In this document: piece after piece, positions 1 to 64,000 of the stretch | How the letters are laid out: each line of letters begins with the position of its first letter | How positions within the stretch are numbered: the first letter of the stretch is position 1 | Position numbers and translations under genes: made by a program | Notes under the pieces: generated by a model | The model's database searches: none | The model's input: the letters and a program-made list of their open reading frames with translations, nothing else | What the model was told of the DNA's origin: nothing | DNA from: an uncultured Candidatus Saccharibacteria bacterium | GTDB taxonomy: Bacteria; Patescibacteriota; CALEFQ01; G965231055 | Reading direction: 5' to 3' | Length of the DNA: 64,000 bases | NCBI GenBank assembly: GCA_965231055.1 | Contig: OZ246411.1 | Location: forward strand, 116,711 to 180,710

Positions 1-290
1 AAAAAGATTATCCTGGACTAAACCTAAGCTCCATAAGCAATAGCGACTGGGATAAAATCTTGGAAGAAGCGAGACAAATAAGATCAGACGAAGAAAGAGC
101 AGAAAAATACAAAGCTTTTCAAGAGCTTTTCAATAAAGACATTCCCGCAATCTTTATATACAGACCCGAATATGTATTTACTTTTTCAAAGAAAATCAAA
201 GGAATAGATTCTCAATTTATCACAATCCCTTCAGATAGACTCTCTGATATATCTTCTTGGTATATCAAAACAAAAAGAGTAAAAAAATAA
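1..290 (+). CDS. C-terminal fragment of an ABC-transporter solute-binding protein (family 5, oligopeptide-type). The 5' end lies outside the window.
   Basis: The frame is open from position 3 with no stop; the listed ORF starts at an internal TTG. The C-terminal sequence ...DIPAIFIYRPEYVFTFSKKIKGIDSQF... is typical of OppA/DppA-like SBP C-termini. Confidence 0.5.
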   Translation, partial: KDYPGLNLSSISNSDWDKILEEARQIRSDEERAEKYKAFQELFNKDIPAIFIYRPEYVFTFSKKIKGIDSQFITIPSDRLSDISSWYIKTKRVKK

Positions 291-396
291 AATTTTTAAC
301 TTTATAAACAAACATACCTGCAAAAAGCAAGTAAGTAGTTTATAGTTTTAAACATAAACTCAGTTTTAATTATTAAAAAAACTTTAATTCACTAAA

Positions 397-2172
397 ATGG
401 TATTAAGAAAAAAGAGACGCACTGAACCTAAAAACAAATTTAGAGGCAGAAAGAACGTCGACGTAACGAAAACACAAAAATTACCCGATCAACAAGTATT
501 TACCCAACCAAAAATGAGGATAGTTACCGTTGGAGGATGCGAAGAAGTCGGTAGAAATATGACTGTCTTTGAATATGGCAACGATATAGTTATTGTTGAC
601 ATGGGACTTCAATTTCCAGAAGAAGATATGCCAGGAATAGATTATATTGTTCCAAACATTTCTTATCTAAAAGGAAAAGAAGACAATATCAGAGGAGTTA
701 TTATTACTCATGGTCACTATGACCACATAGGAGGTATTCCCATACTCATTCCTAGACTTGGAAATCCTACGATTTACACAACCAAAATGGCCAAAGGAAT
801 CATAGAGAAACGCCAAGAAGATTATCAAGAAAAACTAAAAATTCAGGAAATCGCAGCAGGAGAAAAATTCAGATTAGGCGCATTTGAAATAGAAACAGTT
901 CACATAAACCACAATATTCCTGGAAGCATAGCGGTTGCAATAAAAACTCCAGTAGGTATATTTTTGCACACTGGTGATTATAAATTTGATCACTCCCCTT
1001 CCACAGAACCACCTGCAGATCTAAGAGCTCTTGCGAGACTAGGCACCGAGGGTATCACAGCGCTTCTTGCAGATAGTACATCAACAGATCATGAAGGCTT
1101 TCAGCTTTCAGAACTTGAAATAGGAAAAAACCTAGAACAAGTGGTGCAGAATGCAAATGGCAGAATAATAATCGCAACTTTTGCTTCTCTTATAAGCCGC
1201 GTAAAACAAATCATAGAAATAGCTGAAAAGCACGGAAGATTTGTAGCGATAGATGGGCGAAGTATGCGAACCAATGTGGAAATAGCATACAGACTTGGAT
1301 ATATTAAATTCAGAAAAGGAACATTGATATCCATAAAAGATTCAAACAAACTTCCAAACAACAAAGTAATGATAGTTGCGACAGGTGCACAAGGAGAAGA
1401 TCGAGCGGTACTAGCTAGAATAGCCAACAAAGAACATAAAGAAATCGGAATAGAAAAAGATGATCTTGTTGTATTTTCTTCATCAATCGTTCAGGGAAAT
1501 GAAAGAAGTGTCGCCTACCTCGTTGATACTTTGATGAAACAGGGAGCAAAAGTTTTAAACTACAAAATGCTTGATATTCACGCTGGAGGTCATGCAAGAG
1601 CAGAAGATGCAAAAATTTTGATAAGACTTACAAACCCCAAATTTTTCATCCCCATCCAACAGCATTTTCATGTGCTAAAAGCTCATGCAGATATAGCTGA
1701 AAGCTTGGGAATACTCGTTCAAAACATCTTCATTCCAGAAAATGGAAGTATCTTTGAATTTGAAAAGAATAGCAGAGGTGAAGTAATAGCAAAACGAAAT
1801 CCCAAAAAAGCTCCTTCTGACTACATTATGGTTGACGGACTTGGCGTCGGAGATGTCAGCAATGTCGTACTTAGAGACAGGCAGATGCTCGCAGAAGATG
1901 GTATATTTGTAGCTATCCTAACAGTAGACAAACAAGGGGAACTCACCTGCAATCCACACATTATCTCAAGAGGATTTGTATATCTAGATGAAAACAAACA
2001 GCTCTTGGCAGATACTAGAGATAAAATCAGGGAAGTACTAAAAACCAGAGACAGAAAAGTTTCTCTCAATTCTACTTACATAAAAGGTAAGATAAGAAAT
2101 GAGGTAGGACAATTTCTGTATCAAAAGACCGAGCGCAGACCAATGGTTTTGCCAGTGATTATTGAAGTATAA
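397..2172 (+). CDS. rnj: Ribonuclease J (metallo-beta-lactamase/beta-CASP family)
   Basis: 591 aa with the HGHYDHIGG metallo-beta-lactamase motif. Domain order and length match RNase J. Confidence 0.9.
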   Translation: MVLRKKRRTEPKNKFRGRKNVDVTKTQKLPDQQVFTQPKMRIVTVGGCEEVGRNMTVFEYGNDIVIVDMGLQFPEEDMPGIDYIVPNISYLKGKEDNIRGVIITHGHYDHIGGIPILIPRLGNPTIYTTKMAKGIIEKRQEDYQEKLKIQEIAAGEKFRLGAFEIETVHINHNIPGSIAVAIKTPVGIFLHTGDYKFDHSPSTEPPADLRALARLGTEGITALLADSTSTDHEGFQLSELEIGKNLEQVVQNANGRIIIATFASLISRVKQIIEIAEKHGRFVAIDGRSMRTNVEIAYRLGYIKFRKGTLISIKDSNKLPNNKVMIVATGAQGEDRAVLARIANKEHKEIGIEKDDLVVFSSSIVQGNERSVAYLVDTLMKQGAKVLNYKMLDIHAGGHARAEDAKILIRLTNPKFFIPIQQHFHVLKAHADIAESLGILVQNIFIPENGSIFEFEKNSRGEVIAKRNPKKAPSDYIMVDGLGVGDVSNVVLRDRQMLAEDGIFVAILTVDKQGELTCNPHIISRGFVYLDENKQLLADTRDKIREVLKTRDRKVSLNSTYIKGKIRNEVGQFLYQKTERRPMVLPVIIEV

Positions 2173-2186
2173 CCAACATTCAAAAG

Positions 2187-2264
2187 TCAGCTTTCAGTAT
2201 TCATAAAAATCTACTCAACATCGCCTAAAACAAATGAATACTGATCGCTGAAAACTGAATACTT
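2187..2264. repeat. Family-A intergenic palindromic repeat (core TGAATACTGA-N-ACTGAATAC / GTATTCAG), immediately upstream of trpS
   Basis: Shares the 14-mer gaatactgatcgct with 25246..25262. Related copies at 15335..15450, 17290..17395, 25201..25270 and 39950..40050. Confidence 0.65.
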
Positions 2265-2275
2265 AATCTAAAAAT

Positions 2276-3253
2276 ATGCAAAGACTATTTAGCGGGGCAC
2301 GCCCCACAGGACAACTTCATATCGGAAATTACCTAGGAGCCATAAAAAATTGGGTGGATTTAGTTTCCAAATATGATTCCATCTTTGCAGCCGTTGACTA
2401 TCACGCTATCACCTCCCAGCACGATCCCAAGCAAATCAAGGAAGGTGTAAGAAATCTGGTACTTGATTATCTTTCTGTAGGACTTGATCCAGAAAAATGC
2501 CACATGGTCGTCCAATCAATGATCCCAGAACATACTGAGCTTGCTTGGATTTTGAACACCATCACTCCCCTTTCCGAATTACAAAGAATGCCTACCTTCA
2601 AGGAAAAAATTCAAACCCAACCAAAGGATGTAAACATGGCACTTCTTGATTATCCCGTACTCATGGCAGCGGATATATTGATTTACAAATCTGTTATAGT
2701 GCCAGTAGGTGAAGACCAGGCACCTCACGTAGAATTCACAAGATCACTAGCTAGAAAATTCAACAATCAATTTGGCAAGACATTTATCGAGCCTAAAGAA
2801 TACATTATGAAAACAGGGGCCAAGATAATGTCACTAAAAAGACCAAATGAAAAAATGAGCAAAACTGCCGGAGATGGAATTTTGCTTTCAGATAAACCAG
2901 AAGCTATAAAGAAAAAAGTGATGAGTGCTACCACGGATTCAGGCAAAGAAATCAAAGCAGGCAAAGACAAACCAGGTATTACAAATCTTCTATCTATTTA
3001 TTCCTTGTTTACAAACAAGACTATTGAAGAATCTGAAAAAGATTTTGAAGGTAAGAGCTACGCTGATTTCAAATCAGGTGTAGCTGATGCGATAATTGCA
3101 GGACTAAGGCCAATTCAAGACCTTCGAGCCAAATATGAAAAAGACAAAGGAGCTCTAGACAGGGTACTTGAAGACGGAGTCGCATATGCCAGACCGATAG
3201 CACAACAAACAATAAATGAAGTGAAGGAAAAAGTAGGACTCTGGACGAACTAG
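2276..3253 (+). CDS. trpS: Tryptophanyl-tRNA synthetase
   Basis: 325 aa. The N-terminal HIGH-type motif (TGQLHIGNYLGA) and KMSKT (KMSKS) motif are both present, a class I aaRS of TrpRS size. Confidence 0.9.
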   Translation: MQRLFSGARPTGQLHIGNYLGAIKNWVDLVSKYDSIFAAVDYHAITSQHDPKQIKEGVRNLVLDYLSVGLDPEKCHMVVQSMIPEHTELAWILNTITPLSELQRMPTFKEKIQTQPKDVNMALLDYPVLMAADILIYKSVIVPVGEDQAPHVEFTRSLARKFNNQFGKTFIEPKEYIMKTGAKIMSLKRPNEKMSKTAGDGILLSDKPEAIKKKVMSATTDSGKEIKAGKDKPGITNLLSIYSLFTNKTIEESEKDFEGKSYADFKSGVADAIIAGLRPIQDLRAKYEKDKGALDRVLEDGVAYARPIAQQTINEVKEKVGLWTN

Positions 3254-3320
3254 GTTGTAGGTTAGAGGAATTAGTGGAACTAGATGTATTAGAGGTTTTA
3301 GGTGATAGGTTTTAGGTTTT
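3241..3320. repeat. Family-B repeat copy (tandem GGTTTTAGG units plus TAGAGGTATTAG-like unit) in the trpS 3' region
   Basis: taggttgtaggttagagg...gtattagaggttttaggtgataggttttaggttttag. Confidence 0.55.
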
Positions 3321-3553
3321 AGAAAATTTACGTCATCCCTGCCTGCCGGTCAGGCAGGCCCAACTTGATTGCGCAAGCAAGCTTGATTGGGGACCCAGAA
3401 GTCGTCGTGGTTTAGTATGTAAAGAATACTATTACACTTATAAGCTAATACATATTAGCTTATATCCATTTATACCTCCTAAAATTAATCATATGTGGTG
3501 TCTGGATCCCCGTTTTCACGGGGATGACGACGAGGTATAGTCTGTTTACAAAA

Positions 3554-3582
3554 AGCCAAGCGCATTTCGCTTGTTTTTTTTG
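3554..3582 (+). terminator. Rho-independent terminator closing the trpS 3' region
   Basis: caagcg-cattt-cgcttg hairpin followed by a run of 9 T. Confidence 0.6.
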
Positions 3583-3585
3583 CGA

Positions 3586-3619
3586 ATAAAAAACTGGGTA
3601 CACGTGAATGCGTACCCAG
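3586..3619 (-). terminator. Rho-independent terminator of the 3667..3936 minus-strand gene
   Basis: ctgggtac/gtacccag 8-bp stem followed by T-run on the minus strand. Confidence 0.6.
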
Positions 3620-3666
3620 CAACTTTCAATGAATGAACTAGTCGATTATTTTCACACTTAACAACG

Positions 3667-3936
3667 CTATTTCGGGATGAAGATGTAAAGCAACATAACT
3701 ACGATATGAAATTTGAGCGTGCGAAGTTCAGAGATTATATCTTCGAGATAATCATTCTGAGCCGCGAACAAGCGCAAAAAAGGCTGATCCCTGTTTTGAT
3801 GATCTCTTGCGATGGAATCAACACAAACCACGACATATTCGTTTCGATAAGGTTTGTGTTCGAAAAGATCGCAAATCGCAGATTCCACTCCCAAAACTTG
3901 GTCCTGCGTAAAGCCTAACAATTCGATATAAAACAT
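3667..3936 (-). CDS. Hypothetical small protein (89 aa)
   Basis: Strong RBS (AAAAGGAGGG) 7 nt upstream of the ATG, its own terminator, and a non-repetitive composition. Preferred over the overlapping + strand ORF 3706..3918. Confidence 0.5.
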   Translation of the reverse strand: MFYIELLGFTQDQVLGVESAICDLFEHKPYRNEYVVVCVDSIARDHQNRDQPFLRLFAAQNDYLEDIISELRTLKFHIVVMLLYIFIPK

Positions 3937-4119
3937 CTCGCTACCCTCCTTTTGATGATGCCTTTTTCATAAAAAGCACTATATTATTTTATATAATAAC
4001 TCTTTTTCAATCCTTTGTCAAGAGTCATTAAAAAGCATCTTTGCCTACTCTCCTGTTTTTAGTGTAAAATAAGGCCAGAGACACGATGGAATATCCAAGA
4101 ATACCTATTTGATATTGAA

Positions 4120-5013
4120 ATGAAAAATATTAAGCTAATATACTATTTCATAAAAAGCTCACTGTTTGGGATCAAGCTTCCAATAGGTGTTTCAATAGAT
4201 GTTACAAATAGATGCAACCTGAGATGCGAACACTGCTACTTCTTTCAACAGGATCATAAAACAGAATTAAGCGACAAAGACCTCCTAAAAAGAATTCGCG
4301 AAATAAAAAAACAGTACCCCTCCATTATTCATGCGTCATGGGTTGGCGGAGAACCTTTGCTAAGAAAAAATATAATTGAGGAAGGATCAAAGCTCTTTCC
4401 TTTCAACATGGTAGTAACCAACGGCTCAATAGAACTACCAAAATGGAAAAATTGCGTATTCAATGTTTCAGTAGACGGCACCAAAGAGTATTACGAAAAA
4501 ATCAGAGGTAACAATATCTACGATAAAGTAAAAAAACACGCAGATCGTGATGATATACATGTAAACATAGCCTGCGTTCTTAACAAGAAGAATTACTATA
4601 CAATAGAACCACTCCTCGAAGAATGGAAAAAGACAAAAATAGGGGGAATAAATTTTGATTTTTATACACCGATAAAGGATATAGAAGAAGATTTATGGAT
4701 CAGCTGGGAAGAGCGAGACAAGATCATCGATAAACTAATTACCCTCAAAGAAAAATATAGAGATTTTATTTTGAATAGCAAATCAATACTGGAAATGATG
4801 AAATCCGATAGCTCAAAAAAAATTACCTCACACTGCCCTCTTCCCAAAACCATACTTTGTTTGGATCCAATGGGCCAAATAAAAACTCCGTGTGTAATAG
4901 GAAGCAAGGCAGATTGTCAAAGATGTGGATGCGTAATTCCTTTTCAAATAACATCAGTCCTAATAAACAAACAAGTGGACTCTTTTCATGTTACCAAAAA
5001 ACTATTTTTGTAA
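4120..5013 (+). CDS. Radical SAM protein with a C-terminal Cys-rich SPASM/twitch-like region
   Basis: CNLRCEHCY (CxxxCxxC) radical-SAM cluster motif near the N-terminus. A C-terminal cluster CPLPKTILC...C...CQRCGC resembles auxiliary Fe-S (SPASM/twitch) domains. Confidence 0.8.
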   Translation: MKNIKLIYYFIKSSLFGIKLPIGVSIDVTNRCNLRCEHCYFFQQDHKTELSDKDLLKRIREIKKQYPSIIHASWVGGEPLLRKNIIEEGSKLFPFNMVVTNGSIELPKWKNCVFNVSVDGTKEYYEKIRGNNIYDKVKKHADRDDIHVNIACVLNKKNYYTIEPLLEEWKKTKIGGINFDFYTPIKDIEEDLWISWEERDKIIDKLITLKEKYRDFILNSKSILEMMKSDSSKKITSHCPLPKTILCLDPMGQIKTPCVIGSKADCQRCGCVIPFQITSVLINKQVDSFHVTKKLFL

Positions 5014-5052
5014 AATCAAAAACTCTATGAAACTAAAAATTGTAAAATTGGA
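5009..5052. repeat. Left copy of a ~44-bp direct repeat. It duplicates the dut RBS/start region (aaact-c-tatgaaactaaaaattgtaaaattggatgtcagtatt).
   Basis: About 42/44 identical to 6297..6339. It creates a 16-codon mini-ORF MKLKIVKLDVSIIMTK (5017..5067) that copies the dut N-terminus. Confidence 0.8.
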
Positions 5053-5102
5053 TGTCAGTATTATAATGACTAAATAAAATTACTTTTTTAATACTAAAAC
5101 GC

Positions 5103-6293
5103 ATGGGAGCCGAGCAAATACCACAGATAGATACACAATCAGAGCAGGCACAACTACAAAAAATGCCAGAATCTGTTAAGAACAATAAATTAGAAGTGCC
5201 AGACCATCAAGAAATTGAATATTTGAATTTTACCAGCGACGAAAAAGCCGATGTTCTGCGTAAAATCTCAGAAAAGTTTTCTTCAATTGATAAGGTGGCA
5301 AACGAAGGTCTGATAGATTTCCCGACCACAAAAAAAGAAATTGAAGAATTTATCTTTTTAAACCCCGAACACTTCGGAACCAAAAGACTAGCAGAAGTTG
5401 CCTTGGCAGAAACAGAATTTGCCCCCAAATTGATAAGAGAAATAGCTGACAGAAAAGAGTATAGTCAATTAGAACAAATTTTACAGCAGCATAAAGAAAA
5501 ACCAGTCTTTAAACACTGCGTCGCGCAGATTGAATTGAGTCTAAAAGATGAGGGCATGCAAGAAAGTATACTCATGGCACTATCAGAATCTCTAGCAAAA
5601 GACGACGAAGCGGAAAAAGTTGCTTTTGAAAAATTTTCCGAATTCATGCTGGCAAAACCAGAAAAGGCCTCTAGAGATTTGGCCACTTATTTTGATTTTT
5701 TAGGTATCAGCGAAGTAAATGCTAAAAAATTATTGGACAAAAAAAATCTGCTATTAATTGGAGGAGGAATTGCGCCAATAAAAAATGAGCTACTAGAAAG
5801 AGGCATTGATTGTAGAGTCACAAATATTGAGCCCTTACTAAAAGATAATACAAGGGAAAACTCCGATCAACCCATATCTAAAAACTTCTACGATGTCAGC
5901 GCCGAAGAAATGGGAAAACATGACGAAATATGGTCTGCCAACAACTCCTTGCCAACATACGCCTTCAATCCAGAGCAAGTAAAAGTTTTTTATCAAAAAG
6001 CTCTTGGTGCTATTAATCCAGGTGGCTATTTAAGAGTTATCCCATTTCAAGGTTTTGCAGATTCAATAACGCCATCCATGAGATTAAGCAGACTTCCAAC
6101 TAGCAATGAATCAATTCGACAAGTAGAAGCCCTTCGAAAACGACCCGATCTTTTTGAAGTGGAAGAATTTGAGACACCTCAGCTTAAATCTTTTTTTGGG
6201 AAAAAAAATAAAATGACTGGAGTAAATATCAGAGCCATTGGAACCCAAGAACAAATTAATGCTTTTCTAAAAGACATTTCGGATAAAAAATAG
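5103..6293 (+). CDS. Putative class I SAM-dependent methyltransferase-like protein with an N-terminal acidic domain
   Basis: The C-terminal half has MTase-like motifs: LLLIGGGIAP (motif I-like), RVTNIEP, DEIWSANNSL, INPGGYLRVIP (motif III-like). This is a weak, fold-level call. Confidence 0.5.
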   Translation: MGAEQIPQIDTQSEQAQLQKMPESVKNNKLEVPDHQEIEYLNFTSDEKADVLRKISEKFSSIDKVANEGLIDFPTTKKEIEEFIFLNPEHFGTKRLAEVALAETEFAPKLIREIADRKEYSQLEQILQQHKEKPVFKHCVAQIELSLKDEGMQESILMALSESLAKDDEAEKVAFEKFSEFMLAKPEKASRDLATYFDFLGISEVNAKKLLDKKNLLLIGGGIAPIKNELLERGIDCRVTNIEPLLKDNTRENSDQPISKNFYDVSAEEMGKHDEIWSANNSLPTYAFNPEQVKVFYQKALGAINPGGYLRVIPFQGFADSITPSMRLSRLPTSNESIRQVEALRKRPDLFEVEEFETPQLKSFFGKKNKMTGVNIRAIGTQEQINAFLKDISDKK

Positions 6294-6296
6294 AAT

Positions 6297-6339
6297 AAAC
6301 TATATGAAACTAAAAATTGTAAAATTGGATGCCAGTACT
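6297..6339. repeat. Right copy of the ~44-bp direct repeat, overlapping the genuine dut start
   Basis: See 5009..5052. 29 consecutive identical nt plus flanking matches. Confidence 0.8.
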
Positions 6340-6732
6340 ACTATCCCCAAATACGCTCACCCTGGTGACGCTGGTTTGGATTTGTTTTCCAATACCGACG
6401 AAATCATCAGACCAAATGAATCAAAACTGATCCAAACCGGAATTGCCATAGAATTACCACCACTCACCGAAGCTCAAATCAGACCTCGTAGTGGCCTTGC
6501 TCTGAAAAATCAAATTACTGTATTGAACTCACCAGGCACGATAGACTCTGGCTATAGAGGTGAAATAGGGGTAATATTAATCAATCACTCTACCTCGGAT
6601 TTTGTTGTTAAAAAAGGAATGAAAATCGCCCAAATGGTAATTACCAATTTCATTTCGGTGGATGTAGAAGAAACTAGCGATATGAATAAAACCGCCAGAG
6701 GTGTGGGAGGATTTGGATCAACTGGAAATTAG
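6304..6732 (+). CDS. dut: dUTP diphosphatase (dUTPase)
   Basis: 142 aa with GDAGLDLF, RSGLALK and IDSGYRGEIGVILINHS motifs, the canonical trimeric dUTPase motifs. Confidence 0.9.
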   Translation: MKLKIVKLDASTTIPKYAHPGDAGLDLFSNTDEIIRPNESKLIQTGIAIELPPLTEAQIRPRSGLALKNQITVLNSPGTIDSGYRGEIGVILINHSTSDFVVKKGMKIAQMVITNFISVDVEETSDMNKTARGVGGFGSTGN

Positions 6733-6780
6733 AGGGTCATATAAAATTAAAAAATAGTTTACAAATTAACCAAAACTAAA

Positions 6781-7179
6781 ATGAAAGGATTCAATGCGAA
6801 CATCGAAAAAGAAACTTTGGAAAACACCAATTTTCGCAAGGTTCTCTATACTGGCAAGCATAGCCAGCTAGTTCTTATGTCTCTTAAACCAAAGGAGGAA
6901 ATCGGAATGGAGATTCACAAAGAAAATGATCAATTTTTCCGATTTGAGAAAGGCCAAGGCAAATGCATCATAGATGGCAATGAGTACAGCGTAGAAGATG
7001 GCTCTGCGATAGTAGTTCCAGCAGGAGCTGAGCACAACATCATCAACGTCTCTGAAACCGAGGATCTCAAGCTTTACACCATCTACTCCCCCGCCCACCA
7101 CAAAGACGGTATCGTGAGAACTACAAAAGAAGAAGCCGAAGCCAATGACGAGGAGTTTGATGGAAAAACCACAGAATAA
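6781..7179 (+). CDS. Cupin-domain protein
   Basis: 132 aa. Cupin motif 2 PxGxxHxxxN is present (VVPAGAEHNIIN). It is too short and lacks HxH for a confident acireductone dioxygenase call. Confidence 0.65.
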   Translation: MKGFNANIEKETLENTNFRKVLYTGKHSQLVLMSLKPKEEIGMEIHKENDQFFRFEKGQGKCIIDGNEYSVEDGSAIVVPAGAEHNIINVSETEDLKLYTIYSPAHHKDGIVRTTKEEAEANDEEFDGKTTE

Positions 7180-7184
7180 AAAAA

Positions 7185-7360
7185 GGGACCACCAGCATAG
7201 ATCCCATTGATTCTCACGGTAATGCAAAAGCATTTTTACCCATGTGCGGGCGGTGTGTACAAGACCGAGAGGTCTTATAAAGAGATCAAAAGATCTCACT
7301 TCCGTTCGCTCGCCGCTACTTGGTCCCCGCAATACTGGTGGTGGTAATGAGCTTTTTTTG
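7185..7360 (+). ncRNA. Structured element (candidate ncRNA or 3'UTR structure). It carries reverse complements of universal 16S and 23S rRNA motifs and ends in an intrinsic terminator.
   Basis: Outer stem ccaccag/ctggtgg with T-run at 7353-7359. Internal hairpins AAGACC-gaga-GGTCTT and GAGATC-aaaa-GATCTC. 7239..7266 is the rc of 16S GGYCTTGTACACACCGCCCG.CA..TGGG. 7302..7320 is the rc of 23S AGTAGCGGCGAGCGAACGG. Confidence 0.45.
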
Positions 7361-7441
7361 ACAGTTTTACCCTTCTGCCAAGCTGTTTCAAATATATCAC
7401 GCTTTTGGCAGATTACAAGCCCATAGCTTATCGTAAATAAA

Positions 7442-7470
7442 AGACCGCGCCATTTCTGGTGCGGTTTTTT
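7442..7470 (+). terminator. Rho-independent terminator (second, downstream of the cupin gene/structured element)
   Basis: accgcgcca-tttc-tggtgcggt stem followed by TTTTTT. Confidence 0.6.
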
Positions 7471-7554
7471 GAAGTTAATGTGTGTGAAACAATTTCGTAG
7501 ACGAAATAAATATTATTTCATCTCAATGAAAGAGTCTTGGAATTTAAATATCCA

Positions 7555-7947
7555 TTACAAAATGGATATATTTATTCCGCCATTTTCTTTTATGAAAACT
7601 ATACACGAATTCGGTGTTTCCAAAATATCCTTTGGAGTGTCACCAGATTTAGCAAATAGCTCATTGCCATGTTCACATGCAATAGTTTCAAGAATAGGCT
7701 CTTCAATAGATTCTTCTTGTCTCGAAGGTTTAGCATCAAAAAGCTCTCTCAAATCAGAAACGGGCTCAATGATTTTTTTGACATCGCTAGGTGTAGAGCT
7801 GGGAGAATCATTGATTGGGGGTTTTGTATCAGAACCTCCTTTTGTGAATCTAACCGACAATTCGCTTCCCTGCGAACCACAAACATCAAACTTTTTTATA
7901 TCAGTCACTTTTTTGTCCTCCAGAAATCCTAATGAACGGTTAAACAA
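7555..7947 (-). CDS. Hypothetical protein (130 aa), probably co-transcribed downstream of the MtnA-like gene
   Basis: Hydrophilic, non-repetitive sequence 25 nt downstream of the 7972..9006 gene on the same strand. The overlapping + strand ORFs are Ser/Leu-rich, typical of antisense frames. Confidence 0.4.
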   Translation of the reverse strand: MFNRSLGFLEDKKVTDIKKFDVCGSQGSELSVRFTKGGSDTKPPINDSPSSTPSDVKKIIEPVSDLRELFDAKPSRQEESIEEPILETIACEHGNELFAKSGDTPKDILETPNSCIVFIKENGGINISIL

Positions 7948-7971
7948 ATAATTGTATTTGAATACAAAATA

Positions 7972-9006
7972 CTATATTAAATTATTAGAATCAAGTACTC
8001 CGTTTTCTGTAATAATTTTGGTGATATATTTGGCGGGAGTTACATCGAAGGCGGGATTCATAATCTCAAATGTTTTATCAAATTGATTTGAGTCCAAACA
8101 TCTCCAAAAATCTTCATCAGGTCTATTTTCTATGATTATCTCATCACCGCTTTCAATTTTTCTATCTATGGTTGCATCCACGGCACAAACATAAAAAGGA
8201 ATTTTGTTTTCATGAGCCAAAACCGCCAAAGGATATGTGCCGATTTTGTTTGCCGTATCTCCGTTTTTGGCAATCCTGTCTGCCCCTACAAATATCGCAG
8301 AAATTTTTCCAGATCTTAGTAGTGATCCAGCAACACTGTCTGAAATAACTTGGCATCCGATCCCCACTCGCTTCATCTCCCAAGCAGTAAGTTTCATTCC
8401 TTGAAATTGAGGTCTTGTTTCATCTGCAATCACATCAAATTTTTTACCTCCGGTAAATGCTGAAAACATAGGCGCAGTTGCTGTGCCATACCAAACACTG
8501 GATAGAGAGCCCGCGTTGCAATGAGTGAGGATTGTGGAACCCTCTTTGATCAGCTCTTTCCCATACTCGCCTATTTTCAGATTGTTCTGTACTTCTTGTT
8601 CCAAAATATTTCTAGCCCCTTCTAATAAGACTTTTTTTAAGTCCTTTTCGCTGGAATTTTCTGCAATTTCAAGCATTTTATCCACTCCCCAAGCCAGATT
8701 TACGGCAGTGGGCCTAGTTTTGTTTATCAAAAGTTCTTTGGCTTTTTTTAGATTTTCCAAAATTTCCTCTCTCGCATCAGAAGAATTTAGAGCTGACAAA
8801 TACATTCCTCCAATTCCAGTAGCTCCTATCGCCTGAGCACCTCGCACTTGCATAGTTTTTATTGCTTTTGCCGAATCTTCGAGTGTCAGAAGATCCAAAA
8901 ACTTAAGTTCCCGGGGTAACAATAGTTGATCAATAATCCTCACTTTGTCAGGAAAAATTTCTACAGTTTGAGGTAATTTAGATTTTAATTCGCTTATATC
9001 TTTCAT
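7972..9006 (-). CDS. mtnA: S-methyl-5-thioribose-1-phosphate isomerase / eIF-2B-related aldose-ketose isomerase (MtnA/E2b2 family)
   Basis: 344 aa. The GAQAIGATGIGG, CNAGSLS..GTA and VGADRIAKNGDTANKIGTY motifs are typical of the MtnA/eIF2B-alpha-like family. Confidence 0.8.
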   Translation of the reverse strand: MKDISELKSKLPQTVEIFPDKVRIIDQLLLPRELKFLDLLTLEDSAKAIKTMQVRGAQAIGATGIGGMYLSALNSSDAREEILENLKKAKELLINKTRPTAVNLAWGVDKMLEIAENSSEKDLKKVLLEGARNILEQEVQNNLKIGEYGKELIKEGSTILTHCNAGSLSSVWYGTATAPMFSAFTGGKKFDVIADETRPQFQGMKLTAWEMKRVGIGCQVISDSVAGSLLRSGKISAIFVGADRIAKNGDTANKIGTYPLAVLAHENKIPFYVCAVDATIDRKIESGDEIIIENRPDEDFWRCLDSNQFDKTFEIMNPAFDVTPAKYITKIITENGVLDSNNLI

Positions 9007-9559
9007 ATAATTTATTCATTTTTTGAAATGCATTTTCAAAGGTTTTTCCTGCGACAAAAAATCCATGATTTTTGATGAGAACAAACTCATTCGTGCCTAT
9101 GTTTTGAGAAACTTGCTTGGCAAGCTCGATAGTTCCATATGGTTGCTCTTCCAAAAGACACTGGTCATTAGCTAGCTCCAAATATTTATTGAATGCTGGG
9201 AGGTGACCATGAAAAATAAAATTGTATTCTGGATGGGCTCTATAAATCATGAAATGAGATCTGCTTTCCGAGCTGGGATTTCCGCTTCCTTGAAAAGAGA
9301 CACTATCACCCTCCACAGAAGTAACTTTGGCAAAATCAGATGAAGTTAATTTTTCTATGAGTATTCCAGTTTTTTTAATAACAAATCCGTTTTCAACTCT
9401 TCCGCTAAAATTTCCTCCGTTAAGTTCTATGAATCCTTTTTCTTTGTAATAGTCTCTTAATATTAGAAGTTTTTTTATGGTTTGGCTTTCGAAATCATTG
9501 GGATACCAATCCCCCTTATTTACCGCGTTGAATTTTATTCCCGAATAAACCTCACCCAT
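8978..9559 (-). CDS. Class II aldolase/adducin-family protein (MtnB-like dehydratase or 5-deoxyribulose-1-P aldolase)
   Basis: 193 aa. SSESRSHFMIYRAHPEYNFIFHGH matches the class II aldolase metal-binding region. It overlaps the isomerase gene by 29 nt, consistent with an operon. Confidence 0.75.
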   Translation of the reverse strand: MGEVYSGIKFNAVNKGDWYPNDFESQTIKKLLILRDYYKEKGFIELNGGNFSGRVENGFVIKKTGILIEKLTSSDFAKVTSVEGDSVSFQGSGNPSSESRSHFMIYRAHPEYNFIFHGHLPAFNKYLELANDQCLLEEQPYGTIELAKQVSQNIGTNEFVLIKNHGFFVAGKTFENAFQKMNKLYERYKRIKI

Positions 9560-9562
9560 GGA

Positions 9563-10303
9563 TTATTTGATTAGTGATTCTAAAGCGATAATAGCAGCTT
9601 CTGATTCCTTGGAAACCAATTCACCTTTCTTGGCAATTGCTTGATTGGCATATTTCAAGATTCCTTCTTGAACATTTTTTTCTCCCGAATCATTTACAAC
9701 TAGAAAGATGCATCCTGATTTTATATTTCTCAGCTGCGAAACTAGTACAATCGTTGAGCCTTCCATCTCTTGCGCTATGGCGTTCATCTGACCGAATTTT
9801 GCTTTGAGATTGTTTAGGTTTGGATTGTATAGCCAGTCCACTGAAACTGTAGTGCCTATGTGAAAATCTGACTTACTCTCTTCTGCCGATAGTTTGAGAT
9901 TTTTGAGAATCTCAGGATCAACTATGGCAGGCGTTTTTGATGAAATATATTCGGTAGGCACTCCGTCTCCTCTAATAATTTTATCGGGTATCACCACATC
10001 GCCTATTTTTATATTTGGACTAATGCTTCCGCAAGAACCAACTCTGATAATAGTTTTGACTCCTATATTGGCCATCTCTTCAACCGCTATAGCAGATGAA
10101 GGCCCACCTATTCCAGTTGAAACTATTGCTATTTCTTCGCCCTTGTATGATCCTTTGTAGCTCGTATATTCTCTGTTTTGAGCTACTTTTTGGGGATTTT
10201 CCAAATGATTTATGGCAATCCTCTCTACCCTTGCAGGATCTCCCACTACAATAGCTTTTGGGGCTAAATCGCCATTATCACACAATATATGGGGCTGTTT
10301 CAT
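9563..10303 (-). CDS. Purine nucleoside / 5'-methylthioadenosine phosphorylase (PNP/UDP family 1, DeoD-like)
   Basis: 246 aa with VVGDPARVERIA, VSTGIGGPSSAIAVEEM, IIRVGSCGS and EMEGSTIV motifs, the hexameric nucleoside phosphorylase family. Confidence 0.8.
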   Translation of the reverse strand: MKQPHILCDNGDLAPKAIVVGDPARVERIAINHLENPQKVAQNREYTSYKGSYKGEEIAIVSTGIGGPSSAIAVEEMANIGVKTIIRVGSCGSISPNIKIGDVVIPDKIIRGDGVPTEYISSKTPAIVDPEILKNLKLSAEESKSDFHIGTTVSVDWLYNPNLNNLKAKFGQMNAIAQEMEGSTIVLVSQLRNIKSGCIFLVVNDSGEKNVQEGILKYANQAIAKKGELVSKESEAAIIALESLIK

Positions 10304-10441
10304 GGTTTTGTTTACATCTAATGTTGGTTTAATTATACCATTTATAGATATAAAAATAAATTACATTTTATCAGAAGTACGAGGGCTTTTTTATAGAACT
10401 TGGAAATGTTATAATAAATAAATAACCAATAATAATAAAAA

Positions 10442-10624
10442 ATGAAATGTGGTTTAAAAGACGAAAGAGGAGCTAGCGCTGTTTATGGACTAGGATTTAT
10501 AGGCGCAGCGATTTTCTACATCGGACAGTCCGAAACTTTTTGGATGGGAGTACTAGGACTACTAAAAGCCATAGTTTGGCCAGCAATGTTGGTTTACAAC
10601 CTTCTCCAGTTTTTGTACAAATAA
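10442..10624 (+). CDS. Small hypothetical membrane protein (60 aa, 2 predicted TM segments)
   Basis: Sits in an otherwise empty intergenic region. Two hydrophobic helices. Weak call. Confidence 0.3.
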   Translation: MKCGLKDERGASAVYGLGFIGAAIFYIGQSETFWMGVLGLLKAIVWPAMLVYNLLQFLYK

Positions 10625-10726
10625 AACGAGCATTCTTTTTTAACTACTACAAGCATAATCTAATCCACTTTTGTAAGTGCGATTTTCAACGTGGATTCAA
10701 TTACAACACATAAATAACTTTTCATC

Positions 10727-11620
10727 ATGGAAAATGGAAACTTCACTAGTCAAGAAGAACAAAAGGTAGCTAAAGTAGACCAAGGAAAAAGTGAAAGATT
10801 TAAAAAAACAGAACAAATCTTTGAAAGTTTGGACAAAGTCGTAGACATACAAGATAAACAAGAGCAAGAATCAGCGATGCAAAAAATAATAGACAAAAGA
10901 CTTGCGGAACTGCACGAAGAATCTCCAAAAAAACAAGAGACATTCGGAACAAGAAGTGTTACTGGAGAATTTATCCATCCGGACACAGAAATAATAAAAT
11001 TTTATGGGGGTGATCGCCTAAAACTAAATGACCCGGATGCCTACAAATCATTATTGCAAGCATTCTCTGATTTTCGCAAGGCATGGAAAATAGATACCAA
11101 GAAAACAACAATGCAATCGATAGATAGAGCATTGGGAATATACTTTGGAAACACCTTTTCGAGCAATAGCACCTTAAAAGAAAATATAAAATTTTACTCA
11201 GACCACACCCATTCGGAATCTGACAGCGTTAATTTGAGTGAATTGAAGGGCAAGGGAATCGCTGTGTGTGCTGAAAAAGCTTCTTTAGCACATAACTATC
11301 TAAAATTTTTGGGAATAGATTCAAAACTAGTTTCCTCTCTCAATTGCAGGTTTACTGAAGGAAACAATGACTCTCACGCCTATAACCTAATAAGCACAAA
11401 GAATGGGGAGTTCCTCTATGACCCCTCAAACCCCGTCATAATTCGTGATGCTCAAAATGAAATACTAACAACTAACGCTACAGTATACCCGATTTCCAGA
11501 GAAGATTATGATCATCTATCACAACAAGATGGCAAGCAAGTTAAAGTAGAACATATGAATCAAAAATTTATAGATGGAAAATACCAAAAAGAGGATGGTC
11601 AAGATAGAATTTATGGATAA
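10727..11620 (+). CDS. Transglutaminase-like / papain-fold cysteine protease superfamily protein
   Basis: Cys-His-Asp triad in TGase-core spacing: GKGIAVCAEKASLAHNYLKFLGI (Cys), NDSHAYNLIS (His), FLYDPSNP (Asp). Confidence 0.6.
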   Translation: MENGNFTSQEEQKVAKVDQGKSERFKKTEQIFESLDKVVDIQDKQEQESAMQKIIDKRLAELHEESPKKQETFGTRSVTGEFIHPDTEIIKFYGGDRLKLNDPDAYKSLLQAFSDFRKAWKIDTKKTTMQSIDRALGIYFGNTFSSNSTLKENIKFYSDHTHSESDSVNLSELKGKGIAVCAEKASLAHNYLKFLGIDSKLVSSLNCRFTEGNNDSHAYNLISTKNGEFLYDPSNPVIIRDAQNEILTTNATVYPISREDYDHLSQQDGKQVKVEHMNQKFIDGKYQKEDGQDRIYG

Positions 11621-11628
11621 ATCTAATT

Positions 11629-12150
11629 ATGGACGCAAAAATACCAGCACAAAACTGGATTTCACCTAAAATAGAAATACTTAAATCCCCTATTCAAGGT
11701 ATCGGAATGTTTGCGAAAGAACCAATTAAAAAAAGTGAGCTAGTTTTAATCTGGGGAGGATATGGATACACAGACAAAGCAGGTGCAGAAAAAAAGAAAG
11801 CTGAAGGAAAATTAACAATGCAATGGGACGACGATCTTTTTAGCTTTGAAACCAGAGGAGAAGAAAGCGCATATTATATAAACCATTCTTGTGAACCAAA
11901 TGTATGGATGAGAGATGCTTTTAGACTAGAAACAATGCGAGATATAAAAAAAGGTGAAGAATTGACAGTAGATCACGCCATGTTTAAATCCGAGGTAGAT
12001 TATATTTCCAAATGGAAATGCAACTGCGGAACTCAAAAATGTCGCAAGCAAATTACTGGAACGGACTACAAACTCAGAGAGCTTCAAAAAGCATATGCTG
12101 ATCATTTTTCTCCCTTGATAAATAAAAAAATTGCAGGACTCAAAAAATAA
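11629..12150 (+). CDS. SET-domain protein (putative protein-lysine methyltransferase)
   Basis: INHSCEPN (NHSCxPN SET signature) and Tyr-containing EELTVDHAMF. A post-SET-like CNCGTQKCRK cysteine cluster is also present. Confidence 0.8.
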   Translation: MDAKIPAQNWISPKIEILKSPIQGIGMFAKEPIKKSELVLIWGGYGYTDKAGAEKKKAEGKLTMQWDDDLFSFETRGEESAYYINHSCEPNVWMRDAFRLETMRDIKKGEELTVDHAMFKSEVDYISKWKCNCGTQKCRKQITGTDYKLRELQKAYADHFSPLINKKIAGLKK

Positions 12151-13600
12151 AATTACTACATCGAATCATAAATACCTAGACATCATCGTCTTGATATCTA
12201 TTTTTTTATTGGCGTTGATTCTAATTATTAATTTCGCAAAAATCCCAATTGCTGGCGATGATGCATGGTTTCACTTGGTTACAGCAAAGCAAACTCTAGA
12301 AAACAAATCTCTACCACTTACAGATACTTGGTCATTTCAACCATCTATTAGACCGAATGTCTACTCCCCTGTTTATCACTTGGTACTTGCGGGCGTGGCT
12401 TCGATATCTAAGCTTTCAGCAATCAGCAATCAGCTCCTAGTAATCATGGGAAGCTCTCAGATTCTATCTACTATATTTTATCCGACAACACTATTTGGAA
12501 TCTGGTTTTTAGCTCGCAAAATGATCAGCCCCAAGACTGCATTTTTTGCCTTTTTTATCTCACTTTTCGACATTATTCTAGCAAACCCTCATTTTGAGCT
12601 CACGCCGTCCTCTCTTTTCCTAGCAATCATGCCGTTTACCGTCTATTTTTTCTACAAAAAGAATTTTCTCGTTACTCTACTTCTAATAATTCTCGCTCTC
12701 TATACACACATGACTGCGCCATTATGTCTGCTTTTTGGATTTGCGATCTACTCTCTCAATTTCAAAAAAGAATACTGGAAATTTTGCAAAAAAGTATTGA
12801 TTTTTTCATTGATTGGATTTTCACCGTGGATAATCTGGACTTTTTATAATCTCAAATTTTTCAATGGCTACAACTACATCTTTAGAATTATGAATTACGG
12901 AATATCCTCAGTAGCGTTTTTCTCTGCCCACACAATATCCTTAGTAATATTTATAATGTCTATCGGAACCTTTATCTTTTTGGGATATATTATAAGACAC
13001 AAACAAAACATGTTTATGCTCATGGCAATGCCCATAGCTTTTTTGCCTGTACTATTTGGTGCTGGGGGAAGATACTGGTGGTATGTAGAGCCATTCTTGG
13101 TTATACTCTTCGGCTATCTCATGGCATGGAAAATCAAAAACATAAAACCAGTTTTTGCAGTAGTACTAATTGGCATAACTATAATATTTTATTTGCCAGC
13201 AGTTACTATTGATTTTACCAACAAAGGAAATATAGTTGATTGGCAAAAAAGCCAAGCCGGATTTGCAAAAGCAATTCAAATCTCCAAACAATCAAAGGAT
13301 CAAAATCCATTACCAGATGACTTAATCCAATTCATAAAGAGCGATACTTCATCAGATGAAATCATAAGTGTCTCGGGTGGCAAGCTTGCGATGCAGATTA
13401 CTTTTTTTACAGACCGAAAAACCAATTCAGGAATGTTTGGTGAGGTGCTTACAAAAGAAGCATTTGAAAATCAATTTGATCCCTTTGCAAATAGAATTAT
13501 AGTTTGCGAAAAACAAAAATGCCCCAGCGAGCCAATGTGTGAGCTAAGACATTATGAAATAAAAGATTTTGATACTTATGAAGTCTGGGTGAAAAAATAA
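12131..13600 (+). CDS. Polytopic membrane protein, GT-C-like glycosyltransferase (PMT/ArnT-like)
   Basis: More than 10 predicted TM helices. DDAWFH in the first extracytoplasmic loop resembles the DE..H motif of GT39/GT83 enzymes. It overlaps the SET gene by 20 nt (operon). Confidence 0.5.
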   Translation: MQDSKNKITTSNHKYLDIIVLISIFLLALILIINFAKIPIAGDDAWFHLVTAKQTLENKSLPLTDTWSFQPSIRPNVYSPVYHLVLAGVASISKLSAISNQLLVIMGSSQILSTIFYPTTLFGIWFLARKMISPKTAFFAFFISLFDIILANPHFELTPSSLFLAIMPFTVYFFYKKNFLVTLLLIILALYTHMTAPLCLLFGFAIYSLNFKKEYWKFCKKVLIFSLIGFSPWIIWTFYNLKFFNGYNYIFRIMNYGISSVAFFSAHTISLVIFIMSIGTFIFLGYIIRHKQNMFMLMAMPIAFLPVLFGAGGRYWWYVEPFLVILFGYLMAWKIKNIKPVFAVVLIGITIIFYLPAVTIDFTNKGNIVDWQKSQAGFAKAIQISKQSKDQNPLPDDLIQFIKSDTSSDEIISVSGGKLAMQITFFTDRKTNSGMFGEVLTKEAFENQFDPFANRIIVCEKQKCPSEPMCELRHYEIKDFDTYEVWVKK

Positions 13601-13622
13601 AAACAAAAAGGTTTAAGCGTAT

Positions 13623-13877
13623 TTATTTATACTTACACTTTAAAAATAAAATTGATAAAGCAAAAACTAAACCCACGCTATTCATTACTGCGACGGGTCC
13701 ATTATTTATGATAAGCGCATAGCTGATCCATAGAATAAGACCAATAGAATAAATAATGTATCTCAAAATGGATATATCTCTTGTCTGTTTTGTCTTCCAA
13801 CTTTTTATTACCTGCGGTAATAAGGAAACTACGACTAGAAACCCCGCAATATAACCCATTAAATCAACTAAAAGCAT
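13623..13877 (-). CDS. SemiSWEET (PQ-loop) sugar transporter
   Basis: 84 aa with 3 TM segments and the PQ motif LPQVIKSWKTKQTRDIS. Length and motif match bacterial SemiSWEETs. Confidence 0.8.
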   Translation of the reverse strand: MLLVDLMGYIAGFLVVVSLLPQVIKSWKTKQTRDISILRYIIYSIGLILWISYALIINNGPVAVMNSVGLVFALSILFLKCKYK

Positions 13878-13896
13878 ATAATTTAATTATTACCAA

Positions 13897-15324
13897 CTAT
13901 TCACTATCTAAGCTCTCCACATTAACCCCAAAACTCCAATCTATCTCACTATAGCTATGTAAAAGTTTATTTATATAATCTCTTAGTTTTTCATATTCTG
14001 CCTGCTCCTTGGCTTCAAATTTAACAGTCAAATAAGGACCATTTTGAGAATAGCGTACCACAAACATGCTATTTTTTAGTTCCAACCTTACTCCATCCCC
14101 CGCTCGCTCATCGTCCACCACTTCAGCATCCGGAAAGGCCTTTTTGGCATCAGCTGAAATTTTTGCAGTAACTTCAATTTTTTTATCATCAGGACAACCT
14201 ATTTTTATCTCGGGACTTGAAATATATTTTGGAAGCTTACTTAATACATCTGCAATAGTTTGATTGGTATCAGATAGATACTGAATCAAGGTAAGCGCCG
14301 AATAAATTCCATCGTCATGATTGTAAAAATCTTTTGAAAAGAAGAAGTGACCAGAAAGTTCTCCGATAAATGCCGCGCCCACTTCTTTGTTTTTGTTTTT
14401 AAGAAATGAATGCCCCACTCTCCACTGAAATGGTTTGCCACCATTTTTAAGAATGGTTTCCTTGACCGCTTTTGAGCAAAGCAAGTTGTACATGATAATT
14501 GCTCCTTTGTGTTTTTTAAGTTGGTACTCCGCAAAAATTTCCAAAAGCACATCATTCCAAACTATCTGCCCCGCCTCCCCCACAACTCCTATCCTATCTC
14601 CATCAGTATCAAATGAAATTCCAATATCTGCATTTGTTTCCAAAATTTTTGCTTTCAGTCGTTCTGCCACTACAACTTCCGTGGGGTCAGGAGTACCTGC
14701 AGGAAAAGTGGGATCTAGATTGCATTTATTTTCTACCACTTCTATGCCAAGTTCTCTAAACAACTCTGGAACGATAGCTCCTGCAGTTGCATGACTTGCA
14801 TCCAAAACCAATTTAAATTTCTTTTTTATATTAAAACGTTTCTGCATTTCGGCAGTGTATACTGGCATGATATCCATTTTTTCAATCTTACCTTTTTTGT
14901 CTGACGCAACGTAATCCTCTTTTTCAACCATGTTGCGAACACTTTGTATCCCCAAACTCTCGAGCGTGCTTGAAAAATCATTTGCAAGTTTAAATCCATT
15001 GTATTCACTTGGATTATGTGAAGCCGTGACATATACTCCACCCTTGGCTTCAAGATGATACTGAGCAAAATAAAAAGTCCCCACCAAAACCATTCCGATA
15101 TCCACCACGTCTATTCCACAGTCTGACAATCCTTTTGCGACAGCATTTGTGTATTCTTCGCTAGTAGCCCTGCTATCTCGCGCAACAACAGCTTTGTTTA
15201 TGCCTTTTTGGACAAGCAAAGTTCCATGAGCTCTACCTATGTGCTCCGCTATTTCGGCGCTCAGATCCTTGTCCACAATTCCTCTTATATCATACCCGCG
15301 GAAGATTTGTTTGTTTGTTTTCAT
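13897..15324 (-). CDS. Phosphomannomutase/phosphoglucomutase (alpha-D-phosphohexomutase family)
   Basis: 475 aa. The TASHNPSEYNGFK active-site serine loop is present. Confidence 0.85.
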   Translation of the reverse strand: MKTNKQIFRGYDIRGIVDKDLSAEIAEHIGRAHGTLLVQKGINKAVVARDSRATSEEYTNAVAKGLSDCGIDVVDIGMVLVGTFYFAQYHLEAKGGVYVTASHNPSEYNGFKLANDFSSTLESLGIQSVRNMVEKEDYVASDKKGKIEKMDIMPVYTAEMQKRFNIKKKFKLVLDASHATAGAIVPELFRELGIEVVENKCNLDPTFPAGTPDPTEVVVAERLKAKILETNADIGISFDTDGDRIGVVGEAGQIVWNDVLLEIFAEYQLKKHKGAIIMYNLLCSKAVKETILKNGGKPFQWRVGHSFLKNKNKEVGAAFIGELSGHFFFSKDFYNHDDGIYSALTLIQYLSDTNQTIADVLSKLPKYISSPEIKIGCPDDKKIEVTAKISADAKKAFPDAEVVDDERAGDGVRLELKNSMFVVRYSQNGPYLTVKFEAKEQAEYEKLRDYINKLLHSYSEIDWSFGVNVESLDSE

Positions 15325-15334
15325 ATTTTTAGTA

Positions 15335-15450
15335 TTAAGTGTTCAGTTTTCAGTTTTCAAAATCATGAATACTGATAACTGAATACTTGCTTGCCCGCCA
15401 GAGGCGGACAGGCGCAAGCAAGCTAACCACTGAGTACTTATTGTACCCCA
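15335..15450. repeat. Family-A repeat copy plus a GC-rich hairpin (cttgcttgc-ccgccagaggcggacaggc-gcaagcaag)
   Basis: gttcagttttcagttttc ... gaatactgataactgaatactt. The hairpin segment gcgcaagcaagct is also present at 3380..3393. Confidence 0.65.
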
Positions 15451-15540
15451 AAACCAATCTCAAGAAAACATATAAAAAATTGCGATTTTAGAAAATAAAT
15501 GCTAGTCTAATTCTATGTCTAAATACATAAAACTTTTTAT

Positions 15541-16602
15541 ATGTCATTATCAGTAGCCATCGTAGGCCTTCCAAATGTAGGCAAATCAACTCTATTCAAC
15601 GCCTTGACCAAAAACAAGGCGGAGGCTTCAAATTATCCTTTTTGCACAATTGATCCAAATGTAGGAGTAGTAAAAGTTCCAGATGAAAGACTAGAAAAAC
15701 TAGCCAAGCTTTCCAATTCTGCAAAAGTCACACCCACAATAATTGAATTTGTAGACATAGCGGGACTAGTCAAAGATGCACACAAAGGCGAAGGACTCGG
15801 AAACCAATTTTTGTCACACATAAGAAAATGTGATGCAATTTGCGAAGTAGTTAGAGATTTTGAAGACAAAAACATTATTCACGTTAATAATAAAATAGAT
15901 CCCAAAGAAGACAAAGAAACCATAAACATGGAACTTATTTTTGCGGATCTCGCGACTGTCACAAAAAGACTCAGCAAAGTTGAGTCCGAAGCAAAATCTG
16001 GAGATAAAGAAAAAATAATACTAAGGGATCTACTCCAAAAAGTTAAAACTGAAATGGAAAAAGGAATTCCTGCAAGAAAAATAGATTTCAACGAAGAAGA
16101 AAGCGAACTGCTAAAAGAACTAAACTTACTCACTATCAAACCAATACTTTATGTATTGAATACCGATAAAGTAAATGAGAAATATGAAGGATGGGACGGA
16201 GAAGTAATTCCTTTGAATGTAAAATTGGAAGAAGAAATATCAAATCTGCCAGAAGAAGAACAGCTGGAATACATAAAAGAACTAGGGCTATCCGAAAGCG
16301 GACTCACAAAGCTCATAAAAAGTGCCTACAAATTATTGGGCTTAATAACTTTTCTAACTACTGGACCAGACGAAACCAGAGCCTGGACCATAAAGGATGG
16401 AAGCCTAGCGCCTCAAGCCGCAGGAGCGATTCACAGTGATTTTGAAGAGGGCTTTATACGAGCCGATGTGATTAATTGGAAGATACTTTTAGACGCAGGA
16501 AGTGAGCCAAATGCCAGAGCCAAGGGACTTATGCGCTCCGAAGGCAAAGAATATGTGTTTCAAGATGGCGACACTGCCCTATTCCACTTCGCCAAGAAAT
16601 AA
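15541..16602 (+). CDS. ychF: Ribosome-binding ATPase YchF (Obg-family GTPase with TGS domain)
   Basis: GLPNVGKSTLFNALT P-loop, NYPFCTIDPN, and a C-terminal TGS-like region (RAWTIKDGSLAPQAAGAIHSDFEEGFIRA). Confidence 0.9.
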   Translation: MSLSVAIVGLPNVGKSTLFNALTKNKAEASNYPFCTIDPNVGVVKVPDERLEKLAKLSNSAKVTPTIIEFVDIAGLVKDAHKGEGLGNQFLSHIRKCDAICEVVRDFEDKNIIHVNNKIDPKEDKETINMELIFADLATVTKRLSKVESEAKSGDKEKIILRDLLQKVKTEMEKGIPARKIDFNEEESELLKELNLLTIKPILYVLNTDKVNEKYEGWDGEVIPLNVKLEEEISNLPEEEQLEYIKELGLSESGLTKLIKSAYKLLGLITFLTTGPDETRAWTIKDGSLAPQAAGAIHSDFEEGFIRADVINWKILLDAGSEPNARAKGLMRSEGKEYVFQDGDTALFHFAKK

Positions 16603-16630
16603 ACTTTTATCAAAATCACTTGTTGACAAA

Positions 16631-16660
16631 ACAGGTGATTTTTTATAGTTTCAAAGCATA
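16631..16660 (+). promoter_or_regulatory. Putative promoter (TTGACA ... TATAGT) embedded in an 8-bp inverted repeat (AAAATCAC/GTGATTTT), upstream of the zf-HC2 pair
   Basis: TTGACA at 16631-16636 and TATAGT about 15-16 nt downstream. The inverted repeat may be an operator or the ychF terminator. Confidence 0.35.
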
Positions 16661-16687
16661 TCGTTCTCTACAAAAGGAGGTTAGATT

Positions 16688-16879
16688 ATGGCTTGTTCTA
16701 CTTACAGAGAAAACCAATTAAATAATATCAGAAGTCTCAACCCAGAAGAACTTGCTGATTTCATGGAACACATCGCCCATTGCAAAACTTGCTCGAATCA
16801 ATATAAACAAGAGTCAGGCAATCTTTCAACAGCATCTATTGAGATGCAAGCAAAGGAAATTCACCATGTCAGAGCGTAA
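16688..16879 (+). CDS. Small zinc-finger (H-x3-C-x2-C, zf-HC2/anti-sigma-like) protein
   Basis: Consensus RBS AAAGGAGG 8 nt upstream. Motif EHIAHCKTCS. Confidence 0.45.
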   Translation: MACSTYRENQLNNIRSLNPEELADFMEHIAHCKTCSNQYKQESGNLSTASIEMQAKEIHHVRA

Positions 16880-17219
16880 ATGCGACAGCGAAATTATGAT
16901 CGAGCTATTTGAAAAACTCAAAGAATCTTTTGATGACACCCTGAAAGAAACAAACCGCATGAGAATGTTTATCGAACACATTTTCAGTTGCAGGTTCTGT
17001 TTGAAAAAAGCTGTGGACAGTAGAGTCATCATCAAGATTCTTGAAAACGAGTATGCTCGAGAATATTTATCACCGTACTTAGTTCGCAGAATCAGAGAAG
17101 ACTGGCACACAGAAACCCTCATGGGCAACACACGAATACCATTTCTGGTTTTCACAATGGTTGCGGTGAGCAATCGTACTTTCTCCTCATCATTGTTGTA
17201 CAAAGTTCAAACGCCATAA
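16866..17219 (+). CDS. Paralogous small zinc-finger (zf-HC2-like) protein
   Basis: Internal start MSERKCDS with an AAGGAAA RBS. It shares the motif EHIFSCRFCL with the upstream gene and overlaps it by 14 nt. Confidence 0.4.
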   Translation: MSERKCDSEIMIELFEKLKESFDDTLKETNRMRMFIEHIFSCRFCLKKAVDSRVIIKILENEYAREYLSPYLVRRIREDWHTETLMGNTRIPFLVFTMVAVSNRTFSSSLLYKVQTP

Positions 17220-17289
17220 TCAATATTGGAAAAATAAAGAAGCGCGAGAAGGATTTCACCTTCACTGACCGCTTCTTTTTTCTTACAGA

Positions 17290-17395
17290 AATTAGTAATC
17301 AGTTCTCAGTGATCAGCATTCACACTAACTATTGGCAATCAGCCTTCGGCAACTAATAGCTGAATACTGAAAGCTGAACACTCAATCCACTTATC
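17290..17395. repeat. Family-A repeat copy
   Basis: taatcagttctcagtgatcag ... gctgaatactgaaagctgaacact. Confidence 0.55.
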
Positions 17396-17525
17396 CCCAG
17401 TTTTTATCATAGACATAAAAATCACGAGTGATAAAATATAGTTGTTGATAAAACATATCAGCACACGAGCCAAGAAAACGGCTCTTTTTATTTTACCAAT
17501 GCCCTATCGGGCAAGGAGGTGCACA

Positions 17526-18302
17526 GTGAAAAAGTTTTACTTGATCATGATCGCATTGAGTTTTTTGAAAGTTTTCACATCGATCCCAAGTGCTTTCTGC
17601 GGAGAATCCATTGATATTGGAGACATCACGCTCGAGGACAGATCAGGACTCTACACTTACATTCCTTTCGGCGAATATGTCCAGTTCAGATTCGGAACAG
17701 ATACCAAAAACCGCTTCTACATGAGGCACGACGGCAATGATGCATGTTTCTACAGTTACAAAGGCGGTTTCAAATTCCAAAATACTATCTACACTATGGA
17801 CATCAAGCCACGTCACAACAATACCTACGCACTCGGTACTTCAAGTTTTCGCTACACCAGCTTGTGGCTCACGGGATCAGTGCATTGTTCAAACGGAGAC
17901 GTCGCGGAATTTTTCAACACATCTGGATGGGCATCTATTAAACCAGGAGATGTCGTGGAAATTGATCCGGATGAAGAAGGAAGTTTGCGTCTTTGCGAAA
18001 CTGCAAATTCCAAATTGGTTGCTGGAGTGTGTTCCACAGATCCGGGAATCAAACTTGGAGAAGAAAACCACAGATCTACATTTGACATCCCACTTGCACT
18101 TTCTGGCACAGTTCCATGCAATGTCACAGACGAAGGTGGCACCATCACTCCAGGAGACTTGCTCACGAGCTCCTCCACCCAAGGACACGCCATGAAATTC
18201 GACTTCAAGAAACACGGCGCAACTGGTACAATTATCGGAAAAGCTCTCGAAAAGCATGAATCCGGCAAAGGTAAAATCAAAATCCTCGTATTCCTACATT
18301 AG
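17526..18302 (+). CDS. Secreted hypothetical protein (GTG start, signal peptide)
   Basis: AAGGAGG RBS 8 nt before GTG at 17526. N-terminal signal-like VKKFYLIMIALSFLKVFTSIPSAFC. Local GC is elevated, shown by many overlapping ORFs on both strands. Confidence 0.5.
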   Translation: MKKFYLIMIALSFLKVFTSIPSAFCGESIDIGDITLEDRSGLYTYIPFGEYVQFRFGTDTKNRFYMRHDGNDACFYSYKGGFKFQNTIYTMDIKPRHNNTYALGTSSFRYTSLWLTGSVHCSNGDVAEFFNTSGWASIKPGDVVEIDPDEEGSLRLCETANSKLVAGVCSTDPGIKLGEENHRSTFDIPLALSGTVPCNVTDEGGTITPGDLLTSSSTQGHAMKFDFKKHGATGTIIGKALEKHESGKGKIKILVFLH

Positions 18303-18408
18303 GAATAATCCCCCAAAACACCACGCCAAGGTACCCCGTCTTGTTTTCTGTTAAAGCAAGACGGGATCCCTTAAAAAATATTTTTTAAATAAAACTAATA
18401 CAACAAAA

Positions 18409-19182
18409 ATGAAAAACACACACTATCTACTAATTGCGATTTTGGCAGCAGTTGTAGTTGGGACAACTGTGTGGTTTGCAACCAAAGCACAAAACGGCAA
18501 AACCGAATCCAACTCAAATACAGAAACTCAAACCCAAACTCTTTCTAACTACAATACGGATAATTACGACTATGACTTGTCCTTAGTACTCGAGAATGGC
18601 AAATTTAAAGATTATTCTCTTATTAGAACAAGCAAAAAAATTAATCAAGAAGAAACTGTGATTAAAAGCATAAGCGATGCTATATCTCAAATACAGCAAG
18701 ACAACAAATACACACTTTCTTTATTGGCAGAGCCCTCGGGATCAAATAAAATATATTTCCAAGAGATAGTTTATGGAAGCGATGCGCCATCTAGAGATAT
18801 TTTCGCTTTTAATGTAAATGAAAATAAATTTACCAAACTTACATCAAGTGAAATAGCAAAGGGCCTCGCATTTGTAAAAGTGTCGCCTGACCAAAAAATG
18901 TTATTCTCCAAACCAGCAGATGATCAAAATGGTAATGACCAAATATTATATTTAGTGGATTTAGACAAAGATAAATACGAAGCCATAGTAAATCTAACTG
19001 GAAACGAAACTCTAAACGCTGGAAGATACGCTATGTCTAGCTATTCAGATATAAAATGGATAGACAACAACAAAATTCAGTATGCGGTCTATGATCAATC
19101 AAAAAAACCAGCTGGAGAATATGACGCAACTTCAATTTTAGACGATCTCTTTATTGAAAATCGAGAAGTTATAATCAAATAA
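18409..19182 (+). CDS. Membrane-anchored hypothetical protein (N-terminal TM, possible beta-propeller-like ectodomain)
   Basis: N-terminal TM LLIAILAAVVVGTTVWFA, with the remainder hydrophilic. Confidence 0.5.
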   Translation: MKNTHYLLIAILAAVVVGTTVWFATKAQNGKTESNSNTETQTQTLSNYNTDNYDYDLSLVLENGKFKDYSLIRTSKKINQEETVIKSISDAISQIQQDNKYTLSLLAEPSGSNKIYFQEIVYGSDAPSRDIFAFNVNENKFTKLTSSEIAKGLAFVKVSPDQKMLFSKPADDQNGNDQILYLVDLDKDKYEAIVNLTGNETLNAGRYAMSSYSDIKWIDNNKIQYAVYDQSKKPAGEYDATSILDDLFIENREVIIK

Positions 19183-19256
19183 TAGTTATATTTAAAACAT
19201 ATAACATAGTTAATTCAATAGTGTTCTTTTAACAATTCATCCAAAAGGAGGATCCC

Positions 19257-19877
19257 ATGAAGTTCTTAAAAGTTATTGCGTTTTGCTTCATTGCCGTGGT
19301 TCTTATTTCAGTAACCGAGCAGGCCAAAGCGGCACACTGCATCATTCTTCCCGTGGGAAATCCTGACACTTTTCCGTCAGATGGGTTTTCCATCTCCCAA
19401 ACATTTAGAGCATATTGGGAGCCCTACGGAATACACAGCGGAATTGATATCAGCAATGGACGCTCGGGAGATCCGATCCATGCAATAGATGACGGAGTGG
19501 TAACCTACTCTCTCGTGAATTGCACCCAAGGCACCGGCTGGGGAACTATTGTACGAATAAAACATCAGTTACCAGATGGAGCATACTATTATTCCCAATA
19601 TGCACACATGCTATGCGGTGAATATGTAGTGCCGCAGGGACAAACTGTCCGAATGGGAGATCTAGTTGGATATGTCGGAAACACAGGAATGTCATCTGGA
19701 CCACACCTACACTTTGAAATCAAAAACCACAATACCAGCGGATCCGGATACTACAGCACAGATCCACTCAGCCTTGGTTTCTACGATCCCTTTCCGTTTA
19801 TTCTTAACGAAAGAGACTGTTCAAACCAAGAGTGTGACTGTTTCACTCCCCCTTGCGGATGTATTGAGTACAACTAA
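19257..19877 (+). CDS. Secreted M23/LytM-family metallopeptidase
   Basis: RBS AAAAGGAGG plus a signal peptide. HSGIDIS..D (HxxxD) and GNTGMSSGPHLHFEI (HxH) motifs. Cys-rich C-terminus. Confidence 0.85.
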   Translation: MKFLKVIAFCFIAVVLISVTEQAKAAHCIILPVGNPDTFPSDGFSISQTFRAYWEPYGIHSGIDISNGRSGDPIHAIDDGVVTYSLVNCTQGTGWGTIVRIKHQLPDGAYYYSQYAHMLCGEYVVPQGQTVRMGDLVGYVGNTGMSSGPHLHFEIKNHNTSGSGYYSTDPLSLGFYDPFPFILNERDCSNQECDCFTPPCGCIEYN

Positions 19878-19985
19878 GTTCATTTTTTATCAAGTCAAGG
19901 AAAACCAAGCCCACAAAGCTTGGTTTTCCTCATTAAAAAAGAGCTGTGCATCAAACGGCACAGCTCTCAAAATAACACCGAACGT

Positions 19986-20390
19986 TCAAGCGTCAATTTC
20001 CAATTCACCAGAAAAGGAATGATTATTGGGACAAATAGTAAACCATGATTCTAAGGATCCCTGCTTATTGTACGTCAGGTAGGATACAGCCATCAATACG
20101 CCCCCGTGGTAGACATAGCAGCCCGAAGCCACGCCAAGAACAACCATCCTCGACTCAAAATTCACGAACAAACTGGTGATCATTCCGTGAATTGCAATAT
20201 TTGGGGAATCATGAGGCAAAAACTTGAAAGTTTTGCCGACAACAAATCTCCCATCATTAACAACCCTGTATTTGCTCTTGAAACCAATGACTTGAAAAGC
20301 TTGAGAAAGAACATCCTCTTTTACTTTCGACACTTTGCACCTCCTCCAAATATGATTTGCAACATTGCAAATATATCTATTTACTATCAT
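19986..20390 (-). CDS. Hypothetical protein (134 aa), convergent with the M23 peptidase
   Basis: Listed ORF begins at TTG. The first ATG (MIVNRYI...) is preceded by AAGGGG. The overlapping + strand ORF 20106..20411 is an alternative. Confidence 0.3.
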   Translation of the reverse strand: MIVNRYICNVANHIWRRCKVSKVKEDVLSQAFQVIGFKSKYRVVNDGRFVVGKTFKFLPHDSPNIAIHGMITSLFVNFESRMVVLGVASGCYVYHGGVLMAVSYLTYNKQGSLESWFTICPNNHSFSGELEIDA

Positions 20391-20420
20391 ATCAGGCCCC
20401 TTTGTCAATAAAATTTACGC

Positions 20421-20449
20421 TTGACAGAGGAAAAAAAAGCATATAGTAT
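20421..20449 (+). promoter_or_regulatory. Sigma70-like promoter upstream of rpsF (TTGACA-N17-TAGTAT)
   Basis: Exact -35 hexamer and a reasonable -10. A hairpin with T-run at 20553..20577 follows within the leader. Confidence 0.5.
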
Positions 20450-20612
20450 GTATTTGTCGGCGTGAAATATCGCTAGGCAAACCCCTCGAGCTACCCTCAT
20501 TAACTAAGTAGCTCAAAACAGCTATAAAACGAACAAAGTTTGTAGCTTCATGCCAGGGTTTTGCCCTGCATTTTTTATTCTATAGACACTTTTTATTTTA
20601 TAAATCACAAAA

Positions 20613-21203
20613 ATGTACGAAATTATTTACATTGTATCTCCAAAATTGGAAGACAAAGAAGTACCAGCAGTATGCACACAGCTAGAAAAAATTGTTACAG
20701 ACAAAGGCGGAAAAATCATCCAGAAATTTGATTTGGGAAAAAGAAAAATAGCTACCCCTATAAACAATTTTAGACACGGTAGTTACTTTATCGTTCAGTT
20801 TGATTTGGAATCAGCAAAAATTAGTGAAGTGGAAAAAGAAATCAAATTGATTGAACAGATCATCAGATACATGCCTATAAGCTATGACAAAGCAACTTTG
20901 GACAAAATGAAAGCCCAGAAATCAAAGGTAAAACTACTCACTGATCCAGTTACAGAAAACGATAACGTAGCAGAAAAAGCACCCGAAATCAAAAAAGCGG
21001 AAGTCAAGAAACCAAAAGAGGAAAAAGCTAAACCAGCCAAAGTAGAGACACAGAAAAAGCTTTCAACTGCTGACAAAGAAAAAGCACTTGAAATGGGAAC
21101 TGCTGGAGAAGAAAAGACAGAAGAAAAATCTTCTAAACCAAAGGTAAACCAGAAAGAGCTTGATGAAAAATTGAACGAAATATTGGATGACGATCTAATA
21201 TAG
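20613..21203 (+). CDS. rpsF: 30S ribosomal protein S6 with a ~100-aa Lys/Glu-rich C-terminal extension
   Basis: The N-terminal ~95 aa match S6 (MYEIIYIVSPKL..., YFIVQF). rpsF-ssb-rpsR synteny. Confidence 0.85.
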   Translation: MYEIIYIVSPKLEDKEVPAVCTQLEKIVTDKGGKIIQKFDLGKRKIATPINNFRHGSYFIVQFDLESAKISEVEKEIKLIEQIIRYMPISYDKATLDKMKAQKSKVKLLTDPVTENDNVAEKAPEIKKAEVKKPKEEKAKPAKVETQKKLSTADKEKALEMGTAGEEKTEEKSSKPKVNQKELDEKLNEILDDDLI

Positions 21204-21260
21204 TTTATTTATTTAAATGTCCCCGTCCAAGGAGGGAGACGAAGAAGGAGAATTAAAAAA

Positions 21261-21710
21261 ATGAACCTCAACAAAGTCATGCTAATCGGTAGACTCACCC
21301 AAGATCCAGAGGCGAGAACTACCCCAAACGGTCAACAAGTCACCTCATTTTCGGTGGCAACAAACAAAGTCTGGATCGATAAGTCTGGACAAAAGCAAGA
21401 AAAAACCGAGTTTCACAATGTGGTTGTATGGGGAAAGCTCGCTGAAACTATGGGAAAGTTCCTTGTAAAGGGACAAGAAGTTTGCGTAGAAGGAAGCTTG
21501 CAAACACGATCATGGGAAGCGCAAGATGGAGTAAAAAAATACCGCACCGAAATTGTTGGTAGCAAAGTAGAGATGGGTCAGAAACCAGCAGGTGCAAAAT
21601 CCAATTCCGCTCCAAAGCAGCAAAAAGCTCAAGAATCCAAACCAGCTCAAGAATCACCAAAATCAGCTCCGGCAGAAGAAGAGATAAACATAGAAGACAT
21701 TCCTTTTTAA
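21261..21710 (+). CDS. ssb: Single-stranded DNA-binding protein
   Basis: OB-fold N-terminus (MLIGRLTQDPE...FSVA) and the acidic C-terminal tip DIPF. Confidence 0.9.
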   Translation: MNLNKVMLIGRLTQDPEARTTPNGQQVTSFSVATNKVWIDKSGQKQEKTEFHNVVVWGKLAETMGKFLVKGQEVCVEGSLQTRSWEAQDGVKKYRTEIVGSKVEMGQKPAGAKSNSAPKQQKAQESKPAQESPKSAPAEEEINIEDIPF

Positions 21711-21773
21711 TAAACTATGAGCATCTCGGGTGATATTTCGCCCGAGAGACCTATAATTTATTTATCAATATAT

Positions 21774-21992
21774 ATGACACAAACTAGAAAAAATCTAAAA
21801 CCATGTTACTTTTGCGATGAGAAAATAGACTACATTGATTACAAAGACAAAGCTGTGTACAAATTTCTATCTCCTTACGCAAAAATTCTTCCTCGAAGAA
21901 AAACAGGAACCTGTGCGAAACACCAAAGAAAAGTAGCTCAAGCAGCAAAAAGAGCAAGATACATAGGATTCATGCCTTTTTCAGTAAAATAA
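21774..21992 (+). CDS. rpsR: 30S ribosomal protein S18
   Basis: CYFCDEKIDYIDYKD...RRKTGTCAKHQRKVAQAAKRARYIGFMPF. The alternative upstream start at 21717 would add 19 non-conserved residues. Confidence 0.8.
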   Translation: MTQTRKNLKPCYFCDEKIDYIDYKDKAVYKFLSPYAKILPRRKTGTCAKHQRKVAQAAKRARYIGFMPFSVK

Positions 21993-22007
21993 AGACTACC
22001 TAATTTT

Positions 22008-22577
22008 ATGCTAAACATATCAGATCTAAAAACTGGTCGTTGCATAGTACACAAAGGTGAACCACACGAAATTGTAAAAGCTGAACATAGTATCAGAGGT
22101 AGAGGTGGAGCCGTACTAAAGACCAAACTAAAAAATTTGAAAACAGGAGGCATGCTGGATGAAACATTTCAGGGAAATGATAATGCCGAAGAAGCAGAGC
22201 TAGAGACAGTAAAGGCAACCTATCTTTACAAAGATGAAGATAAATTTGTTTTTATGGATGAAGCTTCATATGAGCAATTTGAACTCAACGAAAAACAAAT
22301 CGGAGACTATAAGAATTATATTATAGAGCAATCACCGGTAAAACTACTTAAATTTGAAGGACAACCAATAAAGCTAGAACTTCCTATAAAGATGGATTTC
22401 AGAGTTATAGAAGCACCTCCTGGAGTAAAAGGAAACACAGCCGCGCAAGGAGGAGGAAACAAGGAAGTTACAATAGAGACAGGAATGAAAGTTGCAACTC
22501 CCCTATTCATCAAAGAAGGCGATGTAATAAGAGTAAACACAGAAGACGGAAGCTATGTAGAAAGAGCCAATCAATAA
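22008..22577 (+). CDS. efp: Elongation factor P
   Basis: 189 aa with GRGGAVLKTKLKNLKTG (the modifiable Lys loop) and three OB-like domains. Confidence 0.9.
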   Translation: MLNISDLKTGRCIVHKGEPHEIVKAEHSIRGRGGAVLKTKLKNLKTGGMLDETFQGNDNAEEAELETVKATYLYKDEDKFVFMDEASYEQFELNEKQIGDYKNYIIEQSPVKLLKFEGQPIKLELPIKMDFRVIEAPPGVKGNTAAQGGGNKEVTIETGMKVATPLFIKEGDVIRVNTEDGSYVERANQ

Positions 22578-22616
22578 TCTCAAGAAAGGCGCAGAAATGC
22601 GCCTTTTTATAAGACT

Positions 22617-22940
22617 ATGCGAAAAAATCCAATCACCATTAATGAATCTTTTACCTGTGATTTTTGCGGAAAGCAGATACCACCCCATAATCATGGTAGT
22701 TGCAGAAACCACTGCCCTTTTTGCTTACATTCAAAACACGTAGATGGAACTATTCCGGGAGATAGATCATCGAATTGCAATGCACTAATGGAACCAGTAA
22801 GTATTGAGTACAATGGAAAAAAAGGTGAAATGATCATTTTTAGATGCACCAATTGCAAAAAAGAACACAAAAATAAAATAGCTCCAGATGATTCACGAGA
22901 AGCACTGGAGAAATTGGTGAAACAAAACTTAATGCAATAA
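22617..22940 (+). CDS. RNHCP-domain zinc-ribbon protein
   Basis: Signature CRNHCPFC plus additional CxxC pairs. Confidence 0.65.
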   Translation: MRKNPITINESFTCDFCGKQIPPHNHGSCRNHCPFCLHSKHVDGTIPGDRSSNCNALMEPVSIEYNGKKGEMIIFRCTNCKKEHKNKIAPDDSREALEKLVKQNLMQ

Positions 22941-22949
22941 GCATAAAAC

Positions 22950-22980
22950 AAAAGAGGCGCTAATAGAGCGCCTCTTTTTA
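22950..22980. terminator. Bidirectional intrinsic terminator between the convergent RNHCP gene and recA
   Basis: agaggcgc-taatag-gcgcctct with T/A runs on both sides. Confidence 0.6.
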
Positions 22981-22993
22981 TATTCATTTCGTA

Positions 22994-24058
22994 TTAGCTC
23001 GCTTTTTTATCTTCCGCTTCTTTATTCTTCGAAGCTTCTCTGATTTCTTTTTCTATTGTCTCCGAAATATCTTTATGTTCTCTTAGGAATTTTTTAGCAG
23101 ATTCTCTTCCCTGTCCGATCTTTTCTCCCTTATACTCAAACCATGATCCAGCTTTACCTACAACATTGTACACCAAACCGATATCTACCAGATCACCCTC
23201 TTTTGAGATTCCTTCATTGTACATAATATCAAATTCGGCGAGCTGAAATGGAGGAGCTACTTTGTTTTTTACTATTTTTACTTTATGTCTTCCTCCCAAA
23301 AGCTTATCACCTTGTTTGATCTGAGCTTTGCGTCGTATTTCTATTCTGACCGATGAGTAAAATTTCAAAGCTTTTCCGCCAGTTGTTGTTTCTGGATTTC
23401 CAAACATAACACCGATATTCATCCTTATCTGGTTTAGAAATACTACCGTGGTCTTGCTCTTGCTCACTATAGCGGTAAGCTTTCTAAGTGCCTGACTCAT
23501 AAGCCTAGCGTGAAGTCCCATGTGTGAATCTCCCATATCTCCCTCTATTTCGGCTCTAGGAGTGAGTGCTGCCACGGAGTCAATAACTATAAGATCTATA
23601 GCGTTTGACCTAACTAGCGTCTCAACGATATCTAGCGCCTGTTCTCCAGTGTCTGGCTGAGAGATAAGCAAATCATCGATATTTACACCTGTTTTCTTAG
23701 CATATCCAGGATCTAACGCATGTTCTGCGTCTATAAACGCAGCTACTCCACCTCTTTTTTGTGTCTCAGCAATAATATGCTGTGCAAGGGTGGTTTTTCC
23801 AGAGCTTTCAGGGCCAAATATTTCTATAACTCTTCCCTTTGGAATTCCTCCTACACCCAAAGCTAAATCCAACGAAAGAGATCCTGTAGGCGTGGACTCT
23901 ACATTCATCTTCTTGGCTTCACCTAGTTTCATAATAGCGCCATCACCAAATCTTTCCTTGATTTGATCAATAGCAGCTTCCTGGGCTCTTACCTTACCTT
24001 GGTTTTCTGGTTGTTTTTTGGAGGAGGGCTCACTTGTTTGCTTTTTTTTCTTGACCAT
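22994..24058 (-). CDS. recA: Recombinase RecA
   Basis: [11 protein letters not shown]alker A. The full core is conserved ([35 protein letters not shown]). Confidence 0.95.
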
Positions 24059-24104
24059 TGTTGTTTTCCTCCTTCCCGCGTAGCGGGATTAAATAAATAA
24101 TATT

Positions 24105-24205
24105 TTAAATTTTAGAAGTCTTAGAGGTATTAGAAGAATTAACTCTCTTCTTCTAATAATACTATTGCCTCTATTACTAATAACTCCATAACCTAACACC
24201 TAAAA
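24105..24205. repeat. Family-B repeat copy with a nested inverted repeat, located between recA and the RodZ-like gene
   Basis: tagaggtattagaagaa...ttcttctaat...cctcta, followed by ataacctaacacctaaaaac (rc of the GGTTTTAGGTGTTAGGTTAT unit). Confidence 0.55.
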
Positions 24206-24206
24206 A

Positions 24207-25193
24207 CTACCTGCTAGCCACTGGTTTTGATGCATCAAATTCTTTGTCCATAATTTCAGAATCAGAGTCTCCCAATCTGCCAACATCTTTGCCATTGAAA
24301 GTTAGATATGTAACGGATGGTTTTCCTGATGAAATTTTTATATTTTCGTTCGCACCAATCACTTTTTTATCATCCGGCATCAGTATGTCAGAAAAAACAT
24401 TTTTGCCATCAGCTTCAAGTGAAATCCAAGCCGCTTCCCTGACAGAGACTTCCAATTCAATCTGATCATTTTTTTCTTTGCTAGACTTTTTTTCTACTAG
24501 GTTTGAAGATGATCCACTTTTGAATATTGTTCTTTCTATCTTCGTTTCTTTTTCAAATTTATTTTTCGCAATAATTTCAAAGCTGTTTATACCATCTGCC
24601 AAATCTATTGTTTTCGCAAAGGCACCATCTTTTTCTACGAACACTTTTTGTCCGTTTATATAAATTTCGGAATCGGAATCGCTAATTTTTCCTTTAAATA
24701 CGGTTTGAAAATCTGAAGTTTCAATCTTATCTCCAGGGCTTTCAAGCTCTATAATCGGAGCACTGGTGAAACTAGAAATAGCAACACCAAGATAAATAAT
24801 TGCGGTAACTACTATAGCCCCTATCAAACCAATTTTGATAAATCTCGGGTTCAAAACAGCGAAAGAAAACTTCATTGGTTTGGCTATTTTGAATGGCTTC
24901 TTTTCTTTTTCTATATTTTTCTTTATACCGCTTTCTTTTTTCAGAAGTTTCAATGCTCTTCTTGAATCTAGCCTCAGATATTCAGCATAATTTTTCACAA
25001 ATCCTTGGACATAAACATCAGCTGGAAGTTTGGAATTGTTTCCTTCTTCCAGTCCCTGTAAAAATGACTTGGGCACCTTGATGTCGTGCGCTACTTCTTC
25101 TAGCTCAACACCCATCTCTTCTCTTTTATGCCTCAGCCACTCTCCCAAGGATTGTCCGGTGTTTAATTTTTGTGTTACGAAACCGCTTACCAT
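24207..25193 (-). CDS. RodZ-like protein (N-terminal HTH, single TM, C-terminal DUF4115-like domain)
   Basis: HTH_XRE-like N-terminus (GEWLRHKREEMGVELEEVAHDIKVPKSFLQGLEEG) and TM IGLIGAIVVTAIIYLGVAI. Confidence 0.55.
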   Translation of the reverse strand: MVSGFVTQKLNTGQSLGEWLRHKREEMGVELEEVAHDIKVPKSFLQGLEEGNNSKLPADVYVQGFVKNYAEYLRLDSRRALKLLKKESGIKKNIEKEKKPFKIAKPMKFSFAVLNPRFIKIGLIGAIVVTAIIYLGVAISSFTSAPIIELESPGDKIETSDFQTVFKGKISDSDSEIYINGQKVFVEKDGAFAKTIDLADGINSFEIIAKNKFEKETKIERTIFKSGSSSNLVEKKSSKEKNDQIELEVSVREAAWISLEADGKNVFSDILMPDDKKVIGANENIKISSGKPSVTYLTFNGKDVGRLGDSDSEIMDKEFDASKPVASR

Positions 25194-25200
25194 ATAAATA

Positions 25201-25270
25201 TTAAGTAATCAGTATTCAGTTTTCAGTTGCACATTATTGAATACTGAATATTGAATACTGATCGCTTCCA
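25201..25270. repeat. Family-A repeat copy (near-perfect inverted repeat)
   Basis: cagtattcagttttcag ... tgaatactgaatattgaatactgatcgct. Confidence 0.65.
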
Positions 25271-25458
25271 ATATAAAACAGCACTATTTTGCGCTGCGAA
25301 TTGTATTTTTTTTGTATTTTTGTTTGTATAAATTATAACAAAATCAGCTAATACGGTCAAATAGCCAAATTGGTGAAAAAATACAACAAACAAGGATTAA
25401 TAAGCTTTGCCAAGATTGGCTTAATTCAATAAAAAATGATACTATTTATTAGAAAAAC

Positions 25459-27048
25459 ATGGAACAAACACAAAAATACAAACCCGTAGTTTTAATAATC
25501 CTAGATGGCTGGGGAGTCAGTTTGAGTCCAAGCGGAAACGCCATAATGACAGCAAAGACTCCAAATATGGATGCGCTAGAACGAAACTACCCCTTCATGA
25601 CACTTCAAGCGTCGGGAATCGCGGTGGGATTACCATGGGGAGAAGTTGGTAATTCAGAAGTGGGACACCTAAATCTCGGCGCAGGATTTGTGAGATATCA
25701 AGATCTTCCAAGAATCACCATGGAAATACAGAATGGTAGTTTTTTTGAAAACAAAGTATTGGTAAAAGCGATAGAAAAAGCAAAAGAAAAAAACACATCA
25801 CTTCATCTCATGGGATTGCTCGGTAATGGAAATGTACATAGTAGCATGGAGCATCTTGAGGCATTAATAGAATTATGCAGAAAACAAAAAATGAAAAATG
25901 TTTTCTTGCACCTTTTTACGGACGGTAGAGATACTGCACCTCAAAGCTCACTAATATTTCTAAAGGAATTAAATAAAACTATTAAAAAATTTAGGACCAG
26001 CAAAATCGCATCTATCTGTGGAAGATATTATGCTATGGATAGAAATGAAAATTGGGATAGAACCCAAAAAGCATACGACGCCTTGCTTGGAAATTGTAAA
26101 AATCAATTCAAAAAACCAGAGCTCGCAATCAAATCTGGATATGACGAGGGAAAAACTGATGAGTACATGCCACCAGCAGTTATAACTGAAAAAGGAAATC
26201 CCATGGGTCCAATAAAAGATGGGGACTCTGTAATATTTTTTAACTACAGACCAGATAGAGCAAGACAAATTACAAAAGCATTTGTCCTACCTAGCTTCAA
26301 TAAATTTCCCATAACAGAAATGAAAGATTTGCATTTCGCAACTATGACAAAATATGATGATTCTTTACCGGTAGAAATTGCCTATGAAGAAGTTAGAATC
26401 GTAAATCCTCTAGCAAAAGTGATTTCAGATAAAGGAAAAAGGCAGCTTCACATAGCTGAAACCGAGAAATACGCCCATGTCACTTACTTTTTCAATGGAG
26501 GAAAAGAGGAAACTTATCCAGGAGAAAAGCATGTACTCATCCCCTCTCCCGCTGTATCAGACTACGCCACTAGGCCAGATATGAGTGCGAGGCTCATTGG
26601 AGACCGAGTCGTGAAAGAAATAGCAAAAGGGCAATATGATTTTGTATTGATAAATATAGCAAACCCAGACATGATCGGACACACAGGAAACATGAAACAA
26701 GCTATTACTGCGATAGAAGCAACAGATCAGGTACTCGGTCAAATAGTAAATGCCGTTCAAGAAATAGGAGGCACCGTAGTAATTACCGCTGATCACGGAA
26801 ACGCAGAAAATATGATGAATCTCCAAACAAAGGAAAACGACACAGAACATTCCACTTCAAATGTTCCCCTCTGTATCGTAGATAATCGATTCAAAAAACG
26901 CAATTCAGAAAAAGAAATTGTTACAGCCAAAGCAAACTCAGTAGGTATACTCGCGGATGTAGCTCCAACTGTGCTAGGACTAATGAACATAGAAAAACCA
27001 AAAGAAATGACAGGCACAGATTTGGTGAAAAGTTTGGGAATAGTGTAA
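25459..27048 (+). CDS. gpmI: 2,3-bisphosphoglycerate-independent phosphoglycerate mutase
   Basis: 529 aa. N-terminal VLIILDGWG and conserved phosphatase/transferase domains (ITADHGN). Confidence 0.9.
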   Translation: MEQTQKYKPVVLIILDGWGVSLSPSGNAIMTAKTPNMDALERNYPFMTLQASGIAVGLPWGEVGNSEVGHLNLGAGFVRYQDLPRITMEIQNGSFFENKVLVKAIEKAKEKNTSLHLMGLLGNGNVHSSMEHLEALIELCRKQKMKNVFLHLFTDGRDTAPQSSLIFLKELNKTIKKFRTSKIASICGRYYAMDRNENWDRTQKAYDALLGNCKNQFKKPELAIKSGYDEGKTDEYMPPAVITEKGNPMGPIKDGDSVIFFNYRPDRARQITKAFVLPSFNKFPITEMKDLHFATMTKYDDSLPVEIAYEEVRIVNPLAKVISDKGKRQLHIAETEKYAHVTYFFNGGKEETYPGEKHVLIPSPAVSDYATRPDMSARLIGDRVVKEIAKGQYDFVLINIANPDMIGHTGNMKQAITAIEATDQVLGQIVNAVQEIGGTVVITADHGNAENMMNLQTKENDTEHSTSNVPLCIVDNRFKKRNSEKEIVTAKANSVGILADVAPTVLGLMNIEKPKEMTGTDLVKSLGIV

Positions 27049-27065
27049 AAATTAAATCTTCAATA

Positions 27066-27097
27066 ATAAAAATGAACCTTTGCGGGTTCATTTTTAT
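27066..27097. terminator. Bidirectional intrinsic terminator between gpmI and ftsK
   Basis: aaaaatgaacc-tttgcg-ggttcattttt. Confidence 0.6.
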
Positions 27098-27114
27098 TAT
27101 ATTTATAGCAAATA

Positions 27115-29382
27115 CTAAAATTTCTCTTCTTCTGATGGAGTTTCCTCTGAATCTTCTGACATCTGCTCAGATGGATTGTCTAATCCATTTAGCTCTCTCA
27201 CAGCTCCTTCGTGTTCTAGTTTATATTTTCCGACAACTTCTCTTGGTTTGGAACCATCAGGAGGTCCAACTATGCCGTTTTGTTCGAGCAAATCTAGTAA
27301 TCTTGCAGCTCTAGCATATCCTACTCGTAGTCTTCTTTGCAAAAGCGAAGCGGAACCCTTTCCCATTCTAATAATTTCTGTTTTTGCATCTTCATACAAT
27401 GCATCTTCCGATCCACCCTCTTCGCTCATAAAACTACTGCTAGTAAATGATCCTCCGGTATTACGCTCCACCACATCACTATTATAGTCAGGAACACCTT
27501 TTTCCTTAAGACTACCAGTAACTTTTTCTATTTCACCTTCTTCAACGAAAGCTCCCTGAATACGTCTTGGTTTATTTAGGTCAGCTGAGATGTAAAGCAT
27601 GTCTCCATTTCCCAAAAGTTTTTCAGCTCCAGATGAATCAAGAATAGTCCTTGAATCAGTTTGAGAAGCAACGGCAAAAGCTATCCTGGTTGTAATGTTG
27701 GCTTTAATGAGACCAGTGATAACATCTACAGAAGGTCTTTGAGTTGCAAGCACTAGATGGATACCCACAGCGCGAGCCATCTGAGCAAGTCTCACTACGG
27801 CACCCTCAACATCAGCAGCAGCAACAGCCATAATATCAGCCAACTCATCAACAACAATAACGATATAAGGCAAACTCTTTTTGCGCATAGATTTGTTGTA
27901 GCTTTTTATATCTCTTTTTCCTGTTTCAGAAAGAAGCTGATATCGCCTATCCATTTCGCCTACAACCCATTTGAGCGCATTAACAGTTTTCTTGGTGTCT
28001 GTAATAACAGGAGTAAGCAAATGAGGAATATTGTTGTAATTACTCATCTCTACCCTCTTTGGATCTATAAGAATGAGTTTAAGTTCTGATGGAGTTTTTT
28101 TGTAAAGCAAACTCATAAGCAGTGCGTTCATGCACACGCTTTTACCTGAACCAGTGGCACCAGCTATGAGCAGGTGAGGCATCTTATCAAGTGCTGCTAC
28201 GACAGGAACTCCAGCCACATCGCGTCCAAGTGAAAATGGAAGCTTGTGCTTGAAATTCTGATACTCGCCCGATTCTACAATTTCTCTTACTCTTACAAGA
28301 GCAACTGTTTCATTTGGAATTTCAATGCCAACAAGAGATCTTCCAGGTATTGGAGCCTCTATTCGTATTGATTTAGCAGCAAGGACAAGCGCAATATCAT
28401 TTTGCAAAGCAACTATTTTGCTAAGCTTTACTCCGTCAGCAGGCTTAAGAGTGTACTGCGTAACAGTAGGTCCTATGTTTACTTCTGCCATCTCCACTTC
28501 TATTCCAAAATTAGCAAAAGTTTTTTCTATGAGCTCTGCGTTTTTCTTTATATCGCCAGAAGTTGGCTTTCCAAACTCCCCATTAAGAAGATCTATGGAA
28601 GGAAACTCCCAATCATCTCTAACTTCAGTGAGCACCGCTCCCTCTGCTATTGGCTCTTTATAGTCCAAAACTTCAAGTTCTTTTTCCTCTACATCTCTAT
28701 TTTCTTCTTCGGCCAATTCAGATACCTCTTCTAGGGCTTCATCTTTTTCTTCCGACTCTCCTTCATCCTCTCCCGTCTGAATTCCATTTACTTTGAGTTG
28801 CTTTCTTTTCATCCTCTCTTTTGCGATCTCAATTTTGTTGAAAATTTCTTTGAAAGAGATATCGAATATTATAAGCAAAGAAACCAAGAATAAAACTACT
28901 AATATAATCCAATTGGCTATCTCACCAACTGCAGATATAAGTCCGAAACTAACGATATAGCCTATATATCCTCCACCAGAACCCTCAGACACAGCATTAA
29001 AAAGCTCTTCAAATGGTAAAAAGGAATGAAATATACCAAGTATGGTTATAACGAGTACAGCAATACCAAAATAGAGAATTTTTTTGAACGGTGCTTCTTT
29101 CTGAAAAAGAGTATATCCAGCAAAAATCAAAAGCAATGGTACAAAAAATGATCCCCACCCAAAAAATAATTTCATAAACTCATGCCAATATTTTCCTGCC
29201 GTACCAGCAGCGTTAAAGAGAGCCAAAACTGAAAAAGCAGCTATTAAAAATAATACCAAAACCCAAATACCTTTTTTTACTTCTGGGCTTAGTACAAATC
29301 CTTCTTTTCGCGCTCTAGATTTTTTTCGCCTTTTTTTCGAAGGTGAAGTTGTTTTTTCTGTAATTTTGTTTTTTCGTGCCAT
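27115..29382 (-). CDS. ftsK: DNA translocase FtsK/SpoIIIE
   Basis: N-terminal TM segments, Walker A GATGSGKSV, and a C-terminal gamma-like winged helix. Confidence 0.9.
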   Translation of the reverse strand: MARKNKITEKTTSPSKKRRKKSRARKEGFVLSPEVKKGIWVLVLFLIAAFSVLALFNAAGTAGKYWHEFMKLFFGWGSFFVPLLLIFAGYTLFQKEAPFKKILYFGIAVLVITILGIFHSFLPFEELFNAVSEGSGGGYIGYIVSFGLISAVGEIANWIILVVLFLVSLLIIFDISFKEIFNKIEIAKERMKRKQLKVNGIQTGEDEGESEEKDEALEEVSELAEEENRDVEEKELEVLDYKEPIAEGAVLTEVRDDWEFPSIDLLNGEFGKPTSGDIKKNAELIEKTFANFGIEVEMAEVNIGPTVTQYTLKPADGVKLSKIVALQNDIALVLAAKSIRIEAPIPGRSLVGIEIPNETVALVRVREIVESGEYQNFKHKLPFSLGRDVAGVPVVAALDKMPHLLIAGATGSGKSVCMNALLMSLLYKKTPSELKLILIDPKRVEMSNYNNIPHLLTPVITDTKKTVNALKWVVGEMDRRYQLLSETGKRDIKSYNKSMRKKSLPYIVIVVDELADIMAVAAADVEGAVVRLAQMARAVGIHLVLATQRPSVDVITGLIKANITTRIAFAVASQTDSRTILDSSGAEKLLGNGDMLYISADLNKPRRIQGAFVEEGEIEKVTGSLKEKGVPDYNSDVVERNTGGSFTSSSFMSEEGGSEDALYEDAKTEIIRMGKGSASLLQRRLRVGYARAARLLDLLEQNGIVGPPDGSKPREVVGKYKLEHEGAVRELNGLDNPSEQMSEDSEETPSEEEKF

Positions 29383-29541
29383 GTAATTTAGCTATCTATA
29401 ATTCAAAAAAATATTAGTGTTTATTGTAAAGATAATAACTAAACAAAGCCTGAAATCAAGCAAATATTCACTAGTAGATTATACCCTATTTCTAGCTAAA
29501 TGGAAAGTTAATAATCAGGGTAATGCAATGAGTTTTTAGAT

Positions 29542-29839
29542 AAAAAAAGGGGGCTGCGTAAACCTTTTGCAATTGTTGAGCTTCGACTTTACGTCGAAAA
29601 CAATTTAGGTTAAAACGCATACCCCTCGCACAGAATCCATAACTGGAAAATAATTTCGATATGAATCCCGCGCTAGGCACGATCTTCCTGAGATTGCTGT
29701 AGCTTTTACTTCACCACGACAATCGTTTGAGCGCCTTGCTCCTTCGAAAACCAATGCCCCAACTGAAAGAACCAATGACCCATATTGTGTTTCACATCGC
29801 ACCTCCATTTTCTGGCATTTAAAATGCCTATCAAAACAC
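29542..29839 (-). ncRNA. Candidate structured ncRNA of unknown family (~300 nt), independently transcribed between rpoC and ftsK
   Basis: Perfect sigma70 promoter on the minus strand: TTGACA (rc of 29868-29873), 16 nt, TATAAT (rc of 29846-29851). A GC-rich body sits in an AT-rich genome. Multiple hairpins (GGCATTT-TA-AAATGCC, GUGUUU/AAACAC) and a tandem GGGuCAUUGGUU motif. A compound intrinsic terminator (GGGGTATGCGTTTTAACC...GGTTTACGCAGCCCCC + T7) ends it at ~29542. The only ORF inside (29605..29808) lacks an RBS and looks non-coding. Confidence 0.6.
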
Positions 29840-29845
29840 GTCTAA

Positions 29846-29873
29846 ATTATAATACATCAATATTCGATGTCAA
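29846..29873 (-). promoter_or_regulatory. Canonical sigma70-type promoter driving the candidate ncRNA
   Basis: TTGACA-N16-TATAAT read on the minus strand. Confidence 0.6.
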
Positions 29874-29882
29874 TACATAAAA

Positions 29883-29940
29883 AAATCCGCCTCACCCCCG
29901 AAAACTACGGATTAGTTTGACGGGTAGCGGACGGATTTTT
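29883..29940 (-). terminator. Intrinsic terminator downstream of rpoC
   Basis: Nested hairpin (atccgcc.../...ggcggat with inner aaacta-cggat-tagttt) followed by a T-run on the minus strand. Confidence 0.55.
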
Positions 29941-29948
29941 TGTGTATT

Positions 29949-32900
29949 TTATTGTTTTCTTACTGGGCGCTCTGAATCTGCTTTTTCATCCAAATCTATT
30001 TTCACAAGCTCATCCACTGAATCGATCATATCATCTCTAAATCCAGTACCTGCTGGAAGTTTCTTTCCTATAATCACATTTTCCTTGAGACCTCTTAGGT
30101 AGTCAACTTTTCCAAGAATTGCAGCGTCAATCAAAACTCTCGCAGTTTCCTGGAACGAAGCAGCTGACAAGAAGCTTTCAGTAGAAAGCGCTGCCTTGGT
30201 AATACCCAAAAGCAATTGTTCAAATGTGGCTGGCTTGCCCTTGTTGGCTTTTATTTTTCTGTTTGCTCTAAGCAGTTGCTCTTGCTCTAGGATTTCTCCA
30301 GGAACAAACTCAGTATCACCTGGCTCCAAAACTTTTGCCCTAGAAAGCATCTGTCTTACGATCATTTCTATGTGCTTGTCTGAAAGTTTCTGACCCTGTG
30401 AAGAGTAAATATACTGCACTTCTTTCAAAATATATTTTTGTACTGCCTCTATTCCGGATACTTCCATTAGACTCTTTAGATCCATATGGCCCTCTGTGAG
30501 TCGCGATCCTTTTCCTACCATATCACCTTCTTCTACGGTCAAGGCTGTTTTTGGAGGAATTATGTATTCCGCCAAATCAGAGCTGGCTCTCGTAATCTTT
30601 ATCATATTCTTTTCTATCTTTGCAATTCCATCAGCTTTGGCTTTTACTTTATCTCCATTTGATTTAACAGCTATGACTTGTCCTTTTGCAATTTCCACAT
30701 CATCTTTAACTGAAACTGAGGCTTTGTCCTTGCCTTCAATCAAAGGATATTCATCAACAACAATCTTGTCTCCGATTATCTTGATTTTCTTTTCTTTGTC
30801 AGTTTCTTCTATCATTATCTTGCCTGCAAATTCTGCAACTATAGCTGCATTTTTGATTGGTCTAGCTTCAAACAGTTCTTCAACTCTAGGAAGACCTTGC
30901 GTGATATCTTGTTCAGCGACTCCTCCAGTGTGGAAAGTACGCATAGTAAGCTGAGTTCCAGGTTCTCCAATAGACTGTGCAGCCACAATACCCACAGCTC
31001 TTCCCTTGTCCACCAATTCATTGTTTCCAAGATCCCAACCATAGCATTTTTTACAGATTCCCCTCTTGGCTTCGCAAGTAAGTACGGATCTTATGGTCGC
31101 TTCTTTGACATCTGATTTGTCTATTTTTGCAGCTATTTCTTCGTCTATAATATCCCCTGCTTTTACAAGTACCTTGTCTTTTGAATCTACGATGTCTTTG
31201 AATGCAACTCTTCCCTTGATTCGTTCTCCCATATCCACACCTATTTCTTTATTCTCTTCTGCAGTAATAGTAAATCCAGATTTGCAATTACAATCATCTT
31301 CGTAAATCACAAGATTCTGCGAAACATCAACTAGCTTTCTAGTAAGATATCCGGCGCTTGCGGTTCTAAGTGCTGTGTCAGCCAAACCTTTTCTTGTACC
31401 GTGAGTAGAGATAAAATATTCAAGAACAGATAGACCCTCTTTGAAACTTCCTTTTACTGGAAGCTCGATAGCTTTACCTGATGGGTTTGCTACAAGTCCT
31501 TTCATACCAACCATCTGAGTAGTCTGTCCCCAAGATCCTCTAGCACCAGATTCTATGAGTTGATGCATGGAATTTGATTCACCGATAGCTTTTTGAGCAT
31601 ATTCAGCAATCTGATCTTTGGTTCTGGTCCAGATTTCTATAACCTTTGAATATCTTTCGGTGTCGGTAAGAAGTCCTTGCTTGTAAAGCTGTCTCACTTC
31701 TTCAACTTCTTTATTTCCTTTTTCTATTAATTCATTCTTTTCTTTTGGAACTACCATGTCTCCCATGCTCAAAGTAAAACCAGATCTGGTGACATTCTCA
31801 AATCCGACATTTTTTATTCTGTCTATAAGCTCTGCTGTTTTTTCATTTCCAAACATTCTATAAGCTTTGCCTATAATAGCAGTAGCTTTCTTCTTATTTA
31901 TTACGTCGTTAATAAATTGTAATTCTTTTGGCAAAACTTCATTGAACAAAACTCTACCAACACAAGTTTCAATAAGTTCTCCATCTATTCTGACTTTTAT
32001 TTTAGCCTTTAGCCCAATGATTTCTGAATCATAGGCCAAGATAGCTTCCTCAGGAGATCCGAAGATTTTGCCTTCACCTTTTTCTTTGGCTCTAATCATG
32101 GTCATGTAGAAACATCCCAAAACCATGTCTTTGTCAGCCGTAGTAACTGGAATACCGGTTGCAGGCTTTAGAAGGTTGTGCTTCGAAACCATGATCTCAG
32201 CCGCCTCTTCCTTTGCTTCATCTGAGAGAGGAACGTGAACAGCCATCTGGTCTCCGTCAAAGTCAGCGTTGAAAGCTGGACATACTACTGGGTGAACTTG
32301 GATTGCTTTTCCTTCTATGAGTACTGGCTGAAAAGCCTGAATACCAAGTCTGTGAAGTGTAGGAGCGCGGTTTAGCATAACATGATGTCCTGCTATTACT
32401 TTTTCCAAAGCATCCCAAACTTCTGATCTTCCCTGCTCTATCAGTTTACCAGCACTTCTAACATTGTGAGCATATTCGTTTTTAATAAGATCAGCTATAA
32501 CAAATGGTTTGAATAATTCTAGGGCCATTCTTTTTGGAAGTCCGCACTGATCAAGTTTAAGTTTTGGACCAACAACGATTACAGATCGTCCAGAATAATC
32601 AACTCTTTTTCCGAGCAAGTTCTGTCTGAATCTTCCCTGCTTACCCTTTAGCATGTCTGCCAAAGATTTGAGAGTTCTCTTTTGACCAGTAGAAGCTTGA
32701 ACTGCTTTTCCTCTTCTAGCACTATTATCTATAAGAGCATCAACAGCTTCTTGTAGCATTCTTTTTTCATTTCTCTGAATAACTTCAGGAGCTCCTAGCT
32801 CTTTTAATCTCTTAAGTCGGTTGTTTCTATTTATAACTCTTCTATACAAATCGTTTAAGTCTGAAGCCGCGTATCTTCCTCCATCTAGAGGAACCATCGG

Positions 32901-33872
32901 TCTTAGATCTGGTGGAATAATTGGAAGCACGGTTAGTATCATCCATTCTGGTCTCACACCAGCTCTGATCATACCCTTGACCAATTTCAATCTCTTCAAA
33001 ACTCTTTTTCTTTGAGTGGTTGTAGAAGATACTGATTGTTCATCAAGCTCTTTGCCAAGTTTAATCAAATCAACATGCTCCACCAATTTTCTTACAGCTT
33101 CTGCTCCTATACCAGCCTTGAATACATGTCCGTATTTCATAGAAAGATCTCTGTATTCCAATTCAGAAATAATTTTGAGTTGTTTCAAGTCTCTCAATTC
33201 TTTTCTGGCAATATCAAAAGCATCAGTAAGTCTATCCAACTGATCTATTTGCTCTTCTCTCAAAAGATTTATCTTTTCTCTGAATTGAGATTCGATTTTT
33301 TCTTTTACTGACTTTGCGGTTTCTGACGCAAGGCGTTTAGCTTTTTCGGCATTGATTTTTTCAAGCTTTTGGCTAAAAAGAGTTTCTATTTCTTTTTTCT
33401 TGGTTTTGACTTCACTTTTTATCTGCTTATTGGCTTCTTCCTTAGCTTTTTCATCAACTTCTGTAATGATATAATCAGCGAAATAAATCACTCTTTCTAG
33501 AGCCTGAGCAGACAGATCCAAAATCAAACCTATCTTACTAGGTACTCCTCTTAGAAACCAGATATGTGCTACTGGGGTAGAAAGTTCTATGTGTGCCATT
33601 CGTTCTCTTCGTACCACTGCCCTAGTTACCTCAACTCCGCATTTATCACACACCACACCCTTGTATCTAATTCTTTTATACTTTCCACAATAACACTCCC
33701 AATCCTTGGTAGGTCCAAAGATTTTTTCACAAAACAAACCATCTTTTTCAGGCTTCTGAGTCCTGTAGTTTATGGTTTCAGGTCTTGTAACTTCTCCGTG
33801 AGACCATTTCTTTATAACGTCAGGAGAAGCGAGTTTTAGTCTTAGTGCTTTGAAATCTATTTGAGTTGACAT
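29949..33872 (-). CDS. rpoC: DNA-directed RNA polymerase subunit beta'
   Basis: 1307 aa. NADFDGDQMAVHVP catalytic motif and zinc-binding CxxC pairs near the N-terminus. Confidence 0.97.
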   Translation of the reverse strand: MSTQIDFKALRLKLASPDVIKKWSHGEVTRPETINYRTQKPEKDGLFCEKIFGPTKDWECYCGKYKRIRYKGVVCDKCGVEVTRAVVRRERMAHIELSTPVAHIWFLRGVPSKIGLILDLSAQALERVIYFADYIITEVDEKAKEEANKQIKSEVKTKKKEIETLFSQKLEKINAEKAKRLASETAKSVKEKIESQFREKINLLREEQIDQLDRLTDAFDIARKELRDLKQLKIISELEYRDLSMKYGHVFKAGIGAEAVRKLVEHVDLIKLGKELDEQSVSSTTTQRKRVLKRLKLVKGMIRAGVRPEWMILTVLPIIPPDLRPMVPLDGGRYAASDLNDLYRRVINRNNRLKRLKELGAPEVIQRNEKRMLQEAVDALIDNSARRGKAVQASTGQKRTLKSLADMLKGKQGRFRQNLLGKRVDYSGRSVIVVGPKLKLDQCGLPKRMALELFKPFVIADLIKNEYAHNVRSAGKLIEQGRSEVWDALEKVIAGHHVMLNRAPTLHRLGIQAFQPVLIEGKAIQVHPVVCPAFNADFDGDQMAVHVPLSDEAKEEAAEIMVSKHNLLKPATGIPVTTADKDMVLGCFYMTMIRAKEKGEGKIFGSPEEAILAYDSEIIGLKAKIKVRIDGELIETCVGRVLFNEVLPKELQFINDVINKKKATAIIGKAYRMFGNEKTAELIDRIKNVGFENVTRSGFTLSMGDMVVPKEKNELIEKGNKEVEEVRQLYKQGLLTDTERYSKVIEIWTRTKDQIAEYAQKAIGESNSMHQLIESGARGSWGQTTQMVGMKGLVANPSGKAIELPVKGSFKEGLSVLEYFISTHGTRKGLADTALRTASAGYLTRKLVDVSQNLVIYEDDCNCKSGFTITAEENKEIGVDMGERIKGRVAFKDIVDSKDKVLVKAGDIIDEEIAAKIDKSDVKEATIRSVLTCEAKRGICKKCYGWDLGNNELVDKGRAVGIVAAQSIGEPGTQLTMRTFHTGGVAEQDITQGLPRVEELFEARPIKNAAIVAEFAGKIMIEETDKEKKIKIIGDKIVVDEYPLIEGKDKASVSVKDDVEIAKGQVIAVKSNGDKVKAKADGIAKIEKNMIKITRASSDLAEYIIPPKTALTVEEGDMVGKGSRLTEGHMDLKSLMEVSGIEAVQKYILKEVQYIYSSQGQKLSDKHIEMIVRQMLSRAKVLEPGDTEFVPGEILEQEQLLRANRKIKANKGKPATFEQLLLGITKAALSTESFLSAASFQETARVLIDAAILGKVDYLRGLKENVIIGKKLPAGTGFRDDMIDSVDELVKIDLDEKADSERPVRKQ

Positions 33873-33915
33873 ATGAGAATATTTAAGAAATTAAATAATT
33901 TATTTATGAAGAAAG

Positions 33916-36900
33916 TTATGCTTTTTCTTTCTTGTCTTTAACTTCAACATTTTCAACTTTCTTCTCAGCATCAGATGCTTTCTCAACTTCTTTGGCTTCA
34001 TATCCTTTGTCACCAAAAATTTCTACATCAAGAGCTAAACTCTTTAGTTCTTTTATAAGCACGTCAAATGAAGCAGGGATGCTTGGTGGTTTGATCTTTT
34101 CTCCTTTAACAAGAGATTCGTAAGTTTTTGATCTACCCATTACATCGTCTGATTTTATCGTCAAAATTTCCTGCAAAGTATTTGCTGCTCCATAAGCTTC
34201 AAGTGCCCAGACTTCCATTTCTCCAAATCTCTGTCCTCCCATTTGTGCTTTTCCTCCGAGTGGCTGCTGAGTAACAAGTGAGTAAGGACCGATTGATCGC
34301 TGGTGCATCTTTTCATCAACCAAGTGATGAAGCTTCATCATATACATAACTCCAACCGTTGTTCTTTCTTGGAATTTTTCTCCAGTTCTTCCATCATGAA
34401 GCTGAACTTTTCCATCCTCAGGAATACCAGCCCTCTTTAATTCTTCTACTATTTTTTCTTGAGAGACTCCGTCAAGCGCAGGTGAAGCTACTTTGTAACC
34501 AAGTTTCTGAGCAGCCCAACCTAAGTGAGTTTCTAGTAGCTGACCCAAGTTCATACGACTTGTGATTCCAAGTGGTGTAAGAATGATATCTATAGGTGTT
34601 CCATCTTCCAGGAAAGGCATATCTGATTTAGGAATAACTCTAGAAATAACACCTTTGTTTCCATGACGACCTGCCATCTTGTCTCCAACCTGGATTTTTC
34701 TAAGCTTAGCAACGCTTATCTGAACTCTCTTCAAAACTCCAGTGCTAAGTTTATCTCCTTGTTCTCTTGTAAATATTTTTACATCAACTACCTTACCTTG
34801 CTCACCGTGTTGAAGATAGAGAGAAGAGTCTTTGACATCTCTCGCCTTTTCTCCGAAAATGGCTCTCAATAGTTTTTCTTCTGAGGTGAGATCTGTTTCT
34901 CCCTTTGGAGTAATTTTTCCTACAAGAATATCTCCAGAAGATACTTGAGCACCTATTCTAACTATACCTTCTTCGTCCAAATCTTTTAGTTTGTCTTCTC
35001 CTACGTTTGGAATATCTCTAGTGATCATCTCGGGTCCGAGTTTTGTATCTCTAACTTCAATAGGAAAATCCTCTATATGTATAGAGCTGTATAAATCTTG
35101 ATTTACGACTCTTTCTGAAAGCAAGATAGCGTCTTCGTAGTTTCCACCTTCCCAAGACATAAAAGCTACAAGCACATTTCTTCCGAGCGCCAACTCTCCC
35201 CCTTCGGTTGAAGGTCCATCAGCAAGAGCTTGTCCTTTTTCAACTTGATCTCCTTCATTTGCAAGTATTCTCTGGTTGATACAAGTTGATTGGTTTGATC
35301 TGATAAATTTTGAAAGTCTATATTCATCTTCGCCCTTGCTTGTCTTTACGACAATCTTTTCACCGGAAGCTTTGATAACTTTTCCAGCGTTTTTGGCGAT
35401 GATTATGTGTCCTGAGTCTCTAGCTGCTTTTTCCTCAACACCCGTACCTACAACTGGAGATTCTGGCTGTACACAACTAACTGCCTGTCTCTGCATGTTT
35501 GCACCCATGAGGGCTCTAGGACCGTCATCGTGTTCCAAGAAAGGAATAAGCGCAGTAGAAACAGAAACGATTTGCTTTGGAGAAACATCAACATATTCAA
35601 CTCTTCCTAGTTTGGAAAACAATGGCTCTCCGTGAACTCTGATTTCTGCCTCGTCTTCTACAAAATAATTGTCTTTATCTAGTGGTACAGTTGCAGGAGC
35701 TGTGACTGATCTCTCTTCTTCGAAAGCATCTAGATATACTATTTCATCAGTTACTATCGATTTGATAGAAACTTTATCTATTCCTGCTTTGGAAATCTTC
35801 TGTGCAACTTCTTTTGTTATCAATGTATTTGAAGGAACTAAAACTTTTCCGGTTTTTTCTTCTGCCACTTCTTTGTGAACAGTTTTACCAATAAGATTTT
35901 TGGTATCCTTACCATCTATTTCTCTCAAAACTTTTCTATATGGAGTTTCTATAAAACCGTATTCATTTATTCTTGAATAGCATGCGAGGTGTCCCACCAA
36001 ACCAATGTTTGGTCCTTCTGGTGTTTCAATAGGACAAATTCTTCCATAGTGAGAACTATGAACGTCGCGAACTTCAAACCCTGCTCTTTCTCTGGAGAGT
36101 CCACCAGGTCCCATAGCTGACATTCTTCTCTTGTGAGCAAGCTCTGCCAAAGGATTGGTCTGATCCATAAACTGTGAAAGCTGAGAAGAAGTGAAAAATT
36201 CTCTAATAGCAGCGATAACTGGTCTTGCATTTATCATCTGAGCTGGTGTAACTGTAGTGCTATCAAGAGTGGTCATTCTATCTTTTATAATACGTTCCAT
36301 TCGGGCTATTCCTACTCTAAATCTAGCTTGTACCAATTCTCCCACGGCTCTTACTCTTCTGTTTCCCAAATGATCTATATCATCTGCTTTTCCTTTTTCT
36401 GCGTTTAATCTGATAATTTCTTTTATGATCAATATCAAATCTTCTCTTCGCATCACTCTGTTTTTCTTGATGTTTGGAACATTGAGAGACATTCTCTGGT
36501 TCATCTTGTATCTACCAACTTTTCCTATATCATATCTGTTGAAATCAAAAAACATCGCATCAATCATGGATTTGGCATTGTCTACAGTAGCCAAGTCTCC
36601 TGGTCTGATTCTCTTATAGACTTCTTTCAATCCTTCGCCTTCTGATCTCGCGATATCTTTTTCCAAAGTTTTGTCGATATAATCAACTTCGCCCTTGGCT
36701 GCATCTTTGAAAAGTTCTTTTATTTCTTCGTTGGTTCCATATCCAAAAGCTCTAAGCAAGGAAGTGATAGCAACTTTTCTTTTTCTATCTATTTTGACAT
36801 AGATCACTCCATTCATATCAGTCTCAAATTCAAGCCACGCTCCTCTATTTGGAATAATCTTGGCACCATAAACTTGTTTACCTTTGATCACATCTTCGGT

Positions 36901-37320
36901 AAAGAAAACTCCAGGGGACCTGATTAGCTGAGTAACAACAACTCTTTCAACTCCATTGACAATAAAAGTACCTCTCTCTGTCATGAGAGGAAAATCTCCA
37001 AGAAAAGCTTCTTGGGTTTTTATTTCTCCTGTTTTTTTGTTTACAAGTTTTGCATTGACTCGAAGCGCTGCTTCGTAAGTCATATTTCTGCTTTTTGAAG
37101 TTACCTCATCATACTTTGACTCATCGAGATAGTAATCTTCAAAATAAAGTTCAAATAAATTTTTGTTTGCGTCTTCGATCGGATTGATCTCTTCGAAAAG
37201 TTCTTTTAATCCTTCATCCAAAAACCATCTATAAGATGTTCTTTGTATTTCTGTAAGATCTGGTAGTGGAACAGCATCGTGGATCTGCGTGAAATATTTA
37301 CGTTTTGTTGCCGTAGACAT
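33916..37320 (-). CDS. rpoB: DNA-directed RNA polymerase subunit beta
   Basis: 1134 aa with conserved regions (e.g. the rifampicin-region-like [18 protein letters not shown]); immediately upstream of rpoC. Confidence 0.97.
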
Positions 37321-37454
37321 AGAGGTAAAAAATTAAAAATTAAAAAATTTATTATTTAGTTTCCTCTTAAATAATTTTCTACAACAACCCTTTCCTATGT
37401 CTTGAATTCAGGGAAAAAATTATCAAGTTGCAAATATTTCCTAGTAACGTACAA

Positions 37455-37500
37455 AAAACCTCCCTCTGGATACAAGCCAAGCGGGAGTCGTGATTTGACC
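37455..37500 (-). terminator. Intrinsic terminator after the GT39 gene, in the rpoB leader region
   Basis: CTCCCGCTTGG...CCAGAGGGAG hairpin followed by GTTTTTTG on the minus strand. Confidence 0.45.
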
Positions 37501-37677
37501 CTTAACTTAGAATATTTGCTAATTTGTGCATAGCTTTGGCTTTTTGGGGTTTTGAACCCAAAATCCATCAAGCTTAAATAAGAATAATTTCGTAGATTGA
37601 CCTTAACAGACACTCACTATTTTGTCAATAACCCTGTGGATATAGCTGTGAATAAGAGAATCTTCAACAGAGCTTCA

Positions 37678-39945
37678 TTATATGCCCAAAACAACGCCCT
37701 CTAGCCTATCAACATATACAGGAATGATCATTTTATACTCTAATCCAAGAATATCCTTGAAACTGGCGCTAAATATGATCTCAAAAGCAGGTCTTTGGAT
37801 GTTTTTGCCAATAGGTTCATAAAGCGTTTCTGTGTCTGAATTTACGGTATTTTCTTTGACTTCAATAACACTCAGATTGACGGTATCAGCTACTGCGGAT
37901 TGGTATTTTTCCAAATTGGAAATGAGGCTAGTTTTAGCCGATTCCATAACCTCATCTACGTTTTTGAACTGTTCCAAGTCTTCTTTTGTGATTTTGTATA
38001 TCAATACAGATCCACCAACTTGATCATCTGGTTCGCGATCTAGCATTCGCACATAGGAGACTTCTCCGTTTGTTCTTGCGAAAAATTCACTCATTTGGTA
38101 AAAGGTGGCACTCACTGCGAGATAGCTTCCCTCTTCTGGTAGTCCGTTTTTTGAATGCCAATCAATCACTCTATTTGCTCCCAGTGAATGAGCGGGCACG
38201 CCACCACCAAAATAATCGACATATATTTGATCTATTCCTTTTTCATCAACCCATTTTGCCAAACGATTTAGATCCTGTCCCCAATCCAAGTTTGAATCAA
38301 CGGTGTATTTGTATGCATTTTCTTTGCCTCCTATGAGTTCGTTGAAATAAGAAAGATAATTTGGATATGCAATCAGGGTACCTGCAAAATACCAAACGCA
38401 CAGAATCGCAAGTATCAAAACCTTGGCGGAGATATGTGTTTTCTCAATTCTGTGATGTGAAGCATGGTTTGTTTTTGTGGGCTTCAAAGAATCCAGGGCA
38501 AATCTTTTTAACGCATGAGACTTATCAATAATTTTTTCTTTGATATGACTATGTCTTAGCCACTTCATCATTCCCCCAGCGATAAGCATATACATAAATG
38601 GAAATGTAGGAATCATCCAACGGAGTCCTATATTTGCAGTACTCTTTAATCCAGCAAGCCAGAACATACCCATCACAGTTATAATTACAAACACATCCCA
38701 TCTCATCCAAATATGTTTACAAATTCTGTTCCAAGCTTTTGCATTGGTGGAACTCTCATTGTCTAGATTTATCTTTTTGTGCTCTCTAAATACTGCGTAA
38801 AAACCTAGAACAATAACTAGCGCAATCATTATGATTTCAGGAAGTGGTTCTTTTAACAAAAATGACATCGGATAATAATACCACCATCCCTCGTTACGAT
38901 AATCACCCATTAGAAATGCGCTATTTCCTCCTCCCACCCTATTAAATACCATTGAAACACCGAGGAAATACTGAGCAATTGGCTTGCCCCCTGGTATGTC
39001 GGCAACTTTGTTTAGAACTCCTCTTGCAGTAGAAGCTAGTCCGTTCTGTTGTGGAATTGATTGATTGATTAGTTCATGCTGAAGCTCAGAAGACATCTTA
39101 CTCGTATGATGAATATAAGGAACACTAATCAAAGCATGACCTAGGATAAGAATAATTAGCCCAGAAATGATATAAACAAAAGTTCTTTTCCCCCATTGCT
39201 TTTTCCATTTTATTTTTGAAAAAAAGTCTTTAAGATCATCTCTTCTAACTATAATAGCGACAAGAAGCAAGAGCGCAAAATATGGAACAAGCAAGAATGC
39301 AGAAAATTTTGCGAGTGAAGCTAGCGCAAAAGAAATCGAAGCCCAAAGCAAAGAAAGCCAGCCAGGATTTTTTACAAAACGAGCAAAATAATAAACAGAA
39401 ATAAACAGAAAAACAGCAATACCAAAATCAGTAGTCACATATCTCGCATGAGTTATTATATTGGGCGCAAAGGCCAACAAGAAAACAGCAAGAAGTGCCG
39501 CTTTTTCTCCGAACAACTCCTTCGTCCATTTAAAAAGATAAAATCCCAAAAGAAATATCAAAGCCATAGGGAGCAATCTAGACCAAAAAAAGATTTGTTC
39601 TGGATTGTTTCCTCTTTCATAAATAAATTTCCAACCCGATTCCCATTGTCCATTGACTTCATCTTTCCAAGCACCAATATCTGTAGGAAAATTTAGATCC
39701 AAAAACAAAAGAGGAATGGCGGCCAGATCTTTTATCAAAGGTGGATGCTCTGGATTTAGTCTGTAATCTGCAAATTTGAGATACGAGTATCCCGCGGGTA
39801 TATGAGCTATCTCATCTACAATTCCAGAATCTCCTGGATTTTCATCTGACATAATTCCAGATGAACTAAACAGAGAAATCAGAAACATGACGATAATGAG
39901 AGACACCGCCATGATTTTTATTTTTGGATTTGTTTTTGTTTTCAT
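37678..39945 (-). CDS. GT-C family membrane glycosyltransferase (GT39/PMT_2, ArnT-like) with a large C-terminal soluble domain
   Basis: 755 aa, polytopic. Signature DEIAHIPAGYSY (DExxH in the first loop). Confidence 0.75.
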   Translation of the reverse strand: MKTKTNPKIKIMAVSLIIVMFLISLFSSSGIMSDENPGDSGIVDEIAHIPAGYSYLKFADYRLNPEHPPLIKDLAAIPLLFLDLNFPTDIGAWKDEVNGQWESGWKFIYERGNNPEQIFFWSRLLPMALIFLLGFYLFKWTKELFGEKAALLAVFLLAFAPNIITHARYVTTDFGIAVFLFISVYYFARFVKNPGWLSLLWASISFALASLAKFSAFLLVPYFALLLLVAIIVRRDDLKDFFSKIKWKKQWGKRTFVYIISGLIILILGHALISVPYIHHTSKMSSELQHELINQSIPQQNGLASTARGVLNKVADIPGGKPIAQYFLGVSMVFNRVGGGNSAFLMGDYRNEGWWYYYPMSFLLKEPLPEIIMIALVIVLGFYAVFREHKKINLDNESSTNAKAWNRICKHIWMRWDVFVIITVMGMFWLAGLKSTANIGLRWMIPTFPFMYMLIAGGMMKWLRHSHIKEKIIDKSHALKRFALDSLKPTKTNHASHHRIEKTHISAKVLILAILCVWYFAGTLIAYPNYLSYFNELIGGKENAYKYTVDSNLDWGQDLNRLAKWVDEKGIDQIYVDYFGGGVPAHSLGANRVIDWHSKNGLPEEGSYLAVSATFYQMSEFFARTNGEVSYVRMLDREPDDQVGGSVLIYKITKEDLEQFKNVDEVMESAKTSLISNLEKYQSAVADTVNLSVIEVKENTVNSDTETLYEPIGKNIQRPAFEIIFSASFKDILGLEYKMIIPVYVDRLEGVVLGI

Positions 39946-39949
39946 GTTT

Positions 39950-40050
39950 TTAGTTTTAAGTATTCAGTATTCAACTTTCTGTACTTGGCAATCATTATAG
40001 ATAGCCAACTGGATACTGAAAACTGACTACTGCGTGCTTATTGTAACCAA
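39950..40050. repeat. Family-A repeat copy
   Basis: agtattcagtattcaac ... ggatactgaaaactgactactg ... cttattgtaacc (the tail is shared with 15420..15445). Confidence 0.6.
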
Positions 40051-40142
40051 AAACACTTATTGCTTAATACTTACCACTTAGATGTTTTATTGTATCATTT
40101 TCTTTGCTTTTTCGCTATTTTGAGCTATAATCATAAAAACAA

Positions 40143-41582
40143 ATGCCAAAAACAATGAAAAACTTCTTCCTACCCACAGAGGAAAATGCACATATCCCAA
40201 GGTCTTTGAGTAAAAAGGCGCTGTTTACCTACGGCGTTCTTTTAGTCATAGTAAAAATACTGTCTATTTCTTATTTTATATTTATTCCCTCCTCCCCAGT
40301 AATAGCTACTGAAATTTCTGCAGGAGATTTGCTCTCAAAAGTAAATGCCGAAAGAACAGCAAGGGGAATGAATACACTTGCTCCAAATGCCAAGCTAGTA
40401 GAGGCCGCAAACAACAGAGCAAGAGACATGATCAATAGAGACTATTTTTCACATGATGGATGTTGGTCGGCTTTTGCCACCGTAGGGTATGACTATGTTT
40501 ATGCGGGAGAAAACTTGGCCATGGATTTTACCACCACACAGAATGTTCACAATGCATTGATGGCAAGCTCTTCTCATAGAGCCAACATACTAAATTCAAA
40601 TTTTGTAGAATCTGGAATCGCTGCTTATCAAGGAGAATTCAATGGAAGAATGACCACTATAGTGGTTGAACTTTTTGGTCAACAAAAAGCTGCTCCAGAA
40701 GCACCAAAAACTCAAGTCTCAAACCCCACACCCCCTCCCCCAGCCGAATCTAAGGTAGCAGGAGAACAAACCCAGCAACCCCCGATCACCACACCGTTAC
40801 AAGCTCAAAAACCACAACAGAAACCTAGTGCGCCAAAGATAATCTTCCCCGAAGATAAAAACTATTACAGCGACATAAATTCCATAACCGGAACTGCCGA
40901 TGCGCTCACAAAAACAATTGCATATATAGATAATAATGAAATTGGGTATGCAAATGCAAATAGCAATAGGTTCTTTGAAGTAAAATTCGATTCAAAAATA
41001 GATGAAGGAGTTCATCAGATTAAATTGGTATCAGAAAATTCTGCAGGACAAAGTGATTTTTCCTCAGAACACACAATTATCATAGATAGAACCCCTCCTG
41101 AAATCATCACGGCAGGAACCTTTGCAACTATTGATCTTGAAAAATTCACAACTTATTTCGAAACAACAGTTGAAGACAAAAATATTGATTCAATACAGGT
41201 CTCTATCAATGAAAAAGATCTAATAAACCTAGAATCAGTAGAAGCTGATAAGTTTTCAGGAACTTACAACAATGCCGTAACAGAAGATTCTAGACTTATG
41301 GTTTTAGCCAATGACAAGTCAGGAAATACCGCAAAATTACAAATCTCACAAATAAATCTAAGTAAACCTGCGACATCAGACACCATAACCGAAGCACCAA
41401 TCGGAATTACCTTCTTGGGTGGAATCAAAAACTATAGCGACATCATAATAATTGTAATCGGTGGATTGGTGACACTGTTTCTTATACTTAAAATGGCATT
41501 TAGAAAAACTATTCAACACCACCCAACTATCATAAATTCAATATTGATAATTATTCTCGCGGGAGCCTTGTTAGTTCTATAG
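40143..41582 (+). CDS. Membrane-anchored CAP/SCP/PR1-like domain protein with a Pro-rich linker and Ig-like region
   Basis: N-terminal TM. The CAP domain (LLSKVNAERTARGMNTLAPNAKLVEAANNRARDM...YFSHDG...AGENLAM, SSSHRANIL) is present. C-terminal TM anchor. Confidence 0.7.
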   Translation: MPKTMKNFFLPTEENAHIPRSLSKKALFTYGVLLVIVKILSISYFIFIPSSPVIATEISAGDLLSKVNAERTARGMNTLAPNAKLVEAANNRARDMINRDYFSHDGCWSAFATVGYDYVYAGENLAMDFTTTQNVHNALMASSSHRANILNSNFVESGIAAYQGEFNGRMTTIVVELFGQQKAAPEAPKTQVSNPTPPPPAESKVAGEQTQQPPITTPLQAQKPQQKPSAPKIIFPEDKNYYSDINSITGTADALTKTIAYIDNNEIGYANANSNRFFEVKFDSKIDEGVHQIKLVSENSAGQSDFSSEHTIIIDRTPPEIITAGTFATIDLEKFTTYFETTVEDKNIDSIQVSINEKDLINLESVEADKFSGTYNNAVTEDSRLMVLANDKSGNTAKLQISQINLSKPATSDTITEAPIGITFLGGIKNYSDIIIIVIGGLVTLFLILKMAFRKTIQHHPTIINSILIIILAGALLVL

Positions 41583-41595
41583 TTATCAAGCGAAT

Positions 41596-41623
41596 CAAAA
41601 AGGAGCTCATAGCTCCTTTTTTA
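41596..41623. terminator. Bidirectional intrinsic terminator between the CAP gene and tsaB
   Basis: aaaaaggagct-cat-agctcctttttt. Confidence 0.6.
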
Positions 41624-41632
41624 TTATGTCTA

Positions 41633-42286
41633 TTATTTTTTACTGAGCGTAATATGTGGTTTGTTTATATATAGAGGTCTTATATTTGGAAATTGGTATT
41701 TAGTGTTTTCAATTTTTTGAATCGCGATCTTGGAAAAAACTCGCTGTCTCTCTTCGTCGGAAAATGAAATATTTGAAAATTTATTAAATACCGAATTGGC
41801 TTTTTTGATCTTGTCTTTATCTGAAATTACACCCAAAATATTCTGCTTCTTTAAATCATAACCCAAATCAATTGCCTTTTGGTTTAATTGATCCAAGTTT
41901 CCAACAAAATATTCAAATGATTTTTCTATGTTAAACCTCGCATAAATTAAATCATGAATATTGTCTATTAATACAATATTTGAATCAAGTTTTTCAATAA
42001 CACTAGCGATCTCAAATTCGTCTATCGCAATGATCGGAATTTTTTTGGCATAAGACAATGTATTGGCATAAGTTATACCAACCCTTAGTCCAGTAAAAGA
42101 TCCAGGCCCCACAAAAACAGCTATGCCTTTTATTTCAGTATTAGAAATATCAAAATCATATACTTTTTCTGAACTTCCAACTCCTGATTCCCATTTATGA
42201 GAACATGAAACTTTACCACTATTATCAATAATAGAGGCAAAAGACAGTTTAGATGCAGTATCTATGAGTAGAATATTTTTATTCAT
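41633..42286 (-). CDS. tsaB: tRNA threonylcarbamoyladenosine biosynthesis protein TsaB (YeaZ)
   Basis: 217 aa with the GPGSFTGLRVGI motif (the ASKHA fold without metal ligands). Confidence 0.8.
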   Translation of the reverse strand: MNKNILLIDTASKLSFASIIDNSGKVSCSHKWESGVGSSEKVYDFDISNTEIKGIAVFVGPGSFTGLRVGITYANTLSYAKKIPIIAIDEFEIASVIEKLDSNIVLIDNIHDLIYARFNIEKSFEYFVGNLDQLNQKAIDLGYDLKKQNILGVISDKDKIKKANSVFNKFSNISFSDEERQRVFSKIAIQKIENTKYQFPNIRPLYINKPHITLSKK

Positions 42287-42382
42287 AGGTTTATTACTTC
42301 AATGCGAATAATAGCATATTATACAATACCTTGATGCATGTCCACTTTTAAACTATCATTATAGGAGTTTCAATAAACCGAC

Positions 42383-43453
42383 ATGAACAAAAACAAATTA
42401 CTTACAATAATACTAACTGTGTCTGGAGCGATACTTTTTGCGTGGATGATTTTCAATATTGGCCCAGCTAAAATATACGAGATCTGTAAACAACTTTCTC
42501 TGCTACAACTCCTACTGGTCACCTGCACTTTTTTCTTACTTTTATGTACTATTACACTTTCTTTTAGAAGAATACTTACCGCACTTGGATACAAACTTTC
42601 ATTCAAATATCTCTATCCACTTCAACTCATAAAATTTTCGATAAGCTATATCACTCCTTTTTTAAACTCTGGCGGAGAGCCTGTTTTGATATATCTACTA
42701 CTAAAAAGAAATCAAATTCCTGTATCCCAAGCTACGGCTGCAACGATAATTGAAAGAGTCATGAGGTTAACTCAAATACTAATATTTATTTCTATGGGGC
42801 TTTTCATGGCTCTATTTTCTATACCCATGGAAATATGGGCGTACCCTATTTTGCTCGGAGTATTTGCTTTTTTGTGCTGGTCTTTGTGGGCATACTATGC
42901 AAAATCGCTAGACGGCACGGGATTTTTCAAATACATGCTTTCGAGATTGAGATTGGATAGGCTCAAATTTTTTAAAGACCCACACAATTCTCACGTAGTT
43001 TTAAATATAGATCAGACAACTTGTAAGTTTATAAAAAACCATCCTGCGGATTTCTGGACGGCATTTTGTTTTTCTATCGGATCTACCGCGATATCTGTTT
43101 TGCAAGTTTATTTTGTTATGAATTTCTTGGGATGGAATCCAAATATACTTGAAGTTGTAATAATCTTCGCAACGATGAACGCTATAGGGCTCATACCAAT
43201 TCCTGCATCACTTGGCACATCTGAAACTGGAATTGCAGCGCTCTTTGCAGCCAAGGGGATAGGCGCTGGAAGTGGACTAGTATTTAGCTTAATAATGAGA
43301 GTTGCGACAGTTATTGCAATTATTCCGGGACTGATGCTTCTCCCCTATTTTGGACTAACTATAAAACGTGCTGTTTCAAAAAATATTACAAACATGGAAA
43401 TGGAAAAGAAAATATCACTTGCGCATCAGGTAAATAGTTCTAAGAATTCTTAG
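42383..43453 (+). CDS. Flippase-like / LPG-synthase TM-domain family membrane protein (UPF0104-like)
   Basis: 356 aa with about 8 TM segments. The N-terminal pattern is typical of the family and it sits in a glycosyltransferase neighbourhood. Confidence 0.45.
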   Translation: MNKNKLLTIILTVSGAILFAWMIFNIGPAKIYEICKQLSLLQLLLVTCTFFLLLCTITLSFRRILTALGYKLSFKYLYPLQLIKFSISYITPFLNSGGEPVLIYLLLKRNQIPVSQATAATIIERVMRLTQILIFISMGLFMALFSIPMEIWAYPILLGVFAFLCWSLWAYYAKSLDGTGFFKYMLSRLRLDRLKFFKDPHNSHVVLNIDQTTCKFIKNHPADFWTAFCFSIGSTAISVLQVYFVMNFLGWNPNILEVVIIFATMNAIGLIPIPASLGTSETGIAALFAAKGIGAGSGLVFSLIMRVATVIAIIPGLMLLPYFGLTIKRAVSKNITNMEMEKKISLAHQVNSSKNS

Positions 43454-44098
43454 AGAATCTTTGAGGGGTTTATAGCTACTAGTTATTTTTCCATCGCTGT
43501 CTGAATATAGAGTATTGATTGGGATAAATTTGATTTTGAACTTAGCTATCCCAGAATCTATCAAAAATCTTGTCTCTGTTTCATATCTTCCGGGAACAAA
43601 TTTAATTTTATTAAAAACAGAACTTTTTACCGCACGAAATCCCGTCTGAGAATCAATAAATTTCACCCTAGCCACTTTTGAGATCAGATAAGCGCTAATT
43701 TGATTTGAAATTCTTCTAATGTATGGCATACTGTTTTTATTGTAAGCACGAACACCGATAACGATATCAGCACCATCTAGTTCTTTTAAAAAATTTGGTA
43801 TATCTTTTGGATCATGCTGCCCGTCTGCATCGATATAAACAATCTTGTCAGCTTTTAGCTGTTTTAATGCAAAATCCGTACCAGTTTTAAGGGCAAATCC
43901 TTTTCCAAGATTTTTACCATGAGAAAGTGTCTGAATATTGTACTTTCTAGCTATTTCCAAAGAAGTGTCAGTGCATCCATCATCAATAAAAACAACGCTA
44001 TCTACATAACCAATAGTTTCTTTGATAACTTTTTCAAGTCTCTTGCCAGGATTGTATCCTGGAATTATTGCAACATCCATTGTAAGTTTTATTTCCAA
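43415..44098 (-). CDS. Family 2 glycosyltransferase (dolichyl/polyprenyl-phosphate sugar synthase-like)
   Basis: IIPGYNPGKRL...FIDDGCTDTS...YIDADGQHDP, a GT-A fold with DxD. Confidence 0.8.
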   Translation of the reverse strand: MEIKLTMDVAIIPGYNPGKRLEKVIKETIGYVDSVVFIDDGCTDTSLEIARKYNIQTLSHGKNLGKGFALKTGTDFALKQLKADKIVYIDADGQHDPKDIPNFLKELDGADIVIGVRAYNKNSMPYIRRISNQISAYLISKVARVKFIDSQTGFRAVKSSVFNKIKFVPGRYETETRFLIDSGIAKFKIKFIPINTLYSDSDGKITSSYKPLKDSLRILRTIYLMRK

Positions 44099-44148
44099 GA
44101 TTCAGAATTTGAAAATCAAATTTTGAGTTTTAGAAATTAAATAGACAT

Positions 44149-44577
44149 ATGGAAATTCTACTATTGTTTGTTCCTATTATAGCATTTGCCGTAGCTCAAG
44201 GAACAAAAATACTTATTAAAACCTACAAAGAACCTTTTAAATTATCACATCTCGCTGCATATGGCGGAATGCCATCTGGACACACCGCACTCACCACTTC
44301 AGCAGCGATCACGGCAGGACTCTATGCTGGATGGAATTCTCCGGTATTCGTGGTAGCGGTGGTCTTGTTAATTGTTATCATACGAGATGCACTAGGACTA
44401 AGGATGCACCTCTCAGAGCACAGCAAAGCTTTGAATAAAATAGTAAAAGAAAGCAAAGACATAGACAAAAACGGATACAAGCATCTAGGTGAAAGATTGG
44501 GACACACACCCGCTGAAGTAATAGGAGGAGTCGTGGTAGGAATTCTCGTTGCGTTGATATCTTACTGGATGTTCTAA
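44149..44577 (+). CDS. Divergent PAP2 (acid phosphatase-like, DUF212) membrane protein
   Basis: GGMPSGHTALTTSAA and GHTPAEVIGG motifs. Confidence 0.7.
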   Translation: MEILLLFVPIIAFAVAQGTKILIKTYKEPFKLSHLAAYGGMPSGHTALTTSAAITAGLYAGWNSPVFVVAVVLLIVIIRDALGLRMHLSEHSKALNKIVKESKDIDKNGYKHLGERLGHTPAEVIGGVVVGILVALISYWMF

Positions 44578-44612
44578 TGAAATTCTTTTTAAATAAGCTC
44601 TGGTAACAGAGC

Positions 44613-45989
44613 TTATTTTTTTATTCTTTTAAGTTCTTCTCTAATTATTTCTCGTTCGTTCCATGGAATTTTCTTGCTCCCTATTTGCATTCCTGTTTCA
44701 GCTCCCTTTCCGGTGATGACCACTATATCTTGAGCTCGGGCGATAGCAAATGCTTTTTGGATAGCCCGCAACCTATCTATAATTTTAAAGTAACTTTTGT
44801 TTTTTATGTCAGAAGAATTAGCTACCAAAGACATATTTTTCGTAACTCCTTTTTCTATCGCATCTATAATCCTCACTGGGTCTTCGAACCAAGAATCCTC
44901 ATTTGTGAGTATACAAATATCCGCATATTTACTAACTATTTCACCCATAATTGGTCTTTTTTCTCTATCCCTATCTCCACATGACCCGAAAACACCAATT
45001 ATTTTTGTTTCTGAATATGTATCCTGTGTTTTCATCGGAACAACTACGCCCTTGTACAGTTTTTCAAGAGCAGCGGGAGTTACCGCATAATCAACGATGA
45101 CTTTGAAACTTTGTCCTTCATCAATTAGCTCGACTCTACCGGGGAGTCCCCCTACTTTCTCTAAACCAATTTTGCAATCATTCATTGAGAGCCCAAATCC
45201 AAGTGAAGTAGAGATAGCAGTGAGCGCATTGTAAACATTAAAAATACCCATCATTTTTAGACTTATAGCCGTAAGTTCTTTTCCATTTCTGGTCACAGCA
45301 AAATCTATGCCATCTGGTTTTGTTTTTACATTTCTAGCTGAAACAATGTTTAGCCCTTTGATGTTTTGATTTTTAGCTAAAGTAGAAAATTGGTAGATAT
45401 AATTATCCGAAACACTGTATTTCAAAAATCTTTCAGTAAAATTTTCTTCGCCATTAATAACGCTAACTTTTCTGGACCTTGTTTTGAGGTATTGGGTAAA
45501 TAATGTTTGGAATAATTTAATTTTAGCTTTTTCATATTCCTCCATGGTCTTGTGATAATCCAAGTGCTCTCTGGATAAATTTGTTATCACCGCACCGTCA
45601 AATTTCACCCCCCAAACTTTGTCCTGATCCAATGCATGAGACGAAACTTCAAGAATCAAATATTCAACGCCAGCATTTACCATTTTTTTGATCATTTTCT
45701 GTAAAGCAAAAGTGGAAACAGTGGTCATCTTGGTCTCGTTTACCCATTCTTTATCACCTATGGCAAAATTTATTGTGGTCATGAGACCCGTTTTTTTGCC
45801 AGCATTTTTGAAAATAGAATAAATATAATTGCAAGTAGTTGTTTTGCCATCAGTCCCAGTTACACCTATTACTTTTAATTTTCTGGAGGGAAAGCCATAA
45901 ACCGCATTCGCAACAAAAGCGCGGGATATTCTATATCCTTTTGTAATAAACTTAGGAGTCAATTTGTGTAATACTTTACGAATTGTCAT
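44613..45989 (-). CDS. murE: Mur ligase, most similar to UDP-MurNAc-L-Ala-D-Glu:meso-DAP (or L-Lys) ligase MurE
   Basis: GVTGTDGKTTT P-loop. DGAVITNLSREHLDYHKTMEEYEKAK closely parallels the MurE TNLSRDHLDYHG region. Confidence 0.75.
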   Translation of the reverse strand: MTIRKVLHKLTPKFITKGYRISRAFVANAVYGFPSRKLKVIGVTGTDGKTTTCNYIYSIFKNAGKKTGLMTTINFAIGDKEWVNETKMTTVSTFALQKMIKKMVNAGVEYLILEVSSHALDQDKVWGVKFDGAVITNLSREHLDYHKTMEEYEKAKIKLFQTLFTQYLKTRSRKVSVINGEENFTERFLKYSVSDNYIYQFSTLAKNQNIKGLNIVSARNVKTKPDGIDFAVTRNGKELTAISLKMMGIFNVYNALTAISTSLGFGLSMNDCKIGLEKVGGLPGRVELIDEGQSFKVIVDYAVTPAALEKLYKGVVVPMKTQDTYSETKIIGVFGSCGDRDREKRPIMGEIVSKYADICILTNEDSWFEDPVRIIDAIEKGVTKNMSLVANSSDIKNKSYFKIIDRLRAIQKAFAIARAQDIVVITGKGAETGMQIGSKKIPWNEREIIREELKRIKK

Positions 45990-46028
45990 TTGATTGTTTG
46001 ATGTTGGATCCTATTGCTATCCCCTTAC

Positions 46029-47093
46029 CTACTTTTTGCCTTTCAATTTCTTGGCTAGTCTTATCAAACCATAGCTAAATTTATCATAAACAATATCATA
46101 GGCTCCGACGTATTTGATATGTCTTGCGAATTTTGATCCCTCGGGAGCAAAGCCCATCTTAAACCTAGTAATCCCCTGCCAGCTTTGAAGCTTTTCTCCT
46201 TCCGTAGCAATGCCGTAAAAATCATACAAATCAAATCCTCTACCTTTGGCGTTTCGAATAGCCTCCCACTGTATCAAATGAGGCGCCATGAGGTTTTTGT
46301 GCTCGTCAGAAGAGGCTCCGTGAGCATATATAGCAGTATTTTTAAAATAAAACATAATACTTGAAGCAATGGGAATGTCCTTGTAAGTTGCTACAAAAAC
46401 ACTACACCTATTACCCAGTTTGTTTACCAGTTTTTCGTAATACTTTTTGGGGTGGTAGTAAAATGCATTTCTCTCTGAAGTGGACTTTGCCAATTCATAA
46501 AAAGCATCTACTCCTCCGCTCTTGGGCGTAGTGATTTTTATATCCTTTTTCTGAGCGAGCTTTATATTGTATCGCCATTTGGATTTCATGGATGCTAGAA
46601 GCTCATCTTCACTTCCAGAAAGATCTATCATCAATGTTTCTTCTGGCTGAACCTGTTTGAAAGATTTTTTGCCGATAACTTTGAGCTTATCTGCAATAGC
46701 ATTTGGTTTTGATTTTTCGAAACAAGGATCGATTCTGGTAAATACTGCTTTGTTTTTTAACGCGATATTTTCTAGTTCCTTTAAAATCAAATCGAATACT
46801 TGTACTTTGTTTGATTGGTCACTTAGTTTTTGAGTTACGAGTGGACCTCTTGCCACATACAGATACCATTTTCCAAATGGCATATCATAAAGCATCGCCT
46901 GAGCTATTCCCAAGATTTCATTTTTTTCTTCAACGATAATTCTAAAAACTTTGAATCCATAATCCTCTTGAAATTCACCCCACACCCAAGATTGCTGTAG
47001 CGTACCAAAAGAATGCTCTCTCGCGAAAGCATCCCAAATTTGTCTGTCTTCGTTTTTAGCAAATCTAATGTTCATAGACTCGGAGCGAAACAA
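46029..47093 (-). CDS. FemAB-family peptidyltransferase (peptidoglycan interpeptide bridge formation)
   Basis: 354 aa with the FemAB fold signature; adjacent to murE. Confidence 0.65.
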   Translation of the reverse strand: MFRSESMNIRFAKNEDRQIWDAFAREHSFGTLQQSWVWGEFQEDYGFKVFRIIVEEKNEILGIAQAMLYDMPFGKWYLYVARGPLVTQKLSDQSNKVQVFDLILKELENIALKNKAVFTRIDPCFEKSKPNAIADKLKVIGKKSFKQVQPEETLMIDLSGSEDELLASMKSKWRYNIKLAQKKDIKITTPKSGGVDAFYELAKSTSERNAFYYHPKKYYEKLVNKLGNRCSVFVATYKDIPIASSIMFYFKNTAIYAHGASSDEHKNLMAPHLIQWEAIRNAKGRGFDLYDFYGIATEGEKLQSWQGITRFKMGFAPEGSKFARHIKYVGAYDIVYDKFSYGLIRLAKKLKGKK

Positions 47094-47669
47094 TTAATAA
47101 TTATTTAATCTTTTTAACGCTTCTTTGATTTTATTTTCTAGAGGAATTTTGTCATCAATATCCATAAGCACGCGTCTAGCATCGCTTTGTCCATATCCAA
47201 GCTGAACGAGCGCCTGAATTGCATCTGCATGAGAGGCTTTTTCTTTTTTGCCCCTCTTTGTGAATCCTATCATCTCAACTTTTTCTTTAAGTTCCACGAT
47301 AACCCTCTCTGCAGTTTTTTTGCCTATTCCAGGAACAACTGTGAGCATAGCGGGATCCTCAGAGGCAATCGCCTTTTTGATTTCAGAAACAGATGAAATA
47401 GTCAGAAAATTTAGAGCAGTTTTTGGTCCTATTCCTGAAACACTTATAAGCATCTTGAAAAATTCTAGCTCATTTTTTTCCATAAACCCATAGAGTTCCT
47501 GTGAATCTTCTTTTACTGCCATATAAGTATTGATTTCAGTCTGCTCACCTGCTATAACCTTACTTAGGGATTTGGCGTTTAAAAAAACTCTATATCCCAC
47601 CCCTGCTACATCAACTACCACTCCACGCTCATCTTTGTCAATCACTTTTCCTCTTATGTATTCAATCAT
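47094..47669 (-). CDS. ruvA: Holliday junction branch-migration protein RuvA
   Basis: 191 aa. N-terminal OB domain, tandem HhH (GIGPKTA, GIGKKTAERV), and a C-terminal RuvB-interaction domain. Confidence 0.85.
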   Translation of the reverse strand: MIEYIRGKVIDKDERGVVVDVAGVGYRVFLNAKSLSKVIAGEQTEINTYMAVKEDSQELYGFMEKNELEFFKMLISVSGIGPKTALNFLTISSVSEIKKAIASEDPAMLTVVPGIGKKTAERVIVELKEKVEMIGFTKRGKKEKASHADAIQALVQLGYGQSDARRVLMDIDDKIPLENKIKEALKRLNNY

Positions 47670-47803
47670 ATTGGCTAAAATTAGATATATTTACCTCTAT
47701 ATAATACCATTTGCGACCTTGTGTGAAAAGCCAAACTAAATTAAGATATATAGGCTATTATTTGCCATTAATAATCACTCTTAGCAAGTTTTAACCCTCC
47801 AAA

Positions 47804-49777
47804 ATGCAGTTTTCGCTAGTATCAAAATTCAAGCCCACAGGAGATCAGCCCCGAGCAATCGAGGCGCTTATCGATGGGATAAAATCGAAAAATCAATTTC
47901 AAACCTTATTAGGAGTCACAGGATCTGGCAAAACTTTTACTATGGCAAATGTAATAGCCAAAATAAACAAACCCACACTCATACTAGCTCATAATAAAAC
48001 GCTAGCCGCTCAATTGGCATCCGAATTTAGAGAATTTTTTCCAGAAAACGCCGTCGAATATTTCGTTAGTTATTATGACTACTACCAACCTGAATCCTAT
48101 ATTCCAAGCAAGGATCTATACATAGCAAAAGAATCAGACATAAACGAGGAAATAGAAAGATTGAGACATAAAGCAACCGTGTCATTGCTTACAAGAAAAG
48201 ATGTAATAATAGTTGCAAGTATTTCTTGTATTTATGGACTAGGAAATAAAGCAGAATACGCTTCAGAAAAAATAGAGCTAAAAAAGGGAGATAAGCTTAC
48301 TACTAAAGAATTGATCAAAAAACTAGTAAGCATCCAATATCAAAGAAACGACATAGATTTTCATAGAGGAACTTTTAGAGTAAAGGGCGACACCATAGAT
48401 ATTTTTCCAAGTTTTGAAGATGAAACTATTACAAAAGTAGAATTTTTCGGAAACAACATAGAAAAAATCACGGAAGTAAACGCAATCACAGGAAATAAAA
48501 AGAAAGAACTAGCTAGCGCGTTAATATTTCCAAACACTCACTATGTAACACCGAGAGAAGAAATAGAGCGAGTTTCAGCTGAAATCAAAAACGAGCTAAC
48601 TATTCAATCCAAAAAATTTGAGCAAGACGATAAACTAGTAGAAGCCCAAAGAATAAGACAACGCACAGAGTTTGATCTAGAAATGCTAAAAGAAACAGGC
48701 GTAGTTTCAGGTATAGAAAACTATTCTAGGTACATGGACGGGAGATCCCCGGGAGAACCACCAAATACACTCATGGATTATTTTCCAAAGGATTTTCTGA
48801 TGTTTATAGACGAATCACACATGAGTATCCCCCAATCAGGAGGCATGTACGAAGGAGATAGATCTAGAAAAACCATATTAATAGAAAATGGCTTCAGACT
48901 ACCCTCCGCCCTAGACAACCGCCCACTCAATTTCAAGGAATTTGAAAGCAAACTCCCATACACTATTTTTGTTTCAGCAACTCCAAAAGAATACGAAATC
49001 AAGAAATCAAAAGGACACATAGCAGAGCAACTAATAAGACCAACGGGACTCCTAGATCCAAAAATTGAGATAAAGAAAACTGAAAATCAGATCGAAAATC
49101 TAATCAGCGAGATCAGAAAAATAACAGATAAAAAGCAAAGGGTTTTAATCACAACTCTTACAAAAAGAATGGCGGAAGATTTAGCTAAATACTTAAAAGA
49201 ACAAAAAATCAAAGTGGCATATCTACACGCAGATATAGATACCATGGAAAGATTGGAGATTCTTCGAGATTTAAGGCTTGGTAAATACGATGTTTTAGTG
49301 GGAATTAACCTACTTCGCGAGGGTCTGGATTTGCCAGAAGTGTCGCTCGTGGCAATATTGGACGCTGACAAAGAGGGATATCTACGATCCGATGTCTCTC
49401 TAATCCAAACCATGGGACGCGCCGCAAGACACTCGGATGGAAAAGTAATAATGTATGCCGACCAAATCACCGGCTCCATGAAGCGAGCCATAAATGAAAC
49501 ATCGAGAAGAAGAAAAATTCAGGAAGAGTACAATAAGAAAAATGGAATTACTCCAAAATCAATCATGAAAAAAATAAGCGAAACAAGACTTGGAGGCAAT
49601 AAAAAAGAAAAGGCATCGGAGCAAAACCAATCATGGACCAAGCCGATAAATAAGTCCGCAAAAGAAATGCTCATCAAAGAGCTCAAATCCAAAATGCAAA
49701 TAGCCTCTCAGAATCTTGAATTTGAAAAAGCAGCTTATTTTAGAGATGAAATAAATAAACTTAAAACCCATAAATAA
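47804..49777 (+). CDS. uvrB: Excinuclease ABC subunit B
   Basis: GVTGSGKTFT Walker A, helicase motifs, and a C-terminal UvrC-interaction coiled coil (EFEKAAYFRDEINKLK). Confidence 0.95.
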   Translation: MQFSLVSKFKPTGDQPRAIEALIDGIKSKNQFQTLLGVTGSGKTFTMANVIAKINKPTLILAHNKTLAAQLASEFREFFPENAVEYFVSYYDYYQPESYIPSKDLYIAKESDINEEIERLRHKATVSLLTRKDVIIVASISCIYGLGNKAEYASEKIELKKGDKLTTKELIKKLVSIQYQRNDIDFHRGTFRVKGDTIDIFPSFEDETITKVEFFGNNIEKITEVNAITGNKKKELASALIFPNTHYVTPREEIERVSAEIKNELTIQSKKFEQDDKLVEAQRIRQRTEFDLEMLKETGVVSGIENYSRYMDGRSPGEPPNTLMDYFPKDFLMFIDESHMSIPQSGGMYEGDRSRKTILIENGFRLPSALDNRPLNFKEFESKLPYTIFVSATPKEYEIKKSKGHIAEQLIRPTGLLDPKIEIKKTENQIENLISEIRKITDKKQRVLITTLTKRMAEDLAKYLKEQKIKVAYLHADIDTMERLEILRDLRLGKYDVLVGINLLREGLDLPEVSLVAILDADKEGYLRSDVSLIQTMGRAARHSDGKVIMYADQITGSMKRAINETSRRRKIQEEYNKKNGITPKSIMKKISETRLGGNKKEKASEQNQSWTKPINKSAKEMLIKELKSKMQIASQNLEFEKAAYFRDEINKLKTHK

Positions 49778-49781
49778 GATT

Positions 49782-50639
49782 ATGATTTCAGGATTTTTAA
49801 ATATCAATAAACCAGAAAACATCACTTCTCATGGAGTTGCCCAAAAGCTCAAATCAATACTTGGTACAAGGCGAATTGGGCACGCAGGCACACTAGATCC
49901 ATTTGCCACGGGAGTTCTTGTGATAGCTATAGATAAATCTACGAAACTCATGGAATATCTGGTTAACGACACCAAAGAGTACGTAGCTGATTTCATACTT
50001 GGCATGGAAACTGATACCCATGACAGAACAGGAAAACAGACCAATATAAGCAAAATTACATCTATTCCCCTTAGTGAAATCCGCACCGCTTTAAAAAAAT
50101 TCACAGGCGAGATAGAGCAAATTCCCCCCATGTATTCTGCTATTAAAATAAAAGGCAAAAAACTGTATGAATTAGCTAGGGCTGGGAAAGAAATAGAAAG
50201 AGAGGCCAGAAAAATCACCATATCCGAACTTGAAATAATAGAATATCACTACCCCCTACTTAAAGTAAAAATAAACTGCTCTAGCGGTACTTACATAAGA
50301 TCGCTCGCACACGACATAGGAAAGATATTGGGATGCGGGGCCTATGTAAATGATCTAATGCGAACCAAATCGGGAAATTTCAATATAGAAGAAAGCGTGC
50401 CACTTGAGGCTATCACAAGAGATTCAATAAATAAGTATCTAATTCCTTCAGGAAAAGCTATAGATCTACCAAGTTTCATAGCAAATCCAGATCAAATCTC
50501 GCATATAAAGATGGGTCAACCAATAAAATGCGAACTCAAAGATCAGAGAGTAATAGCCATCGATCCTAGTAAAAATATTCTCTCGATACTTGAAAAAAAT
50601 CCGGATCTAATGTATTATCCGAAAAAGGTACTTATCTAG
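49782..50639 (+). CDS. truB: tRNA pseudouridine(55) synthase
   Basis: GHAGTLDPFATGVLVIAI catalytic Asp motif. C-terminal PUA-like region. Confidence 0.9.
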   Translation: MISGFLNINKPENITSHGVAQKLKSILGTRRIGHAGTLDPFATGVLVIAIDKSTKLMEYLVNDTKEYVADFILGMETDTHDRTGKQTNISKITSIPLSEIRTALKKFTGEIEQIPPMYSAIKIKGKKLYELARAGKEIEREARKITISELEIIEYHYPLLKVKINCSSGTYIRSLAHDIGKILGCGAYVNDLMRTKSGNFNIEESVPLEAITRDSINKYLIPSGKAIDLPSFIANPDQISHIKMGQPIKCELKDQRVIAIDPSKNILSILEKNPDLMYYPKKVLI

Positions 50640-50640
50640 G

Positions 50641-50672
50641 TACTAGGTGTCAGGTTTTAGGTTTTAGACGCA
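50641..50672. repeat. Family-B short repeat (GGTGTYAGGTTTTAGGTTTTAG), left inverted copy flanking the four-helix-bundle gene
   Basis: Inverted partner at 51101..51133. The same motif recurs at 3283..3320 and 24180..24205. Confidence 0.6.
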
Positions 50673-50710
50673 CCAATCCATGACACAATAATTATTTAGC
50701 AGGAGGGAAA

Positions 50711-51085
50711 ATGAAAAGAGTAATAAAAAGCTTCAAAGATCTTTTGGTTTGGCAAAAGTCTATTGAGTTAATAAAAACAACATACTCAATAGTCAATAAT
50801 TTCCCAAAACACGAGCTTTATTGCTTGTCTGCACAAATAAGACGAAGTGCAATTTCAATAGCTTCAAATATCGCGGAGGGAAGAAACAGAAGTACTAGAA
50901 AAGACTTTAGACAGTTTCTATTCATTGCTCTGGGATCTGGAGCCGAACTTGAAACACAAATTATAATAGCAAGAGAATTAGATTACATAGAAGAAGAGGA
51001 ATTTAATTCATTTATGTTTTCACTCACTGAGGTAATGAAAATGATAAATGGCTTGATATCAAAATTAAACATCCCTAGCGCATAG
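50711..51085 (+). CDS. Four-helix-bundle protein (23S rRNA intervening-sequence protein family)
   Basis: 124 aa. DLLVWQKSIEL...RSAISIASNIAEG...GSGAELETQI matches the IVS-protein family. Flanked by inverted family-B repeats. Confidence 0.8.
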   Translation: MKRVIKSFKDLLVWQKSIELIKTTYSIVNNFPKHELYCLSAQIRRSAISIASNIAEGRNRSTRKDFRQFLFIALGSGAELETQIIIARELDYIEEEEFNSFMFSLTEVMKMINGLISKLNIPSA

Positions 51086-51090
51086 CATCT

Positions 51091-51136
51091 AGCCAAGTAA
51101 CTAAAACCTAACACCTATAACCTATAACCTAATATA
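51091..51136. repeat. Family-B short repeat, right inverted copy (ctaaaacctaacacctataacctataacc)
   Basis: Its reverse complement, taggtgttaggttttag, matches the left copy taggtgtcaggttttag. Confidence 0.6.
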
Positions 51137-51400
51137 ATGGCAAATCTAAAATCAGCTAAAAAAGCTATCAGACAAACTAAACGAAGAACAGCGCACAATC
51201 TTGAAAAGAAAATTAAGCTCAAAAAAGCTATCACAGAGATTAAAAAACTAATAACAGCAGGAAAAGAAGAAGATGCAAAAAAGAAAGTATCTGCACTTCA
51301 AAAAATCCTAGATAAATCAGCCAAGACCAATTTGATTCACACAAACAGAGCACGAAGACTCAAATCAAGGCTCACCAAGAAACTCAAGATCAAAAAATAA
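51137..51400 (+). CDS. rpsT: 30S ribosomal protein S20
   Basis: MANLKSAKKAIRQTKRRTAHN... a basic helical protein of 87 aa. Confidence 0.85.
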   Translation: MANLKSAKKAIRQTKRRTAHNLEKKIKLKKAITEIKKLITAGKEEDAKKKVSALQKILDKSAKTNLIHTNRARRLKSRLTKKLKIKK

Positions 51401-51458
51401 TCAAACAAACAGCGTCAAAATTTGGCGCTGTTTTTATATCGTTAAACTCGGAAAAACA

Positions 51459-51495
51459 ACAAAAAAACCGCGAAATATATCGCGGTTTTAAATTT
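51459..51495. terminator. Bidirectional intrinsic terminator between rpsT and the giant gene
   Basis: aaaccgcga-aatatat-cgcggttt. A second + strand terminator lies at ~51408..51436. Confidence 0.6.
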
Positions 51496-51504
51496 TAGCG
51501 AAAA

Positions 51505-54500
51505 CTATTGTATGAGGAAATAATTGAATCCTACATCATCCCCCACTGCTGTATCAAACTTGATAATAAATCCATTTGGAGAATCTTTTTCTATCCAGTA
51601 TCTAGTTGCTGGAGCATAATCATTTTCAAATGTCACAACAACTTTTGTAGTGTCAATTACTGAAAGATTTTCTACTGCAAACTCATCCGATCCTTTTTTA
51701 ACTATTCCAGATCCAGCCGAGCCATTTGGTTTTTCGTATATTTTAAGCTCTTCAGTAGAAATACTTTTTACAAATAGATTTCCGTTCTCATCTATTGACC
51801 ATTTGTTGCTCGCACCAACAATTGATCCTGTGGTGATCATGCCTGAAACAGAGAAATCACCATCTATTGCATTTGCATTTTGATCAATTCCGAGTTTGCT
51901 TTCCACATTTTCAATTCTTGAAATCATATCACCCAGAGAAGTAGTTTGAGCTTTATCTATTTCCAATAAATACACGGGTAATTTACTATAATCAACTGCA
52001 ACCGCATCTCCGTTTGAATTGTAAGAAATCAAATTTGTAAGTCCCAAAGACTCTAACTGACCCACTAAGTAGCCTATACTCTTTCTGCCCGAGTTATTTT
52101 CAAAAAGTTTTGGATCTAGTGAAAATATCTTATTCCAATCGTCACTAAAATCTCCAGACAACTCGCCAATACCAGAGTACACAGCAAGAGAGTTCTCTAT
52201 GCCGGAGATTCTATTTATCAAATCAGAAATATCATTGGAGAACGAAGTGTGTTGAGTTTTGTTTTTCGCTAAAGCGCTGTTAATCGAAACAATATCTCCC
52301 TCGCTATCATCCATTCTGTTATCGATATTTGAGATAAGCTGTCCATTTTTATCTATCATAACTTGTTGATCCTGCATGGCAAGAGTCAAAACTGGAATCA
52401 ATAGATCCTTCGCTACAGCCAAATATCCATCATTTCCTTCACTCACCATTTCTGGGAAAACTACTTGAGCTTCTTGAGCTACGAAACCATAGATAGTTGG
52501 ACCATCAGGATCCTGTTTTCTATTATATTGCCTTACCGTCAAAGCGTTTATAATACCTAAAGCATCAATATCGGCATCAGCAATATTGGTTTTCTTTCTA
52601 CTGTCAGAAGCATCAGCTAAAGAGAATGTTCCTCCGTTATTCTGAATATAACCAACATTGGTTCCATCACCATCATATGCATTTATGTAATAAGTGGTTC
52701 CGGTGCCATCATCTGCTCCTGCCTGTATCCTGATTCCATATCTATTTGCGTTATTTCCGTCGTTGAAAAAGTTAGCAACATAACCAGATGCTGAGTCTGT
52801 TTGCACATCCAAAGGATAACCAGCTGTTCCACTTCCAGAAGGAGCGATTAAAACTTGCCCGTCACCCTCCACAACCATTCTTCTCGTGCCATTTGTAAGA
52901 AAACTGATTGGGTAAGCACCTTGCTGATCCAACAGAAATCCACCACTATTTGTATTTTCTCCGTAAATATAACCTGCATCAGCATACAAACCAGCCATTG
53001 CCTGACTTGCAGCACCAATTTCTAACCAAGTACTTTGACCAGAAAGACCAACATCAGCCGCCGCGAGCGCGCCGGCATTTTGATTTCCGACGACAATACC
53101 TGCCGCAGCATTAGTATCATGATAAACATCAAGTTTTCTACCCGGATCAGAAGTTCCTATGCCCACATTTCCGGTTGGATTGAAGTAAACATCGTCTGCA
53201 GCGGTGATGAGCAAATCCTCTGAAGCATCAGAATTAGCTGAAATTCTTGTACTAGAAGTATCAAACTGAATATAGTCAGATGCAGGAAATATGAGATTTC
53301 CATTGGTATCAAAATAGTTTCCAGTATCTCCCATATAGGTTGTAGCTGTAAGATATGCGTTACCACCCGAATACAATGGATAACTAGCATTTGGATCAAT
53401 TCCTATGCCCACATATCTAAAATCTCCATCACCTGCGTTTGTTACTCTATAAGTAGTACCACCCAAATTCAAAGTTCCATCAGTATCAAAATACACTGAA
53501 GTCGTGCCAAGATATGTAATATTTTCCAAATAAACATTTCCACCATTTACATCAAGTCCGTAATTTCCATAAGTACCACCGATATAAACACCATAATCAG
53601 CTGTACCGCCTATATTCAAAGCCGTTTCTGTGGCATTTGCATGAGCTGATGCAATCTGAATATCAACACCATATAAATTATTTGATGCACCGCTATGAAC
53701 CGCATTGGTTATTGATACTGCTAGGCCCCTTTGAGTATCACTACCATTCATGGCGCCAGCAGTATATCCCATATAAATACCGTCAGAGCTGCTTCCTGCT
53801 GGACCAGTCGCTGTCACATTCACAGCTTTGGACGATGCCAACTGCGTACCAGCAACAACTGCAAGTGGAGTGGTTCCACCTGTTATGTATATACCGTAAT
53901 CAACATCAGCAAAAGCTGAGTTTATATAAGCTCCATAATCAGTTCCAGTTCCATTTTGAGTTTCTATATATGCTCCATAGTTCGATCTGGCTCCCAGTGA
54001 TTTTGCATACAAACCATAATTTGTTCTGCCGAGAGTGCCAGTAACATTCGTAGCGATTGCATCAGCATAAACAGCAACTGTGTTTAGATCCTGATACACC
54101 GCCGAATCGCTAGGGCTATAAACTGCTCCATACATACCCACGAGCGTAGTATCCCTAATCACTGCGGTATCCCAAGCATCAACCGCAAAATATCCACCCA
54201 TCAGCGAAAAAGTTCCGGGGCCAGTTCCCATATCTATAATGGAATCTTCTTCTATGCTAACAAGTCCTTCTACTGCCAATATATAATTATCTTCTGAGTC
54301 AGAAATATTTGATTTAACAACGTTTTGTCCGGAAACACCTATGCTTTTTACTTCTATTCTATGAGCCTCATTTGTGTTTACACGACCCTGAACTCCAGCA
54401 TTATATCCCGTAGATGCATCTTGAATTCTACCATCAACACCAGCAACATAAAGATCGTCAGATTTGGGATCTACATAACCTTGCAATCCGTGTGACCATT

Positions 54501-57500
54501 CAGAAACCGTACTGGCTCCACTCCTATAAACTTCCGAAGCAAAACCCAAAGAATTGGCGCTACCTGTTGATGTCATCACGATTCGCATAGCTGTTGTCCA
54601 ATCTTCCCCCACCCCTGCATTTGCGGTATTTGTTTGTTGCAGAAAAATTGATGCATCCCTTAAAACATCCGTAGAGTCCACAACATGCAGTTTATAAGAC
54701 GGGCTAGTTCCCACACCCAAATCATTTGCTACATAAACATTTCCACTATCAAAATACCCAGCCCAGTTAGTTGCTCCACCAGACGCAGTTGAATAAATAC
54801 CATAATGCGTAGCGGTTCCCGTACCGTTGGCCTGAAAGTATCCACCATAATTTGTGCCCGTTGCGGAATTTGCCCATCCCAATAAAGCACGCCCAGTGGA
54901 ACTAGAAGAGTAGGCATAAACTCCATAAGAAGAATTAGGATTAACACCATTCACAGCGAGATTAGTAGAAATCCTAGCTGCTCCGGTAATATCAAGCGGG
55001 TACGAAGGAGACATAGCAACTCCCAGTCTGCTGTTTGCCTGTATATAACCATCATTGACCTCAGCAACGCCAACCCCCAAACCACCATTTGCAACATAAG
55101 CGTCACCAGAAACATATAATGGATAGGTTGAGTTATGCGCAACATTAATACCAACATATCTAAAATCAGCATCTCTGTCTTTATAAATAGTTGCAACTTC
55201 TTGCATATATAAATCCCCCGAAATATTTACATTTCCACTAGCAAAGTATCCAGCCCAGTTAACCAAACCGCTATCTGCGGTCGCATATATACCATAATTA
55301 ACAGCAGCGCCTTCGGCAACCGATCTAGCATAAACGCCGTAACCCGAAGTCGCAGTTCCAGAACCAACATAGAAATATCCTCCATAGTTTGTACCACCGG
55401 CACCATCAGTAATACTGCTTTTCACACCATAATCATTTCCTGATCCGCCAGCGACTATTAAAAATTCTCCCGCAATATTTGAAACACCACCTCTAGCATA
55501 GCTAGCTATACCATAATTATTACTAGCTCCGGTATTTACACTAAAAGTACCGCCATAAACACTCGTATCAGTATGAGCTCCAAGAGTCACATTTGGAGAA
55601 ACATAAATACCGTCAACTCTAGCCGTGGCATCGTCCCCAACGGTTGTTGAATTGTATACATTTAATGTTCTTGTTTGACTATTGCCAGAATCTGCGACAG
55701 ATGAAATAAAACTAAATGAAGCTCCGTATTGAGTAGCAACTCCGAGGTTAGATGAAGTCGTTAAGAAATAATAACCAGACTCTCCATCCTCTTGAGACAA
55801 AGTAGCTTCTCCATGAATAGCTTGATTCGTGGTAACGCCTCCTTCAGCAGTCACATATAAACCAAAGTTTTCAGTAGCGGCTCCTGAAGCCACAAACCTA
55901 CCACCATAATTAGCATCCGTAGCATCAGCACTCTCTCCGTATACTCCGTAACCATCAGCACCGGCTGTTGTAACTATGCCATATATGCCGTAACCATTTG
56001 CAGATGCTGTAGACACTTCTCCATAAAAACCATAGCCATTGTCTGCTCGATCATTTGTTGCATAAGCTCCATAGGTATTGCCAGCTCCAGTTTTTGTTAT
56101 ATATATTCCATAACCATTATCTTCACCATTAAGAACATTTATACCCCTTGTAGTATCCACATCAATACCAACACCGAGCACCGTAGAAACATAAGCCTCA
56201 CCAGTTATATAGAAAGAATCATTGATATCAAAACGATCTTCCGCATTATTCCATGAAAGATATTTATCAGTAGGATTTGCTTCATTTGAAAAATACAAAT
56301 AACAATTTTCACTTCCGCCGCCAGCTCCACCGTCGTAGTTACAATATATATCTCCATTGCTCATCAGATCACCTGCATCAACCATGCCGGTGACTTTAAC
56401 ATCACCTTCAAACCAACCCGCCCAGACATTGTCAGCATCTTGCGCTTCTCCATAGATACCTATAGCCCAACCGCCATTAACTACGCTACCCCTCGCAATA
56501 CCATAAACACCAATATTTGAATCAGAAGATTCATCTGCAAAACCATATATACCTATATGACGCTCTTCCATAGAACCCAATCCCGTTGCTTCCCCTCTTA
56601 TTGCTATATTATCCCTAGCTGAATAACGAGAGGTATTCAAAACCCTAAGACCAGCATTGTAACTATCATTTATAATCGTGTCAGTATTGAAAAGAATCTC
56701 AGCTCCTATGGCTTGACCAGAGGGAACAGTAAGATCATCTAGCTGAAATCTATACGAGGGAACATCAGTACCGATTCCAAAATTTCCCCCCATAAAAACT
56801 CCTGAATAATTGTTGGTTGCATTGGCTACTTCAGAATATATTCCGTAGTTATTGTCAGAAGCACCATTCACCAAAATATTGATACCATTAATGGTACCGA
56901 GCGCACTATCCATTGCGATATTTATTCCGTATCCGTCTTCATAGGAATTCAAAATATTCAAACTATATCCTGCAATTGGAGTAGTGCCAATACTAAGTAG
57001 TCCCGAACTTATCGCAACATTGTCAGAGTAAGCTGGCGTGGGATAAATATAATCATCTCCAGGATTTGCATCTGTCCAAAGTCCAGCCCCTGCTGGTATA
57101 TCTGTGAGATACGCGACAGTTCCCGAAGCATCCTGAAAAGTGATAGTGTTTCCTGCTCCAGTTGGATCGGTAATAACAAAAGTACTAAAAACATTGTTAT
57201 CAGTAGTACCCTCAAAAACAAATGGAGATCCACCCAAAATTTGCGCACTTGCAAAATTGATATTTCCATCCGCAGTTATATTTCCTATTCCAGCTATGTC
57301 ACCAGTAGTAGAAATATCCCAGTCAGATGAATTGATATAAATAGCATCTCCTCCATCACCAAGAGTGAGTTGTCCCCCAGTCCCCACGGTAAGTGCTCCA
57401 TTCGCAGTAAGATTTGTACCTATTCCCGTGATACTATTTCCACCCATCGTAAGGTTAGCTCCGGTGATATCTATACCATTATTCGCATCTAGATTTCCTG

Positions 57501-58758
57501 TGAAAGTAACTTGTTGATTTGCTGATTGGTTTATTGCTCCAGCAGTAGTGATTGAGAAGTTTCCATTCACGGTAAAACTAGCGCCTGTTATATCAAGACC
57601 GTTTGTAGCATCCACATTTCCAGAGAAAGTTACTTGTCCAACACCCGTTTGAGTTAGAGCCGAGTTGGCCTGAGCAAATGTCCATGTTCCTAAGGTGCCA
57701 TTGAAAACAAGTGAAGATCCAGAAATAGAAAATGAATCCGAATTTACATAAGCAATAGATCCCGTACTGCCATTTACTGAATACATGTTCAATACCGAAT
57801 TGGTTGTAGATCCATCGCCTATTCTCAAAGTGTTCTGATCTACATCTACAGACAAAGCTGAGGCAAGTGTGTCGCCCCCGATAGAAACATCATTGGCTAA
57901 TACTGTTGGGTGCAAAACTGTTCCTGTTATAGTCCACTGCCCACCCGAAGCGCCAGACAAAGAAATCAAAGCATCAACTATCCCCCTATCTCCTGCAGCA
58001 AATGCGGCGTTGAATGAAGCGGTATCTGCAGTTAATGAAAATGGTATAGCGGTAGTGATTCTACTATCACTAAATGTAATTCCGTCAGAATTATTGAAAT
58101 TAATACTATTAGCTGTATTTGATGTTATAGAGATATCGGTTCCAGAAATAGAAACATTGTCTCCACCATCACCCAAAATCACCTGCCCATTTGATCTCAA
58201 AATACCATCCACTCTCAAACTTGCCTGCATCACAATATCTTCGTCTGTGATAGCTCCTCTTTCAGCAACGAAATCCAAAGTTATTTCTGATTCCAAATAC
58301 CCACCTATTTTTTCAGAATTCAAACTATATACAGTTCCACCTATTTTGGCGCGTGGGGTCATCTCACTATCTGATCCCACCTTGATTCCTAGATAATAAA
58401 CCGAGTTAGAAAAATTTAAATTTATAGGATTGGTTTCTCCCAAATTTACATTGAAAATTCCATCATGCACATATACAGATCCGTGAGTCTCAGACCATAA
58501 TGCACCTCCACCATTTTCCGAACTATAGATATTGAAAACTATTTGATAATTTCCATCACTCACATTTTCTCCTGCAGGAGTCCTCAAAAGACCCTGAAAA
58601 TTAATCATATTATCATAGGCTTCGGCAGTTCTTATGTCGCTGTTTCCGAAATATCCCAACAAAGCAAAAATCAGCGCTATAGCTGACGCCACGAGAGCAA
58701 CCATATTAAGTATTTTTTTGATTTTTATTTTGCTCATTTTACAATAAAAGAGTGCCAA
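51505..58758 (-). CDS. Giant (2417 aa) membrane-anchored Gly/Thr/Ser/Asn-rich fibre-like surface protein with a peptidase-S74-like intramolecular chaperone domain
   Basis: N-terminal TM anchor. About 2000 aa of imperfect repeats with recurring aromatic motifs (NYGIYA, GYGVY, NWAGYF). Residues ~2051-2140 (nt ~52340..52608) match the S74 domain: SDSRKKTNI...GFVAQEAQVVFPEMV...GYLAVAKDLLIPVLTLAMQ. About 280 aa follow it, including a second ...VDYSKLPVYLLEIDKA... segment. Confidence 0.8.
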   Translation of the reverse strand: MALFYCKMSKIKIKKILNMVALVASAIALIFALLGYFGNSDIRTAEAYDNMINFQGLLRTPAGENVSDGNYQIVFNIYSSENGGGALWSETHGSVYVHDGIFNVNLGETNPINLNFSNSVYYLGIKVGSDSEMTPRAKIGGTVYSLNSEKIGGYLESEITLDFVAERGAITDEDIVMQASLRVDGILRSNGQVILGDGGDNVSISGTDISITSNTANSINFNNSDGITFSDSRITTAIPFSLTADTASFNAAFAAGDRGIVDALISLSGASGGQWTITGTVLHPTVLANDVSIGGDTLASALSVDVDQNTLRIGDGSTTNSVLNMYSVNGSTGSIAYVNSDSFSISGSSLVFNGTLGTWTFAQANSALTQTGVGQVTFSGNVDATNGLDITGASFTVNGNFSITTAGAINQSANQQVTFTGNLDANNGIDITGANLTMGGNSITGIGTNLTANGALTVGTGGQLTLGDGGDAIYINSSDWDISTTGDIAGIGNITADGNINFASAQILGGSPFVFEGTTDNNVFSTFVITDPTGAGNTITFQDASGTVAYLTDIPAGAGLWTDANPGDDYIYPTPAYSDNVAISSGLLSIGTTPIAGYSLNILNSYEDGYGINIAMDSALGTINGINILVNGASDNNYGIYSEVANATNNYSGVFMGGNFGIGTDVPSYRFQLDDLTVPSGQAIGAEILFNTDTIINDSYNAGLRVLNTSRYSARDNIAIRGEATGLGSMEERHIGIYGFADESSDSNIGVYGIARGSVVNGGWAIGIYGEAQDADNVWAGWFEGDVKVTGMVDAGDLMSNGDIYCNYDGGAGGGSENCYLYFSNEANPTDKYLSWNNAEDRFDINDSFYITGEAYVSTVLGVGIDVDTTRGINVLNGEDNGYGIYITKTGAGNTYGAYATNDRADNGYGFYGEVSTASANGYGIYGIVTTAGADGYGVYGESADATDANYGGRFVASGAATENFGLYVTAEGGVTTNQAIHGEATLSQEDGESGYYFLTTSSNLGVATQYGASFSFISSVADSGNSQTRTLNVYNSTTVGDDATARVDGIYVSPNVTLGAHTDTSVYGGTFSVNTGASNNYGIASYARGGVSNIAGEFLIVAGGSGNDYGVKSSITDGAGGTNYGGYFYVGSGTATSGYGVYARSVAEGAAVNYGIYATADSGLVNWAGYFASGNVNISGDLYMQEVATIYKDRDADFRYVGINVAHNSTYPLYVSGDAYVANGGLGVGVAEVNDGYIQANSRLGVAMSPSYPLDITGAARISTNLAVNGVNPNSSYGVYAYSSSSTGRALLGWANSATGTNYGGYFQANGTGTATHYGIYSTASGGATNWAGYFDSGNVYVANDLGVGTSPSYKLHVVDSTDVLRDASIFLQQTNTANAGVGEDWTTAMRIVMTSTGSANSLGFASEVYRSGASTVSEWSHGLQGYVDPKSDDLYVAGVDGRIQDASTGYNAGVQGRVNTNEAHRIEVKSIGVSGQNVVKSNISDSEDNYILAVEGLVSIEEDSIIDMGTGPGTFSLMGGYFAVDAWDTAVIRDTTLVGMYGAVYSPSDSAVYQDLNTVAVYADAIATNVTGTLGRTNYGLYAKSLGARSNYGAYIETQNGTGTDYGAYINSAFADVDYGIYITGGTTPLAVVAGTQLASSKAVNVTATGPAGSSSDGIYMGYTAGAMNGSDTQRGLAVSITNAVHSGASNNLYGVDIQIASAHANATETALNIGGTADYGVYIGGTYGNYGLDVNGGNVYLENITYLGTTSVYFDTDGTLNLGGTTYRVTNAGDGDFRYVGIGIDPNASYPLYSGGNAYLTATTYMGDTGNYFDTNGNLIFPASDYIQFDTSSTRISANSDASEDLLITAADDVYFNPTGNVGIGTSDPGRKLDVYHDTNAAAGIVVGNQNAGALAAADVGLSGQSTWLEIGAASQAMAGLYADAGYIYGENTNSGGFLLDQQGAYPISFLTNGTRRMVVEGDGQVLIAPSGSGTAGYPLDVQTDSASGYVANFFNDGNNANRYGIRIQAGADDGTGTTYYINAYDGDGTNVGYIQNNGGTFSLADASDSRKKTNIADADIDALGIINALTVRQYNRKQDPDGPTIYGFVAQEAQVVFPEMVSEGNDGYLAVAKDLLIPVLTLAMQDQQVMIDKNGQLISNIDNRMDDSEGDIVSINSALAKNKTQHTSFSNDISDLINRISGIENSLAVYSGIGELSGDFSDDWNKIFSLDPKLFENNSGRKSIGYLVGQLESLGLTNLISYNSNGDAVAVDYSKLPVYLLEIDKAQTTSLGDMISRIENVESKLGIDQNANAIDGDFSVSGMITTGSIVGASNKWSIDENGNLFVKSISTEELKIYEKPNGSAGSGIVKKGSDEFAVENLSVIDTTKVVVTFENDYAPATRYWIEKDSPNGFIIKFDTAVGDDVGFNYFLIQ

Positions 58759-58895
58759 ATTTGTTTTGGTTTCAATGCCCTATTATTAGGGCAAAAATCG
58801 ATATTTACTTAATTAAAATTATATCACAATTCTGACAGTTTAACAAGTGTGGAAAAGTCACAAAAATTACGCGCTCAACATAGGCAAAAACACTC

Positions 58896-58925
58896 AAAAA
58901 GAGCGCCAAAGGCGCTCTTTTTTAA
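58896..58925. terminator. Bidirectional intrinsic terminator
   Basis: agagcgcc-aaa-ggcgctct + T-run. Confidence 0.6.
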
Positions 58926-58943
58926 TATAGTGATTTAAAATGC

Positions 58944-61484
58944 TTATTCAGGAGAAACAGCGTCTTCAGAAATCGTGTTAGTTTTTGCACTCGCACCCGA
59001 TCTCAATTCACTGAGCTTGGTTTTTATTTGTTCGTTGTCGGGAGAGAGCTGCAAAAGTTTTTCGTATTGCTCCACTGCCTTGCTCTTTTCTCCTTTAGAC
59101 TCATAAATCACTCCCAAGCTATATATTGCGTTTTGATATTTCTCGTCTTTTTCCAAAACTTTGAGAAATATTTTCTCAGCATCTGTTTTGTCGCCTTTAT
59201 TATATTTTATTCTTCCCTCTTCATAGAGCACGTTTACATTTTCAGGAAGAACTAATCTAGCTTTTTCAATACTAGATACAGCATCATCGAATTTCTTCAA
59301 TCTATCTTGGACTTGGGCAACGCTAACTAGAGCATCAACATAATTCGATTTAAGTTCTATAGATTTTTTAGCCATATCTTCTGCTTTCGTATTGTATCCA
59401 TCTAGCTGCTCTTGAAATTCATCTGATATAGTAAATTGCTGATCCTTGTTTTGCAATTCAAATTGTTGTTTTGCCAAAGTGTAAACTCTATCACCTTGCT
59501 TAACATATTGTTTCGCAAGTTCGAGATACAAAGTTGGACTCTTGGGATCAAGTTCTATGGCAGAAAGAAAAGCTTCGATACTCCACGAGTCAGCACCATT
59601 TACATAAGCACCTATTTCTCCATAAATTCTTCCCAAATTTTCATGAACGGAAACATCCTTGCCTCCCCCATTATCAATTGGATATCTAGCTGATTTTATA
59701 GAAGCATCAATATATGAAGAAACTTTGTTTGCATCTAGATCTTCTTTGGAAGCCTCAAGAATAACGAAATTTGTTAACACCTTTGAATGCTCAATAGCAT
59801 AGACATATCTAAGAGAGTTATAGCTAAGTGCTTTTGCGAGAGCCTCGCCTTTTTCAGTAAGCTCTTTTTCGTTTTGCGGAACATTGATAGTTTTGGCATA
59901 CAAAACTTCAGCAGCATATATTCTTCCGACAAAATAAAATCCAGCCACTGCAGCAACCAACACTATAAGAAATGCAAATGCTGTTATGAGTCTTGCTCTT
60001 TCTGATGATTGTAAGTTCAATGATGTCACCCTATCTCCCACTATTTCTCCCCTGACAGATATGAGAGTCAAAGCCATCAGCATCCACATAATAGCGTAGG
60101 TAGTTGTATTGAACGAGTAAAGAAAAGTAGCCAAGAAAACCGCAGACCAAGCAGAAAACAAAGAGACTGGGATAACCCAAGAGCTACCATCTTTCATTCT
60201 TACTATCCCCTTTATAACAGTCCAAACAAAAGCAAACACAACAAAGAAGAAACACAAAGTACCCACAACCCCCATAGTAGCTAGGCTGTGTAGAAACTCC
60301 GTTCCCGCCTTATCAAATCTAAGGCTCCAGATAGCTGACTTGTTGAAATCATCTGTTTTGTATTTGGCGAAATCGTAAGAAAAAGTTTCTGGTCCGCTAC
60401 CAAATATTGGTCTGTCTTTTAGTACTCCTTTTACGATATCAACTGACACTGGTTTTCCAAGTGAAATTTCAGAAGGAGTTTTGAGGTTAAACATTTCTCC
60501 ACCCGGAACAAATATAAATAGGACTGCGAGAGCCAAAAATACAGGCACTGCCCATACTATTTTGTTTTTCAGGCTCTCTACTCTTACCACGCTAAATGCG
60601 AAAAGTATCACAAGAGAAACAACGCTCACGAGCCAGCCAGATCTCACATCAAAAAGAAACATAGCGACGAAACTCAAGATAGCTCCAGCAAGGAAAATGA
60701 ATTTTTCATATTTGAGTTTTGAGACAATAGCTCCTCCCAAATTTATAGACAAAGCTGTTGCCAGGAATATTGAGAGTAGGACTATAGAATTTCCAGTCAA
60801 AGTGAATAGCGCGCTTTTTGCTTCTTCCCATGGAATGAGATAGAAACCAAACGCATTGAATATATTTACAATAGCTATAACGATAGACACTATTGAAAAT
60901 ACCTTCATCGCTTTTTTTACAAAAACCTGAGATCCGAGAAGCTGAAGTGAAACCATAACAATAATAGCTAGTGAAAGCATTCCGATAAAACTTCCGTTGA
61001 ACAATCCCTCTACTCCGAAAAAGCTATTTACTTTGTTTACAGAAAACAAAGAGGCTACAAGCATCACAACCACAAAAACGCATATCGTAATAGTAAAGAA
61101 AGACCATCTACTTCTAAGCTCTTTTTTGATCATTGCCCTAGCTAACCAAGCTACAAAAACTACGAGAGCCAATATACAAAGTAAAAATTGCTTGTTCCAC
61201 TCAAAAATATTTGAGCCCCATGGCAGGAAGAATATTGGGATGCCCGCAAAAGCCACAATCACACAAACCTCTATAAGACGGTACAACCAGTCTGTTCCCT
61301 CTGAGGTTTTCTCGCTCACAACCTGATCTGGTTTTTTGATTTCTTTTGGAGCTTGAGGAACTTGAGCTTTGGGAGTGGTGTTTTTGTCTCCAAACCCCCA
61401 GAAACCTGACTTTTTCTTCTTAATTTTTCTTTTTATTTCTATATTAGTTCCTTCTTGACGAAACATGTCTACCTTTTTAGCCAT
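58944..61484 (-). CDS. O-antigen ligase/polymerase-like (Wzy_C) polytopic membrane protein with C-terminal TPR repeats
   Basis: More than 10 TM helices in the N-terminal 500 aa. C-terminal TPR-like repeats (AIELDPKSPTLYLELAKQYVKQGD..., YSLGVIYESKGEKSKAVEQYEKLLQLSPDNE). Confidence 0.6.
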   Translation of the reverse strand: MAKKVDMFRQEGTNIEIKRKIKKKKSGFWGFGDKNTTPKAQVPQAPKEIKKPDQVVSEKTSEGTDWLYRLIEVCVIVAFAGIPIFFLPWGSNIFEWNKQFLLCILALVVFVAWLARAMIKKELRSRWSFFTITICVFVVVMLVASLFSVNKVNSFFGVEGLFNGSFIGMLSLAIIVMVSLQLLGSQVFVKKAMKVFSIVSIVIAIVNIFNAFGFYLIPWEEAKSALFTLTGNSIVLLSIFLATALSINLGGAIVSKLKYEKFIFLAGAILSFVAMFLFDVRSGWLVSVVSLVILFAFSVVRVESLKNKIVWAVPVFLALAVLFIFVPGGEMFNLKTPSEISLGKPVSVDIVKGVLKDRPIFGSGPETFSYDFAKYKTDDFNKSAIWSLRFDKAGTEFLHSLATMGVVGTLCFFFVVFAFVWTVIKGIVRMKDGSSWVIPVSLFSAWSAVFLATFLYSFNTTTYAIMWMLMALTLISVRGEIVGDRVTSLNLQSSERARLITAFAFLIVLVAAVAGFYFVGRIYAAEVLYAKTINVPQNEKELTEKGEALAKALSYNSLRYVYAIEHSKVLTNFVILEASKEDLDANKVSSYIDASIKSARYPIDNGGGKDVSVHENLGRIYGEIGAYVNGADSWSIEAFLSAIELDPKSPTLYLELAKQYVKQGDRVYTLAKQQFELQNKDQQFTISDEFQEQLDGYNTKAEDMAKKSIELKSNYVDALVSVAQVQDRLKKFDDAVSSIEKARLVLPENVNVLYEEGRIKYNKGDKTDAEKIFLKVLEKDEKYQNAIYSLGVIYESKGEKSKAVEQYEKLLQLSPDNEQIKTKLSELRSGASAKTNTISEDAVSPE

Positions 61485-61608
61485 TTTTGTTTGAATTTAA
61501 TAATTGAAAATCCTAATTATTATACAAGAATTATGATATTTTGTACAAGGTTGTAATTTGTGCAAATAATTGAGTTCTAATCTTTTTAAAATAATGACAA
61601 TGCTAATT

Positions 61609-62562
61609 TTATGAGCAAAGATCTATAACCAAAGTGCTTAACATGGTCCTAGCGTCACCCTTGGCACCAGATTTGAGATCAATATCAACTTCGAGTAGCT
61701 TTAGATAAATTTTTCTAAGTCCTATGGAGGTAAATCTTCTCACCTGAGACAGAGTCTTTCTTAAAACAAACGGATGCATTTTTGCAGTAGAGCCCATGGA
61801 TTTCATCGGTATCCCCTCTTCATCCATAAGTTTAACAAAAACTAAATTTCTAAATTGATATACGATCATCGCGAGAAGATAATTTGCATCTACTCCATTT
61901 TCTATCTGCTCATCCAAATATTTCAAAGCGAGTTTGGGATTTTTTGATCCTATTGCGTCCACCAAATTGAATATATTGTCATCAAACTTTTTTGAAACCA
62001 TATTTTTCACATCGTCCTCCGTGATAACTTCTTTATTTTTATACGCCACGAGCTTTGAGACTTCATTGATTATCTGCCAGAGATCATTTCCACAATTCAC
62101 GAGTAGCATATTTATAGCCCCACTAGTTATTTTGCCTCCAATTCTAGCTACCTCAGATTTTATCCAGTTTAGAAGCTTGCTTCCCTCCAGAGGACTAAAC
62201 TCCTCTGCGTATTTTGTTTTGCTCAAGGTGCGATAAAGCACAGTTCTTTTATCTGCTTTTCCTCTTTCATAAAAAACAACAATCGTTGTGTCTGGAATTT
62301 TATTGTCTGAAAGGATTTTTTCTACTTGCTCTTTTACATCCTTTTTACCATTTGAGAGAAGGTTTTTTATAACCACCATTCTTTTTTCAGCCAAAAAAGG
62401 TATGGATTGAATTGATTGCGAAAGAGTCGACATTTCATTTTCACCTATTTCGAATTCAGCAAAATTACTAGATGCATTTTTGCCTGTCAAAAAACGCTCC
62501 TTTATTTTTTGGAGTTTATGGAGTGATCTGTAACTGTCTTCACCATAAATAAATAGAATCAC
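61609..62562 (-). CDS. holA: DNA polymerase III subunit delta
   Basis: 317 aa. An N-terminal MILFIYGED... start and clamp-loader delta-like domain organisation. Located beside polA. Confidence 0.65.
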   Translation of the reverse strand: MILFIYGEDSYRSLHKLQKIKERFLTGKNASSNFAEFEIGENEMSTLSQSIQSIPFLAEKRMVVIKNLLSNGKKDVKEQVEKILSDNKIPDTTIVVFYERGKADKRTVLYRTLSKTKYAEEFSPLEGSKLLNWIKSEVARIGGKITSGAINMLLVNCGNDLWQIINEVSKLVAYKNKEVITEDDVKNMVSKKFDDNIFNLVDAIGSKNPKLALKYLDEQIENGVDANYLLAMIVYQFRNLVFVKLMDEEGIPMKSMGSTAKMHPFVLRKTLSQVRRFTSIGLRKIYLKLLEVDIDLKSGAKGDARTMLSTLVIDLCS

Positions 62563-62630
62563 GGCAAGATATTAAACGGTTTAAATCTATTATAAAGTAA
62601 AAATATTTTACGGGTTTTTGTTTTTTGACC

Positions 62631-64000
62631 TTAGATACTAAGTTCTTCCAATTCCTCCCAATTATCCCCTATCTCTGCATCTACATTGATCGGAACATTT
62701 ATTTTGACAACTTCTTCCATTATTTTCTTTACTTCTTTCGCAAATTCTTTCACTCTATTTTCTCTGACTTCAAAAACCAATTCATCGTGAACCTGCAAAA
62801 TCATTTTAGCATGCTTGGCCCACTTTTCTTGAACCAGCTTTTGCACATCCACCATGGCATATTTGATTATATCCGCTGAAGTCCCCTGAATTGGCATATT
62901 TATAGCCATTCTTTCTGCGCCAGATCTAACTATGAAATTTGACGCATTTATTTCTGGTAGATATCTTCTACGACCAAACATAGTTTCCACATATTCATTT
63001 TTCTTAGCAAAATCGAGCACCTTTTCTACATAATCTTTGACTCTCGCATATTTTTTGAAATAGGTTTCTATGTAGTGCTTGGCTTTTTCTCTACTTATAG
63101 AAAGCGACTCGGATAAACCAAATGGACTCATCCCGTAAAGCACTCCAAAATTTACAGTCTTGGCCACTCTCCTCATTCCAGGAATAACCTGAGAAACCTT
63201 TACTCCAAAAATCTTGGCTGCTGTTTCTGAGTGTATGTCTTTTGTTCTTTTGAAAGCATCTATGAGTCCTGGGTCTTCACTGTAGTGAGCCATCACCCTC
63301 AAATCTATCTGAGAATAATCCAAAGATAAAAGCTTGAACCCCTTATTTGCCACAAAAGCTCTTCTGAGTTTTTTGCCCTCTGGTGTTCGGATTGGTATGT
63401 TTTGTAAATTGGGATCAGACGAAGAGAGTCTACCTGTAGCTGTAACTGTTTGGTTGAATGTGGTGTGCAATCTCTTGGTTTTTTTGTTTACCAATAGAGG
63501 TAGCGCATCTATATAAGTATTTTTAAGCTTGTTTAGCTCCCTGTATCTCAAAACATATTCTACTATTTGATGCTTTCCCCTCAATTTTTCAAGCTCCCCC
63601 GCTGCAGTGGAGATTCCTGTTTTGGTTGTTTTGAGATTTGATGTAGAAAGCTTTAGTTTTTTGAAAAGTATTTCTTTAAGTTGCTGAGTAGAATTGATAT
63701 TGAATTCTTTTCCTCCTTGAAAATAGATTTTCTTTTCCAGCTCCTTGATTTCTTTCTCTACTACTTTGCCGAAATCCGAAATAAAAACAGTATCGAGAGC
63801 CACACCAGCTTTTTCCATTTCTACAAGAGATCTAACAAGGGGAAGCTCCAGTTTGTTTAGCACAAATTCTAGATCATATCTGGTTTTACCAAACTTACTC
63901 TGTTTTTGTTCTTTGGAAATTTTCTCTATTTGACCCGAGAGAACTGAATAAAGTCTCATCGTAAAATCAGAATCCTCACAGCAATAAAAAGTTGCTCTTT
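62631..64000 (-). CDS. polA: DNA polymerase I, C-terminal polymerase domain. The 5' part of the gene runs past the window edge.
   Basis: Family A motifs: DYSQIDLRVMAH (motif A), KTVNFGVLYG (motif B), QVHDELVFEV (motif C). The frame stays open upstream of the listed Met through nt 64000, so the listed Met is internal. Confidence 0.9.
   Translation of the reverse strand, partial: RATFYCCEDSDFTMRLYSVLSGQIEKISKEQKQSKFGKTRYDLEFVLNKLELPLVRSLVEMEKAGVALDTVFISDFGKVVEKEIKELEKKIYFQGGKEFNINSTQQLKEILFKKLKLSTSNLKTTKTGISTAAGELEKLRGKHQIVEYVLRYRELNKLKNTYIDALPLLVNKKTKRLHTTFNQTVTATGRLSSSDPNLQNIPIRTPEGKKLRRAFVANKGFKLLSLDYSQIDLRVMAHYSEDPGLIDAFKRTKDIHSETAAKIFGVKVSQVIPGMRRVAKTVNFGVLYGMSPFGLSESLSISREKAKHYIETYFKKYARVKDYVEKVLDFAKKNEYVETMFGRRRYLPEINASNFIVRSGAERMAINMPIQGTSADIIKYAMVDVQKLVQEKWAKHAKMILQVHDELVFEVRENRVKEFAKEVKKIMEEVVKINVPINVDAEIGDNWEELEELSI

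What the first reader, a model, noticed from the sequence alone, without database searches (positions are those of the whole stretch)
29542..29873. Independently transcribed ~300-nt structured ncRNA between rpoC and ftsK, family not recognised
Several independent signals converge on this locus:
- A perfect sigma70 consensus promoter on the minus strand (TTGACA, 16 nt, TATAAT).
- A body that is markedly GC-richer than the surrounding AT-rich genome.
- Multiple stable hairpins and a tandem GGGuCAUUGGUU motif.
- An unusually elaborate three-level intrinsic terminator (GGGGUAUGCGUUUUAACC ... AAUUGUU-UUCGAC-GUAAA-GUCGAA-GCUC-AACAAUU ... GGUUUACGCAGCCCC + U7).
The ftsK gene has its own -10-like element further downstream (GGTATAAT at ~29470), so the RNA appears autonomous rather than a simple leader.

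I found no RNase P P4 sequences (GGAAAGUCCGG / ACAGAAACCCGGCUUA), no tmRNA tRNA-like 3' end, and no clear SRP helix-8 motif. The embedded 67-codon ORF has no RBS and an Arg/Cys-rich composition. It may be a lineage-specific housekeeping or regulatory RNA.
Basis: partly seen in the sequence, partly recalled or inferred. Interest (0 to 1): 0.8.

Follow-up and report, generated by a model that had tools for sequence, protein, structure and literature searches.

The report
Orphan small gene between rpoC and ftsK
The ~300-nt stretch is a real, self-contained transcription unit, but it occurs in only one narrow lineage of a Patescibacteria (CPR) bacterium and most likely encodes a 29-residue peptide behind a classic ribosome-binding site, so it is not a conserved structured housekeeping RNA.

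Summary
These are a 12/12 sigma-70 promoter (29873..29846, minus strand), a ~298-nt body, a tandem GGGYCAUUGGUU motif, a nested three-level terminator with U7 (29627..29542), and a separate ftsK promoter. No Rfam family matches.

The comparative evidence changes the reading.
- Only one close relative exists in the data I could reach (L083; FtsK 92% aa identity).
- More distant Patescibacteria keep rpoC next to ftsK with a gap of only 79-255 nt and no such unit. The unit is therefore a genus-level insertion, not a housekeeping RNA.
- Against L083 the body is about 54% identical. That is at or below the identity of four-fold degenerate sites (63-69%).
- What is conserved is the promoter hexamers, a 5' stem, the terminator, and one 40-nt block.
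- That block is GGAGGTG, then 4 nt, then GTG (ATG in L083), then nine conserved codons (MKHNMGHWF).
- The changes inside the block are silent or keep a start codon, and the indels in the peptide alignment are whole codons.
- The "tandem motif" encodes GHWF twice.

Best reading: an orphan small-protein mRNA, possibly dual-function, with structured UTRs. A non-coding sRNA is not excluded. Interest is modest.

The parts
29880..29941 (-). rpoC intrinsic terminator. It is a long hairpin with base AAAAAAUCCG / CGGAUUUUUU, and it marks the upstream boundary of the unit.
   Evidence: Perfect 10-nt inverted repeat I1. The base of the stem is kept in L083 while the interior is diverged.
29846..29873 (-). 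Sigma-70-type promoter: TTGACA, 16 nt, TATAAT.
   Evidence: Scores 12 of 12. L083 has TTGACA, 16 nt, TATATT at the same place with a diverged spacer.
29814..29828 (-). 5'-UTR stem-loop GGCAU-UUUAA-AUGCC. The inferred transcription start is near 29839.
   Evidence: The stem is invariant in L083, which has GGCAU-CGUUG-AUGCC (alignment A3). It is predicted in the folds of both species.
29770..29809 (-). The only block that blastn aligns with the relative (92.5% over 40 nt). It holds the Shine-Dalgarno sequence GGAGGTG (29806..29800), a 4-nt spacer, the start codon GTG (29795..29793) and codons 2-9.
29706..29795 (-). Candidate small ORF of 29 codons plus TAA: (V->M)KHNMGHWFFQLGHWFSKEQGAQTIVVVK. 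The two copies of the tandem motif (29783..29770 and 29762..29749) encode GHWF twice, 7 codons apart.
   Evidence: The L083 counterpart is MKHNMGHWFRWFRENVAESNHLTGAEVTDKG. Peptide alignment A4.
29628..29673 (-). 3'-UTR hairpin H1, a 14-bp stem (GCGCGGGAUUCAUA ... UAUGGAUUCUGUGC) that directly abuts the terminator.
   Evidence: L083 has a hairpin of different sequence at the equivalent position.
29542..29627 (-). Three-level intrinsic terminator plus U7.
   Evidence: The structure is kept in L083: helices 2-4 are 90-100% paired, with two compensatory double changes and one A-to-G change that gives G-U.
29383..29541 (-). Context only, not part of the unit: the ftsK promoter (29506..29478) and ftsK 5' UTR. 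This stretch is more conserved than the coding DNA.
   Evidence: About 90% identical to L083, against 84-88% for coding DNA and 63-69% for four-fold sites.

Best explanation
This is a genus-restricted, monocistronic small gene inserted between the rpoC terminator and the ftsK promoter of a Patescibacteria (CPR) genome.

**Shown or read directly from the sequence**
- A consensus sigma-70 promoter should start a transcript near 29839 and produce an RNA of about 298 nt.
- A short 5' stem-loop precedes a canonical Shine-Dalgarno sequence, GGAGGUG.
- Six nt after GGAGG, a GTG (ATG in the relative) opens a 29-codon ORF.
- A 160-nt 3' UTR folds into one long hairpin plus an elaborate nested terminator. 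The terminator ends the transcript and insulates ftsK, which has its own promoter.

**Inferred**
- The product is a His/Trp/Phe-rich peptide with a fixed N-terminus, MKHNMGHWF, and a fast-changing C-terminal half.
- The peptide, rather than a folded RNA body, is the main functional product.
- The conserved 5' stem and the 3' domain serve mRNA stability and termination.

**Speculative**
- The peptide acts as a small aromatic helix that binds a membrane or a protein.
- Its rapid evolution reflects a lineage-specific accessory role.
- A second, RNA-level role (a dual-function RNA) remains possible.
For: 1. **Unit boundaries are conserved.** The only close relative, L083, keeps the promoter hexamers, the 5' stem, the terminator and a similar overall length.
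2. **The one conserved internal block is a translation-initiation region.** It is GGAGGTG, 4 nt, a start codon and 9 identical codons.
3. **The three substitutions inside the ORF part of the block preserve the reading.** They are GTG to ATG (both start codons), AAT to AAC and TTC to TTT (both silent).
4. **The ORF is open in both species** (29 and 31 codons). Taken alone this is weak: shuffled downstream sequence stays open that far with P = 0.31 and 0.22.
5. **Indels respect the reading frame.** Internal repeats have periods of 21 nt in the window and 9 nt in L083. The gaps in the peptide alignment are whole codons.
6. **The Shine-Dalgarno sequence is credible in this genome.** Most genes here lack one, but a subset, including the recA- and ssb-like genes, have AGGAGG 5-9 nt before the start.
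7. **The competing 67-codon ORF is not conserved.** In that frame the same substitutions change amino acids, and the frame breaks in L083.
8. **The rest of the body changes at about the neutral rate.** It is 54% identical, against 63-69% at four-fold sites. That argues against a sequence-constrained RNA fold in the body.
Against: - There are only two sequences, so every evolutionary argument rests on a handful of sites and was made after seeing the data.
- The peptide has no homologue. Nothing was found in Pfam, NCBIfam or PADLOC. Among 1.84 billion representative proteins, only repeat-driven hits appeared.
- Only 13 of about 29 residues are identical between the two species, and the C-terminal halves barely align.
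- Amphipathicity does not exceed shuffled peptides (P = 0.17 and 0.08).
- The window uses GTG, a weaker start codon.
- The 3' UTR is longer than the ORF and significantly structured in both species (z = -4.5 and -3.6). Its inner helices are better conserved than termination alone requires. That fits an RNA-level function.
- There are no expression or translation data.
Confidence: 0.55

Rival explanations
1. It is a non-coding, trans-acting regulatory sRNA. The conserved 40-nt block would be a seed or protein-binding region. The 5' stem and the 3' hairpin-plus-terminator would be stability and chaperone-binding modules. The ORF would be incidental.
For: - Conserved block plus conserved terminator with a drifting middle is the usual evolutionary pattern of bacterial sRNAs (established knowledge; the pattern itself is seen).
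- The 3' domain is significantly structured in both species, with two compensatory pairs and one G-U change that only makes sense on this strand.
- ORF openness alone is not significant.
Against: - The conserved block is exactly a Shine-Dalgarno sequence, correct spacing, a start codon and in-frame codons.
- The substitutions in it are silent or keep a start codon, and indels are whole codons.
- A GGAGG-containing seed would pair with CCUCC, not with ribosome-binding sites.
- No target could be identified from a 64-kb window.
Confidence: 0.25
2. It is a leader-peptide or attenuator element that tunes read-through into ftsK. Translation of the His/Trp-rich ORF would remodel the downstream hairpins and decide whether the terminator forms.
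For: - It lies directly upstream of ftsK and combines a short ORF, hairpins and a terminator.
- In the window's MFE fold, ORF codons 12-17 pair with 3'-UTR sequence.
- The 160 nt upstream of ftsK are unusually conserved.
Against: - ftsK has its own conserved promoter downstream of the terminator.
- Relatives express ftsK without any such element.
- No conserved alternative antiterminator pairing is shared by the two species.
- The stop codon lies about 30 nt before H1 and about 80 nt before the terminator.
- There is no physiological logic linking His or Trp supply to ftsK.
Confidence: 0.07
3. It is the toxin mRNA of a type I toxin-antitoxin pair: a small toxic peptide whose ribosome-binding site is sequestered, controlled by an antisense RNA.
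For: - It is a small ORF in a roughly 300-nt structured mRNA with a long 3' UTR.
- The Shine-Dalgarno sequence is predicted to be paired in both species, locally in the window and with a downstream CUCCA in L083.
- It is lineage-specific and evolves fast.
Against: - The peptide has no transmembrane-length hydrophobic stretch.
- No promoter-like site lies on the + strand within or next to the element.
- There is no match to PADLOC, Pfam or NCBIfam, and no meaningful Rfam antitoxin hit (OrzO-P E = 5.5, over the rpoC terminator).
Confidence: 0.05
4. It is neutral or decaying inserted DNA that happens to carry a promoter and a terminator and makes no functional product.
For: The body drifts at about the neutral rate. 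It is restricted to two genomes and has no homologues anywhere searched.
Against: At a divergence where four-fold sites are only 63-69% identical, the -35 hexamer (6/6), the -10 hexamer (5/6), the 5' stem (10/10), the 40-nt block (92.5%) and the terminator helices, with compensatory changes, are all retained.
Confidence: 0.08

Closest known systems
Bacterial small-protein (sORF, <=50 aa) genes transcribed as independent monocistronic mRNAs
   Same: It has its own promoter, a canonical Shine-Dalgarno sequence and start codon, an ORF of about 30 codons and an intrinsic terminator. It is lineage-restricted, and the gene caller used for the public contigs missed it: it called the 67-codon frame in L081/L082 and nothing in L083.
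   Different: The 3' UTR (160 nt) is longer than the ORF and strongly structured. Only the first 9 residues are fixed. No homologue and no evidence of translation exist.
Dual-function sRNAs (SgrS/SgrT, RNAIII/hld, SR1/SR1P)
   Same: It is a structured RNA of 200-500 nt that carries a short translated ORF together with conserved RNA modules.
   Different: No base-pairing target or seed outside the translation-initiation region has been identified. There is no sequence or Rfam relationship to any of these RNAs.
Type I toxin mRNAs (hok, tisB, fst, zorO and similar)
   Same: The size is similar, the ORF is small, the 3' UTR is long and structured, and the ribosome-binding site is predicted to be sequestered.
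   Different: The peptide is not hydrophobic or transmembrane. No antisense promoter was found, and no family matches.
Leader-peptide transcription attenuators (trp and his operon type)
   Same: A short ORF rich in particular residues (His, Trp) is followed by hairpins and a terminator, upstream of a gene.
   Different: The downstream gene has its own promoter. No conserved antiterminator alternative exists, and the element is absent in relatives that keep the same gene order.

Membership tests
Any Rfam 15 family (6S, SRP, RNase P, tmRNA, riboswitches, OLE/GOLLD/ROOL/raiA and others) | The covariance-model score reaches the family's gathering threshold. | tested here: not met
   There are no hits at gathering score in the 64-kb window. 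At E <= 10 over 29350..30000, four chance-level hits appear. None lies inside the element body, and all overlap the rpoC terminator, the promoter or the ftsK-side flank. ARAGORN finds no tmRNA or tRNA.
Independent transcription unit (sigma-70 promoter plus intrinsic terminator) | The -35 and -10 hexamers have 16-18 nt spacing, a GC-rich stem is followed by a U-tract, and both are kept in relatives. | tested here: met
   The promoter scores 12 of 12. The nested stem plus U7 is predicted. Both are kept in L083 with diverged spacer and loop sequences. Actual transcription cannot be tested here.
Small-protein (sORF) gene | A ribosome-binding site lies at functional spacing from a start codon. | tested here: met
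   GGAGGTG, 4 nt, then GTG in the window and ATG in L083. The same AGGAGG motif with 5-9 nt spacing precedes bona fide genes in this genome.
Small-protein (sORF) gene | The reading frame is preserved and the substitution pattern is coding-like in relatives. | tested here: inconclusive
   The frame is open in both species. The three changes in the ORF part of the conserved block are silent or keep a start codon, and indels are whole codons. There are only two sequences. ORF openness has P of about 0.07 jointly, and the C-terminal halves barely align.
Small-protein (sORF) gene | Translation has been demonstrated or homologous proteins exist. | tested here: not met
   No homologue in Pfam, NCBIfam or PADLOC, nor among 1.84 billion representative proteins beyond repeat artefacts. 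The exact peptide is not in the 15-billion-protein collection. Translation itself cannot be tested with these tools.
Conserved structured ncRNA | The secondary structure is supported by covariation across relatives along the body. | tested here: inconclusive
   Only the terminator domain shows it, with two compensatory pairs and one G-U change, n = 2. The 5' stem is invariant. The middle 200 nt cannot be aligned, and the two species' folds differ there.
Housekeeping RNA of the lineage | It is present across the phylum or class. | tested here: not met
   The syntenic rpoC-ftsK gap is only 79-255 nt in L001, L002, L039 and L085-L091. nhmmer against 80 loci finds nothing. Pattern scans of metagenome and viral contigs find nothing.
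Type I toxin-antitoxin | The toxin peptide is hydrophobic or transmembrane. | tested here: not met
   The longest hydrophobic run is TIVVV. Mean hydrophobicity is 0.15 in the window peptide and -0.12 in the L083 peptide.
Type I toxin-antitoxin | A cis-encoded or nearby antisense RNA has its own promoter. | tested here: not met
   No promoter-like site scoring >= 9 of 12 lies on the + strand between 29383 and 29948. A trans-encoded antitoxin elsewhere in the genome cannot be tested.
Leader-peptide attenuator of ftsK | The regulated gene depends on read-through, and mutually exclusive terminator and antiterminator helices are conserved. | tested here: not met
   ftsK has a conserved promoter of its own downstream of the terminator. 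No shared alternative pairing appears in the two species' folds.

The most novel reading that the evidence does not exclude
It could be a genus-specific, recently acquired dual-function RNA in a CPR/Patescibacteria episymbiont. In that reading it would encode a fast-evolving aromatic (His/Trp/Phe-rich) peptide, perhaps used at the cell envelope or the host interface or acting on division proteins next to ftsK. It would also carry a conserved 3' structured domain with an RNA-level role of its own. This would be one of the first regulatory RNA or small-protein genes defined in this poorly understood phylum.
Probability: 0.15. Interest if true: 0.5.

Novelty: new member of a known kind. Interest (0 to 1): 0.3.

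Why it matters
Patescibacteria have tiny genomes and almost no characterised regulatory RNAs or small proteins. A clearly delimited, strongly promoted accessory unit inserted into the otherwise invariant rpoC-ftsK junction is therefore a tidy candidate for study. It is known from only two genomes, has no homologues, and its function cannot be inferred. It does not reveal a new widespread RNA class. Its main practical value is as an annotation correction: the 67-aa ORF called in public assemblies is probably wrong, and a 29-aa ORF with a canonical ribosome-binding site is the better call.

Tried and rejected
**Known RNA classes**
- Rfam at gathering score over the whole window and at E <= 10 over the locus: nothing relevant.
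- ARAGORN: no tRNA or tmRNA.

**Searches for more copies or relatives**
- The genome-contig scan with the RpoC C-terminus returned only relatives at <= 56% identity. nhmmer with the element against those 80 loci found nothing.
- The three protein searches (full FtsK, RpoC C-terminus, FtsK N-terminus) gave one close relative, P0002/L083. The last two did not even return the self-protein, so they were uninformative.
- Two metagenome scans found nothing: one with the degenerate KHNMGHWF codon pattern, one with a 21-mer from the ultra-conserved ftsK upstream region. A viral scan also found nothing.
- blastn against phages and plasmids: no match.
- An exact-sequence cluster look-up found only the 67-aa frame, in a cluster of one.

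**Peptide homology**
- phmmer of the 42-aa extended ORF against 1.84 billion representatives gave three hits, all from internally repetitive proteins.
- The best-looking hit, P0243 (HLGHWTFLVGHWILKE repeated three times), is a read-through of a 243-nt tandem repeat in an unrelated high-GC contig. I rejected it as chance inflated by repetition.
- Pfam, NCBIfam and PADLOC: nothing for the peptides.

**Other ideas tested**
- Amphipathic-helix idea: not significant against shuffled peptides.
- Mobile-element idea: a 12-nt direct repeat, TTTTTTTAT(G/C)TA, brackets 337 nt, but it consists of the two terminator T-tracts and is not kept in L083. No terminal inverted repeats were found.
- 67-codon ORF: rejected because it is not conserved in L083.
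- A control window with z = -4.4 at about 44000 turned out to be antisense to a 142-aa gene on the + strand, not an RNA gene.
- One literature search on Patescibacteria, ncRNA and small proteins found nothing pertinent.

Full report
**Setting**

The window comes from a Patescibacteria (CPR) genome.
- The 1307-aa ORF at 29949..33872 (-) is RpoC and the 755-aa ORF at 27115..29382 (-) is FtsK (Pfam).
- The identical FtsK lies on an 843,892-bp NCBI contig and on Logan contigs. Its named homologues are all Patescibacteria.
- The finding's coordinates, 29542..29873, occupy most of the 566-nt gap between the two genes.

**Checking the observation**

All listed features are present.
- The promoter scan gives TTGACA, 16 nt, TATAAT at 29873..29846 on the minus strand, scoring 12 of 12. 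It also gives a second promoter, TTTCCA, 17 nt, TATAAT at 29506..29478, in front of ftsK.
- The minus-strand RNA folds to -99.8 kcal/mol, with z = -4.76 against dinucleotide shuffles.
- It ends in a nested terminator (GAGGGG / UGCGU / AACCU / AAUUGUU / UUCGAC stems) followed by U7 at 29627..29542.
- The tandem motif occurs at 29783..29770 and 29762..29749.
- In my own control the element scored z = -3.8. Forty-two other 311-nt windows of the same strand had a median of -0.27, and only one was lower. That one is antisense to a protein gene.
- GC is 0.432 against 0.374 for the window and 0.247 for the neighbouring intergenic DNA.
- Rfam gives nothing at gathering score in the whole window, and nothing inside the element at E <= 10. 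ARAGORN finds nothing.

Most of the excess folding energy lies in the last 165 nt (z = -4.5), not in the body (z = -2.7).

**Relatives**

Only one close relative could be found.
- It is Logan contig L083. FtsK is 92% identical at the amino-acid level, and the RpoC C-terminal part is 94% identical.
- It has the same layout, with a 586-nt rpoC-ftsK gap.
- The next relatives have FtsK at 55-58% identity (L085-L091). They keep the order rpoC-ftsK-iPGM-rodZ-recA, but their rpoC-ftsK gap is 120-237 nt and holds just a terminator and the ftsK promoter.
- In three further Patescibacteria/Saccharibacteria loci, rpoC is followed after 79-255 nt by an ftsK-sized (730-762 aa) ORF.
- nhmmer with the element against 80 rpoC loci found nothing.
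- Degenerate-pattern scans of JGI metagenomes and of viral contigs found nothing. blastn against phages and plasmids found nothing.

The unit is therefore a genus-level insertion into a junction that is otherwise conserved. It is not a housekeeping RNA.

**How it evolves**

| Region (window vs L083) | Nucleotide identity |
|---|---|
| rpoC | 88% |
| ftsK | 84% |
| Four-fold degenerate sites | 63-69% |
| 160 nt upstream of ftsK | about 90% |
| Element body | about 54%, with many indels |

- blastn aligns only one 40-nt block, at 92.5%.
- The following parts are retained:
  - the -35 hexamer (6/6) and the -10 hexamer (5/6), across a diverged spacer;
  - a 5' stem, GGCAU/AUGCC, that is identical in both species;
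  - the 40-nt block;
  - the terminator.
- In the terminator, helices 2-4 stay 90-100% paired. There are two compensatory double changes (A-U to G-C, and U-A to C-G) and one A-to-G change that gives a G-U pair, which is legal only in RNA of this strand.
- With two sequences none of this reaches statistical significance.
- The middle of the RNA folds differently in the two species. Each has a long hairpin just before the terminator.

**What the conserved block is**

- The block reads AAUGGAGGUGCGAUGUGAAACACAAUAUGGGUCAUUGGUU.
- It consists of a perfect Shine-Dalgarno sequence (GGAGGUG), 4 nt, GUG (AUG in L083) and nine identical codons, MKHNMGHWF.
- This opens an ORF of 29 codons in the window (29795..29706) and 31 codons in L083.
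That frame is not conserved: it breaks in L083, and the same substitutions change amino acids in it.
- In the 29-codon frame, the three substitutions inside the block are GTG to ATG, AAT to AAC and TTC to TTT. All are silent or keep a start codon.
- The "tandem motif" encodes GHWF twice, 7 codons apart. L083 has HWF-RWF with a 9-nt period. The gaps in the peptide alignment are whole codons.
- Most genes of this genome lack a Shine-Dalgarno sequence. A subset, including the recA- and ssb-like genes, carry AGGAGG 5-9 nt before the start, so the motif is a credible ribosome-binding site here.

**Weaknesses of the coding reading**

- ORF openness alone is unremarkable. Shuffled downstream sequence stays open with P = 0.31 and 0.22.
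- The C-terminal halves barely align; 13 residues are identical in all.
- Amphipathicity is not above shuffled peptides.
- The peptide has no homologue in Pfam, NCBIfam or PADLOC, or among 1.84 billion representative proteins.
  - The only hits there came from internally repetitive proteins.
  - One of them is a translated 243-nt tandem repeat from an unrelated high-GC contig.

**Interpretation**

- I put about 55% on the most economical reading: an orphan, monocistronic small-protein gene with structured UTRs. The promoter, 5' stem, ribosome-binding site, N-terminal codons and terminator are under selection, and the rest drifts.
- A purely non-coding sRNA gets about 25%. It fits the conserved-block-plus-terminator pattern and the well-kept inner terminator helices. 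It does not explain why the block is exactly a translation-initiation region with coding-like substitutions.
- An ftsK attenuator gets about 7%. ftsK has its own conserved promoter, relatives lack the element, and no shared antiterminator is visible.
- A type I toxin gets about 5%. It lacks both a hydrophobic peptide and an antisense promoter.
- Functionless DNA gets about 8%. It is unlikely given the selective retention of all signal elements at a divergence where neutral sites are about 35% changed.

**Comparison with known systems and verdict**

- The unit works like a bacterial small-protein gene or a dual-function sRNA. It belongs to no described RNA or protein family.
- The suggestion of a housekeeping RNA does not stand. 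The reading as a structured ncRNA is probably wrong, but it is not excluded.
- I rate it a new member of a known kind, with modest interest of 0.3. A clean accessory unit in a CPR genome is worth a note and an annotation fix. With two genomes, no homologues and no inferable function, it neither surprises a specialist nor opens a long-standing question.

Noticed in passing
window 2254-2266, 15328-15441, 25201-25255, 39956-40020 (also 17359, 22797, 47654, 49184): A heptamer-periodic motif (ACTGAAT / ACTGAAA / ACTTAAT; query ACTGAATACTTAA with <= 2 mismatches) has 17 hits against 3.6 expected, and 0 of 100 shuffles reach 17. Several hits lie immediately upstream of start codons and in divergent promoter regions, often in runs of 2-3 heptamers on both strands. 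It looks like a repeated operator or 5'-UTR element of this genome.
   Followed up: partly
window 29383-29541: The 160 nt between the element's terminator and the ftsK start codon are about 90% identical to the relative L083, reaching 92-95% in sliding windows. That is more conserved than the flanking coding DNA (84-88%) and far above four-fold sites (63-69%). It implies a strongly constrained ftsK promoter or 5' UTR. The stretch includes a small hairpin, GCUUGAUUUCAGGC, followed by a U-rich run.
   Followed up: partly
whole window (starts of 37 ORFs >= 150 aa): The genome is poor in Shine-Dalgarno sequences. Most genes have AT-rich upstream regions without GGAGG. A minority carry a strong AGGAGG 5-9 nt upstream: the recA-like gene at 24058, the ssb-like gene at 21261, and ORFs starting at 6907, 16688, 17526, 19257, 50711, 3936 and 20333.
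   Followed up: partly
window 29537-29548 and 29874-29885: A 12-nt direct repeat, TTTTTTTAT(G/C)TA on the minus strand, occurs twice 337 nt apart and brackets the inserted unit. One copy is the T-tract of the rpoC terminator and the other is the T-tract of the element's own terminator. It could be a footprint of how the unit arose, but it is not kept in L083 and may be chance.
   Followed up: partly
L092 4879-5677 (NCBI SDBU01004948.1, an unrelated high-GC contig): A 243-nt tandem repeat of 3.3 copies is read through as a 244-aa 'protein' (P0243). Each unit begins MKKDVHLGHWTFLVGHWILKE, which superficially resembles the window peptide (GHW..F..GHW..KE). I judged it coincidental.
   Followed up: partly
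L081 2575-2778 / L082 2451-2654 (= window 29605-29808): The gene calls attached to these public contigs take the non-conserved 67-aa frame inside the element as a gene and miss the 29-codon ORF that has the ribosome-binding site. This is probably a mis-annotation.
   Followed up: yes

What the first reader, a model, noticed from the sequence alone, without database searches (positions are those of the whole stretch)
50641..51136. 23S-IVS-type four-helix-bundle gene flanked by short inverted repeats belonging to a dispersed repeat family
The 124-aa gene matches the family of proteins normally encoded inside 23S rRNA intervening sequences. Here it sits between truB and rpsT. It is bounded by inverted copies of TAGGTGTYAGGTTTTAG(GTTTTAG). 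Copies of the same motif occur at three other gene boundaries (3283..3320, 24180..24205, plus a TAGAGGTATTAG companion unit).

This looks like a miniature mobile cassette with inverted termini. Combined with the rRNA-fragment element at 7185..7360, it hints at an IVS-derived mobile element system active in this genome.
Basis: seen in the sequence. Interest (0 to 1): 0.55.

Follow-up and report, generated by a model that had tools for sequence, protein, structure and literature searches.

The report
Four-helix-bundle gene between convergent heptamer arrays

Summary
ORF 50711..51085 is a PF05635/TIGR02436 four-helix-bundle (4HB) protein lying between truB and rpsT. It is flanked by inverted arrays of about four heptamers (TAGGTNN), at 50637-50667 and 51101-51132.

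The repeats are not unique transposon ends. In 83 homologous loci from many phyla, 82% have inverted flanking arrays, against 5.5% of control genes, and the dominant period is 7 nt. The unit has a shared AG core.

The 5' array starts at the upstream gene's stop codon. The 3' array ends about 8 nt before the next start codon. Two paralogues in one genome each carry their own matched unit type.

The reverse does not hold. Only 5 of 106 metagenomic copies of the same 17-mer adjoin a 4HB gene. Most are short convergent hairpins, and the window holds several of these.

A syntenic relative has truB-rpsT with no insert.

Best reading: a promoter-less, IVS-like cassette looped out of the operon transcript by the paired arrays, which are probably the target of the ring-shaped 4HB oligomer.

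Recent mobility in this genome, an rRNA origin and RNase III cleavage are unproven. I found no paper describing the 4HB-heptamer link.

The parts
49782..50639 (+). truB (upstream host gene). Its TAG stop codon (50637-50639) is the first unit of the 5' array.
   Evidence: TIGR00431 E 1.3e-77; sequence read
50637..50667 (+). 5' arm: tandem heptamers TAGGTAC TAGGTGT CAGGTTT TAGGTTT TAG. The AG-type strand reads towards the gene.
50668..50710 (+). Spacer with a Shine-Dalgarno-like AGGAGGG (50701-50707), 3 nt before the ATG. No promoter-like signal above chance.
50711..51085 (+). 124-aa four-helix-bundle protein gene (PF05635 / TIGR02436; homologue of the pentameric XCC0516 and, distantly, of DGR Avd)
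51101..51132 (-). 3' arm: on the minus strand TAGGTTA TAGGTTA TAGGTGT TAGGTTT TAG. It ends 4 nt before the rpsT ATG.
51137..51400 (+). rpsT (S20), the downstream host gene
   Evidence: TIGR00029 E 4.3e-22
3251..3322 (+). Solo array of the same family. It starts at the TAG stop of gene 2276..3253: 9-mers TTAGAGGNA (3262-3301), then heptamers (3293-3322). The stretch 3293-3323 is 87% identical to the 5' arm at 50638-50668.
   Evidence: D13
24099..24209 (-). Same family on the minus strand. Heptamers start at the TAG stop (24207-24209) of gene 24207..25193, followed by a hairpin built from 9-mers (24112-24175). No ORF in the loop.
2187..2267 (+). Convergent heptamer hairpin of a second unit family (AGTATTC / TAACTGA-like) between two co-directional genes. 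It ends 8 nt before the ATG at 2276. An 'empty' counterpart of the cassette.
15325..15390 (-). Convergent heptamer hairpin (second family; contains an exact TAACTGA), with a 6-nt loop, directly upstream of the ATG of gene 13897..15324
17287..17385 (+). Convergent heptamer pair (second family), 43-nt loop, intergenic
25195..25261 (-). Convergent heptamer hairpin (second family), about 8-nt loop, directly upstream of the ATG of gene 24207..25193
39946..40032 (+). Convergent heptamer pair (second family), 34-nt loop, in a divergent intergenic region

Best explanation
The feature is a promoter-less gene cassette embedded in the truB-rpsT transcription unit. It consists of a 4HB (XCC0516/Avd-type) protein gene bracketed by two convergent arrays of about four heptamers with a shared (Y)AG-N4-like unit.

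Shown: this architecture is a hallmark of the protein family across phyla. The arrays abut the host stop codon and the host start codon. Each cassette carries its own matched unit type.

Inferred mechanism:
1. On the operon RNA the two arrays pair into an imperfect stem of about 25-31 bp. The stem loops the cassette out, as the terminal stems of S23p-encoding rRNA intervening sequences do. This brings the truB stop and the rpsT start together, so the insertion is tolerated. The stem is a plausible RNase III substrate.
2. The AG-type array, always on the 5' side, is the probable binding site of the ring-shaped 4HB oligomer. One heptamer would be bound per subunit, in the manner of HutP on (NAG-N4)3 or TRAP on NAG repeats. 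Binding would control stem formation and the expression of the cassette and the downstream gene.
3. The short 'empty' convergent heptamer hairpins elsewhere in the genome would be further targets of such proteins. They could also be landing sites or remnants of such cassettes.
For: Family-wide bracketing: 83 4HB loci against 165 control ORFs in the same loci. The best flank-to-flank inverted repeat scores >=12 in 82% against 5.5%. The best tandem period is 7 nt in 34 of 38 upstream and 36 of 42 downstream arrays. Arm sequences are listed. 23 of 33 viral-contig loci also have arms.

Shared unit: A 77%, G 92%, then N3, then YY. Information content is 3.55 bits against at most 2.46 in 20 position-permuted controls. 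The median is 4.7 units per array.

Geometry: the 5' array starts a median of +3 nt from the upstream stop codon, which is TAG in 29 of 56 loci. The 3' array ends a median of 8 nt before the next ATG. Neighbours are mostly co-directional, with gaps of about 50 nt.

RNA fold: the MFE of window 50630-51140 closes the ORF with the arm stem (z = -4.6).

No promoter or terminator signal above chance inside truB-4HB-rpsT.

Cassette-specific arms: two paralogues 1-2 kb apart in one genome have different units, each matched on both sides. L024: 66% identical proteins, CGGTTTT vs CTGTTTT. L054: 34% identical proteins, AGGGTCT vs GATTTAT. Protein distance correlates with unit distance (Mantel r = 0.23, p = 5e-4).

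Orientation rule: the partner array lies ahead of the AG-type array in 39 of 96 cases and behind in 2. A 4HB ORF lies ahead in 5 cases and behind in 0.

Published tables agree, without comment from their authors. Xcc repeat #15 (GGGAATC type) overlaps the annotated start of XCC0516. Anabaena repeat #14 (GGGGATT, 129 nt) lies 1 nt after alr0548 and 55 nt before alr0549, which is a 4HB protein.

Precedents: the Coxiella IVS has a 28-bp terminal stem around an S23p ORF and is cut by RNase III (PMC4990558). The HutP hexamer reads A and G of XAG repeats spaced by 4 nt (PMC2425495). The Avd pentamer binds an RNA stem-loop (bioRxiv 10.1101/2023.10.23.563531).
Against: Arm mismatches show no G.U wobble excess: 58 G.U against 74 A.C-type and 147 other, over 68 loci.

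The mirror order of units in the two arms is only marginally better than shuffled order (5.59 vs 5.46 of 7, p = 0.026). Exact base pairing therefore does not look selected. The stem may be a by-product of two arrays of one motif family.

No binding, cleavage or expression data exist for this protein. The oligomeric state is inferred from homologues.

Most arrays of the same motif have no 4HB gene nearby, and contigs are too short to tell whether a 4HB gene lies elsewhere in those genomes.

The AG core is weaker or absent in some families (for example TGTATAT, CGTTGTA).
Confidence: 0.45

Rival explanations
1. One reading: a MITE-like mobile DNA cassette. The inverted arrays are terminal inverted repeats recognised at the DNA level by a recombinase or transposase supplied in trans, or by the 4HB protein acting as a cofactor. 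The cassette transposes or is copied between intergenic sites, including rRNA helices.
For: The cassette is found in unrelated operons: a T4SS-like operon, a glycosyltransferase operon, fusA-tuf, cas6-cas4 and truB-rpsT, and cmr3-cmr2 (PMC3936711).

A syntenic relative has an empty site.

33 loci lie on viral contigs.

Two Nostoc PCC 7120 plasmids carry the identical protein. The DNA is 91% identical over 452 nt, from just before the ATG to about 95 nt past the stop.

Arms are cassette-specific.

Neither wobble bias nor strict pairing is seen, which fits DNA-level recognition of both ends.
Against: No transposase or recombinase lies in or beside the cassette. No target-site duplication is visible at the window's ends. 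There is only one gene copy in 64 kb. The ends are variable tandem arrays rather than defined termini. Arrays of the same motif are about 20 times more frequent without the gene. The nearest relative with an empty site is distant (47% TruB identity), so recent movement is not shown.
Confidence: 0.25
2. The heptamer arrays are host intergenic elements with their own role, such as RNA hairpins for mRNA stability, translational coupling or replication-slippage products. The 4HB gene merely tends to lodge, or be retained, in their loops, with no molecular interaction between protein and repeats.
For: The window has 17 period-7 arrays against about 4 expected. Five are 'empty' convergent hairpins at gene boundaries. 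Only 5 of 106 metagenomic copies of the motif adjoin a 4HB gene. Heptamer repeats were described on their own in Beggiatoaceae, Xanthomonas and Nostoc (PMC4679880, PMC4692102).
Against: It does not explain why 82% of 4HB genes, against 5.5% of neighbouring genes, are bracketed. It does not explain why two paralogues in one genome carry different, individually matched unit families, nor why unit type tracks protein similarity.
Confidence: 0.2
3. Chance or low-complexity sequence: the flanking repeats are AT-rich spacer noise around an ordinary small gene.
For: The genome is AT-rich (37% GC) and short repeats are common.
Against: The motif occurs 6 times against 0.04 expected. The same architecture appears in more than 90 independent loci, and the reciprocal motif hits lie on contigs of 31-69% GC.
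Confidence: 0.01

Closest known systems
S23p-encoding intervening sequences (IVS) of 23S rRNA (Leptospira, Coxiella burnetii)
   Same: Same protein family. Similar size: about 495 nt here against 428-444 nt in Coxiella. The ORF is enclosed by terminal inverted repeats that can form a stem of about 25-30 bp (28 bp in Coxiella; PMC4990558). The element is embedded in a host transcript without a promoter of its own.
   Different: Here it lies between two protein genes, not in an rRNA helix. The arms are tandem heptamer arrays. RNase III excision is untested. None of 40 homologous loci is in rRNA, so the rRNA location is the exception for this family.
Orphan intergenic heptamer repeats: TAACTGA repeats (Beggiatoaceae, cyanobacteria, Bacteroidetes), GGGAATC (Xanthomonas), GGGGAYT/STRR (Nostoc)
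   Same: 7-nt tandem arrays of 2 to about 20 units at gene boundaries, often ending just before a start codon. Convergent pairs occur in Xanthomonas. The window's second family contains an exact TAACTGA. Two published arrays lie next to 4HB genes.
   Different: Text searches of those papers and their supplements for family terms found no connection drawn to 4HB/S23p genes. Here the arrays bracket such a gene, and the link is shown statistically.
HutP and TRAP: ring-shaped RNA-binding regulators that read repeated NAG triplets
   Same: HutP binds XAG repeated with 4-nt spacers (period 7) and recognises the A and the G (PMC2425495). The arrays here are about 4-5 units of (Y)AG-N4. The protein's homologues are homopentameric rings: 2GSC and 2RLD each have 5 chains.
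   Different: There is no sequence or fold relationship to HutP or TRAP. Binding is purely hypothetical. This is a comparison of how the element may work, not a claim of membership.
Avd accessory protein of diversity-generating retroelements
   Same: Distant homology: PF22296 at E 1.2e-7, PHROG 3206, NF033474. Avd is a pentameric, positively charged barrel that binds an RNA stem-loop.
   Different: Scores fall below the curated Avd cut-offs. No reverse transcriptase lies within 6 kb. No template/variable repeat pair exists in the window.
MITEs / REP-BIME elements
   Same: Short, dispersed, intergenic, palindromic, and present at many gene boundaries.
   Different: The element carries a conserved protein gene. 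Its arms are tandem 7-mers rather than unique TIRs. No target-site duplication is seen.

Membership tests
PF05635 / TIGR02436 four-helix-bundle protein (23S_rRNA_IVP, 'S23p') | Profile score above the curated cut-off over the full domain | tested here: met
   PF05635 130.9 bits against 33.8, residues 9-114. TIGR02436 127.7 against 24. NF008911 139.8 against 137.
PF05635 / TIGR02436 four-helix-bundle protein (23S_rRNA_IVP, 'S23p') | Conserved R-x3-S-x3-N-x2-E helix motif | tested here: met
   R45, S49 and E56 are invariant and N53 is conserved in at least 90% of the 30-sequence alignment A1. The motif is described in PMC3936711.
PF05635 / TIGR02436 four-helix-bundle protein (23S_rRNA_IVP, 'S23p') | Homopentameric toroid of four-helix bundles | not testable with these tools
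   Sequence homology to 2GSC (E 5.9e-20) and 2RLD, each deposited with 5 chains. The oligomeric state of this protein is only inferred.
rRNA intervening sequence (IVS) | Inserted in a helix of a 23S (or 16S) rRNA gene | tested here: not met
   No rRNA in the window at the Rfam gathering threshold or at E<=1. The flanks are truB and rpsT.
rRNA intervening sequence (IVS) | Terminal inverted repeats that form a stem enclosing the ORF | tested here: met
   31-nt arms, 81% complementary. The MFE closes the ORF with that stem, z = -4.6.
rRNA intervening sequence (IVS) | Excision from the host transcript by RNase III | not testable with these tools
   Needs RNA-end mapping or an in vitro cleavage assay.
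Diversity-generating retroelement (Avd component) | Adjacent reverse transcriptase | tested here: not met
   Genes within 6 kb on either side carry Mur ligase, FemAB, RuvA, UvrB, TruB, S20 and Peptidase_S74 domains only.
Diversity-generating retroelement (Avd component) | Template/variable repeat pair | tested here: not met
   No long imperfect direct repeat in 64 kb. The longest is 57 nt and is not adenine-specific.
Diversity-generating retroelement (Avd component) | Score above the Avd-specific model cut-off | tested here: not met
   NF033474 37.8 bits against 80. PF22296 32.6 against 40.
MITE / TIR transposable element | Target-site duplication outside the inverted termini | tested here: not met
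   The sequence outside the arms is ...GGTACTTATC | arm ... arm | ATATAATGGC, with no direct repeat.
MITE / TIR transposable element | Several near-identical copies in one genome | tested here: inconclusive
   One gene copy in the 64-kb window. The rest of the roughly 844-kb source contig was not available.
MITE / TIR transposable element | Presence/absence polymorphism at orthologous sites | tested here: inconclusive
   An empty truB-rpsT junction occurs in a syntenic but distant relative (TruB 47% identical). No close relatives were found.
Intergenic heptamer tandem repeats (TAACTGA / GGGAATC / STRR class) | Tandem 7-nt units in arrays at gene boundaries | tested here: met
   TRF period 7. 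17 arrays in the window against about 4 expected.
Intergenic heptamer tandem repeats (TAACTGA / GGGAATC / STRR class) | Pairs in convergent orientation | tested here: met
   The partner lies ahead in 39 of 96 cases and behind in 2. Convergent pairs in Xanthomonas are described in PMC4692102.

The most novel reading that the evidence does not exclude
PF05635 four-helix-bundle pentamers are the sequence-specific readers of (Y)AG-N4 heptamer arrays. Each paralogue would recognise its own unit type. Together with the hundreds of 'empty' convergent heptamer hairpins at gene boundaries, they would form a widespread and so far unrecognised post-transcriptional (or DNA-level) control system. Its genes would propagate as self-contained cassettes into array hairpins and rRNA helices. 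This would explain both the S23p/IVS proteins and the STRR, TAACTGA and GGGAATC repeats.
Probability: 0.25. Interest if true: 0.85.

Novelty: new variant of a known kind. Interest (0 to 1): 0.7.

Why it matters
Two long-standing orphans would be tied together.

The 'S23p / 23S rRNA IVS' four-helix-bundle proteins have been known since the early 1990s and have crystal structures, but they have no known function outside DGRs. Intergenic heptamer tandem repeats (cyanobacterial STRR, Beggiatoa TAACTGA, Xanthomonas GGGAATC) also have no known function.

The link makes both directly testable, for example by binding assays with XCC0516 and (GGGAATC)n, or by RNA-end mapping in Xanthomonas or Anabaena.

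It also explains why these genes turn up inside cas, ribosomal and other operons without disrupting them. And it warns that the family name, and its 'CRISPR-linked' label in the large surveys cited here, may reflect a selfish cassette rather than a function in those pathways.

Tried and rejected
1. Stop codons in all three frames as the purpose of the arrays. This holds for the TAG-type CPR arrays, but only 39-43% of arrays overall, with no strand asymmetry. Rejected as a general function.
2. Selection for RNA pairing, tested by G.U bias. None found: 58 against 74.
3. Mirror order of units. Only marginal.
4. Own promoter or terminator inside the cassette. Nothing above shuffles.
5. DGR. No RT and no TR/VR pair.
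6. Defence-system membership. No PADLOC hit.
7. rRNA context. No rRNA in the window or in 40 homologous loci.
8. Integron attC idea (GTTAGGT fits GTTRRRY). Dropped: the arms lie on both sides, no integrase is present, and the units vary.
9. Telomere-like addition or G-quadruplex idea. Not pursued: most units are not G-tracts.
10. Close relatives for a strict empty-site test. None exist in the protein database; the best TruB is 47% identical.
11. Nine full-text literature searches and supplement searches found no paper linking 4HB genes to heptamer arrays. The library holds only open-access PMC papers and bioRxiv preprints.

Full report
THE OBSERVATION

Window 50711..51085 (+) encodes a 124-aa protein. 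It matches PF05635 (23S_rRNA_IVP) at E 2.7e-38, TIGR02436 'four helix bundle protein', and the crystallised pentameric XCC0516 (2GSC, E 5.9e-20).

The gene lies between truB (49782..50639) and rpsT (51137..51400).

The flanks are tandem heptamers. On the plus strand, TAGGTAC TAGGTGT CAGGTTT TAGGTTT TAG occupies 50637-50667. On the minus strand, TAGGTTA TAGGTTA TAGGTGT TAGGTTT TAG occupies 51132-51101. The arms are 31 nt and 81% complementary.

The motif occurs 6 times in the window against 0.04 expected.

The first array unit is the TAG stop codon of truB. The last unit ends 4 nt before the rpsT ATG. The other two arrays of this family in the window also begin at the TAG stop of the upstream gene.

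SAME ARCHITECTURE IN RELATIVES

The four closest homologues are about 60% identical. They come from other Patescibacteria and sit in other operons: a PrgI/TraC T4SS-like operon, a glycosyltransferase operon, and fusA-tuf. All show TAG-containing heptamers from the upstream stop codon and their reverse complement after the gene.

I then fetched 80 loci from GTDB representative genomes. The taxa include Patescibacteria, Clostridia, Bacteroidota, Acidobacteriota, Desulfobacterota, Planctomycetota, Chloroflexota and Proteobacteria. Nearly all have a genome- or cassette-specific 7-mer array upstream and its reverse complement downstream.

- Inverted flanks: in 83 loci the best ungapped inverted repeat between the flanks scores >=12 in 82%, against 5.5% of 165 control ORFs from the same loci.
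- Period: among clear arrays the best tandem period is 7 nt in 70 of 80.
- Size and composition: median arm 29 nt. The strand reading towards the gene is C-poor (13% C, 30% G).
- Viral contigs: 23 of 33 loci show the same arms.
- Cyanobacterial plasmids: so do these copies, for example cas6-4HB-cas4 in Anabaena sp. 90 with (CAGGTGA)n / (CTGTCAC)n.

THE UNIT AND THE GEOMETRY

I aligned 119 arrays from 71 loci by rotation. This gives a shared unit of A (77%), G (92%), N3, Y, Y. Total information is 3.55 bits, against at most 2.46 in position-permuted controls. Arrays have a median of 4.7 units.

The 5' array starts a median of 3 nt from the first base of the upstream stop codon, which is TAG in 29 of 56 loci. 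The 3' array ends a median of 8 nt before the downstream ATG.

Neighbours are co-directional on both sides in 53 of 85 loci, with gaps of about 50 nt.

In the window there is no promoter- or terminator-like signal above chance between truB and rpsT. The gene has its own Shine-Dalgarno sequence.

The RNA minimum-free-energy fold of 50630-51140 closes the ORF with the arm-arm stem (z = -4.6).

ARMS BELONG TO THE CASSETTE, NOT THE GENOME

Two loci carry two paralogues 1-2 kb apart.

- L024: the proteins are 66% identical. The units differ by one base (CGGTTTT against CTGTTTT), and each variant is present on both sides of its own gene.
- L054: the proteins are 34% identical. The units are unrelated (AGGGTCT against GATTTAT), again matched on both sides.

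Across 71 loci, protein distance correlates with unit distance (Mantel r = 0.23, p = 5e-4). The correlation persists after removing GC content.

THE REVERSE ASSOCIATION IS WEAK

The exact 17-mer TAGGTGTYAGGTTTTAG occurs in at least 120 metagenomic contigs of 31-69% GC. Nearly all copies lie inside longer heptamer arrays.

- A 4HB ORF lies ahead of the motif in 5 of 106 cases and behind it in 0 of 105.
- A convergent partner array lies ahead in 39 of 96 cases (median loop 24 nt) and behind in 2.

The general object is therefore a convergent heptamer-array pair, with the AG-type array always on the 5' side. The 4HB gene is a minority cargo of its loop.

The window illustrates this. It has 17 period-7 arrays against about 4 expected. 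Five are 'empty' convergent hairpins of a second, TAACTGA-like unit family at gene boundaries, with loops of 6-43 nt.

INSERTION STATUS

A syntenic relative (Mur ligase-FemAB-RuvA | truB-rpsT; TruB 47% identical) has truB and rpsT 47 nt apart, with no repeats and no 4HB gene. The whole unit is therefore an insertion or a loss on one lineage.

No closer relatives exist in the databases. Recent mobility cannot be judged.

There is no transposase nearby, no target-site duplication, and no second gene copy in the window.

Nostoc PCC 7120 carries the identical protein on two plasmids, next to ISL3 transposase fragments.

RNA STEM OR MOTIF ARRAY?

Arm mismatches show no excess of G.U over A.C types (58 against 74). 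The mirror order of units is only marginally better than shuffled order (5.59 against 5.46 of 7).

Selection therefore seems to act on having arrays of one unit family in convergent orientation, not on exact pairing. Stop codons in all three frames are not general either (about 40%).

This tempers a pure 'RNase III stem' model. It favours recognition of the repeated unit by a factor.

The obvious candidate is the encoded protein. Its homologues are homopentameric rings. Its DGR relative Avd binds an RNA stem-loop. A precedent exists for a ring protein reading NAG repeats at a 7-nt period, namely HutP.

COMPARISON WITH WHAT IS KNOWN

The closest described element is the S23p-encoding IVS of 23S rRNA. 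It has the same protein family, a similar size and a 28-bp terminal stem, and it is excised by RNase III (PMC4990558). Here there is no rRNA. None of 40 homologous loci is in rRNA either. The rRNA location appears to be a special case of a general 'hairpin-loop cassette'.

It is not a DGR. There is no RT and no TR/VR pair, and the Avd scores fall below their cut-offs.

Heptamer repeats have been described as orphan elements in Beggiatoaceae, Xanthomonas and Nostoc (PMC4679880, PMC4692102). The supplementary tables of the Xanthomonas/Nostoc paper place such arrays next to XCC0516 and alr0549. Both are 4HB proteins, and the paper does not note this.

4HB genes inside cas operons have been reported as possible cas-associated genes (PMC3936711). 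The cassette reading offers a simpler explanation.

Nine full-text searches found no paper describing the link. The library is limited to open-access PMC and bioRxiv.

VERDICT

The 'mobile cassette' reading is partly supported.

The best-supported account is an IVS-like, promoter-less 4HB cassette looped out of the truB-rpsT transcript by convergent heptamer arrays that are probably the protein's own target (confidence 0.45). The main rivals are a DNA-level mobile element (0.25) and an incidental association with host hairpins (0.2).

The gene family is known. The family-wide bracketing and the link to orphan heptamer repeats appear to be new, and they are directly testable.

Noticed in passing
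It has no Rfam hit even at E<=1. Its meaning is unknown: a remnant, a mimic or chance.
   Followed up: partly
window 3320-3545 (+): A GC-rich, strongly structured stretch (MFE -78.3 kcal/mol, z = -5.6) with long-range pairing (CGTCATCCC...GGGATGACG), directly after the solo heptamer array. It has no Rfam family. It shares the motif GCGCAAGCAAGCT with a GC-rich hairpin at 15390-15430, which lies next to another heptamer hairpin. Candidate unclassified small RNA or repeat element.
   Followed up: partly
window 2187-2267, 15325-15390, 17287-17385, 25195-25261, 39946-40032: A second heptamer family (AGTATTC/AGTTTTC, which is TAACTGA-like on the other strand) forms convergent hairpins at five gene boundaries, often ending a few nt before a start codon. 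This resembles the TAACTGA repeats described in Beggiatoaceae. No 4HB gene with these units is present in the window.
   Followed up: partly
window 3262-3301 and 24099-24175: 9-nt tandem units (TTAGAGGNA) adjoin the heptamer arrays at two sites. At 24112-24175 they form their own hairpin.
   Followed up: partly
window 51505-58758 (-): A 2417-aa ORF rich in Gly/Ser/Thr/Asn repeats with a C-terminal Peptidase_S74 (tailspike intramolecular chaperone) domain lies immediately downstream of rpsT on the opposite strand. Internal repeats occur at 53567-56809.
   Followed up: no
window 5020-5076 and 6297-6353: A 57-nt direct repeat (86% identical), one copy just upstream of the ORF at 5103 and the other spanning the start of the adjacent ORF at 6304.
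   Followed up: no
L093 (Nostoc PCC 7120 pCC7120gamma) and L094 (pCC7120alpha): The identical 4HB protein (WP_010994075.1) is on two plasmids. Homology starts 1 nt before the ATG and runs about 95 nt past the stop, including the 3' array. Both copies follow ISL3 transposase fragments and lack the 5' array.
   Followed up: partly
L096 (Anabaena sp. 90 pANA02): A 4HB cassette lies between cas6 and cas4 of a type I-D locus. Its 3' array (CTGTCAC)4 falls inside the annotated N-terminus of cas4, which suggests a mis-called start or a translated array.
   Followed up: no
L124/L125 (viral contigs): Tandemly duplicated 4HB genes are separated by a nearly self-complementary array (ACGTTGA/ACGTTCA)n. 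The shared array may serve as the 3' arm of one copy and the 5' arm of the next.
   Followed up: no
L002, L008, L012, L023, L026: In several Patescibacteria the 4HB cassette sits at the same place, immediately upstream of a PrgI-like gene of a T4SS-like operon, while its heptamer unit differs between genomes. This is either a conserved position or a repeated target.
   Followed up: no
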